From NCBI GenBank assembly GCA_027039295.1, contig JALWEW010000058.1:1-37636 (forward strand): a stretch of 37,636 nt of DNA, read 5' to 3'. This DNA comes from Acidilobaceae archaeon (GTDB lineage Archaea > Thermoproteota > Thermoprotei_A > Sulfolobales > Acidilobaceae). The position numbers and the translations under genes are program-made. Every line of letters begins with the position of its first letter. Positions within the stretch are counted from its first letter, which is position 1. This document shows positions 1 to 37,636 of this stretch, in pieces. Below the pieces are notes generated by a model. It saw only the letters and a list, made by a program, of their open reading frames with translations, was not told where the DNA came from and ran no database searches.

Positions 1-20
1 GTGGGAGGGTCAGGCTCCGC

Positions 21-464
21 GTGGAGGACCGCGAGATCAGGGTTGAGGGGGCCCGGGGGGTCCTTGGGAGGGAGATCGTGCTAGACGCCGTTAAGCTGGC
101 GTTTAGGTGGGCCAACTGCGCCGGCTGCAGGGCCTGCGAGGCGAGCTGCCCGACCGGCTCGATAAGGGTGGAGGAGGCCCCTGGGGGCCGCTATAGGCCT
201 CGGGTCGATGCGTCTAAGTGCATCCACTGTAAGCTCTGCCTCGACAACTGCCCCCTAGCTGACGTTGTGGCCGAGAAGGTCTACGCCGCGCTCGCGCTTG
301 GCACGCCTCTGGCCTGGAGGAGGAGTGGGAGGCGGAGCCACGAGAGCGTCGTTGAGAGGTATCTGAAGCTCAAGGGCTATAGGATCCCGGGTGAAGGGGT
401 CGCCGAGGTCAGCGTTGATAGCCTCGTCGAGCCAGCCGCCCTCGAGGCAGGCGAGGAGGGCTAG
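21..464 (+). CDS. 4Fe-4S dicluster (ferredoxin-type) domain protein, possibly 5'-truncated by the window edge
   Basis: Two CxxCxxCxxxCP motifs (CAGCRACEASCP, CIHCKLCLDNCP). The frame stays open back to nt 3, so the true start may lie upstream of the window. GTG at 21. Confidence 0.7.
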   Translation: MEDREIRVEGARGVLGREIVLDAVKLAFRWANCAGCRACEASCPTGSIRVEEAPGGRYRPRVDASKCIHCKLCLDNCPLADVVAEKVYAALALGTPLAWRRSGRRSHESVVERYLKLKGYRIPGEGVAEVSVDSLVEPAALEAGEEG

Positions 465-3364
465 CCCCTCCTCTTCTCCCAGTACATCCTAGTAGAGTAG
501 TAGTTCTCCTCGGCCTCCATTATGGCCCTGTAGAACTCCCTCTCACCACCCATTATGAGCCTCTCCATAACCCTCTTGGCCTGGGACGGCCCAACACCCC
601 TTGCCGCCAGCGCCTCTACCACCCTGCGGCCGAGGCCCTGGAAGGCGTAGTGCATGTAGAGGCTCGCCCTCTCCCTAGCCTCTCTCACGAGCCGCTTCTC
701 CTCGCGGCTCAGCCTCCCACTCTTGAGGGCTTTGCGGACGGCCTCGACGACGCTCCGGCCCCAATCCGTCGCGGGTAGGGGCGCTATTGAGGGGTAGCCG
801 CAGCGCGGGCACCTGAGCGGGGCCCCCTCGGGGATCCTCGAGACCTCAGCCTCCCATGCGTGGCCGCAGTGGGTGCAGAGGAGTAGCACTCTCTTCCTCT
901 GGAGCCTCCTCTTTATGCCCTCAACGAGCTTGCCTAGGGCCACCTCCTTCAGGTTTACCGCTACGTCGCGCTTCATGTAGGGGTTCTCGAGGACGTTGAG
1001 GGCCAGGGGGGTCGCCTCCTCGAGCCTGATAGCAGCTGGCTCCTTCATCGAGTCGAGGAAGTCGTTTAGCGCTGCTAGGTCTAGCCTGTCGTGGACAAGC
1101 TCCTTGAGCACCTCCTTCTCGACTATCGAGCCACGGTAGGCCTCGAGGATCCTCCTGAGGAGGGAGGGGTTCGCGCGGGCGTCTGGCTCGAGTATGCCGA
1201 GCCTCCTTGCTACGTGGAGGAACCTATAGAGGAAGGCTTGGCTCCTCCTGAGGGCCTGGTAGACCATCCCCGCCCTAGTTATGTGGTCCATCTCCGAAGC
1301 CTCCCTGAGGGCCGAGAGCAGGAGGTCCGCGCTGACCCCCCTGCCGTCGGGTGTTGAGAGGACCACGGCGTATGGTATGTGATTGAAGGTCACCGCCACG
1401 CCCTTACCAGCCAGTATCTCGCTTAGAAGCAGAGCCAGGGCCATGTTGCCCTTGCTCCCCAGGCAGGCGTAGAGTATGGTGAGGGTCGGGTACTCCTCTA
1501 TGACCGGCCTCCGGGGCTCTAGGAAGGCGCCGCCCCACCTCTCAGCGGTGGCCCTGGCCTGCTCTATTATCCAGTCCACGGCGTCGCTGGGGATCCTCCT
1601 GGCCAGTAGGAGCCTCCTAGCTAGCCCCGGGTTGTCCATGGCTAGTGAGAGGAGGGCGCAGGCCTCCCTGGCGACCTTGTAGTCCACCGGTATTAGCTCG
1701 CCGTGCCAGACCGGTACGAGGCCCTGGGCCTCGGCCACGGGCTTCACGATTATCCTAGCGGCCTCATAGTCGACCTCCAGGGCCTCCCAGAGCCTGCCTG
1801 AGAGGACGAAGCGGAGCCTCTCCCCCTCCCTCAGGTTTAGGAGTGAGGCCTCCACGAATCTCTCACTCACCTCCCCGACCCTCCTGTCCTCTATAGCGTC
1901 TACCACGGTGTAGGTAGCCTCGTCGGGTATCATCGAGACCCCATAGACGTACCTCCTCGTCCTCCTCGTCTGCCTCAGTACCCCCGAGACCTCGTCGTAA
2001 CGCACGATCCTCACGGAGTCTAGGTGCACTGCTACCTCCTCGAGGAGGCTCATGTCTATGCCAGCGTACTGCCTGGTGGCCGCGGCTACCTCGAGGAATT
2101 CCCCTAGGGAGAGTGAGCCCCTCTCAACGGTCATGGCCGCCATCTGGTGCGCTAGAGGGCATACGAGTCCCCTCGGGGCTTTGAGGTCCTCGAGGTGGCC
2201 CTTCATGGTCCTGAATGCTATGACTCCCGACTCTAGTATCTCGTAGAGGTTCCTCGGGACCACTATCACGGCTCTGGCGGTGCTCCCGAGCCTGTGGCCG
2301 GCCCTGCCGCCTCTCTGGGTCATGGCTAGCACCTGGCGGGGCGACATGAATTGGACTACGAGGCTCACGGTTCCGATATCTATGCCCAGCTCCATGCTGG
2401 ACGTGGCTACCAGGACCTTGATCCTCCCCTCCTTGAAGAGCCTCTCCGCCTCCTCCCTCACACTCCTAGCGAGGCTCCCGTGGTGGACCCTCACCTTATC
2501 CACGCCCAGGATCCTCGCTAGCTCCGCGGCCAGCTTCTCCGCCGTGGAGCGCGTGTTAACGAAGACCAGCACCTGGCCCTCCACGGTCTCCACGATCTCG
2601 GCCACCCGCCTGACGAGCCTCGGCCAGTCCAGGCCCTCCGCATCGACTACGCTGACCGATACATCGTACTCCTTGCCGCTCCTGTCAACTACAACCTCCA
2701 CCCTGCGGTGGCCCGCTATGAGGCCGGCTGCCTCCCCCATGCTCTTCTCGGATAGCGTGGCTGAGAGGCCTATCCTCTGTATCCTACGGCCCGCCACCCT
2801 CTCGAGCCTCTCAAGGGTCAGCGAGAGCTCGGCCCCCCGCTCGCTGTCTATGAGCTCGTGTACCTCGTCAACTATAACCCAGCGCACCCCCCTCCAGATG
2901 CCCCTCCCAGCGGTGGCCGTTAGGAGCAGCGTGAGGGACTCGGGGGTCGTTACCATCAAGTCGGGAGGGTTCTGGAGGAATCTCCTCCTGCCCGATGGCC
3001 CCGTGTCACCGTGCCTCACCTGCACGGTGAAACCCGTGGCCTCCACTAGGCCGCGGATGCGGCGCTCGATGTCTCTATTGAGGGCCCTAAGCGGAGTCAC
3101 GTATATCGCCTTCAGGCCACGCGGGGAGGCCCCCCTATCCCTCATAGCCGACATGAGCGAGAGTACCGGTAGGAGGGCGGCCTCCGTCTTCCCTGACCCG
3201 GTTGGGGCCACCACGAGCGTGTGGGCCCCCCTTAGTATGACCGGTATAGACTTCTCCTGAATAGGCAGCAGGCCCCGATACCCCAGCCTGGCGAGTGCCT
3301 CTCTCACACGCGGGTGCAGCGCCTCTATGCTGCTGACTGTGGAGCCGGGCATCCCGTGGTGCAC
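461..3364 (-). CDS. lhr: Lhr-type SF2 DEAD/DEAH-box ATP-dependent helicase
   Basis: Q-motif LLPIQEKSIP, motif I APTGSGKTEAA, II DEVHEL, III SATL, VI QRGGRAGHR. About 970 aa with a long C-terminal extension typical of Lhr, and a CxxC..CxxC zinc ribbon (CTHCGH...CPRCG). Start is GTG 3364 or ATG 3352. Confidence 0.85.
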   Translation of the reverse strand: MHHGMPGSTVSSIEALHPRVREALARLGYRGLLPIQEKSIPVILRGAHTLVVAPTGSGKTEAALLPVLSLMSAMRDRGASPRGLKAIYVTPLRALNRDIERRIRGLVEATGFTVQVRHGDTGPSGRRRFLQNPPDLMVTTPESLTLLLTATAGRGIWRGVRWVIVDEVHELIDSERGAELSLTLERLERVAGRRIQRIGLSATLSEKSMGEAAGLIAGHRRVEVVVDRSGKEYDVSVSVVDAEGLDWPRLVRRVAEIVETVEGQVLVFVNTRSTAEKLAAELARILGVDKVRVHHGSLARSVREEAERLFKEGRIKVLVATSSMELGIDIGTVSLVVQFMSPRQVLAMTQRGGRAGHRLGSTARAVIVVPRNLYEILESGVIAFRTMKGHLEDLKAPRGLVCPLAHQMAAMTVERGSLSLGEFLEVAAATRQYAGIDMSLLEEVAVHLDSVRIVRYDEVSGVLRQTRRTRRYVYGVSMIPDEATYTVVDAIEDRRVGEVSERFVEASLLNLREGERLRFVLSGRLWEALEVDYEAARIIVKPVAEAQGLVPVWHGELIPVDYKVAREACALLSLAMDNPGLARRLLLARRIPSDAVDWIIEQARATAERWGGAFLEPRRPVIEEYPTLTILYACLGSKGNMALALLLSEILAGKGVAVTFNHIPYAVVLSTPDGRGVSADLLLSALREASEMDHITRAGMVYQALRRSQAFLYRFLHVARRLGILEPDARANPSLLRRILEAYRGSIVEKEVLKELVHDRLDLAALNDFLDSMKEPAAIRLEEATPLALNVLENPYMKRDVAVNLKEVALGKLVEGIKRRLQRKRVLLLCTHCGHAWEAEVSRIPEGAPLRCPRCGYPSIAPLPATDWGRSVVEAVRKALKSGRLSREEKRLVREARERASLYMHYAFQGLGRRVVEALAARGVGPSQAKRVMERLIMGGEREFYRAIMEAEENYYSTRMYWEKRRG

Positions 3365-3441
3365 CCCTTTGGCGTAGACCCGCAGGCGCCCGCTTGGGAT
3401 CCGTGAGGGGCCTGCCCCACCTCGGAGGGCCGCTAACCCTG

Positions 3442-3451
3442 AAATAGATAA
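3442..3451 (+). promoter_or_regulatory. TATA-like box (AAATAGATAA) for the 3484 gene
   Basis: The only AT-rich element in the 119-nt divergent spacer. Its centre lies about 38-40 nt upstream of TTG 3484 / GTG 3487. Confidence 0.3.
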
Positions 3452-3483
3452 GCGGGCTTCCGTGTGCCCTGGCGTGGATTGTT

Positions 3484-4782
3484 TTGGTGTGCAACAAGGC
3501 CAGGCTGACGGTCGCCCTGGCTCTAACAGCTATCCTCTGGCTAGCCCTTGGGCCACTGCGGGCCCGTCTGCCGCTAGCCGCGGGCCCGGGGTACACGCGG
3601 GCTTCTGAAGCCGCGGTCCTGGCCATAGTGGCTCTCGCGTCGTTCTACTCGGGTTACCTGCTGAGATCACCCCTAGCCGCCCTCCTGGCGGCCCTCACCT
3701 CCGGCTACCACCATGGCCTGGGGGTCCTTGTGCCGGTGGCTGGGGGGCTCCTGGCAGCGGCCAGCCTCGCTGGTATGGCATCGCCCTCGGGGGACCCTCT
3801 GGAGGCCTCGAGTATCAAGAGGCCGTCACTGGGAGGCGCCGCGCTCCGCCTGGCAGTCGCCTCTACGAGCATAGCCGCGGCTTCCGTGGCGCTCCCCCTC
3901 TGTAACGCCTACTATGCCCTTGGAGCGCTCGTGTCGGCCATGCTCTCACTCCTGCTTGATGGAGCTGCTGGGCTCTTAGCCGCCGCCCTTTCAGGCCTGG
4001 GGTGGGCGGGCCTCCTCGTGGGGGTCTCCTTGTCGACCGCAGCCCCCCTCGGGCCGCCGAGCTGCGGCGGTGTCATCGCCGAGGTGTCCGGGGTCCTCAC
4101 TAAGGCGCCGCCGCCCAGGCTCCTCCTCTGGAGAGGTGGGGGCTGGTGGAAGAGGGGTCTTGCATGCACGCGCGGCAGGGGCACTATAGTATTGCCTGGA
4201 ACCCGCGGAGTAGCCATTGCAACCTACGGTAGCCGCGCTAGGGATGCCGCCCTCCTGCTAGCCAGTGAGTGGCCTGGAGCGACCTATGTGCTGTGCCTGT
4301 ACTGCGAGAGGGATCGCTGGCTAGCCGCTGGCCTGGAACCCATAGTGGTTAGGGCCGAAAGCGGGCTGCCCGCGCTACCTCGAGGGAAGGGAGCCCTACT
4401 AGTCCCGGAGGGGGAGGCCTTCGAATACGCCATCGCCGCCGCCAACCTACTCGCCCGGCAGACCCTCGGGGGGGTCGTTGTTGTCGACGATGCCAGTACG
4501 CTACCCGCGCCCGTCATGAGGGCCATCCTGGGAGAGCTTATCGCCCGCGGGGGGAGCGTTATCCTCGTTTACACGCTACCGCCGGAGACCCCAAGGCCCC
4601 CGGTGCCCCCTGGGGCGGCAAGCGTGGCCGCCCTGGCGGGGGCGGTCACGAGGCGTGAGCTGTCAGCCCTGCTACCCGCGGGGCTCTTGGATGCCGCCCT
4701 CGAGGCCCTGGCTAGGGGTTACGTGCTTATCTACCCCTCCTGCAGGGGGACCACAGTGGCCCTGAGGCTTCCCGGGGCCTGA
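3484..4782 (+). CDS. Hypothetical polytopic membrane protein with a C-terminal soluble domain
   Basis: 1.3-kb uninterrupted ORF. The N-terminal ~200 aa are Ala/Leu/Gly-rich hydrophobic segments. The C-terminal half contains a hhhhDD strand (GGVVVVDDAS) but no GxxxxGK[ST]. No family recognised. Confidence 0.6.
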   Translation: MVCNKARLTVALALTAILWLALGPLRARLPLAAGPGYTRASEAAVLAIVALASFYSGYLLRSPLAALLAALTSGYHHGLGVLVPVAGGLLAAASLAGMASPSGDPLEASSIKRPSLGGAALRLAVASTSIAAASVALPLCNAYYALGALVSAMLSLLLDGAAGLLAAALSGLGWAGLLVGVSLSTAAPLGPPSCGGVIAEVSGVLTKAPPPRLLLWRGGGWWKRGLACTRGRGTIVLPGTRGVAIATYGSRARDAALLLASEWPGATYVLCLYCERDRWLAAGLEPIVVRAESGLPALPRGKGALLVPEGEAFEYAIAAANLLARQTLGGVVVVDDASTLPAPVMRAILGELIARGGSVILVYTLPPETPRPPVPPGAASVAALAGAVTRRELSALLPAGLLDAALEALARGYVLIYPSCRGTTVALRLPGA

Positions 4783-4857
4783 GGGGATCCCCGGTCCCCT
4801 GGCTTGGCCTCGACTGGGAGCGCAGCCCGGTTGAGAGGCTCTGTGAGGTATTCACGC

Positions 4858-4865
4858 TTAAATAA
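4858..4865 (+). promoter_or_regulatory. TATA box (TTAAATAA) of the AbrB-ACT gene
   Basis: Its centre is about 41 nt upstream of ATG 4903, which predicts a short (~15 nt) leader. It lies inside the long TTG-4804 ORF-track extension, which argues for the ATG 4903 start. Confidence 0.5.
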
Positions 4866-4902
4866 CCTAGCCTTAAGCCGAAAGCCGTGGGGGATTAGTG
4901 GG

Positions 4903-5367
4903 ATGAGCGAGAGGAGACCCGGCGAAGAGCGTGTGGGGCCCCTTCAGCTCCCGGCCATGGTGAAGGTTGACTCGAAGGGTAGGGTCACAATCCCGCAGAC
5001 TGTGAGGGACGCCCTGGGGATCAGCCCCGGTATGTACCTGGTCCTGATAGCTGACGTAGACAAGAGGGAGATAGTGCTCTCCCCAATAGCGGCTAACGCC
5101 AGGAATGTCGTTGAGATAAATGTCGAGATGGAGGATAGACCCGGCGCTCTCGCAGAGGTGGCCAAGACGCTCTCCGACCTCAACGTGGACATCATAGTGT
5201 CGAGGTGTGCCTCGATAGCCAGGGGTAAGGCCGGGACCTGCACCATAATAGCGGACACGACACGCTCCAACATAGAGCCGGAAGCCCTCAAACAGAAGAT
5301 CGAGGAGGTGTCGGTTGTAAGGTACGTCAAGGTGAGGCGCTTCTCGGGCCCCGTGGTCTCGCTCTAG
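4903..5367 (+). CDS. SpoVT/AbrB-domain + ACT-domain protein (putative small-molecule-responsive transcription regulator)
   Basis: N-terminal VKVDSKGRVTIPQTVRDALGISPGMYLVL is a swapped-hairpin AbrB signature. C-terminal EINVEMEDRPGALAEVAKTLSDLNVDIIVSR is ACT-like. Start refined from 4804 to ATG 4903. Confidence 0.75.
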   Translation: MSERRPGEERVGPLQLPAMVKVDSKGRVTIPQTVRDALGISPGMYLVLIADVDKREIVLSPIAANARNVVEINVEMEDRPGALAEVAKTLSDLNVDIIVSRCASIARGKAGTCTIIADTTRSNIEPEALKQKIEEVSVVRYVKVRRFSGPVVSL

Positions 5368-5388
5368 CCTCGAATCCCCTAGCTTCCA

Positions 5389-5412
5389 CAGGCCCCGGGG
5401 GGAGCCTGTTTT
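5389..5412 (+). terminator. Possible terminator: short GC hairpin followed by TTTT
   Basis: CAGGC...GCCTG stem (5389-5408) followed by TTTT 5409-5412, about 20 nt after the 5367 stop. Archaeal termination at oligo-T is established, but this tract is short. Confidence 0.25.
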
Positions 5413-5456
5413 CCCTTACTTAACCCTGCCAGGGGTACACCCCTCAAGGGACGCCC

Positions 5457-6227
5457 GTGGCCTGCGGGTCATTCCTCGTCGGAACCTGCGGCTTCCAGAG
5501 GGCGCGGAGCCTCCACTATAGGAGCCTCGACGCCGTGGAGGTCCAGCAAACCTTCTACGACCCCCCGCCGCCGGAGAGGCTCTCCAAGTGGAGGGTAGAG
5601 GCGCCTGAGGGGTTCGTCTTCACAGTCAAGGCCTGGATGCTGATAACCCACGGCTACAATAGGAGGCTCTGGAGGCGCCTCAAGAGGGAGCTACCCTTCG
5701 AGCCGGGCGAGTTCAAGCCATTCCGCACCAATAAGGCCGTCCTCTGGGCGCTGGAGGTAACCCTCGAGGCCGCCAGGGCCCTGGGCACGAGGATCCTTGT
5801 GTTCCAGAGCCCAGCGAGCTTTGGGGCGACCGAGGAGAACGCCCGCCTCGTTGCATCTTTCTTCAGGGAGGCCGGCCTGGAGGGCTGGGAGGTCTACTGG
5901 GAGCCCCGTGGCAGCTGGTGGAGCCAGGGCCGGGGTCTGCTCGAGCGGGTGGCAGGCGAGGCCAGCATCAGGATAGCGGGCGACGTCCTCAGAGGCCGCC
6001 TGCCTCCCGGGGAACAGGATATCCTATACGCTAGGCTGCACGGGCTCGGCGGTAGGGGCGAGGTTAACTACCGCTACAAGTACAGCGAGGAGGACCTCAG
6101 AAGGCTCCTCACCACGATCAGCCCCTGGAGGGGGGGCTACATTATGTTTAATAACGTGTACGCTTTCGATGACGCGAGAAGGTTCCGAGAGATACTCTGT
6201 AATGAGATAGCCGGTGGCCGAAGCTAA
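5457..6227 (+). CDS. DUF72 (UPF0759, YecE-like) family protein
   Basis: LVGTCGF...VEVQQTFY...W..EAPEGFVFTVKAWMLITH matches the DUF72 N-terminal pattern (GTSGW..VEiN.tFY..W...P..F.F.vKa...TH). 256 aa is a typical length. Confidence 0.7.
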   Translation: MACGSFLVGTCGFQRARSLHYRSLDAVEVQQTFYDPPPPERLSKWRVEAPEGFVFTVKAWMLITHGYNRRLWRRLKRELPFEPGEFKPFRTNKAVLWALEVTLEAARALGTRILVFQSPASFGATEENARLVASFFREAGLEGWEVYWEPRGSWWSQGRGLLERVAGEASIRIAGDVLRGRLPPGEQDILYARLHGLGGRGEVNYRYKYSEEDLRRLLTTISPWRGGYIMFNNVYAFDDARRFREILCNEIAGGRS

Positions 6228-6362
6228 AAGGGGCCGGTGAGGTAGGGAACGCTTTTCCCCGCCTGCCAGCGCTGCATAGCGCGGCCCGACCCGTGAGAGG
6301 CGGTATCCGCGGCGGGCCACACCCCTCTGCGCCTAGGGCCCGCTGGGTAGCCCGCCGGAGGG

Positions 6363-6746
6363 ATGAGGGACGCCGCTCCCCCGTGTGACCCGCCTTTAAC
6401 TCCAGGCCTTGCGTTAGTCCCTGGGGACCGCCTAGTGCCGCCTAGGGTAACGCTCGCTTGGAGCAGGTGCCAGCTCTGCGGCCGCCACGCGCCTGTGTGG
6501 CGCTGCAGAGTGGAGGGCAGGGTGGTGGAGGCCTGCATGTTCTGCGCCTACACCCTAGGCCTCTCCTGCGACGGCCTCAGGGTGCCGAGTCCTCCACGGG
6601 GGGCTCGGGGCAGGCCTAGCCTTGAGCCTGACGAGTCGCTGCTCGAGGAGCTCAGCACTAGCAGGACGCGGGCTGGGGGATCCCAGGCTAGGAGGCGGGC
6701 GGCCAGTAGGAGTGGTAGGCGCCCTAGGAGGCGGGTGGGGCGCTAG
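6363..6746 (+). CDS. Hypothetical small Cys4 zinc-ribbon protein with an Arg-rich tail (uncertain gene)
   Basis: CQLC..(22)..CMFC, plus a C-terminal RRRAASRSGRRPRRRVGR tail. G/C-rich third codon positions and AGG-Arg usage resemble real genes from about codon 25 on. The start is uncertain, and high GC makes spurious ORFs common. Confidence 0.35.
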   Translation: MRDAAPPCDPPLTPGLALVPGDRLVPPRVTLAWSRCQLCGRHAPVWRCRVEGRVVEACMFCAYTLGLSCDGLRVPSPPRGARGRPSLEPDESLLEELSTSRTRAGGSQARRRAASRSGRRPRRRVGR

Positions 6747-7534
6747 AGGGTCAGCGGCGCTATGTAGATGTACATGCGCTCTCCGTTGGGGAAGGTGAAC
6801 TCGAGTTTCAGCGGGTAGTCTGTCGCGTACTCGGCCCTCACGATATCGGCGGCTCCCGTGGGCTTTGTGGCCGCCTCTAGGGGTGAGCGACCGTATGATG
6901 CCGTGCTCGGCTCCGCCACGTCTATGTCTAGGAGGGGGGCGTTGGGCTTCATCTCCCACACGTACTCCTTCTCCTCCTCGCTAGCCCTCACGAGGAGCAC
7001 CCCCTCCTCCTTGCTCTCGAAGGTGACCGCATCACTGACCACCTTCACATCCTGTATTATTACCTTGAACACGCTTGCGTCGAGGGAGAACCTCGTCGTC
7101 CCCTCGAACGTCGGCTCCCTTATCTCGGGTGGCTCAAGATCCAGTATGGGCACCGTGAAGCGCCTCGTAAGCCCGGTCTTCCTGTCCTTGAGGGTCACGG
7201 CTAGAGCGGGCTCATTCGGGTCGCGCTCGAATATTATCGTGTCATTCCTGGTAGCCCTCCTGACAACCTTATTCAACTCGTCTGTCCTCACTATGAACTT
7301 AGCCTCCTCCTCGACATTAAACTCTCCGAAGCTTATGCTAGGAGCCTTGAGCACCGCCAGCGTCGTCTTGTCAGGGCTCATCTGCCATATGAGCATCTCA
7401 TCCGCGCCGACGACGAACGTCGCCTCATCGCTTATCTTCGCGAGCGTCTGCGTGATATACTTAAACTTCGTTGCTGCATCATAGGCCAGCCTGAACAAGC
7501 CCCGTCCACCGTTTCCTCCTGGCTCCTCCAGCAT
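6743..7534 (-). CDS. pcn: DNA polymerase sliding clamp PCNA
   Basis: FRLAYDAATKFKYITQTLAKISDEATFVV... has a typical PCNA N-terminus and length. An alternative TTG start at 7498 (MFRLAYDA..., 251 aa) fits the canonical length better, and it leaves the TATA at 7533-7541 upstream of the start. Confidence 0.85.
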   Translation of the reverse strand: MLEEPGGNGGRGLFRLAYDAATKFKYITQTLAKISDEATFVVGADEMLIWQMSPDKTTLAVLKAPSISFGEFNVEEEAKFIVRTDELNKVVRRATRNDTIIFERDPNEPALAVTLKDRKTGLTRRFTVPILDLEPPEIREPTFEGTTRFSLDASVFKVIIQDVKVVSDAVTFESKEEGVLLVRASEEEKEYVWEMKPNAPLLDIDVAEPSTASYGRSPLEAATKPTGAADIVRAEYATDYPLKLEFTFPNGERMYIYIAPLTL

Positions 7535-7541
7535 ATTTTAA
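7533..7541. promoter_or_regulatory. TATA-like element (ATATTTTAA) in the PCNA / 7576 divergent region
   Basis: The only AT-rich element between the two divergent genes. It lies ~39 nt from ATG 7576 and ~39 nt from the alternative PCNA TTG 7498, and it overlaps the ORF-track PCNA ATG. Confidence 0.4.
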
Positions 7542-7575
7542 CGAGCCAGACCCCCCCAACTCCCGGGGCCTGGCT

Positions 7576-7959
7576 ATGGAGGGTAAGGTAAAGGTCGAGA
7601 TAGATCTTGGCAAGTACATCAGCGTCGAGCTCCCAGCTGAGGAGGCGGAAAGGCTCATACGCCGCCTAGCCGAGAGGCTGGGCTACGAGAGCCAGGATGC
7701 AAGCGAGGCCCTCAGATACATAAGGAACTTCGACGCCTTCTACGAGATAGCCAAGAAGAAGTTCAAGGACTACCTAGTCCCGCCCAAGAGCATGAACGAC
7801 ATGATACGCGGCACCGTGCTCGTGGACAGGCTGAAGCTCGTCAAGGACGGTGGGAAGCGGGTTGTGGTTACATTCGACAGGAGGGTACCACTAGATGAAG
7901 TGCTAGCGGCACTAAAGGATTTGGGATACGAGGCCGAGGTCGTCAGGAGGGAGTTCTAG
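7576..7959 (+). CDS. Hypothetical 127-aa soluble protein
   Basis: Clean ATG ORF with gene-like codon usage, Lys/Glu/Arg-rich. No family recognised. Confidence 0.6.
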   Translation: MEGKVKVEIDLGKYISVELPAEEAERLIRRLAERLGYESQDASEALRYIRNFDAFYEIAKKKFKDYLVPPKSMNDMIRGTVLVDRLKLVKDGGKRVVVTFDRRVPLDEVLAALKDLGYEAEVVRREF

Positions 7960-8044
7960 GCAGATGGAGGGGTAGGTGGAGGCGCTGGCCCCTGAGCTCA
8001 CGAGTACCTCCGGAGCCCCTAATACCATCCTAGCATTGTTGCAT

Positions 8045-8401
8045 TTACTTCTTCCTAGCCGCCTTCCTGCGCCTACGCTGCGTAGCCTTCCTCTTCCTCC
8101 TCTCCTTCTCCGTCGTATCTATGGCGACGGCCTCCACGGGGGCCTTGACCTTCTCTAGGTAGATCGCCTTCGCCTCGCCCGGCCTCAGCCTCCCCTCGGC
8201 TAGGGCCTCGAGGATCTCGACGGCCTCCGTGAATGCGTCCAGTAACTCCGGGACTACCGGGTGGTACAGGCCCACCTCGGCCTCAACGCTCTCCTCTGCG
8301 GCTCCGGCCTCCTCCTCGGGCTTCTCCGGCTTCGCCAGCTCTACACCTCCAGGCTCCGCGATTATCTCCTCTTCCTCCGTCTCCTCGGACTCCAGGATCA
8401 A
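8045..8401 (-). CDS. Small protein with an acidic N-terminus and a basic C-tail; possible RNA polymerase subunit Rpo13
   Basis: Acidic N-terminus ([13 protein letters not shown]...), a central helical segment ([32 protein letters not shown]) and a basic tail ([20 protein letters not shown]). Start refined to TTG 8401, preceded by GGAGGTGG (8409-8416) 7 nt upstream. The ORF-track start at 8530 would overlap the ileS ATG and the shared TATA. Confidence 0.5.
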
Positions 8402-8440
8402 TGCTGTTCCACCTCCTAGAGGGTGGCCTGTGGGCCCAGG

Positions 8441-8450
8441 ATTTAAAATA
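8441..8450. promoter_or_regulatory. TATA box (ATTTAAAATA) in the divergent Rpo13-like / ileS spacer
   Basis: A strong near-palindromic TATA, the only AT-rich element between TTG 8401 (minus) and ATG 8520 (plus). Confidence 0.5.
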
Positions 8451-8519
8451 GGTATTTCGAGGCGCTCACCCACACGCCTCCCCCTACTTGGGGGCGTGGG
8501 GTGCGCCTGGTTGCCTCCG

Positions 8520-11500
8520 ATGCGTGACACGCTCAGCAGGGAGCGCTACGACCAATTCGCCTTGGAGGAGTGGGTTAAGAGGTATTGGGAGGAGCATTCG
8601 ATATACAGGCTGGTCAAGGAGAAGAGCCTCAAGAGCAGCAGGAAGCTCTACTTCCTCGACGGTCCCCCCTACACGAGCGCTCCAACGATCCACGTGGGGA
8701 CCGCGTGGAACAAGGTGATCAAGGACACACTACTACGCTACTATAGGATGATGGGCTTTAACGTCTGGGACAGGCCCGGCTTCGACACGCATGGCTTACC
8801 CATAGAGGTTAAGATAGAGCAGAAGCTGGGGATCAAGAATAAGGGGGAGATAGTCGAGAAGGTGGGGGTAGCGCGCTTCGTAGAGGAGTGCAGGAGGTTC
8901 GCCGAGGAGAACATGCGGGGCCAGATGGAGAAGTTCAAGGAGCTAGGCGTCTTCATGGACTGGGATAACCCCTACGTTACCTTCAGGGACGAGTACATAG
9001 AGTCTGGCTGGTGGCTCATAAAGAAGGCGTGGGAGAGGGGCCTCCTAGAGCAGGACGTATACGTGGTCCACTGGTGCCCGAGGTGCCAGACTACTCTAGC
9101 TGACTACGAGGTATCCGAGTACAGGGTCCTGGAGGACCCCTCGATCTACGTGAAGTTCCCTGTGAAGGGCCGCGAGGGCGAGAGCCTCCTGATATGGACC
9201 ACCACTCCCTGGACCCTCCCAGCCAACGCCTTCGTGATGGCCCACCCGGACCTAACCTACGTGAGGGTGAGGGTCGGCGGGGAGGTGCTCATACTGGCGA
9301 AGGCCAGACTCGAGGCCGTTATGAGCGAGGCGGGGGTAAGGGAATATGAGGTGATCGAGGAGTTCCCTGGCCGCGACCTAGAGGGCCTCGAGTACCGGCA
9401 CCCCCTCGAGGGCCTTGTAGATGCTCAGAGGATCCTGGCCCCCTACCATAAGGTGGTAATGGCGCCCGAGGCCGTCACGCCCCACGAGGGCACCGGGCTG
9501 GTCCACTCTGCCCCCGGCCACGGCGATGTCGACTTCGAGGTGGGCAAGAGGCTTGGAGTACCGATAGTATCCCTCGTCGGCGACGACGGCCGAATGCTCC
9601 CCGAGGCCGGTAAGTACGCCGGCCTCTACTTCAGGGGGGAGGCCAATGAGAGGATAATAGAGGACCTAAGGAGGCTCGGGGCCCTCTTCCACGAGGGGAG
9701 GGTGAAGCACAGGTACCCCGTGTGCTGGAGGTGCAAGACCCCCCTACTGCTGAGGGCGACTAGGCAGTGGGTGATAAGGGTCTCCAAGCTCAGGGACGAG
9801 CTGATGAAGAGCGCCGAGAGCGTGGAGTGGATCCCCTCGTGGGCCAAGGAGAGGTTCATGCACCTGCTCAGGAACATCAGGGACTGGGTCATAAGCAGGC
9901 AGCGCTTCTGGGGCGTCCCACTCCCGATATGGGTCTGCGAGTCCTGTGGCTACAAGGTTGTCGTGGGCAGCGTCGAGGATCTCGAGAAGCTAGGCGGCAA
10001 GAGGCCCAAGGAGCTTCACAGGCCCTGGGTCGACGAGGTCACGCTCAGGTGCCCCAAGTGCGGGGGCGTCATGAGGAGGGTGCCGGACGTGGCCGACGTG
10101 TGGTTCGACAGCGGGATCTCCTTCTACGCCAGCCTCGGGTACCCGAGGAGGAGGGACCTCTGGGAGAGGCTCAGGCCGGTAGATTATATAGTAGAGGGGC
10201 ACGACCAGATCAGAGGGTGGTTCTTTAGCCTCCTCAGGAGCGGCGTGATCGGCTTCGGTGAGTCGCCCTACCGAAGGGTCCTGGTGCACGGCTTCGCCCT
10301 CGACGAGCAGGGCAGGGAGATGCACAAGAGCCTGGGTAACTACATAGACTTCGACGAGCTGATAAGCAGGATACCTAGGGACGTCGTGAGGCTCTGGACT
10401 ACAAGCAACACCGTCTGGGAGGACCTCCGCTTCTCCTGGCGCGGCATGGAGATGATGTGGAAGGACTTCACTGTGATCTGGAATGTCTTCTCCTTCGCGA
10501 GCATGTACATGGGTCTCGACGGCTTCGACCCCAAGAAACACAGCATAGAGAGCCTCCGGGATAGCCTCAGAGTCGAGGATAGATGGGTGATCTCGAGGGT
10601 TAACTCGTTCCTAAGAGAATACCACAAGGCAATGTCGGGCCTCCTAATACACGAGGCAGCCAGGGCCCTAAGGAGATTCATCCTGGAGGATGTCAGCCAC
10701 TGGTACCTCCGTCTCATAAGGCGCAGGGTCTGGACCGACGAGGAGACACCAGACAAGCTAGCGGCCTACACCACGCTCTACTATGTCCTCAGGAGATGGC
10801 TCCTGGCGGCGGCGCCCTTCATACCATTCTTCACCGAGTACGTGTATCAAAAGCTCTTCAGGGAAGCCGAGGAGGGCCCGGAGTCCGTCCACCTGCTAGA
10901 CATGCCGGAGGCTGACGTCAGCTTAATAGATGAGAGCCTAGAGGACGAGATGGAGAGGGTCAAGGCCGTCGTCGAGGCCGCGAGGGCCGCAAGGATGAAG
11001 GCCGGGCTCAAGCTCCGGAGGCCCGTCTCCCGGGTGATAGTTGTCACCGAGGACGAGAGGACCCGCAAGGCTGTGGAGGACCTATCAGACATAGTCAGGG
11101 GCGAGGCTAACGCTAGGGAGGTTGTGGTTGCTGGTAGGGAGTTCCTCGAGGAGGTACGAGTTTACAAGGTCGAGCCGAACTATAGGGAGATAGGGCCTGA
11201 GTACAAGAGGGATGCCCCCAAGGTCTACAGGCTCCTCGAGGAGAGGAGCGAGGAGGTCGCTAGGGCCCTAGTCTCGAGGGGCTTCTACGAGGCCGAGTAT
11301 GAGGGTGTGAAGGTCAGACTAGAGCCGAGGCACGTGAGGCTCCACGCCGAGTACCCAGAGTGGCTGAGCGTTGCTGAGGGCGAGGGCTTCACGGTGGCGG
11401 TCGACACTAGAGTGGGCCGCGAGGAGCTGCTGGAGGGCCTGGCGAGGGAGGTTGTTAGGAGGATCCAGTTCATGAGGAAGGAGGCTGGCCTGGATGTGAC

Positions 11501-11705
11501 CGACTACATCGAGGCGTGGATCTCGGGGGACAGTGAGATACTAGAGGCCGTGAGGGAGAAGCTCGACTACGTCTCGAGCGAGACGAGGGCCTCCACGATA
11601 AGATTCGATAAACCCCCGGCCACCGCCTATACTAGGGAGTGGGAGGTGGACGGGAAACGAGTACTGATAGGGATAAAGAGGGTAGGAGCCACCAGGTCTA
11701 CATAG
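8520..11705 (+). CDS. ileS: Isoleucyl-tRNA synthetase
   Basis: Class I motifs [17 protein letters not shown] and [10 protein letters not shown], Zn-binding CPRCQT / CWRCKT / CESCG / CPKCG, and the [11 protein letters not shown] editing-domain signature. Start refined from 8229 to ATG 8520 ([13 protein letters not shown]...), giving 1061 aa. Confidence 0.95.
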
Positions 11706-12406
11706 TATGGCCCAGCGACCTCCATAGACTCGGCTACTGCCCCCGGCTTCTATTCTTCGAGACCCACCTACCCCGGCGCCGGGGGCTCGGTGAGAGGCTC
11801 AGGCTCCTCCTTGGGAGGCTCTACCACGCGGTGCTCTCGCTGCCCCTACGCCTCAGGGGCTTCAGGGTAGAGGAGCCCCTCGAGGTCAGGCTGGGTAATG
11901 TGGTGCTTAGGGGGAGGAGCGACGCCCTAGCCCTCCGCGGCGGGGCCGTCCATGTCGTCGAGAGGAAGAGCGGCAGGGCGCCCCGCAGAGTGGCGTGGCC
12001 CAGCGACATCCTCCAGGCGGCGGCCTACGGCTTCATGGCGCTGAGGCTCGGCATGGCCTCGGACGCCCTCCTGGACATAAGGTATAGGGACGCCTCCTAC
12101 ACCTACAGGCTCGACAGCGAGACCGTCAGTGCAGTCCTCAGGGCCGTGGATGACGTTGTCGAGATAAAGTACTGGGGCATCGTCGGCTACCCCAGGAGGA
12201 GCCGGGGACGATGCTCCCGGTGCCCATACCGGGCTCTCTGCGAGTCCCTTGACAGGGAGCTCGCGCCCCCCGAGAAGGGCGAGGTCTACGAGCCCGGCGA
12301 GTGGCTGGCGAGGGAGCGCTTAAGCCCTCCAAGCGCCTCCGGGGCCACCCAGGGAGCCAGTGGAGATGGCGCATACCCATCCGGAGAGGGACCCCATAGA
12401 GGCTAA
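11639..12406 (+). CDS. Cas4-family (DUF83) PD-(D/E)xK 4Fe-4S exonuclease, solo (no cas/CRISPR context)
   Basis: N-terminal Cys (GYCPR, tgc 11738-11740), D (RSDAL, 11921), ExK (VERK, 11960-11968), QxxxY (QAAAY) and CX2CX5C ([10 protein letters not shown], 12212-12241). The only in-frame canonical start upstream of the conserved N-terminal Cys motif is GTG 11639, 67 nt inside ileS. Confidence 0.8.
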
Positions 12407-13307
12407 GGTAGCTGAGATATACGGCGATGTGGCCAGGCCCAGGGAGCCCGTTCGGAGCCCCAGCCTGGCCGTGAAGGTCTTAGAGAGGGAGTTCAGGCTC
12501 ATAGTCGACGAGAGGATAGTGGCCCTCACCTACGCCGCCTTCATGAATGGGAGGCCCGTCCTCTTCGAGGGCCCGCCCGGCACGGGTAAGACTGAGGTGG
12601 GCGAGGCCCTCCTCGAGCTCTGGGCTGGGAGGAAGCCCTTCCTGCTCCCCTGCAGTGAGAACTACGATGAGTACAAGGTCATAGGCGACTTCCACCCACT
12701 GATAGCGATGCGGAAGGGGTTCAACGAGGAGTCCTTCATCCCGCGTCCACTCCTCGCAGCGTTAATCCTCGACGCCGGCGTCCTCGTAGATGAGATTAGG
12801 AGGAGCAGCGAGGACTTCCAGAACATGCTACTAGACGTGGTTGATAAGCGCAGGATAATAGTGCCAGAGCTGAAGAGGGTCTTCAGGGCGAGGGGCCCCG
12901 GCTTCCAGGTCATATTCACGAGTAACCCCGAGGATATAGCGCAGAACGAGCTGAGCGATGCCTTCCTGAGGAGGGTCGTCAGGATACCCTTCGACTACCC
13001 CCCACGGGAGGTTGAGGCTAGAATCATAAGGCTGCGCAGCGACAGCGAGCCCAGGCTGGACTCCAACGTGATGAACCTGATCCTCGGCACACTGGAGAAG
13101 CTGAGGAGGTCGGGGCTCTCCCACAAGCCCGGGACCGCGGAGGCTGTAGCCTGGGCCAGGATGGCGCAGGCCCTAGCGAGGCTGAGGGGTAGGAGCGTCG
13201 TCTCCCTGGAGGACGCCTATGATGCCGCCATGGGCGTACTCGTGAAGCGCGTTGAGGACGAGGAAATCGTTGACTCCGTGCTGAGGGAGGAGTTCGGCCT
13301 TGCCTAG
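12360..13307 (+). CDS. MoxR-class AAA+ ATPase (CbbQ/NorQ/CoxD-like, AAA_5-type)
   Basis: Walker A GPPGTGKT (12570-12593), Walker B VLVDEIRRS followed by NMLLDVVDKRRI, and sensor region IFTSNPED. GTG 12360 or ATG 12366 lies inside the Cas4-like 3' end. Confidence 0.85.
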   Translation: MEMAHTHPERDPIEAKVAEIYGDVARPREPVRSPSLAVKVLEREFRLIVDERIVALTYAAFMNGRPVLFEGPPGTGKTEVGEALLELWAGRKPFLLPCSENYDEYKVIGDFHPLIAMRKGFNEESFIPRPLLAALILDAGVLVDEIRRSSEDFQNMLLDVVDKRRIIVPELKRVFRARGPGFQVIFTSNPEDIAQNELSDAFLRRVVRIPFDYPPREVEARIIRLRSDSEPRLDSNVMNLILGTLEKLRRSGLSHKPGTAEAVAWARMAQALARLRGRSVVSLEDAYDAAMGVLVKRVEDEEIVDSVLREEFGLA

Positions 13308-15291
13308 GTACAGCGTTGAAACAGTCATAGACCTGCTGCCGGGGCTGGCGGAGGCCCTCAGGCGCAGGGGGCTGAGAATAGGCACCAGCCAGCTCGTGGA
13401 GGCCGCGAGGCTCCTCAAGAGCTACTCCGCCCTGGAGGCCCGCGAGTACCTTGACGAGGAGGAGGTCTCGCTCGTGCTCGGGGCTGCCCTCTCGCTGAGG
13501 GGCGGTCACGCTGAGGCCCTCAGGGACGAGTTGAGGGGGCTACTTGTAGCAGCCAGGCTGGATGAGGCGGCCCGGGGGATCCAGGAGGAGATAAATGAGA
13601 GGCTCTCCGCGCTGGGCCTCAAACCCGGAGCCAGGGTCGTTAAGAAGAGGATCCTGGGCGGGGGGCCTAAGAGGAGGGAGAGGGTAGCCGCCTACCTCGA
13701 GCTGAAGAGGGTCGGGGTAATAAGAGGCCCCAGGGGGAGGGAGAGGGTAGCCGGGGCAGCTGAGATCTCAGTCATATCTAAGAGACTGGCGAGGCTGGGC
13801 TACCGGAGCATCGAGGACGCAGCGAGGGAGGCTGGCAGAGCGTGGGGCGAGGACGACATAATGCTCCACGCCGAGGCCAGGCTCGGCGCTGGCCGCGAAC
13901 TGGGAGACATGGACACCGACAGGCTCCTCAAGCTAGGGGAGGCGGCCCTCAGGAAGGGGGATCGCAGGCTCCTGAGGAGCGTTGCGGAGGAGCTTGGAAG
14001 GAGGATCCTGAGGGGCGAGAGGGTAGACTCCGAGAAGAGCCTCGAGATACTGCGGAGAGCCGGTGCCCTCAGCCCTGCCCACGAGCGCGCGCTGCTCCGC
14101 AGAGAGCCCGACTTAGTGGCGGCCTCCACCCTCCCGCCGAGGGAGCTGGCATCGCTCGCGGAGAGCCTTGGCGCCGAGAGGGGCGGCCTCCTCGTGTCGA
14201 AGGCCCTCAAGAGGCTAGGCATCGGGGCTGCGAGGGAACTCGTAGCCAACCTCGACCCCGCGCTCCTATGGGCAGTTAAGAAGCACCCCCTCCGGGGCCC
14301 CGAGGCCTCACTCGTGGACGCGGCGGCCAAGGCTTCTAGGAGCCTCAGGGAGGCCCTCCTCTACGCTGAGACAGGCGAGCCGGGTAGGGCTGACATGGCT
14401 AGGGACCTAGCCTCTAGGAGCCTGGAGGCCCTAGAGGCCCTGGGGGACCCGAGGCTCGGCAGGCTTAGCCGCGGCGAGGTCGAGGCGCTGGCGTCGATGG
14501 CCCTGGCTATAGTTGACGCCCTAGAGGCCCGGGGTCCGGAAAGCGTCGAGGGCCTAGCGGCTACCCTCAGGAGGCTGGGACTACCGAGGGCCCTCCAGGT
14601 CCTGAGGGGCCTCTACTCGAGGGTCACCCCCGAGGCTAGGGGGCTCGTCGCTAGGGCGGCCGCCTCCCTGCTCTACAGGTTCGCTTCACGCGAGGGCCTG
14701 AGGCTACTGCCGAGGAGGCTCACAGCCACGCACGGCCCGGGCAGGCTCGAAGTGCGCCACACGATCTACAGGCTCGGCAGGCTCGCCCAGGACCCCCTAG
14801 TCTTCAGGAGGAGGCTGAGGAGCCGGAGCATAGGCCTTGCCCTCGACGTGAGCGGGAGCATGATTGAGCATAGCGTGTGGGCCCTGAGCATAGCGGTCCT
14901 ATTCGCCTCCAACATAGATAGGCTGGTGCTCTTCTCAGCCGAGCCCACAGTCCTCGAGGGGCCCTTCACCCCCATCCAGCTGGCGGAGACCCTCCTATCC
15001 GCCAGGTTCGCCGGCTACACCGACATCGCCGGCGCCCTGGAGGCCCTCGGAGGCTCGAGGGGGGCGAGGAGGCTCGTGTTGGTGTCGGATCTCAAGCAAA
15101 CCCTCGAACCCGGCGACCCCGTGGCTGCGGCTGCGTCCCTGGTTAGGAGGGGCTTCAAGCTCCTCGCAATAACGCCGCCGCTCCACGACGCGGCCACGCG
15201 GAGGAGGCTCGAGGAGGTCGGGGTGAGGGTTAGGGTAGCGTATACCCCGAGGGACGCCGCGAGGGAGGTGCTAAGGAGCCTCCTGAGGTGA
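13300..15291 (+). CDS. von Willebrand factor A protein, CoxE/NorD-like, with a ~480-aa helical N-terminal region
   Basis: CoxE-like N-terminus (LAEALRRRGLRIGTSQLVEAARLL). The C-terminal vWA domain carries MIDAS DVSGSM (14845-14862), GYTDIAGAL and LVLVSD. TTG 13300 overlaps the MoxR stop by 8 nt. Confidence 0.8.
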   Translation: MPRYSVETVIDLLPGLAEALRRRGLRIGTSQLVEAARLLKSYSALEAREYLDEEEVSLVLGAALSLRGGHAEALRDELRGLLVAARLDEAARGIQEEINERLSALGLKPGARVVKKRILGGGPKRRERVAAYLELKRVGVIRGPRGRERVAGAAEISVISKRLARLGYRSIEDAAREAGRAWGEDDIMLHAEARLGAGRELGDMDTDRLLKLGEAALRKGDRRLLRSVAEELGRRILRGERVDSEKSLEILRRAGALSPAHERALLRREPDLVAASTLPPRELASLAESLGAERGGLLVSKALKRLGIGAARELVANLDPALLWAVKKHPLRGPEASLVDAAAKASRSLREALLYAETGEPGRADMARDLASRSLEALEALGDPRLGRLSRGEVEALASMALAIVDALEARGPESVEGLAATLRRLGLPRALQVLRGLYSRVTPEARGLVARAAASLLYRFASREGLRLLPRRLTATHGPGRLEVRHTIYRLGRLAQDPLVFRRRLRSRSIGLALDVSGSMIEHSVWALSIAVLFASNIDRLVLFSAEPTVLEGPFTPIQLAETLLSARFAGYTDIAGALEALGGSRGARRLVLVSDLKQTLEPGDPVAAAASLVRRGFKLLAITPPLHDAATRRRLEEVGVRVRVAYTPRDAAREVLRSLLR

Positions 15292-15300
15292 GGCTCCAAC

Positions 15301-15308
15301 AATAAAAG
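15301..15308 (+). promoter_or_regulatory. TATA box (AATAAAAG) of the ribosomal protein operon
   Basis: Lies 10 nt after the vWA stop. Its centre is ~28 nt upstream of GTG 15333, consistent with a leaderless S19 transcript. Confidence 0.5.
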
Positions 15309-15332
15309 CCCCTCGGGTGTCGCAGTGCCGGA

Positions 15333-15782
15333 GTGGGTGGGTGCTGGAGGGTGACGCTTGAAATCCCGCCAGAGTGGCGTAGGTTCCGCTACAGGGGTAG
15401 AAGCCTAGAGGAGCTAATGCAGATGTCTATCGAGGACCTAGCGAAGCTCATGCCGGCCAGGCAGAGGAGGAGCCTGCTGAGGGGGTTCACGCCGGCCCAG
15501 CGTAAGCTGCTGGCTAAGATCAGGAAGGTTAGGAGGAAGCTGGAGGAGGGCAAGCTGAAGAGGCCACCAGTCATAAGGACCCACGTGAGGGACATGATAG
15601 TCCTCCCCGAGATGGTTGGGCTCACGATAGCCGTATACAACGGCAAGGAGTTCGTGCCGGTCAGGATCACGCCTTGGATGATAGGCCACTATCTGGGAGA
15701 GTTCAGCCACACGACGAAGATCGTGCAGCACGGAGAGCCGGGCCTGAAGGCCACTAGGAGCAGCCTGCACATAGGCAAGTAG
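15333..15782 (+). CDS. rps19p: 30S ribosomal protein S19 (uS19)
   Basis: [19 protein letters not shown] and [27 protein letters not shown]. Alternative GTG start at 15351. Confidence 0.95.
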
Positions 15783-15795
15783 AGGTGAGGCCGCG

Positions 15796-16266
15796 ATGCC
15801 CCGCTGGGGTTACTCTGTGAAGTTCAGGGACGAGTCGAACATAGCGAAGGCTATGATGTGGGACGTCCCGGTGCACCCGAAGGTCATGAGGGAGGTGGCC
15901 GCCGCCATCAAGGGCATGAGGCTTGCTGAGGCCAAGGCGTTCCTGGAGAGGGTGATCGAGAAGAGGGAGGCGGTACCCTTCAGGAGAGCCCACGGCAAGC
16001 AGGCCCATAGGAGGGGCCTCGCCGACAAGTGGGGGTGGCCCATAGGCAGGTATCCCGTCAAGGCGGCCCGCTACATGCTGAAGCTCCTGAACAACGTGGA
16101 GGCCAACGCCGAATCCAAAGGCCTCGAGATCGAGAGGCTTAAGATAATACACGTAGCCGCCCACAAGGGCATAACGCTGAAGAGGTGGATGCCCAGGGCC
16201 TACGGTAGGGCCTCACCTAAGAACAGGGTGCACAGCCACGTGGAGGTAATAGTTAGGGAGGAGTAG
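15796..16266 (+). CDS. rpl22p: 50S ribosomal protein L22 (uL22)
   Basis: AKAMMWDVPVHPKVMREVAAAIKGMRLAEAKAFLERV. GAGGTGA Shine-Dalgarno 7 nt upstream of the ATG. Confidence 0.95.
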   Translation: MPRWGYSVKFRDESNIAKAMMWDVPVHPKVMREVAAAIKGMRLAEAKAFLERVIEKREAVPFRRAHGKQAHRRGLADKWGWPIGRYPVKAARYMLKLLNNVEANAESKGLEIERLKIIHVAAHKGITLKRWMPRAYGRASPKNRVHSHVEVIVREE

Positions 16267-16279
16267 GGGGTGCCTGTGG

Positions 16280-17029
16280 TTGGGTAGGGTCGAGAGGTTC
16301 TTCTTGAACCAGGGCTTCCTCCGCGCCAAGATAGATGAGTACCTCGCCGCTAACTTCTACATGGCTGGGTATAGTAGGGTCGAGATCATACCCATGGCGC
16401 TCGGCACGAGGATCCATATATACGCCGAGAGGCCCGCCCTCATCATAGGGCAGAGGGGCGCTACCATTAGGAGGCTCCAGCAGATATTCGAGAAGGTCTT
16501 TGGCATCGAGAACCCCCAGATAACCGTATCCCAGCCCGAGAACCCCGAGCTAGACGCTAGGGTCCAGGCCTTCAGGATAGCGAGGAGCATAGAGATGGGC
16601 TACCACTTCAGGAGGGTTGCCTTCACCGCCCTCCGCAGGATCATGAACGCCGGCGCCCTGGGAGCCGAGATCAAGATAAGCGGTAAGCTAAGGACTGAGA
16701 GGGCCCGCTTCGAGAAGTTCAGGGCAGGTAAGGTCTACAAGGCGGGCGAGAAGGTCGACGAGCTAGTTGACCGCGCCGTGGCTATAGCGAAGCTGCCCAA
16801 GGGCATCATAGGGGTCGAGGTCATAATAGCGAGGCCCGGCAAGCCGGGTGATTACATTAGGATAAAGAACCCCGAGGAGGTGGCGGATGAGCTACAGAGG
16901 CTACGCGAGGAGCTAGAGGCACGGGCGCCCGAGCGGCCCGAGATCGAGGAGCTAATAGAGGAGGCCGCCGGGGAGGAGGCTCCTGGAGCCGAGGAGGCGA
17001 CACAGGCGCCTGCCGGGGGTGAGGCTTGA
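16280..17029 (+). CDS. rps3p: 30S ribosomal protein S3 (uS3) with an acidic C-terminal tail
   Basis: KH domain IHIYAERPALIIGQRGATIRRLQ. TTG start. The last ~55 aa are Glu/Ala/Pro-rich. Confidence 0.95.
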   Translation: MGRVERFFLNQGFLRAKIDEYLAANFYMAGYSRVEIIPMALGTRIHIYAERPALIIGQRGATIRRLQQIFEKVFGIENPQITVSQPENPELDARVQAFRIARSIEMGYHFRRVAFTALRRIMNAGALGAEIKISGKLRTERARFEKFRAGKVYKAGEKVDELVDRAVAIAKLPKGIIGVEVIIARPGKPGDYIRIKNPEEVADELQRLREELEARAPERPEIEELIEEAAGEEAPGAEEATQAPAGGEA

Positions 17030-17259
17030 TGGGTAAGTACAGGGTCAGAGCCCGTGACATGAGGTCCATGAGCCCCGAGGAGAGGCTCAAGGCGCTCGAG
17101 GAGTGGCGGAGGGAGCTGATAACGCTCCGCTACCAGGCCGCTGCTGGTAGCCTTGAGAGCCCTGGGAAGCTCCGCGAGTATAGGAGGAACATAGCGCGTA
17201 TGCTCACGATAATGAGGGAGGAGGAGCTGGGCCTGCGCCGTGGAAGTGGAGAGTCTTGA
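17029..17259 (+). CDS. rpl29p: 50S ribosomal protein L29 (uL29)
   Basis: MSPEERLKALEEWRRELITLRYQAAAGSLESPGKLREYRRNIARMLT. ATG 17029 overlaps the S3 stop (TGATG). Confidence 0.93.
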   Translation: MGKYRVRARDMRSMSPEERLKALEEWRRELITLRYQAAAGSLESPGKLREYRRNIARMLTIMREEELGLRRGSGES

Positions 17260-17534
17260 GGATCACGTCGCGCAACCTGCGTTACCACGAGCTTATAGGT
17301 CTCGAGGTCGAGGTTCTGAGGCACTACGACCCGGGCCTCATTGGCATCAGGGGGAGGGTGGCCTGGGAGACCCGGCGGGCCCTCCTCGTAGAGAGTGGGA
17401 GACGAGGCCTGCTCCTAATCCTTAAAAGTGGTGCTCTCCTAGCATTCCACCTCCCCGGCGGGAGGAGGGTGGTGGTCCCTGGAGACGAGCTCATGGGGGA
17501 CCCGATAGAGAGACTTAAGAGGCTTAGGAGGTGA
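17256..17534 (+). CDS. rnp1: RNase P protein component 1 (Rpp29/Pop4)
   Basis: HELIGLEVEVLRHYDPGLIGIRGRVAWETRRALLVE. Sits in the conserved archaeal position between L29 and S17. The TTG start overlaps the L29 stop. Confidence 0.88.
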   Translation: MRITSRNLRYHELIGLEVEVLRHYDPGLIGIRGRVAWETRRALLVESGRRGLLLILKSGALLAFHLPGGRRVVVPGDELMGDPIERLKRLRR

Positions 17535-17541
17535 GTAGCCG

Positions 17542-17895
17542 GTGCCAGCCCCGAAGGCGTTGAAGAACCTCTCAATCCCGGGGGTGGAGCCCCCAAAGAG
17601 GACCTGTGACGACCCCAACTGCCCCTGGCACGGGCACTTGAGGGTTAGGGGAGTGCTACTCGAGGGTATAGTGGAGAAGCTCAGAGCGAAGGGGACCGCT
17701 GTTGTGAGGCACGACTACATATACTACGTGAAGAAGTATAAGAGGTACGAGAAGAGGAGTAAACGCATCAAGGCCCATGTGCCGCCGTGCATAGACGTTA
17801 AGGAGGGTGACCTAGTCGTAATAGGGGAGACGAGGCCCCTCGCCAAGACTGTGAAGTTCGTCGTCCTCGGAGTGAAGAAGAGGGCAGGCGGATAA
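17542..17895 (+). CDS. rps17p: 30S ribosomal protein S17 (uS17)
   Basis: CDDPNCPWHGHLRVRG...VVIGETRPLAKTVKFVVLG. AGGAGGTGA SD 7 nt upstream of the GTG. Confidence 0.95.
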   Translation: MPAPKALKNLSIPGVEPPKRTCDDPNCPWHGHLRVRGVLLEGIVEKLRAKGTAVVRHDYIYYVKKYKRYEKRSKRIKAHVPPCIDVKEGDLVVIGETRPLAKTVKFVVLGVKKRAGG

Positions 17896-17898
17896 GTG

Positions 17899-17905
17899 TA
17901 TAAAG
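17899..17905 (+). promoter_or_regulatory. Possible internal TATA box (TATAAAG) upstream of L14
   Basis: Lies in the 46-nt S17-L14 spacer, centred ~40 nt upstream of ATG 17942. Confidence 0.35.
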
Positions 17906-17941
17906 CCCTCCACTCAGAGCGTGCGTGGGGGATAGAAAGAC

Positions 17942-18364
17942 ATGCCAAAAAAGAAGAAGTATGGCGCAGTGATCTCACGCTTCGGGATCAACACTGGCCT
18001 ACAGGTTGGAAGTTATGTGAGTGTAGCCGATAACAGCGGCGCGAGGGAGGTCATGATTATAAACGTGCCCCTATACAAGACCAGGCTCCGCAGGCTTCCC
18101 AGGGCTGGAGTGGGGGACTTGGTCGTCGCCACCGTTAAGAAGGGCAGCGTCCAGCTGAGGAGGCAGGTCGTCTACGCTGTCGTTGTGAGGCAGAAGAGGC
18201 CCTACAGGAGGCCTGATGGAACCTGGGTAGCATTCGAGGACAACGCTGTTGTGCTGGTTAACCAGGATGGGACTCCGAGGGGCACCGAGATTAGGGGCCC
18301 CATAGCGAGGGAGGCGGCCGAGCGCTGGCCTAGGATAGCGAAGCTCGCCACGATAATAGTCTAG
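17942..18364 (+). CDS. rpl14p: 50S ribosomal protein L14 (uL14)
   Basis: [24 protein letters not shown]...[17 protein letters not shown]. Confidence 0.96.
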
Positions 18365-18378
18365 GAGGGGTGCGCGTC

Positions 18379-18864
18379 ATGGCTAGGCTCACGAGGAGCA
18401 GGCAGCCCCGAAAGCAGAGGAGGGCCTACTACAGGGCCCCACTGCATGTAAGGCAGAAGCTCATGAGCGCCACTCTCAGCCCGGAGCTGAGGGAGAAGTT
18501 CGGTGTGAGGAGCTTACCGGTTCGCAAGGGCGATAAGGTCAAGGTGATGAGGGGCGACTTCAAGGGTCACGTGGGCAAGGTAGTCAAAGTCGACCTGAAG
18601 AGGTACCGCGTCTACATAGACGGTGTGACCATTAAGAGGAGCGATGGCACGCCAGTGTTCAGGCCTATCCACCCCTCGAACCTGATGATCGTCGAGTTGG
18701 ACCTCAGCGACCCCTGGAGGAAGAAGATCCTCGAGAGGCGTGGGGCGAGGCCAGAGGAGGTCGAGAAAGCCGCTGAAGCTCCCGCCCCAGGCGAGATGCC
18801 CGGAGCCGGGGGTCCCAGTGGTGAGTCCCCCGAGCAGGTTGAGGAGGTGAGCCGGAGTGGCTAG
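18379..18864 (+). CDS. rpl24p: 50S ribosomal protein L24 (uL24) with an acidic/Pro-rich C-terminal tail
   Basis: KOW motif [22 protein letters not shown] 18379 lies 8 nt after AGGAGGGG (the ORF track starts at GTG 18370). Confidence 0.93.
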
Positions 18865-19615
18865 GATGGGCGGCCAGAGGAGGCTCAAGGCCCTAGCAGC
18901 CCCGAGGTTCTGGCCCATACTCAGGAAGGAGTACAAGTGGACCGTGAAGCCGAGGCCTGGGCCTCATAGCGCTGAGCTGAGCCTGCCACTGCTCCTGATT
19001 GTCAGGAACGTACTAGGCTATGCCAAGACTGCCAGGGAGGCTAGAAAGCTAATTAGCGAGGGCCACTTCAAGGTTGATGGGAGGGTTAGGAAGGACTACA
19101 AGTTCCCAGTAGGCCTAATGGACATAATAGAGGTAGTCGACACGGGTGAGAGGTACAGGTTCGTCCCCTACCCCGTAACGTTCTTCAAGCTGCACAGGAT
19201 CCCCGACACTGAGCCCAACGTTAAGCCAGTCAGGATAAACAATAAGACAACAGTGCGGGGAGGCCACATACAATTGAACCTCCACGATGGCCGGAACATC
19301 CTGATCAGAGTGAAGGACCCGAGGAACCCCGTTGAGGACCACTATAAGACCCTGGGAACTCTTCTCATAACCGTGCCAGAACAGGAGATCAAGGACTACA
19401 TACCCCTAGAGGAGGGCGTCCTAGCAATAACCTTCGCTGGCAGGAACGCTGGCAGAGTCGGCATCGTCAAGGAGATCCAGCACGGCTGGGGTAGGAGGAG
19501 GAGCACCGTGACCCTCCAGGATCGCCGCGGGAACCTCTTCCAGACAAGCCTCGACTACATACTAGTAATAGGCAGAGACACGCCTGTGATAAGCCTCCCG
19601 GAGGGTGCGTGGTGA
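18857..19615 (+). CDS. rps4e: 30S ribosomal protein S4e (eS4)
   Basis: [41 protein letters not shown] 6 nt upstream of GTG 18857. Overlaps the L24 stop. Confidence 0.95.
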
Positions 19616-20187
19616 TGAGCGCCGTACCCCTGCCAGCGGAGACCATTGAGATGATCCTCGAGGACTGGAAGGCTCACCCCATGAAGAAGCCGAGGATAGC
19701 CAAGGTCACAGTCAACATTAGCATAGGCTACAGCGGCGAGAGGCTAATGAAGGCCGCGCAGCTACTCGAAGAGCTGACGGGCCAGAAGCCAGTCTTCAGG
19801 AAGGCCAAGAGGACCATAAGAGCGTTCGGCGTCAGGAAGGGGGAGAACATAGCAGTAATGGTGACCCTGAGAGGCGAGAAGGCCCTGGACTTCCTGAAGA
19901 GGGCGCTGGAGGCTGTTGGCAGGAGGCTCAAGGTCTCCAGCATAGACGAGCATGGGAACGTGAGCTTCGGCATAGAGGAGCACATACTCATACCCGGCGT
20001 GCGCTACGACCCCGAGGTGGGAATACTTGGTATGGACGTTGCAATAACCATCGAGCGCCCCGGCTACAGGATAGCCCGGAGGAAGAGGGCTAAGAGGCCC
20101 CACATTCCACTACGCCATAGGGTTAAGAGGGAGGAGACGATGGTGCTATTAAGTCAGCTGCTCGGGGTCGAGTGGGTAGAGAAGTAG
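19609..20187 (+). CDS. rpl5p: 50S ribosomal protein L5 (uL5)
   Basis: [20 protein letters not shown]...[20 protein letters not shown]. An alternative ATG at 19615 overlaps the S4e stop (TGATG). Confidence 0.95.
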
Positions 20188-20200
20188 GGGGTGCTGGTGC

Positions 20201-20365
20201 ATGGGTAAGATAAGGCCTCCCAAGCCCAAGATGATGGGGCGCGGGGCCCAGAAGTGTATGAGATGCGGTACCCGCGACGCCGTGATACAGAAGTACGGCC
20301 TGTACCTGTGCAGGCAGTGCTTCAGGGAGGTAGCAGAGCTGCTGGGCTTCAAGAAGTACAGATGA
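20201..20365 (+). CDS. rps14p: 30S ribosomal protein S14 type Z (uS14), 54 aa; absent from the ORF track
   Basis: My own translation gives [54 protein letters not shown]. It has a CxxC..CxxC zinc knuckle and sits in the canonical position between L5 and S8. Confidence 0.92.
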
Positions 20366-20390
20366 GGGCCGGGGGTGGTGCCTCGTGGTG

Positions 20391-20786
20391 ATGCTCGATA
20401 CCCTAGCTAACGCCCTCGCAACCATATACAACGCCGAGATGAGGGGTAAGAGGGAGGCAATCATAATGCCTGCCAGCAAGCTGATAGCATCCGTGTTGAG
20501 GGTGCTACAGAGGGAGGGCTACATAGGTAACTTCGAGTACATAGACGACGGCAGGTGGGGCAAGTTCAGGGTGGAGCTCCTCGGCAGGATTAACAAGATA
20601 GGAGTGATCAAACCCCGCTTCCCGGTCAGCTACAGGGAGCTAGCGCGCATGCCGGAGTGGCTGAGGAAATACCTCGCTAGCAGGGACATAGGAGTCCTAA
20701 TAATCAGCACTAGCAAGGGAGTAATGACTCACAGAGAGGCAATCCAGAACAAGATAGGCGGCGTACTTCTCGCCTACGTATACTAG
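20391..20786 (+). CDS. rps8p: 30S ribosomal protein S8 (uS8)
   Basis: [20 protein letters not shown]...[11 protein letters not shown] 20391 (the ORF track starts at GTG 20385). Confidence 0.95.
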
Positions 20787-20803
20787 CCCCCCTCGCATTC
20801 CTC

Positions 20804-20821
20804 CAGAGAGCAGGCTCTCTG
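20804..20821 (+). promoter_or_regulatory. Stem-loop just after the S8 stop (7 bp, tetraloop)
   Basis: CAGAGAG-CAGG-CTCTCTG, paired by hand. Function unknown. Confidence 0.3.
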
Positions 20822-20976
20822 CATGCCAGCCGATTCTAGCCTGCCCGAGTGACTGCGTCACGTGGCCCCCGTACCTCAAGCCAATCCTGAAGAGGGCTAC
20901 CCCGGGGGGCTGGGGCTATGGGGCCTGTTGCGAGTGCGCTGGAGTAAGCGGCTTCTACACGTCAACCTTTTCAACC

Positions 20977-21017
20977 CTAGAGCTACCCGCCGCCTCCTAC
21001 GGGTGGCCTGGCTCTAG
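20977..21017 (+). promoter_or_regulatory. Interrupted 13-bp stem-loop upstream of L6 with a CUCCU (anti-SD-like) loop
   Basis: CTAGAGC (20977-83) pairs with GCTCTAG (21011-17), and TACCCG (20984-89) pairs with CGGGTG (21000-05). The loop is CCGCCTCCTA, with a 5-nt bulge on the 3' arm. It ends 26 nt before ATG 21044. Confidence 0.35.
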
Positions 21018-21043
21018 AGTGTAGCAGGAGAGGGGTGCTGTGA

Positions 21044-21595
21044 ATGGCTAAGGACGTCCACGTGGTCAAGACAGTCGAGATACCGGAGGGAGTAGAGGTT
21101 AGGATAGAGGGGGCTAAAGTCACAGTTAGGGGCCCGAAGGGTGAGCTGTCCAGGGACTTCAGCCACGCCAGGGACATCATCATGAGGGTTGAGGATGGGA
21201 AGTTCGTTGTCGAGGCCTACTTTGCACGATCCCGTGAGAGGGCGCTTGTGGGCACTATAGCAGCCCACGTGAGAAACATGATCCTAGGGGTCACGAAGGG
21301 GTTCCGCTATAAGCTGAAGATAATCTACAGCCACTTCCCGATGAACGTCAAGGTCGAGGGGGACAGGGTTGTGATAAGCAACTTCCTCGGGGAGAGGGCC
21401 CCCAGAGTGGCCAGGATCCTACCCGGCGTCAAGGTCCAGGTTAAGGGGCAGGACGTGATAGTCGAGGGAACCGATATTGAGAGGGTCGCGCAGACCGCCG
21501 CAAACATAGAAAGGGCTACTAAGATCAGCGACCTGGATAGGAGGAAGTTCATGGATGGGATATACATCTACGCCCGGGAGGTGATAGAGCAGTGA
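21044..21595 (+). CDS. rpl6p: 50S ribosomal protein L6 (uL6)
   Basis: VEIPEGVEVRIEGAKVTVRGPKGELSRDF...YSHFPMNVKVEGD. Confidence 0.95.
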   Translation: MAKDVHVVKTVEIPEGVEVRIEGAKVTVRGPKGELSRDFSHARDIIMRVEDGKFVVEAYFARSRERALVGTIAAHVRNMILGVTKGFRYKLKIIYSHFPMNVKVEGDRVVISNFLGERAPRVARILPGVKVQVKGQDVIVEGTDIERVAQTAANIERATKISDLDRRKFMDGIYIYAREVIEQ

Positions 21596-22020
21596 GCGAG
21601 CGTGCCGGGAGGGAGGAGGTCCTCAGGGCTCTCAGGGAGCGTAGGAGGCTTCAGAGGCGCATGTGGAGGGAGAGGAGGAGCAGGCCAGTGTTCCTCAGGT
21701 ATCTCTCGTGGAGGTTCTGGAAGTTCGAGAGGAGGGAGTACTGGAGGAAGCCCAAGGGCAACGATAACAAGATGCGCCTTCAACTCAAGGGTTACCCGCC
21801 CATAGTCAAGGTCGGCTACCGGACGCCCTCCAGCTTCAGGGGCCTCCACCCGAGCGGGCTGGAGCCCGTGGTTGTGCACTCGGAGAGAGATCTGGAGGGC
21901 CTGGAGCCGGGGAGGCACATAGTCTATATAGCCTCGACCGTGGGCCTGCGGAAGCGCTTAGAGCTTATCAGAGCGGCCCGGGAGAGGGGGCTGAGGGTGG
22001 CTAACGCGGGGGCTGTGTAG
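21592..22020 (+). CDS. rpl32e: 50S ribosomal protein L32e (eL32)
   Basis: FLRYLSWRFWKFERREYWRKPKGNDNKMRLQLKGYPPIVKVGYRTP. The GTG start overlaps the L6 stop (GTGA). Confidence 0.93.
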   Translation: MSERAGREEVLRALRERRRLQRRMWRERRSRPVFLRYLSWRFWKFERREYWRKPKGNDNKMRLQLKGYPPIVKVGYRTPSSFRGLHPSGLEPVVVHSERDLEGLEPGRHIVYIASTVGLRKRLELIRAARERGLRVANAGAV

Positions 22021-22022
22021 CG

Positions 22023-22478
22023 ATGGACTACAGGCTGCAGAGGAGGCTCGCAGCAGAGCTGCTGGGGGTAGGCGAGAGCAGGATATGGATAAACCCGGAC
22101 CCCGAGTATGCCGAGGACATAGAGCAGGCCCTGACGAGGAGGGATGTCGAGAACCTCATAAAGAGGGGCCTGATAAGGGTCATACCAGCCAAGGGCAACG
22201 CCCACAGGTGGCTGGAGAGGCGCAGGCAGAGGGCTAAGGGCAGGAGGAGGGGGCCCGGTAAGAGGAAGGGCCCCGCCACCGCGAGGAGCGACCCCAAGGA
22301 GGAGTGGATGCATAGAATTAGGAGGATACGCCGCTACCTGAGGTGGCTCAGGGACCACGGCGTCATAGACAGGCGGACCTACAGGAGGCTCTACAGGCTC
22401 GCTAAGGGAGGGGCGTTCAGGAGCCTCTCAGCCCTCAGGAAGCACCTCGAGGAGGAGGGGATAATCAGGCAGGGGTGA
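22023..22478 (+). CDS. rpl19e: 50S ribosomal protein L19e (eL19)
   Basis: LQRRLAAELLGVGESRIWINPD...RRGPGKRKG. Confidence 0.94.
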   Translation: MDYRLQRRLAAELLGVGESRIWINPDPEYAEDIEQALTRRDVENLIKRGLIRVIPAKGNAHRWLERRRQRAKGRRRGPGKRKGPATARSDPKEEWMHRIRRIRRYLRWLRDHGVIDRRTYRRLYRLAKGGAFRSLSALRKHLEEEGIIRQG

Positions 22479-22484
22479 CGAGCC

Positions 22485-23120
22485 ATGGGTCACGGCCCAA
22501 GGTATAGGGTTCCCTGGAGGAGGCGCAGGGAGGGCAAGACCAACTACTACAAGAGGCTTAAGCTCATTAGAAGCGGCAAGCCCCGCCTCGTGGTGAGGAG
22601 GACGAACAAGTACATCATAGTCCAAGTGGCCGAGGCCAGGATAGAGGGGGACCGGATGATAGCAGTTGCCCATAGCAGGGAGCTAGTCAAGAGGTACGGG
22701 TGGCTAGGTGGCACCGCTAATACCAGCGCCGCCTACCTAACCGGGTTCCTAGCCGCCCTGAGGGCGCGGAGGGCCGGTGTGGAGGAGGCAGTACTAGACA
22801 TAGGCCTAGCAACCCCCACCCCCGGCAGCAGGGTCTTCGCCGCCCTCAAGGGAGCGCTAGACGCTGGCCTGAGGGTGCCCCACTCGCCCGAGATACTACC
22901 GGGCGAGGAGAGGATCCGGGGAGTCCACATAGCCGAGTGGGCCTCCAAGCTAGCTGAGAGTGATAGGGAGAGGTATGAGCGCCTGTTCAGTAAGTACCTA
23001 TCGAGAGGCCTGCGCCCAGAGGACCTCCCGGCTCACTTCGACGAGGTCCTCTCGAGGATACGCGAGGAGTACTCGGATCTCCTAGCGGAGAGGAGTGAGG
23101 CCGTTGGGGGTGGTGAGTAG
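22485..23120 (+). CDS. rpl18p: 50S ribosomal protein L18 (uL18)
   Basis: [37 protein letters not shown]. Confidence 0.95.
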
Positions 23121-23122
23121 GG

Positions 23123-23794
23123 ATGGCTAGGGGTAGGAGATCGTCCGGGCCTCGGCCCGCGGTTAGTCCCCCCGAGGTCCTCGAGGCATGGGAGCCGAGG
23201 ACCCGAGTGGGGCGTATGGTGAAGGAGGGTAAGATCACGAGTATAGACGAGATCTTCAAGATGAACCTGCCCATACTGGAACCTGAGATAGTAGACATAC
23301 TCCTACCCGACCTCAAGCACGAGGTGATCGACGTCAGCATAGTGCAGAAGATGACTGACGCCGGCAGGATAACGAGGTTCAGGGCTGTAGTCGTGGTTGG
23401 CAACGGCGATGGCTATGTGGGTCTAGGCAAGGGTAAGGCCAGGCAGTTCAGGTTCGCTATAGAGAAGGCGATAAGGAACGCGAAGCTCAACATAACACCC
23501 GTGAGGAGGGGTTGCGGTAGCTGGGAGTGCACCTGCGGAGAACCCCACAGCGTGCCCTTCACCGTTAGGGGCAAGAGCGGCAGCGTCGAGGTCATACTAA
23601 AACCCGCCCCTAAGGGTACTGGCCTCGTTGCTGGTGATGTGGCGAAGACTGTGCTTAGGATGGCCGGTATAAGGGATGTCTGGAGCTTTACGAAGGGCGA
23701 GACAAGGACCAGCTACAACTTCGCCAGGGCGACTTATCTAGCGCTTAGGGCTACGTACAAGTTCGTCACGCCGCTGGACTGGGCTAGGGTGTAG
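23123..23794 (+). CDS. rps5p: 30S ribosomal protein S5 (uS5)
   Basis: [26 protein letters not shown]...[12 protein letters not shown]. Confidence 0.96.
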
Positions 23795-23810
23795 TCCTCC
23801 AGGGGGGTGC

Positions 23811-24299
23811 ATGGGAGTGCCGCTCTACGCCATAATAAGGATACGCGGCACAGTGGATGTTAGGCCGGACGTCGAGGCCACCCTGGGGATGCTCAGGCTT
23901 CATAGGCGCTACACGGCATCCCTATACCACAGCAGCCTACCCGGCATCGAAGGCATGCTCAGGAAGGTCGAGAACTGGACCACGTGGGGCGAGATAGACG
24001 TTGACACCCTAACAGAGCTGCTTAGGAGGAGGGGTAGGCTACTCGGCGAGAAGCCTATAAATGACCTGTGGGTGGCCGAGAACCTCAAGATACTGGGTGG
24101 TGTCGAGGAGCTCGCCAGGAAGCTAGTTGAGGGCGAGATACACTATCACAAGCTGGAGAAGTATGGTGTGAAGCCCTTCTTCAGGCTCCACCCCCCGCGC
24201 GGGGGATTCAAAGGCTCCATAAAGAAGCACTACAAGATAGGCGGGGAGCTAGGGTACCGCGGCGAGGCAATAAACGATCTGATAAGGAGGATGCTCTAG
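23811..24299 (+). CDS. rpl30p: 50S ribosomal protein L30 (uL30)
   Basis: [32 protein letters not shown]. Confidence 0.94.
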
Positions 24300-24318
24300 C
24301 CCAGGGGGTGCCTGCGGC

Positions 24319-24786
24319 ATGGTAGTCCGGAGGAGGAGGAAGTCGAGGAAGCTCAGGGGCCGAACCCGCACTATGGGCTGGGGCAGGATAGGCCAGCACA
24401 GGAAGAGCGGTAGCAGGGGAGGCTTCGGCGCGGCTGGAATGCACAAGCACAGGTGGACCTGGGTAATCAAGTACGCCCCCACATGGTTCGGGAAGAAGGG
24501 CTTCAACCCGCCAAGAATAAGGGCTGGCTACAGGCCCGTCACGATAAACCTTGGAGAGCTGCAGGAACTTGTCGATAAGCTTGCTAGCAGGGGGGAGGCC
24601 AGGAGGGAGGACGGACTAATAGTTGTAGACCTCCAGTCAATGGGCATACACAAGCTACTCGGCCGGGGGACCGTGAGGACCCCCATGAAAGTCATTGTCC
24701 CGTACGCCAGCGAGCAGGCCATCCAGAAGATACAGGAGGCTGGCGGGACAGTAATCCTCACCGCCACTCTACAGGCCGAGGAGTAA
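24319..24786 (+). CDS. rpl15p: 50S ribosomal protein L15 (uL15)
   Basis: [36 protein letters not shown]. Confidence 0.95.
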
Positions 24787-25026
24787 AAGCGGGGGGCCCT
24801 AGCCTCATCACTCCTAAACCCTCCTTAATATAGAGGCTCCAAGCGCTTCCAAATCCCCACACTATACAGCATGTAACTCCTCCGTAGTCCTATCCAGCCC
24901 GGTATAGGCTCCATACCCCGCGAGGATCCTAGCTTAGTAACCTATAGCCGAAGCGAAGCCGAGGATCGGTTTGGCTATGAGAAGAAGAGTAGAAGGCGGT
25001 TACGAAGGGAACGGGGGGGATGAGAG

Positions 25027-25067
25027 AAAACTTGCCGCGATCGAGATGGGGGAGAGGAGGGTCTCCC
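25027..25067 (-). terminator. Possible citrate synthase terminator (hairpin + T-tract on the minus strand)
   Basis: GGGAGA-GGAGGG-TCTCCC hairpin at 25050-25067, 5 nt past the stop. A TTTTCTCTC tract on the minus strand (plus-strand AAAA at 25027-25030) follows. Confidence 0.3.
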
Positions 25068-25071
25068 GGGG

Positions 25072-26283
25072 CTACTTCTTGCAGCGCTCCTCGAGTGGCA
25101 CGTACTTGAGGCCGGTGGGGCCGACGTACTTTTCGGTGGGCCTTATTATCTTGTTGTTCTTCACCTGCTCGATGTAGTGAGCGGTCCAGCCGACTATCCT
25201 GCCCATGGCGAAGATGGGTGTGTACATTGGTATGGGTATGCCTAGCTGGTAGTAGAGGACGCCGGTGTAGAAGTCTATGTTGGCTGGGAGCTTCTTCTCC
25301 CTCCACATTACCTCCTCAGCCTTCTTCAGTACCTTCAGCCAGAACTCGCCGTCGGGTAGCTGCTTTATGAACTTGGCGGCTACGTCGGTCCTGGGGTCGT
25401 GGATCTTGTAGACCCTGTGGCCGAAGCCCATTATCTTCTCCTTCCTGGCGAGCTTCTGGAGCAGGTACTCCTCTATGTACTCCTCGAGGGGTTTTCCTGC
25501 CTTCTCAGCCTGCTCCTTAGCCTCGAGCAGCATCTGCATGGCCTTCTCGTTGGCACCGCCGTGTAGTGGGCCCTTCAGGGCTCCGATGCCTCCGGCCACG
25601 GCGCTGTACATGTCGCTGAGGGTGCTGGCGATGACCCTCACGGTGAACGTGCTAGCGTTGAAGCCGTGGTCCATGTAGAGGACGAGGCTGGACTCGAAGG
25701 CCCTCGCCTCCAGGTCGCTGGGCATCCTGCCTATGATCATCCTTAGAGCGTCCTTAGCGTGGTCTAGGTTGGGGTCGGGCCTTATGAACGTGCCATTGTG
25801 GGCCAGGTGCCAGCCAGCCGTGAAGACCACTGGTATGGCAGCTATTAGCCTGAGGGCGTGCTCGTAGAGGAAGTCATCGTCGAACCTCCACTCGGGGGCG
25901 TAGTACTGGCCCAGTAGGGTGACTGCGTAGCTGCCATAGTACATGGGGTGTGTCTTAGCGGCGAGCTTGAGGGCATCGAACACCTTCTCGGGTACCTGGC
26001 CCCTGTAGGTGTCTATCTTCCTCTTGATCTCCCTAAGCTCGTCCTCACAGGGTAGGTGGCCGTAGAGGAACAGGTGCGCCGCCTCATAGAAGCTGGCGTG
26101 CTCTCCTATGTCGGCAATCGTGTACCCGCGATAAATCGTGTGCTGGCCAGTGGGGTCAACGCCGCTTATAGTCGTGGTATCGGGCACAACGTTGTAGAGG
26201 CCCTTGGGTACTATGATGTATCTCCCGAGGGGTCCCTCCTCGTACTTGCACTCAACCTCTATTCTCTTAGCCATTCCACTCAA
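25072..26283 (-). CDS. gltA: Citrate synthase (or 2-methylcitrate synthase) family
   Basis: GFGHRVYKIHDPR signature, LKGPLHGGANE, and an archaeal-type ~400-aa length. The likely start is ATG 26274 (MAKRIEVE...) rather than TTG 26283. Confidence 0.92.
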   Translation of the reverse strand: MSGMAKRIEVECKYEEGPLGRYIIVPKGLYNVVPDTTTISGVDPTGQHTIYRGYTIADIGEHASFYEAAHLFLYGHLPCEDELREIKRKIDTYRGQVPEKVFDALKLAAKTHPMYYGSYAVTLLGQYYAPEWRFDDDFLYEHALRLIAAIPVVFTAGWHLAHNGTFIRPDPNLDHAKDALRMIIGRMPSDLEARAFESSLVLYMDHGFNASTFTVRVIASTLSDMYSAVAGGIGALKGPLHGGANEKAMQMLLEAKEQAEKAGKPLEEYIEEYLLQKLARKEKIMGFGHRVYKIHDPRTDVAAKFIKQLPDGEFWLKVLKKAEEVMWREKKLPANIDFYTGVLYYQLGIPIPMYTPIFAMGRIVGWTAHYIEQVKNNKIIRPTEKYVGPTGLKYVPLEERCKK

Positions 26284-26366
26284 CCCCCTTGGGGCCAGGG
26301 TATAGGAACCTCATATATGGATATATTCCTACGTACTCGTCCTACTTGACAGAGCCTAATGGGTAG

Positions 26367-26374
26367 TTCAAATA
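26367..26374 (+). promoter_or_regulatory. TATA-like box (TTCAAATA) for panE
   Basis: Its centre is ~23 nt upstream of ATG 26393, consistent with a leaderless mRNA. Confidence 0.35.
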
Positions 26375-26392
26375 CGCCGCGGGTGCCAGTAC

Positions 26393-27343
26393 ATGACTTC
26401 AACGTGCATCGTGGGCGCGGGAGCCATAGGCTCGGCTATAGCATCCCTCATGGAGGCAAACGGCTGCGAGTACCGCCTCTACTCGCGAAGCCCAGGCCCG
26501 AGGGCGGTCTCGGCCCCCTGGGGCCGCTACAGGCTTGAGGCCATAGGCCCCCCATGGCCTCCGGGTCACTGCGAGTACGCCGTCCTAGCTGTGAAGGCGT
26601 ATGATACCGTGCCCGCCCTAGAGTTAATTGATACGTACAGAGTCGAGGCCCCAGTGCTGGTGGTGGTCCAGAACGGCCTGGGAGGCCTCGAGGAAGCGTC
26701 TAAGAGGCGTAGGGGGGTAACAGCGGGTGGAGTCGCCGACTTCGGAGTACTCAGGAGGGGCCCTACGGCTCTCGTCACCGGGTTGGGAAGGCTCGTACTG
26801 GGGTGCCCCGGCTGGGATTGCACGGGCCTCCTGGAGAGCCTGGCTCGATGCCTCCAGGCTGGGGGCGTCGAGGTTGTACTAGCACCTGATATCGAGCCCT
26901 ACCGCTGGCTCAAGCTGGCAGTCAACGCGGCCATAAACACAGTGACTGCTCTGCTCGGGGAGACCAACGGCGTCATACTCCGCAACCCCTACGCCCGGGA
27001 GGCGGCCGTGGAGATCGCGAGGATCGCGGCAGAGGAGGCCCGTAAGAGGGGAGTCCAGCTCGCCGGGGACGCCGTAGGAGAGACCCTGCGCGTGGCGGAG
27101 GCCACGGCCTCTAATGTCAGCTCTACACTACAGGACCTCCTATCAGGCTCGCGGACCGAGGTCGACTACATCCTAGGCCCCCTCGCAGGGCGGGGGGAGC
27201 TTAGGCTTCTCTACCTGCTACTCAAGGCGCTCGAGGAGAGCCGCAGAGATCCAGTAACTCGGGCCAATCAGGGCATAGTAGAGCCGCCCCAGCGAATACC
27301 AGGCACCCGGGCTCCCCTGCGCCCAGAGCCCTGGCGGCCTTGA
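26393..27343 (+). CDS. panE: 2-dehydropantoate 2-reductase (ketopantoate reductase, ApbA/PanE family)
   Basis: Rossmann IVGAGAIGSAIASLM, WLKLAVNAAINTVTALLG and SSTLQDLLSGSRTEVDYILG. The last ~33 aa are a low-complexity tail. Confidence 0.8.
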   Translation: MTSTCIVGAGAIGSAIASLMEANGCEYRLYSRSPGPRAVSAPWGRYRLEAIGPPWPPGHCEYAVLAVKAYDTVPALELIDTYRVEAPVLVVVQNGLGGLEEASKRRRGVTAGGVADFGVLRRGPTALVTGLGRLVLGCPGWDCTGLLESLARCLQAGGVEVVLAPDIEPYRWLKLAVNAAINTVTALLGETNGVILRNPYAREAAVEIARIAAEEARKRGVQLAGDAVGETLRVAEATASNVSSTLQDLLSGSRTEVDYILGPLAGRGELRLLYLLLKALEESRRDPVTRANQGIVEPPQRIPGTRAPLRPEPWRP

Positions 27344-27788
27344 CAGCGTCTGAACATGCCTCAACGAAGTAAAGCCTCTCTCCTTCTAGAGAATCGCTCG
27401 CCCCGAAGCCGGGCGCCGCGGGCTCCGCGTTCCTCCCAAGGAGGAGGGCTAGCTTGTCCTCCCAGGGGTGCCCCCAAGGCCCCACCACCCACGTGATACT
27501 CACCACTACAAAGAAACGGCTGAATGTGAGGTTGTCAATGTGCCATCTAAGCCTGCCAGGGGCCTCCAGGTGCCTGGAGAGCCTAGCCCTCAGGCCTCGC
27601 CCCGCTGAGCCGACGTAAGCGTAGAGGCGGCCAGCCTCGAGTTTCACAACGCCCCCCCGCGAGGGCACATAGACGGGGCTCATGAGGCCTCCAACTAGCA
27701 CGTAAACCCCGGGGGACTCAGGAACGGCATCGTACGGCCCCCGGGGACCCGGTGAAGGCGGAGCCTCTTCCAGCCTATCGCCACCCAT
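27222..27788 (-). CDS. DUF123 (GIY-YIG/Uri-superfamily-like) protein
   Basis: GVYVLV...GRLYAYVGSAGRGLRARLSRHL....LRWHIDNL matches the DUF123 pattern (Y.YVGSA..L..Ri.RH....HWHIDYL). The C-terminal ~45 aa overlap panE antisense. Confidence 0.7.
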   Translation of the reverse strand: MGGDRLEEAPPSPGPRGPYDAVPESPGVYVLVGGLMSPVYVPSRGGVVKLEAGRLYAYVGSAGRGLRARLSRHLEAPGRLRWHIDNLTFSRFFVVVSITWVVGPWGHPWEDKLALLLGRNAEPAAPGFGASDSLEGERLYFVEACSDAVKAARALGAGEPGCLVFAGAALLCPDWPELLDLCGSPRAP

Positions 27789-27936
27789 AACCGACGCCCT
27801 CGGAAGCTGGGAGTGCAGGCGTACTTCGGTGGTTATCCACTCGAGCGGGGTAAGTCATTGCAGGGCGTCTATGCTGGGAGACGCGGACTAATATGCCGCG
27901 CGCCCTCGTACCCCCGGCTGAGGGGGCTATCACGGG

Positions 27937-29061
27937 GTGACGGTCTCAGCGGGCGTTGAAGCTCTGCTACTCTACCTGCTGGCGTGGCTTCTGGCCACTA
28001 CAGCCTTTAGGGGTAGGAGGGGGAGACTCGAGGTCTCGCCTCTAGCGGTGCTTCTCCGGTTCAGGACTCGGCTAGGACCATGGAGGGGGAGACTCGCCCG
28101 GGGGGTCTCGCTAGCAGGATACGCCTCAGCGGCGCTGGCCTACCTTGTCATGGGGCTCTTCTACTACCTGATGCTAGCCACGTTCTGGGCCAAGTACGTT
28201 GCCAGGCCTCCCGGGGCTTCCGGGCTAGGCGTCGTCCCCCTTATACCGGGCGTCACGGTGCCGCTGAGCGTCCTACCCCACGTCTTGGCGGCCCTGGGCA
28301 TCGCAGCAGCCCTCCACGAGCTGGCTCATGCCGTCGCCGCTAGGGCCGAGGGGCTTAGTGTAAAGAATGTCGGGCTCGCGCTCTTCATATTCGTGCCTGC
28401 AGCATTCGTAGAGCTAGACGAGGAAGAGCTGACACGGGCCCCCCTGACCTCGAAGCTTAAGGTTTACTCGGCCGGGGTTACGGCTAACGTGCTGCTCTAC
28501 TTGCTCTTCCTCGGCTTCGCAGCCGCCCTGCCCTGCACGGCGCTCTCGCATGGAGTCTCAGTGATAGGCGTGACGCCTAACTCGCCAGCGGCTAACGCGA
28601 CCATCGCCGGCCTGCCGGGCCACGGCCTCCAGAAGGGTGATATAATTGTAGGCGTGAACGGCGCCAGCGTGTACTGCATCAAACAGCTAGCCGCCGCCTT
28701 CGAGAGGACTGGCGTGAAGGAGCCGGGAAGAGCAGTAAACCTGACACTCGAGATAATCAGAGGCGGCAAAACGTATATAGCGTACGTGTACAAACCCGCT
28801 AACCATACACTGATAGGCATAACCATTATGAACAAGTATACAGCAGCGGGTCTCCTCATCTACTCATCCATAATGCTTAACCTGGCGCTGGCACTCATAA
28901 ACGCGGGCCCCCTGTTCATAACTGACGGCGCGAAGATGCTAGACGAGCCCCTCGCCAGGCTCGCGGGCCAGCAGGGCAGGCTCGTGTCAGCCGGGATCCA
29001 GGCCGCAACGCTGCTCCTGATATTCTCTCTACTAACACTAAAGCCCATACTGCCAGGCTAG
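27937..29061 (+). CDS. Site-2 protease family (M50) membrane zinc metalloprotease with a PDZ domain
   Basis: HELAH (28315-28329), PDZ-like GLQKGDIIVGVNGASV, NLALALINAGPLFITDG (NxxPxxxxDG), and multiple TM helices. Confidence 0.85.
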   Translation: MTVSAGVEALLLYLLAWLLATTAFRGRRGRLEVSPLAVLLRFRTRLGPWRGRLARGVSLAGYASAALAYLVMGLFYYLMLATFWAKYVARPPGASGLGVVPLIPGVTVPLSVLPHVLAALGIAAALHELAHAVAARAEGLSVKNVGLALFIFVPAAFVELDEEELTRAPLTSKLKVYSAGVTANVLLYLLFLGFAAALPCTALSHGVSVIGVTPNSPAANATIAGLPGHGLQKGDIIVGVNGASVYCIKQLAAAFERTGVKEPGRAVNLTLEIIRGGKTYIAYVYKPANHTLIGITIMNKYTAAGLLIYSSIMLNLALALINAGPLFITDGAKMLDEPLARLAGQQGRLVSAGIQAATLLLIFSLLTLKPILPG

Positions 29062-29107
29062 CACCCCGCCCTACTTAACCCAACGCTCCCGCTGGATCCC
29101 GCGGGGC

Positions 29108-29773
29108 TTGAGCAGAGTGGGCAAGAGTAGGGGAAAGTTGATAGGAGAGGCCCTCCTGCTCCTCTTCATAGCTGGCCTAGCCCTGGCAGGGTTCCACGCG
29201 GCCTACAAGCACTCCCAAGCGGCCTCGGGCTTCCCGTGCCAGGACGGAAGCCACTACGGGATAGGGCCCGGCAGCCTGACCCTAAGCTATTCCTACAGCG
29301 ACACACTCTGCGGCCTCTACGGCGTTCACGTCAATAGGACCATCGAGCTCGGCCCTAGCGAGTCCTGCCTGAGCCCCCCGGGGGAGGTGATGCCGTTCGA
29401 CGCCCACGGACACCCCCTGATGCCAGGCGCGAGGAGCGGCTATGCCAGTGTCCCACTCGGCGTGAGGCCAGCCTACGTATATGAGAGGCAGGGAGTCTTC
29501 GCGGCGTCGGCTTGCATGCCGATACCCGTCCAGGGCAGGGTGGTCGCGTACTACGATAAGGAGACTGGCGTCCTCCTTAAGGCCACGGCCTACGTCGAAC
29601 TTAACGGGCACAACTACGCTATTAGAGAGCTAGACCTGAGAGGCTACACGATAAGCTCCGGAGGCTCTAGCATAGCCTCCTCGCCCCAGTGGGGCCTCCT
29701 CTACGCCGCTACAATCGGCGTCAGCGGCGCGGCCATAGCCATCGCTGTGAAGAAGCTACTCGAGGCACTCTAA
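29108..29773 (+). CDS. Hypothetical protein with N- and C-terminal TM helices (extracellular middle domain)
   Basis: N-terminal KLIGEALLLLFIAGLALAGF and C-terminal LLYAATIGVSGAAIAIAV. TTG 29108 or GTG 29117. No family recognised. Confidence 0.55.
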   Translation: MSRVGKSRGKLIGEALLLLFIAGLALAGFHAAYKHSQAASGFPCQDGSHYGIGPGSLTLSYSYSDTLCGLYGVHVNRTIELGPSESCLSPPGEVMPFDAHGHPLMPGARSGYASVPLGVRPAYVYERQGVFAASACMPIPVQGRVVAYYDKETGVLLKATAYVELNGHNYAIRELDLRGYTISSGGSSIASSPQWGLLYAATIGVSGAAIAIAVKKLLEAL

Positions 29774-29782
29774 GCTCCAACT

Positions 29783-30196
29783 CTAAAGGCACTTGACACT
29801 GCACTCCTCAGGCTCTAGTCTCCCCCTCCTAGGCCTGTAGGCGCCTATACCTAGGGGCGAGGCTATGACCCATATGATGGGCCAGAGCCTCATATTATCG
29901 ACGTCCCGGCTGGAGGGCCTCGGCGGCCCGGCGGGGTGGGTGTGGAACACTCCAACCACATCCACTCCCAGACCCCAGGCGGCCTTGTGGGCGGCTACCA
30001 CGTCCAGAGGGTCGGACTCGAAGCTCCGCGGCTCAAGAGAGAGGTTCCTAACAGCGTAGTAAGCTACCACCTTGTAGACGCCCCGAGCGCCCGCGTAGCC
30101 CATAAGGAGGCCCACTCTCTCGGGCACGCCCAGGCCCGCCAGCAGAGCCAGGAGCCTGCAGAGGGGGCCTAGGTCAACCACGCATTCACCGCTCAC
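29783..30196 (-). CDS. JAB1/MPN/Mov34 (JAMM) metalloprotease-domain protein
   Basis: JAMM motif FHTHPAGPPRPSSRD (HxH-x7-S-xx-D) with the upstream E in PERVGLLMG. The GTG start overlaps the upstream stop (GTGA). Confidence 0.8.
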   Translation of the reverse strand: MSGECVVDLGPLCRLLALLAGLGVPERVGLLMGYAGARGVYKVVAYYAVRNLSLEPRSFESDPLDVVAAHKAAWGLGVDVVGVFHTHPAGPPRPSSRDVDNMRLWPIIWVIASPLGIGAYRPRRGRLEPEECSVKCL

Positions 30197-30723
30197 CCTT
30201 TAGGCACCTCGAGGATCCAGGCCCTGAGGGTCTCGGTGTCGAGGAGCGCCGCGGTGGCCCTGCCTGTGAGCACCCCCGAGGCCTCGCCGGGGTTCAGCAG
30301 TAGAATGCCCCTAATGTACCTGTAGTCGACCTCGTGCGTGTGGCCATAGAGCACTGCGTCCCAGGAGCCGCTCGCGGCAAGCGCCTCTACGATCCTACGC
30401 GTGAGACCCGCCGAGCCCCAGCCATGCACTAGTAGGATCCTCCTGCCATCAAGCTCTAGCTCAACGGGCGGATCGCTTATCGCAGCCCCCGAGGCCTCCG
30501 CCACCTCGCGGAGCCTCATCTTCTCGCCACAGTTATTCCCATAGACCGCCCTGAACTCTACATCGCCCGGCAAGGCTCCTACGATGGCCGCCAGGGTGAA
30601 CGGCGACACTATGTCGCCTAGGTGCACTATTAGCCTAGCCCCTCTCTCCACGAGCATCCTCGCAGCGGCAACCGCGAGCCGGACGTTATCGTGGGTATCA
30701 CTCAGCACCCCCACCAGCACCAC
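30193..30723 (-). CDS. MJ0936/YfcE-family metallophosphoesterase
   Basis: LSDTHDN, HLGDIVSP, YGNNCGE, LVHGW and YGHTH motifs. GGAGGTG SD (30731-30737) 7 nt upstream of GTG 30723. Confidence 0.85.
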   Translation of the reverse strand: MVLVGVLSDTHDNVRLAVAAARMLVERGARLIVHLGDIVSPFTLAAIVGALPGDVEFRAVYGNNCGEKMRLREVAEASGAAISDPPVELELDGRRILLVHGWGSAGLTRRIVEALAASGSWDAVLYGHTHEVDYRYIRGILLLNPGEASGVLTGRATAALLDTETLRAWILEVPKG

Positions 30724-30882
30724 TCCCGCCCACCTCCAAGGTTTCGGGGAGCCGCCTGCACCCGGGGTATTCCGTGGAGAAGAATTAGAGTTGAACCCTA
30801 GCCACCACCCAATCCCAACTACTCAAATCATAGAAAGGGAGACTTGGAGACTCGATATGGGAAGGAGTTAAGCCGCTTGGCG

Positions 30883-31083
30883 CTAGAGTGAGGCCTTCTC
30901 CGCGAACTCCCTAGCCGCCCTGTCGTACCGTTCCCTGACTTCCCCCAGGGCCTTCTCATACTCGGCTTTGAGCCTCTCCAGCTTCTCCTCGTAGGCTATG
31001 AGTATCTCCCTCCGGATCCTCTCCTCGAGGTCGCTCAGGGGCGGCAGGCCTCTCCGCTCGCTTTCCGCCACTACTCCAGGCAC
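30883..31083 (-). CDS. Hypothetical 66-aa coiled-coil protein
   Basis: Glu/Arg/Lys heptad-like sequence (EERIRREILIAYEEKLERLKAEYEKALGEVRERY). Starts 24 nt downstream of the giant gene stop on the same strand. Confidence 0.4.
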   Translation of the reverse strand: MPGVVAESERRGLPPLSDLEERIRREILIAYEEKLERLKAEYEKALGEVRERYDRAAREFAEKASL

Positions 31084-31107
31084 CCCCTACTCTAGGAGGC
31101 CTCCTAG

Positions 31108-34100
31108 CTAAAAGTACTCTTCCTGCTCTGATAGCCTCTCCGCTATCACCGACTTGACCTTCCAGAGGACCGCTATCAGAGCTATTAACCCAGTTATCCC
31201 GACGAAGAGCGGCGTCATTCTCTTAACCACTGTGAGCGGCGTCGGGTACACTGTTAGTGTAACTGACTTCTGACGCGGGACCTCTATGTAGATGCTGGCG
31301 GGCTTGTAGGCGCTCTGGGCTACGGAGACCTGGTAAATCCCATAGTACGCCTTTAACGCCACGGAGCCACTCTTCGATGTTAAGCCACTCGCCACGACTG
31401 CGTGGGTCCTAGTGTCTATTAGCTCTACTAGGGCGCCAGCCACTGGCTCTGACCTATCATTGACCACCATAACTGTGACCGTGTACTGCCTCGGTTTCAG
31501 CGTTATGTTAATCAGCTCGCCGTTCCTATCGACCCTGAATGTTATCGATGAGGGCAGTACGTAGTAGTCCTGCGAGACCGGCTTGAGCTTACAAGTGTAG
31601 ACGCCGTAGGGGAGCGTTAGGTTCGCCTTCCCGCCTTTTATAGTGACTGTCGTTGGATACCTCACGAGGGGCGGCTTCGCCGCGCCTTGCCTGGACAGCT
31701 CTAGTTTATAGGGGAAGGGTATAGGTTTCTTGAACAGGTAGTCCTTGAGTAGTATAGTCACATTATACGATTTATATGGCAGGATGACCTGGGTCTCGTA
31801 TCCCTTGAGACCGACTGTGATCGTGAACTCTACGGGTTCAAGCGGCGTCTTCGGGGGCGGTGTTACTATTACCTTATAGTGCCCGATCCTAACACCGCCG
31901 CGGGGGCTTACAGTCCCGTTTACGGATACCATCGGTGGGGGCGAGAGCTGCGGCATCTGGTATACGAGTTTAACAAGGGCGCCATCCACTCTATTGCCGT
32001 CTGGGTCTAGTATTACGAGTTTGAGTGGAGCTAAGACCGGGTCAAGTTTAACCTTGACTTCATTGGGGCTCAGTAAGTCTAGCTGGAGCGTCGATGGCTT
32101 ATAGTACTTCGCGGTCACTTCGAGTGTATAGGCCCCCGCCGGCACACTAAGCTCTAGCTCGCCGCTCTCGGCCTTGCCCTGCAGCGTGCCGCTCCCATAG
32201 GGTCCCTCGTAGATTAGGGAGACGTTGGCGTTAATCGGCGTGTGCAGCTGTGAATCGAAGACCCTAAGCGTCAGCGTTACCGTGGGCGGTGTGATGTTGA
32301 ACTCCAGCTTGAGGGGCCTATCCACGGTGAGGTTCCCATCTAGGATCACAGGCTCCCTCATGCCGGGGCCCCATGCTAGTATTGTGTAGTTGCCGTAGCG
32401 TAGCCTGAGGAGCGCCTCCCCCTTGGTGGTGGTGTGAGTTATCGTCTTCCCGATCTCGAGGGGGCGCTTGGGGGCGGCTATGATCGTGAGGTTTGATGCA
32501 CTACCCTCAAGCCATGTGGGCCCTAGTACTTTTAAGGTGATGCTCACAGTGTAGTTCACGGCCTGTAAGTCGAAGACCACACTCTCGTTACCGGCAACGA
32601 CTAGTGTCGCGGTGGTGTTCAGATAGTGTGGCTTGGATATCCTGATCAGGTACTCACCCACTGGTAGCTCCATCTCATAGCCGCTTGAGGCTACTAGCCT
32701 CCCGGTCAGGGGGAACCCATTCCAGCTCTCAAAGTAGAGGGTCACATTAGCAAGCCTGTTATAGGGTGGGGCTAGATCGGGGTCGCGGAAGGAGACGCCT
32801 ATAGTGTAGAGTATGGGCTTGAGCGCGATCTTCAACTGAGAGGTCTTGAATGCATCAATGTAGCCCTTCACCCCCTGATAGCCCTGCCTGGATACTGTGT
32901 AAGCGTAGACGCCGGCTCTAACGGTCAGCGTCACCGAGCCATCAGGCCCCGTCGACGCCTCTACAGCGGGGGCCCCTACGGCCTTGAGTATCGGGTCTTC
33001 GGGTTCCAGCACTATCGAAGCATTAGCCAGAGGTCTTGATGGTATAGTTATGGTTGCGTTAACTGGCTGGTTGTAGACCGCCACCGCCAAGTGGACGAGT
33101 AGGGGATCCATCTTTATGACCTCGCTTACGCTGCTATTAGGCGTGGCTATGAATGACCCCGAGGCCTCGTAGTAGTGGGGCTCGTAAGCGGTTACCGTAT
33201 AGACTCCCGCCGGCATCTCGAAGGACCCTGTGCCACTTGGGAGTAGCAGGCTTATCCTCTTGCCAGGGCCTATGCCGCTATACTCTAATAGCAGCTGGAC
33301 CCCGGGTACGGGGCGGCCCGTTTGGGCGTCCGAGGCCGTTATGTTGATCAGCGTATAGGCCGGGTGCACAGTATAAGACAGGGTCAGCGGGGAGCCTACG
33401 GCCACCTCGAAGGTCTCAGGCTGCGCATAGGGGTGCTCGACCTGCACTAGGTAGACGCCCCTCCTGAGGTTGAGCGTCACTGCCCCCGAGGCGTCGGTGT
33501 AGCCCGTGACGGGTTTCAGTGGGAGAGCGGGGCTTAGGATCTTCACGGTGACGAGCGCCTCTTGGAGTGGTCCCTCGGCGAGGTGCCACTTCGGGTCGGT
33601 TACTACGAACCTTAGTTTTACTTGATACTTTAACGGTGTCATGTAGATCTTGAGTGTATACTCGCCCGTGAACACGGCGTAGGAGTCCGGCCCATACACC
33701 TCGTAGCCGGGTGCCTCCGCTACTATCTTGTAGAGCCCGTAGGGTAGCGTTAGGCTGGTGGTCCCGTTGCGCGCTTCCACGACGAGAGAACCGCCGCCGG
33801 CGGTGCTAGCATAGGCTAGCATGACCGTGGCGTTACCCGCCATGACTCCTGCTGAGTAGAGTTCGGAGTCATAGATGACTATCCTAACATGCGAGTAGAG
33901 CGGTTTGAGTATCACGCGCAGTTCTTCCAGCGAGGGCGTGATATTTACATACTCAACGTAGTCTCCCGTGATGGGGCTGCTCACCTCTAGCTTGTAGAGG
34001 CCGACCCTGAGGGAGAGCCTGGCCACGCCGTTCTCGTCGGTTAGGCCCGTGAATGTCCTGTTGAGCGGTGGCTCGATGAGACTCAGGCTCACGCGGGCCC

Positions 34101-36819
34101 CGGCTAGGGGGCCGGAGGCCAGGTTTGTGAGGTTGTCCTGGACCACTACGCTTATCGGTACCGTGTAGTACTGGGGCTCCAGGTCCACATTCAGTGTGGT
34201 GTTGGAGGTCACGCTGACTAGCGCCTTGTACTGGTAGTATCCCGGAGCGTCGACTGTGACCGAGTAGTTACCCATGGGTACCCCAACTTCCAGGACTCCC
34301 TTGGGAGCTGGCAGTGTGACTTCGCCGCCGCCTTGTAGTGCTATCGTTACATTAGCTGGCACGTTGTACTCCACGCCCTCCCGGCTGGCCTCAGCGTCAA
34401 ATATGGTTATCCTCAGTGAGTATAGGTGGGGGTAGAGGGGGAGCGTCTCATTAATGGGGCCCCACGCTGGGAGGTCGCAGGAGGCGCTCTCGTAGTGCTC
34501 CTTGGATATTATGACTCTATAGTAGACGCCGGACCAGAGGATGGCTTCGACTCGCCCGTCATCGCCTGTAACTGCCTGGAGCGGCGAGGCTAGGGGTTTG
34601 TATGATAGGTTACCAGCATAGCCCGTGGGCTCGAGTAAGACGCTAGCGCCAGCAACCGGCCCTGCCCTGAGGGCGTAGCCGGGCTTACTGGGCGGCGTGT
34701 AGATTAGTAGGGAGGCCCTCCTGAACCTCAGGGGCACCGATACCCTGGCATCATAGTTACCGATTTGTATTCTCTCCTCTACCACACCCCAGGAGGTCGC
34801 GTTGACCCTCATGGTATACGTGCCCGGTGGCAGATACAGCGTGGCCGTTCCACCAACTAGCTTGGCGGAGGCCACTAGGGTCCCGTCGTCTTGGTGTACC
34901 TCCACTGTCGAGTTGGGGCCTGGCGTGTACTCCTCGAGGCTCCCATTATAGCCCCTCACGGTGACAGTAACGTTAACCTCGACTCTATGGAGGGGTGGAG
35001 CGCTCCAGAGGCCCTCTTCTGCTACTAGCAGCCGGGGCGCGCCCGAGCCCGAGAAGGGGGCGACCACGAGGGACGAGGCAGGGCCGGACCAAGCCCCGCC
35101 GACAATGCCGCCGCCGAGGGGTAGTGTGAGGTAGGGATAACCCGGGGCTCCCCTCCAGAGCGGCTTCCAGCTCGTCTCATTCACGGCCTGAGCCAGCCCG
35201 CCAGCGCTAAGTGCTATGACCACGTTCGAAGGCGTCGGAAGTATGAAGGAGACAGGCTCGTCGCCGGTAGCCTCGATACTATGGGCGGCTATGTATCTCC
35301 CCTCAGAGTCAAGCCAGACTAGCTCGTAGAGTGTTCCAGCGGAGGTTCCCAGGAATATCTTTGAGAGGTCCGGCGCCAGAGCCTCACTCGTTATCGGGGC
35401 CTGCACTGCTATGTCCTCCCAGTACTCGCCATTCACGCTCACCGGCTGCAGGTGGGGCTCCAGGTACACCAGGTAGATGCGGCCCTTGTCGGGATAGAGG
35501 AGGACCGCCACACCCCTGGCGCCAGACCTTAGCAGGCCCTCGGGGGGCGCCATACCGGTCAGGTAGAAGAGCGTGGCCGCTGGGGCCGTCCCCTTAAGTC
35601 CTGGGAGGAGGCGGAAGTCGAGCCTAGCGGGGCTGAAGGATCCCGGGAGGCCAGTGAGGTTTATGAGCATATAGGGCTCTAGGTGCCCCTCGCCGAATCT
35701 CACTGAGCAATTGCTGGAGCTGCTTAGAACTAGCTCCACGCTCCCCATGCCTCCGAGGCCGAGGCTCACGGGCTTGCTCTCGCCCACGTAGCATTGTGTT
35801 AACACAACCTTGCCCGTCGTGTTGTCTATTAGCCTGTACACGTAGAGCCCGGCTACCCTGTAGTAGCCTGGATAGAGTCCTGCGAGGAGTGCCGTGTAGT
35901 TAGCCTTGACCGGGTACCTCGTGCCGCTTAGATCCTCTAGGATTCCCGTGGGATAGGCTAAGAGCCAGAGGTGCAGGGTTGCATTGGCGACCCTGTCGCG
36001 AGAGATGGGCTTGTATTTGTAGGTGTATGCAGGTAGCAGGCTGGACCCTTGCTTGTAGTACACTGTCACGTTGAGCTTCGAGAGTAGCGTAGCGTTGAGT
36101 ACCTGGTAGCGTGCTAGGAGGAGCGGGGTATAGCTCCAATCTCCCCATGACCTGAAGAACTTCACCCCTGCAATCTCGAGCACCTTGACCCCGCTAAGCC
36201 TCTTGAGGGCTTGCTGGCCCGGCTGGGGGCCTATCTCGAGCCAATAGGGCTGTCCAACCCTGTATATTCTTAGATAGCCCTTGGAGGTGAGCACGGCCAG
36301 CTTTAGTCCGTCGCTTGTGTTCGAGAGCACTACAGACTCTACTGCGGAGTCCTGGCCCGTGTAGTACCTTGCCAGGAGGCCCCCAGTCTCGCTGGAGTAC
36401 ACTAGGACCTCGCCCTCATCGGAGGCTATGGCTGCATACGAGCCGTGCCCTGAGGAATCGAGCGCAACCTGTGTTACGATTCCCTCAACGCTGGACTCCC
36501 AGAGCACACGAGGGCCCTTCAGGCTTACAGCGGCAGCGTAGCCGTTGCCGCCTATGACGGCTATGCCTGCCCTCTCCTCGAAGGCTGCCGCTGTCAGGCC
36601 CCCTGTTAGGTTAGTCTGCAGAAGCCGGAGGCCATAGATCTGCGTGGGCTCGTACCAGGCCCCCGCACTTGGGAGAGAGGCCTCCCCCGAGTAGTGTGTG
36701 AAGCCGACTGGAACCATAACCACCGCCGCTATTAAGAGGAGAGCCCACACTACCCCCCGGGGCAAACGCTGCACCTGCGCTGAGTCTCCGGGGTATAGTA
36801 GTTTATATGACTCCCCCAC
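31108..36819 (-). CDS. Giant (about 1900 aa) cell-surface protein: signal/TM, propeller-like region, 14 PEGA/CarboxypepD_reg-like repeats, C-terminal TM anchor
   Basis: Uninterrupted 5.7-kb ORF. N-terminal RLPRGVVWALLLIAAVVMVPVGF. Repeated [LMV]PxGxYxhxh strands (LPPGTYTMRV ... AYYGIYQVSV). 41 N-x-S/T sequons by my count. C-terminal LFVGITGLIALIAVLWKV. The likely true start is GTG 36774, because a TATA box lies inside the first codons of the 36819 model. Confidence 0.85.
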   Translation of the reverse strand: MGESYKLLYPGDSAQVQRLPRGVVWALLLIAAVVMVPVGFTHYSGEASLPSAGAWYEPTQIYGLRLLQTNLTGGLTAAAFEERAGIAVIGGNGYAAAVSLKGPRVLWESSVEGIVTQVALDSSGHGSYAAIASDEGEVLVYSSETGGLLARYYTGQDSAVESVVLSNTSDGLKLAVLTSKGYLRIYRVGQPYWLEIGPQPGQQALKRLSGVKVLEIAGVKFFRSWGDWSYTPLLLARYQVLNATLLSKLNVTVYYKQGSSLLPAYTYKYKPISRDRVANATLHLWLLAYPTGILEDLSGTRYPVKANYTALLAGLYPGYYRVAGLYVYRLIDNTTGKVVLTQCYVGESKPVSLGLGGMGSVELVLSSSSNCSVRFGEGHLEPYMLINLTGLPGSFSPARLDFRLLPGLKGTAPAATLFYLTGMAPPEGLLRSGARGVAVLLYPDKGRIYLVYLEPHLQPVSVNGEYWEDIAVQAPITSEALAPDLSKIFLGTSAGTLYELVWLDSEGRYIAAHSIEATGDEPVSFILPTPSNVVIALSAGGLAQAVNETSWKPLWRGAPGYPYLTLPLGGGIVGGAWSGPASSLVVAPFSGSGAPRLLVAEEGLWSAPPLHRVEVNVTVTVRGYNGSLEEYTPGPNSTVEVHQDDGTLVASAKLVGGTATLYLPPGTYTMRVNATSWGVVEERIQIGNYDARVSVPLRFRRASLLIYTPPSKPGYALRAGPVAGASVLLEPTGYAGNLSYKPLASPLQAVTGDDGRVEAILWSGVYYRVIISKEHYESASCDLPAWGPINETLPLYPHLYSLRITIFDAEASREGVEYNVPANVTIALQGGGEVTLPAPKGVLEVGVPMGNYSVTVDAPGYYQYKALVSVTSNTTLNVDLEPQYYTVPISVVVQDNLTNLASGPLAGARVSLSLIEPPLNRTFTGLTDENGVARLSLRVGLYKLEVSSPITGDYVEYVNITPSLEELRVILKPLYSHVRIVIYDSELYSAGVMAGNATVMLAYASTAGGGSLVVEARNGTTSLTLPYGLYKIVAEAPGYEVYGPDSYAVFTGEYTLKIYMTPLKYQVKLRFVVTDPKWHLAEGPLQEALVTVKILSPALPLKPVTGYTDASGAVTLNLRRGVYLVQVEHPYAQPETFEVAVGSPLTLSYTVHPAYTLINITASDAQTGRPVPGVQLLLEYSGIGPGKRISLLLPSGTGSFEMPAGVYTVTAYEPHYYEASGSFIATPNSSVSEVIKMDPLLVHLAVAVYNQPVNATITIPSRPLANASIVLEPEDPILKAVGAPAVEASTGPDGSVTLTVRAGVYAYTVSRQGYQGVKGYIDAFKTSQLKIALKPILYTIGVSFRDPDLAPPYNRLANVTLYFESWNGFPLTGRLVASSGYEMELPVGEYLIRISKPHYLNTTATLVVAGNESVVFDLQAVNYTVSITLKVLGPTWLEGSASNLTIIAAPKRPLEIGKTITHTTTKGEALLRLRYGNYTILAWGPGMREPVILDGNLTVDRPLKLEFNITPPTVTLTLRVFDSQLHTPINANVSLIYEGPYGSGTLQGKAESGELELSVPAGAYTLEVTAKYYKPSTLQLDLLSPNEVKVKLDPVLAPLKLVILDPDGNRVDGALVKLVYQMPQLSPPPMVSVNGTVSPRGGVRIGHYKVIVTPPPKTPLEPVEFTITVGLKGYETQVILPYKSYNVTILLKDYLFKKPIPFPYKLELSRQGAAKPPLVRYPTTVTIKGGKANLTLPYGVYTCKLKPVSQDYYVLPSSITFRVDRNGELINITLKPRQYTVTVMVVNDRSEPVAGALVELIDTRTHAVVASGLTSKSGSVALKAYYGIYQVSVAQSAYKPASIYIEVPRQKSVTLTVYPTPLTVVKRMTPLFVGITGLIALIAVLWKVKSVIAERLSEQEEYF
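31212..34992 (-). repeat. Protein-level tandem array of 14 divergent ~85-95-aa beta-sandwich (PEGA-like) domains
   Basis: 14 occurrences of the G-x-Y strand motif at roughly regular spacing. The GVY core recurs as ggcgtctac / ggagtctat on the coding strand (e.g. near 31600, 32905, 33210, 33452, 34527). No long DNA-level identity is visible. Confidence 0.7.
36802..36808. promoter_or_regulatory. Near-palindromic TATA box (TTTATAT / ATATAAA) between the giant gene and the ATPase gene
   Basis: The only TATA-like element between GTG 36774 (minus) and ATG 36868 (plus). It lies ~31 nt from the minus-strand GTG. Confidence 0.45.
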
Positions 36820-36867
36820 CCTCCACCCTCCCGAGGCGTTAGGCTCCGGCGACCGGGGCGGGCTTGT

Positions 36868-37636
36868 ATGGTGGACTTCAAGGGCTTCCTTGCTAAGGTG
36901 CGCTTCAAGAGGGTGGGCAAGAAGAAGCCCCGGAGGCTTGGAGAGCCCCTAGCGGTAGAGGCGGCTGAGGAGGAGGCACAGGCCGTCGAAGAGACTGTTG
37001 AGAAGGGAGTGCCCGCCCCGGGCTTCACGGCCCTAACGAGGGCGGGCTTCAAACCCATAAAGATGTATCCATTGGAAGAGCCCTGGAGCAGGGCCATAAT
37101 CCTGCAGAACCCCGAGACCGGCGAGACACTCTATTGGGTTGACGAGATAGAGCTCAACGAAGCCGAGAGGGACGTGTATAAGAAGATAATGGACATCCTG
37201 TATTGGGAGATGGAGCCACCCAAAGAGGGTGTTGATCCCTACGAGCACTTTAGGGAGGAGGCCCAGAGGGTAATACAAAGGTACATGCTGAGGTTCGGCG
37301 AGACTATCTCGCCTCTGATAAGCTGGAAGAAGGTCCAATACTACGTTATCAGGGATACCGTGGGCTTTGGGAAGCTGGATCCTATAATGAAGGACGAGTA
37401 CATAGAGGACATAAGCTGTGACGGTGTTGGCAGGCCGATATACGTGTGGCACAGGGAGTTCGAGAGCATTCCAACTAACATAGTCTTCGAGACGGAGGAC
37501 GAGCTAGACAAGATGGTTGTAAAACTGGCCCACAAGGCTGGCAAGCATGTGAGTGTTGCATTCCCGATAGTTGACGCTATACTACCTGGGGGCCATAGGC
37601 TGGCCGCCACGTTCAAGCGTGAGGTCAGCATGGGGG
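36868..37636 (+). CDS. FlaI/PilB/GspE-family type IV pilus / archaellum-type secretion ATPase, N-terminal 256 codons (3' end outside the window)
   Basis: My own translation gives MVDFKGFLAKV...YWVDEIELNEAERDVYKKIMDIL...KVQYYVIRDTVGFGKLDPIMKDEYIEDISCDGVGRPIYVWHREFESIPTNIVFETEDELDKMVVKLAHKAGKHVSVAFPIVDAILPGGHRLAATF. This is the typical FlaI-like N-domain and start of the ATPase core. It is not in the ORF track because it runs off the window. Confidence 0.85.
   Translation, partial: MVDFKGFLAKVRFKRVGKKKPRRLGEPLAVEAAEEEAQAVEETVEKGVPAPGFTALTRAGFKPIKMYPLEEPWSRAIILQNPETGETLYWVDEIELNEAERDVYKKIMDILYWEMEPPKEGVDPYEHFREEAQRVIQRYMLRFGETISPLISWKKVQYYVIRDTVGFGKLDPIMKDEYIEDISCDGVGRPIYVWHREFESIPTNIVFETEDELDKMVVKLAHKAGKHVSVAFPIVDAILPGGHRLAATFKREVSMG

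Follow-up and report, generated by a model that had tools for sequence, protein, structure and literature searches.

Four genes without intergenic DNA

The 37,636-nucleotide stretch of archaeal DNA analyzed here (the window) matches a Thermoprotei MAG, "Ca. Calypsonella navitae." In it, four genes follow one another with zero intergenic DNA: ileS and then the genes for a Cas4-family protein, a MoxR-class AAA+ protein, and a CoxE-type vWA protein. Does this string encode a three-gene nuclease module, in which the ATPase and the vWA protein gate the Cas4-like nuclease or load it with Fe-S or metal, as the first-pass annotation suggested, or do separately functioning genes adjoin? Our analysis indicates that the supposed module most likely consists of two independent gene pairs that are neighbors by chance. 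Inspection of the ORFs and their coordinates bore out the four abutting reading frames and their overlaps:

8520..11705, + strand: ileS (isoleucyl-tRNA synthetase); approximate start, ORF open from 8229, TAG stop at 11703-11705
11639..12406, + strand: Cas4-like ORF, 255 aa; GTG 11639 to TAA 12404-12406
12360..13307, + strand: MoxR-class (AAA_5) AAA+ ATPase, 315 aa; GTG 12360 or ATG 12366, TAG stop at 13305-13307
13300..15291, + strand: CoxE-type vWA gene, 663 aa; TTG start at 13300
13300..14709, + strand: N-terminal basic all-helical domain of the vWA protein, aa 1-470 (AF2 model, charge)
14689..14811, + strand: linker of the vWA protein, aa ~464-504 (REGLRLLPR...PGRLEVR...DPLVFRRRL)
14812..15291, + strand: vWA domain with complete MIDAS (PF05762 match and MIDAS residues)
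15292..15332, + strand: 41-nt spacer before S19, read from the sequence
15333..15782, + strand: ribosomal protein S19, which opens the downstream r-protein operon

In the window, ileS and cas4 overlap by 67 nt, cas4 and the ATPase gene by 47 nt (from GTG 12360) or 41 nt (from ATG 12366), and the ATPase and vWA genes by 8 nt. The 67-nt overlap is real because GTG 11639 is the only usable cas4 start, being the sole in-frame ATG, GTG, or TTG upstream of the YCPR motif. After S19, the ribosomal-protein operon continues with L22, S3, L29, Rpp29, S17, and onward. An AT-rich TATA-like element within the 41-nt spacer (AATAAAAG at 15301-15308, ~29 nt before S19 begins) may serve as a promoter for S19; the same "aacaataaaagc" is present in a related locus (L009).

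The Cas4-like protein is an ordinary solo-Cas4

Membership of the 11639 ORF in the Cas4 family, with a complete catalytic signature, had been proposed from its motifs, and a Cas4/DUF83 profile search placed it there: scores exceeded the cut-offs for both TIGR00372 (72.6 bits, cut-off 65) and PF01930 (23.7 bits, cut-off 22.7), and residues C34, D95, E108, K110, Q126, Y130, C192, C195, and C201 occupied invariant alignment columns. Structure matches included the solved Cas4 proteins 4r5q and 4ic1. At the C terminus, a conserved E-[VI]-Y-E-P-G-x-W-L motif is followed by a variable tail. The annotated absence of a cas gene or array also held, with no tandem or CRISPR-like repeats found in the whole window and no cas domain among the neighboring genes.

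We conclude that the window encodes a solo-Cas4 of the ordinary archaeal kind, a RecB-like nuclease with a 4Fe-4S cluster. Like the archaeal solo-Cas4 proteins (COG1468/DUF83; Hudaiberdiev et al. 2017, PMC5704561), whose solved relatives are Pcal_0546 (4r5q) and SSO0001 (4ic1), it scores above profile thresholds, carries the RecB motifs and four cluster cysteines, has no CRISPR-cas locus around it, and has been inherited vertically inside an archaeal order. Such genes are common and vertically inherited in archaea (PMC5704561). Unlike them, the window Cas4 has a predicted translational coupling to ileS in nearly every relative and a clade-specific C-terminal EVYEPGxWL extension; the words "synthetase," "isoleucyl," and "MoxR" are absent from the text of the 2017 survey (PMC5704561).

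A conserved ATPase and a vWA protein with a long basic N terminus

The ATPase scored 66.9 bits on the AAA_5 profile, and its Walker A motif GPPGTGKT (residues 71-78, nt 12570-12593), Walker B residues D144/E145 (nt 12789-12794), and TSN motif fell in invariant alignment columns, in agreement with its annotation as a MoxR-class protein. More than 100 columns of the alignment were invariant, the profile search returned 388 matches at E<1e-20, and identity across lineages was 56-85%. Where Cas4 was 33-61% and the vWA protein 26-65% identical between lineages, the ATPase was 60-85% identical. The ATPase evolves in the manner of a core housekeeping gene. No PADLOC defense model rose above noise for either the ATPase or the vWA protein. 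Bacterial relatives of the ATPase (~30% identical) adjoin short VWA_CoxE partners and include ADH-MoxR-vWA trios, in which the gene just upstream of MoxR is the presumed client; these trios are a precedent for Cas4 as a client of AAA-vWA.

Assignment of the vWA protein to the VWA_CoxE family was upheld (PF05762, 36.9 bits, residues 471-632), as was its full MIDAS, with D516, S518, S520, T574, and D597 in invariant columns. The DVSGS motif spans aa 516-520 (nt 14845-14859), and DxSxS was retained in 11 of 11 homologues tested. The fold of the domain matched TFIIH p44/Ssl1 and integrin I domains. The N terminus, flagged as unusually long, proved to be conserved: 115 clusters matched at E<1e-10, most of them 620-710 aa with full-length alignment, versus just 274-379 aa for the vWA partners of the nearest bacterial relatives. 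The AF2 model of this region is all alpha-helical (pLDDT 87.3), and a fold search with aa 1-470 gave no significant PDB match (best E-value, 0.047). Across 11 homologues, the N-domain had a net charge of +8 to +26 and a pI of 9.5-10.8. The linker is predicted to be disordered (pLDDT <50 at residues 470-497), has invariant columns at R464-R472 and P480-V485, and falls within the VWA_CoxE profile match.

cas4 stays with ileS, and AAA-vWA with ribosomal-protein genes

The comparison set comprised about 30 related loci, with 23 distinct cas4 loci and 14 distinct AAA-vWA loci. The ileS homologues showed 54-98% identity in 24 loci, and the orthologues carried the precomputed Pfam families tRNA-synt_1 and Anticodon_1. 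In 21 of the 23 cas4 loci, cas4 adjoined ileS; spacing varied between an overlap of 67 nt and a gap of 32 nt, and an ATGA-type 4-nt overlap was the commonest arrangement (24 junctions measured, including duplicate copies of some loci).

That Cas4, the ATPase, and the vWA protein act as one module, the nuclease being gated or recruited for repair or conflict or else matured by Fe-S or metal loading, strikes us as quite improbable. The adjacency of the three genes does reach beyond close relatives: it was present in 11 of 14 AAA-vWA loci, whose Cas4 proteins can be as little as 33% identical, and it survives without ileS in two loci (L001 and L010). A 41-47-nt cas4/AAA overlap occurs in the window, L001, and L009, and because of it the two genes are very probably cotranscribed in the window's clade. 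The upstream presumed client of the bacterial ADH-MoxR-vWA trios points the same way, as does the possibility that solo-Cas4 enzymes require some unknown partner (PMC12501428). However, the overlap is confined to the closest clade; elsewhere a 22-100-nt gap lies between cas4 and AAA and, in several lineages, is AT-rich with TATA-like stretches. The genes are also found set apart in part of the sample: three lineages (the L026/L101 type, Pyrolobus fumarii, and L105) have AAA-vWA with no cas4 within 8-9 kb and gave no Cas4 signal at these loci even by unfiltered HMM search, and AAA-vWA was missing within ~10 kb of cas4 in 12 of the 23 loci. The ileS tree shows at least three independent breaks of the cas4-AAA junction, each of which left cas4 with ileS; four different genes then follow cas4, namely argS, FtsY, a CARDB-like gene, and a Csa3-like HTH gene. 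This junction was no more stable than ileS-cas4 or vWA-S19; only AAA-vWA was never broken, its stop and start overlapping in 14 of 14 loci. The EVYEPGxWL motif, which Cas4 genes without an AAA-vWA neighbor carry just as well, the lack of any PADLOC model match, and the housekeeping-like evolution of the ATPase likewise argue against a single module. Because cas4-AAA broke and each unit also occurs alone, gating or metal loading of the nuclease finds no support beyond inherited gene order, and the fallback offered by the first-pass annotation, that cotranscription with ileS would favor a housekeeping role, fits the data best.

The stable gene-order partner of AAA-vWA is the ribosomal-protein cluster, not cas4. 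In 12 of 14 loci, the next gene downstream of vWA, in the same orientation, was S19 (orthologues 69-100% identical); two lineages have the pair between L2 and S19. The order is L3-L4-L23-L2-Cren7-(opposite-strand small gene)-AAA-vWA-S19-L22-S3 in L026/L101 and L2-ferredoxin-AAA-vWA-S19 in L105, despite rearrangement of the remainder of the L105 operon. Unrelated housekeeping genes also occur in ribosomal-protein operons. It is nonetheless unlikely, in our assessment, that all four adjacencies are frozen synteny and that AAA-vWA is the sole functional pair, with a client elsewhere, such as a metalloenzyme, unrelated to Cas4 or translation. The synteny block runs many genes both ways (PCNA, DUF72, and MazE-ACT upstream and the whole r-protein operon downstream), S19 apparently has its own TATA-like element, the vWA domain falls in the VWA_CoxE family, and the characterized MoxR-vWA clients are metalloenzymes or Rubisco (PMC3893208; PMC13036017), all as that reading would have it. 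Yet L2-AAA-vWA-S19 is intact in L105 where the surrounding operon is scrambled, the pair recurs inside the L2/S19 junction of a second lineage (L026/L101), the consistently basic, solenoid-like N-domain sets this vWA protein apart from short CoxE or NorD partners, and no candidate metalloenzyme gene recurred in the neighborhoods.

A model of two adjoining units

We favor, with a probability of roughly 0.55, a vertically inherited housekeeping block of Desulfurococcales/Acidilobales-type Thermoprotei in which two independent units adjoin: ileS with a solo cas4, and an AAA-vWA chaperone linked to ribosomal proteins. In the first unit, Cas4 is probably translated from the ileS transcript by translational coupling, because the start of cas4 lies within or right next to the end of ileS; the nuclease would presumably process DNA ends in repair or recombination without requiring the ATPase. 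The second would be two translationally coupled genes for a chaperone of the CoxD/CoxE (MoxR-vWA) class, for which the NorQ/NorD structure provides the mechanistic template (PMC13036017). By analogy with NorQ/NorD and CbbQ/CbbO, the AAA+ hexamer may grip and pull the conserved linker of the vWA protein while the MIDAS site holds an acidic residue of the client, and the basic 470-aa helical domain would dock that client. Our best guess, from gene order, is that the client belongs to the translation apparatus and is a large protein or an RNA-protein assembly. With its conserved ATPase, basic helical vWA-protein domain, and attachment to ribosomal-protein genes, the AAA-vWA pair is the more interesting outcome of this analysis.

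Relationship to known AAA+/vWA systems

As in CoxD/CoxE, NorQ/NorD, and CbbQ/CbbO, the window encodes an ATPase with an AAA_5 core and intact Walker A and B motifs, followed, with stop and start overlapping, by a protein with a VWA_CoxE domain, a full MIDAS, and a conserved flexible linker ahead of it. Per-domain similarity of NorQ/CbbQ to the window ATPase was just ~33 bits. The vWA partner here is 565-713 aa, in contrast to 274-379 aa for the partners of the nearest relatives, because of its basic 470-aa helical N-domain, which has no significant fold match. The context also differs: ribosomal-protein genes are present, and CO dehydrogenase, NOR, and Rubisco genes are absent nearby.

Midasin/Rea1, an AAA_5 ATPase that acts in eukaryotic ribosome assembly and carries a MIDAS domain at its C terminus, likewise combines AAA_5, a long helical region, and MIDAS, and the genomic link of AAA-vWA to ribosomal proteins suggests that its client is of a similar kind; unlike midasin, AAA-vWA is two polypeptides with a single AAA module. 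The total midasin score, 85.9 bits, adds up six AAA modules, each up to ~27 bits (NorQ, 33). Because these per-module scores do not exceed that of NorQ, we rejected a specific midasin relationship beyond the already known MoxR-midasin clade (PMC3495828).

Ro60/Rsr (TROVE), which acts in RNA quality control and joins a ring of helical repeats to a vWA/MIDAS domain, was the top Foldseek PDB match of the full-length vWA model (E about 3e-5, about 540 aligned columns). Both have helical repeats followed by vWA, and a basic helical domain, but TM-scores were only 0.2-0.3, Ro60 was absent from the top 50 fold matches of the N-domain alone (best E-value, 0.047), and no TROVE Pfam match was found in the vWA protein. 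The resemblance is one of architecture only.

A MoxR-plus-vWA core is also shared with the MoxR-vWA ternary conflict systems (Kaur et al. 2020, PMC7159879) and with the ATV p618/ORF892 pair. ATV ORF892 was the top BFVD fold match (E 6e-5), and the ATPase family phrog_16448 matched the window ATPase; the bpMoxR match reached only E 0.011. Unlike the ternary systems (PMC7159879), the locus lacks a variable effector as third component and has no PADLOC match, and unlike a diversifying conflict system, its ATPase is highly conserved and vertically inherited.

Organization of the ileS-to-S19 gene cluster

The open reading frame (ORF) map of the window agrees exactly with the anatomy described in the first-pass annotation, in which ileS, a Cas4-like gene (cas4), a MoxR-class ATPase gene (AAA), and a CoxE-type gene (vWA) follow one another without intergenic DNA. 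The boundaries that define the cluster are as follows:

11703-11705, + strand: TAG stop codon of ileS
11639, + strand: GTG start codon of cas4 (11639-12406)
12404-12406, + strand: TAA stop codon of cas4
12360 or 12366, + strand: start codon of AAA (GTG 12360 or ATG 12366; the gene spans 12360-13307 from the former), inside the 3' end of cas4
13300, + strand: TTG start codon of vWA, 8 nt before the ATPase stop
15291, + strand: end of vWA, 41 nt before the S19 gene

GTG 11639 is the sole in-frame ATG, GTG, or TTG codon upstream of the Cas4 YCPR motif, and the 67-nt overlap of ileS and cas4 is therefore forced. A candidate cas4 promoter in the 3' end of ileS (GATAAA, ~27 nt upstream of GTG 11639) was not adopted; it lies within coding sequence and its position is not conserved in relatives. 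The window proteins are 98 to 100% identical to those of a contig from the metagenome-assembled genome "Candidatus Calypsonella navitae." The remaining genes of the window belong to core housekeeping functions (Lhr-type helicase, MazE-ACT, DUF72, PCNA, a large ribosomal-protein [r-protein] operon, and citrate synthase).

A predicted solo-Cas4 nuclease is reproducibly linked to ileS

The Cas4-like protein passed the curated thresholds of both TIGR00372 (72.6 bits; cutoff, 65) and PF01930 (23.7 bits; cutoff, 22.7), was matched by PADLOC Cas4 models with E values down to 9e-21, and matched the solved Cas4 structures 4r5q and 4ic1. Across an alignment of 20 orthologues, the RecB-type active-site residues D95, E108 and K110 (ExK), and Q126 and Y130 (QxxxY) were invariant, as were the 4Fe-4S cysteines C34 and C192, C195, and C201 (CX2CX5C). 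These scores and invariant motif residues bear out the initial assignment to the Cas4 family. Association with cas1/cas2 or with a CRISPR array separates CAS-Cas4 from solo-Cas4. The earlier statement that the window holds no cas gene or array also held: no tandem or CRISPR-like repeats were detected in the window, and no cas domains were found in the window genes neighboring cas4 or in 23 related loci. Because no cas genes lie nearby, the cas4 product is a solo-Cas4, a predicted nuclease by its sequence. Solo-Cas4 genes occur in most archaeal genomes and are vertically inherited, and their function is unknown (PMC5704561; PMC12501428). The Cas4 clade additionally carries a motif, E-[VI]-Y-E-P-G-x-W-L, at its C terminus after CX2CX5C (window positions 12240-12406, amino acids ~205 to 255). 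Within this motif E218 and G220 are invariant, and a variable low-complexity tail follows. The motif is kept with or without adjacent AAA-vWA genes.

Related loci were gathered from the Cas4 side (genome scan and contig look-ups), the vWA side, and the ATPase side, and all five genes were mapped across them by tblastn. ileS lies directly upstream of cas4 in 21 of 23 distinct cas4 loci, the exceptions being L001 and L010. In the 24 junctions measured, some of them from loci present in duplicate copies, the two genes overlap by as much as 67 nt or lie up to 32 nt apart, with an ATGA-type 4-nt overlap as the most frequent arrangement. Wherever a related locus has ileS, the start of cas4 either overlaps its stop codon or adjoins it. 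The "GGGRET" N terminus seen in several Cas4 orthologues simply reflects translation of the ileS 3' end in a different frame. The junction was lost twice, in L001 and L010, and cas4 was kept with AAA-vWA both times. Together, these observations tie this Cas4 clade reproducibly to ileS, via overlapping genes. Coupling of ileS and cas4 this tight, extending through an archaeal order, appears to be undescribed in the literature searched.

The junction between cas4 and the MoxR-vWA pair is repeatedly broken

Solo-Cas4 is without a known function or partner, and a conserved partner would therefore matter. The first-pass annotation had proposed such a partnership, with Cas4, the MoxR ATPase, and the vWA protein forming one nuclease module next to ileS. 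AAA-vWA lies directly downstream of cas4 in 11 of 23 distinct cas4 loci, and cas4 precedes AAA-vWA in 11 of 14 distinct AAA-vWA loci; the coupling of ileS to solo-cas4 is thus more widespread than the link between cas4 and MoxR. Three types of AAA-vWA locus have no adjacent cas4, namely, the type represented by the low-GC loci L026 and L101, locus L105, and Pyrolobus fumarii 1A. An unfiltered Cas4 HMM search found no Cas4 signal in any of them. In P. fumarii 1A, the order is ileS, a small opposite-strand gene, and AAA-vWA, with L2 and S19 on the opposite strand at a distance of 1.7 kb.

On a neighbor-joining tree of ileS, computed without bootstrap support, the loci carrying AAA-vWA are paraphyletic and those with cas4 alone fall into at least three separate groups; the junction of cas4 with AAA was therefore broken several times. 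After each break cas4 stayed with ileS, and it acquired new downstream neighbors (argS, FtsY, a CARDB-like gene, or a Csa3-like HTH gene). The overlap of cas4 with AAA is confined to the close clade of the window. Elsewhere a gap of 22 to 100 nt separates the two genes, and these gaps are AT rich, with TATA-like stretches in several lineages. The synteny, moreover, reaches well past the ileS-to-S19 genes on both sides.

Adjacency of cas4, AAA, and vWA independently of ileS, which had been suggested as a check on the module, was thus kept in L001 and L010, whereas elsewhere the junction was broken several times. Given these breaks and the AAA-vWA loci without cas4, the proposed module finds no support beyond synteny, and gene order backs a Cas4/MoxR-vWA partnership no more than it backs Cas4/IleRS or vWA/S19. 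The data most favor dividing the cluster, within its conserved block, into two units (ileS with solo-cas4, and AAA with vWA), and the MoxR-vWA pair is probably just a neighbor of Cas4. In a separate observation, one locus with ileS-cas4 only (L018) and one with AAA-vWA only (L026) have in common an unusually low GC content of 0.37, which is only a hint regarding whether AAA-vWA is located elsewhere in genomes with ileS-cas4 only.

AAA and vWA form an unbroken pair attached to ribosomal-protein genes

The AAA and vWA genes overlap in all 14 distinct AAA-vWA loci, and theirs is the sole junction never broken. S19 lies directly downstream of vWA in 12 of these 14 loci. L2 and S19 normally adjoin each other in the r-protein operons of archaea; in two lineages, AAA-vWA is located between these two genes:

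L026, 7959-10821: AAA-vWA between L2 and S19 (first lineage)
L101, 9001-11836: AAA-vWA between L2 and S19 (first lineage)
L105, 9001-11951: AAA-vWA between L2 and S19 (second lineage)

The gene order in L026 and L101 is L3-L4-L23-L2-Cren7, a small opposite-strand gene, and then AAA-vWA-S19-L22-S3. In L105, the order is L2-ferredoxin-AAA-vWA-S19, with both L3-L4-L23 and L22-S3 relocated in an otherwise rearranged r-protein operon. The most persistent neighbors of AAA-vWA are thus ribosomal-protein genes. Attachment of such a pair to the L2/S19 junction appears not to have been described in the literature searched. One relative, L002, carries an 854-aa ORF without a Pfam match between vWA and S19 (10213-12777), seen in that relative only.

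The ATPase matched AAA_5 with 66.9 bits, and its GPPGTGKT (Walker A), VDEI (Walker B), and TSN (sensor 1) motifs fall in invariant alignment columns; the MoxR-class designation made from the sequence alone was therefore upheld. Identity across lineages is 60 to 85% for the ATPase, compared to 33 to 61% for Cas4 and 26 to 65% for the vWA protein, which places conservation of the ATPase at the level of ribosomal proteins. Its match to NCBIfam NF047784 ("MadB family AAA-type ATPase") exceeds that to any other named family but, at 103.5 bits, lies far below the cutoff of 475; our literature search found no published description of that family. Matches to DUF5682 and GvpN were below or near threshold, covered the lid or core only, and were set aside as uninformative. 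A metagenome scan with the ATPase alignment returned three orthologous loci and ~70 unrelated MoxR loci; the EGPPGTGK pattern used was too generic, and the ~70 loci showed the usual short CoxE partners.

Residues 471 to 632 of the 663-aa vWA protein matched VWA_CoxE (PF05762) above the cutoff (36.9 versus 26.4 bits), and the MIDAS is complete, with DxSxS, T, and D conserved, as the initial description had it. That description also called the protein unusually long. An exhaustive profile search recovered 140 clusters (115 at E < 1e-10), mostly of 620 to 710 aa and aligned over their full length, whereas the VWA_CoxE partners adjoining the nearest bacterial relatives of the ATPase (~30% identical) have only 274 to 379 aa. 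Named members of this long-form family belong to the Desulfurococcales and Caldisphaeraceae. An AF2 model of the vWA protein (pLDDT 81.5) comprises three parts: an all-helical region (residues 1 to 465), a segment (residues 470 to 497) that has many invariant positions yet is predicted to be disordered, and a canonical vWA fold. The fold search suggested earlier for the N-terminal region was run on that region modeled alone (pLDDT 87.3) and returned no significant PDB match, only generic solenoids with a best E value of 0.047. The N-terminal region is basic in every homologue, with a net charge of +8 to +26. A vWA partner of such length, extended by a new basic helical domain of 470 aa, likewise appears to be without a description in the literature searched.

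Possible clients of the AAA-vWA pair

Neither solo-Cas4 genes nor MoxR-vWA pairs are new in kind. MoxR-vWA pairs are client-specific remodeling machines, and midasin is a relative that acts in eukaryotic ribosome assembly. The VWA_CoxE partners of its ~30%-identical relatives make the ATPase a candidate member of the CoxD/CoxE (APE2220-type) clade of Snider & Houry. Linkage to cox or another metalloenzyme gene would be expected of CoxD/CoxE pairs, whereas the pair described here adjoins ileS, cas4, L2, and S19 instead, and neither the window nor any of the related loci contained a CO dehydrogenase (cox) or other metalloenzyme client gene. A MoxR-vWA NTP-dependent conflict system would be expected to reside in a defense island and to have an effector or a variable component as its third member. 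AAA-vWA shows neither feature; it sits in a core housekeeping context, and its ATPase is 60 to 85% conserved. PADLOC returned no match for the vWA protein and only noise-level matches for the ATPase (E of 0.002 or weaker).

Two structural likenesses were also weighed. Midasin was the top PDB profile match of the ATPase, but its 85.9 bits are the sum of six weak module matches; per module, the ATPase scored at most ~27 bits against midasin versus 33 bits against NorQ and CbbQ, and midasin was therefore rejected as the closest relative. The full-length vWA model resembled Ro60/TROVE with an E value of 3e-5, but the N-terminal region alone had no significant match, Ro60 was absent from the top 50 of that fold search, and the vWA protein had no TROVE Pfam match. 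We have accordingly downgraded the Ro60 resemblance from homology to an architectural likeness.

The gene order weakly suggests that the client of AAA-vWA belongs to the translation apparatus. In the NorQ/NorD system, an extension of the vWA protein is gripped by the hexameric ATPase, which remodels the vWA linker (PMC13036017). By analogy, a hexamer of the ATPase described here may act on the conserved vWA linker, while the MIDAS site, together with the basic helical domain, would hold the client. The pair might then be a basic-armed, two-polypeptide archaeal counterpart of Rea1/midasin, with ribosomal subunits or r-protein assemblies as its remodeling substrates, a tentative reading that we regard as unlikely (probability of roughly 0.15). 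Should the cas4 link be functional as well, production of a DNA nuclease by translational coupling from the ileS operon would rank as a second new feature under that reading. AAA-vWA is an uncharacterized and very strongly conserved pair tied to ribosomal genes, and hence a testable candidate for an ATP-driven remodeler of ribosomes or RNPs in archaea.

Other genes in the window

The Lhr-type large helicase (461-3364, - strand; DEAD, Helicase_C, DEAD_assoc, and WH_Lhr domains) is of the DNA repair type and lies ~8 kb upstream of cas4 in the same conserved block. Antisense to the ileS upstream region, a 161-aa ORF without a Pfam match (8045-8530, - strand) overlaps the ileS ORF where the latter extends far upstream. 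Its N-terminal part is acidic and of low complexity, and its C-terminal part is helical with a Lys/Arg-rich terminal tail; this ORF may either encode a genuine small basic protein or be a high-GC artifact. A 1,903-aa ORF with CarboxypepD_reg, PEGA, and Ig-like domains (31108-36819, - strand) probably encodes a large surface or S-layer-associated protein. At 29783-30723 (- strand), a gene for a prokaryotic JAB-domain protein of 137 aa adjoins one for a 176-aa calcineurin-like phosphoesterase. Among the related loci, L003 likewise has a Metallophos gene, a few kilobases from cas4, and so does L105, near AAA-vWA.
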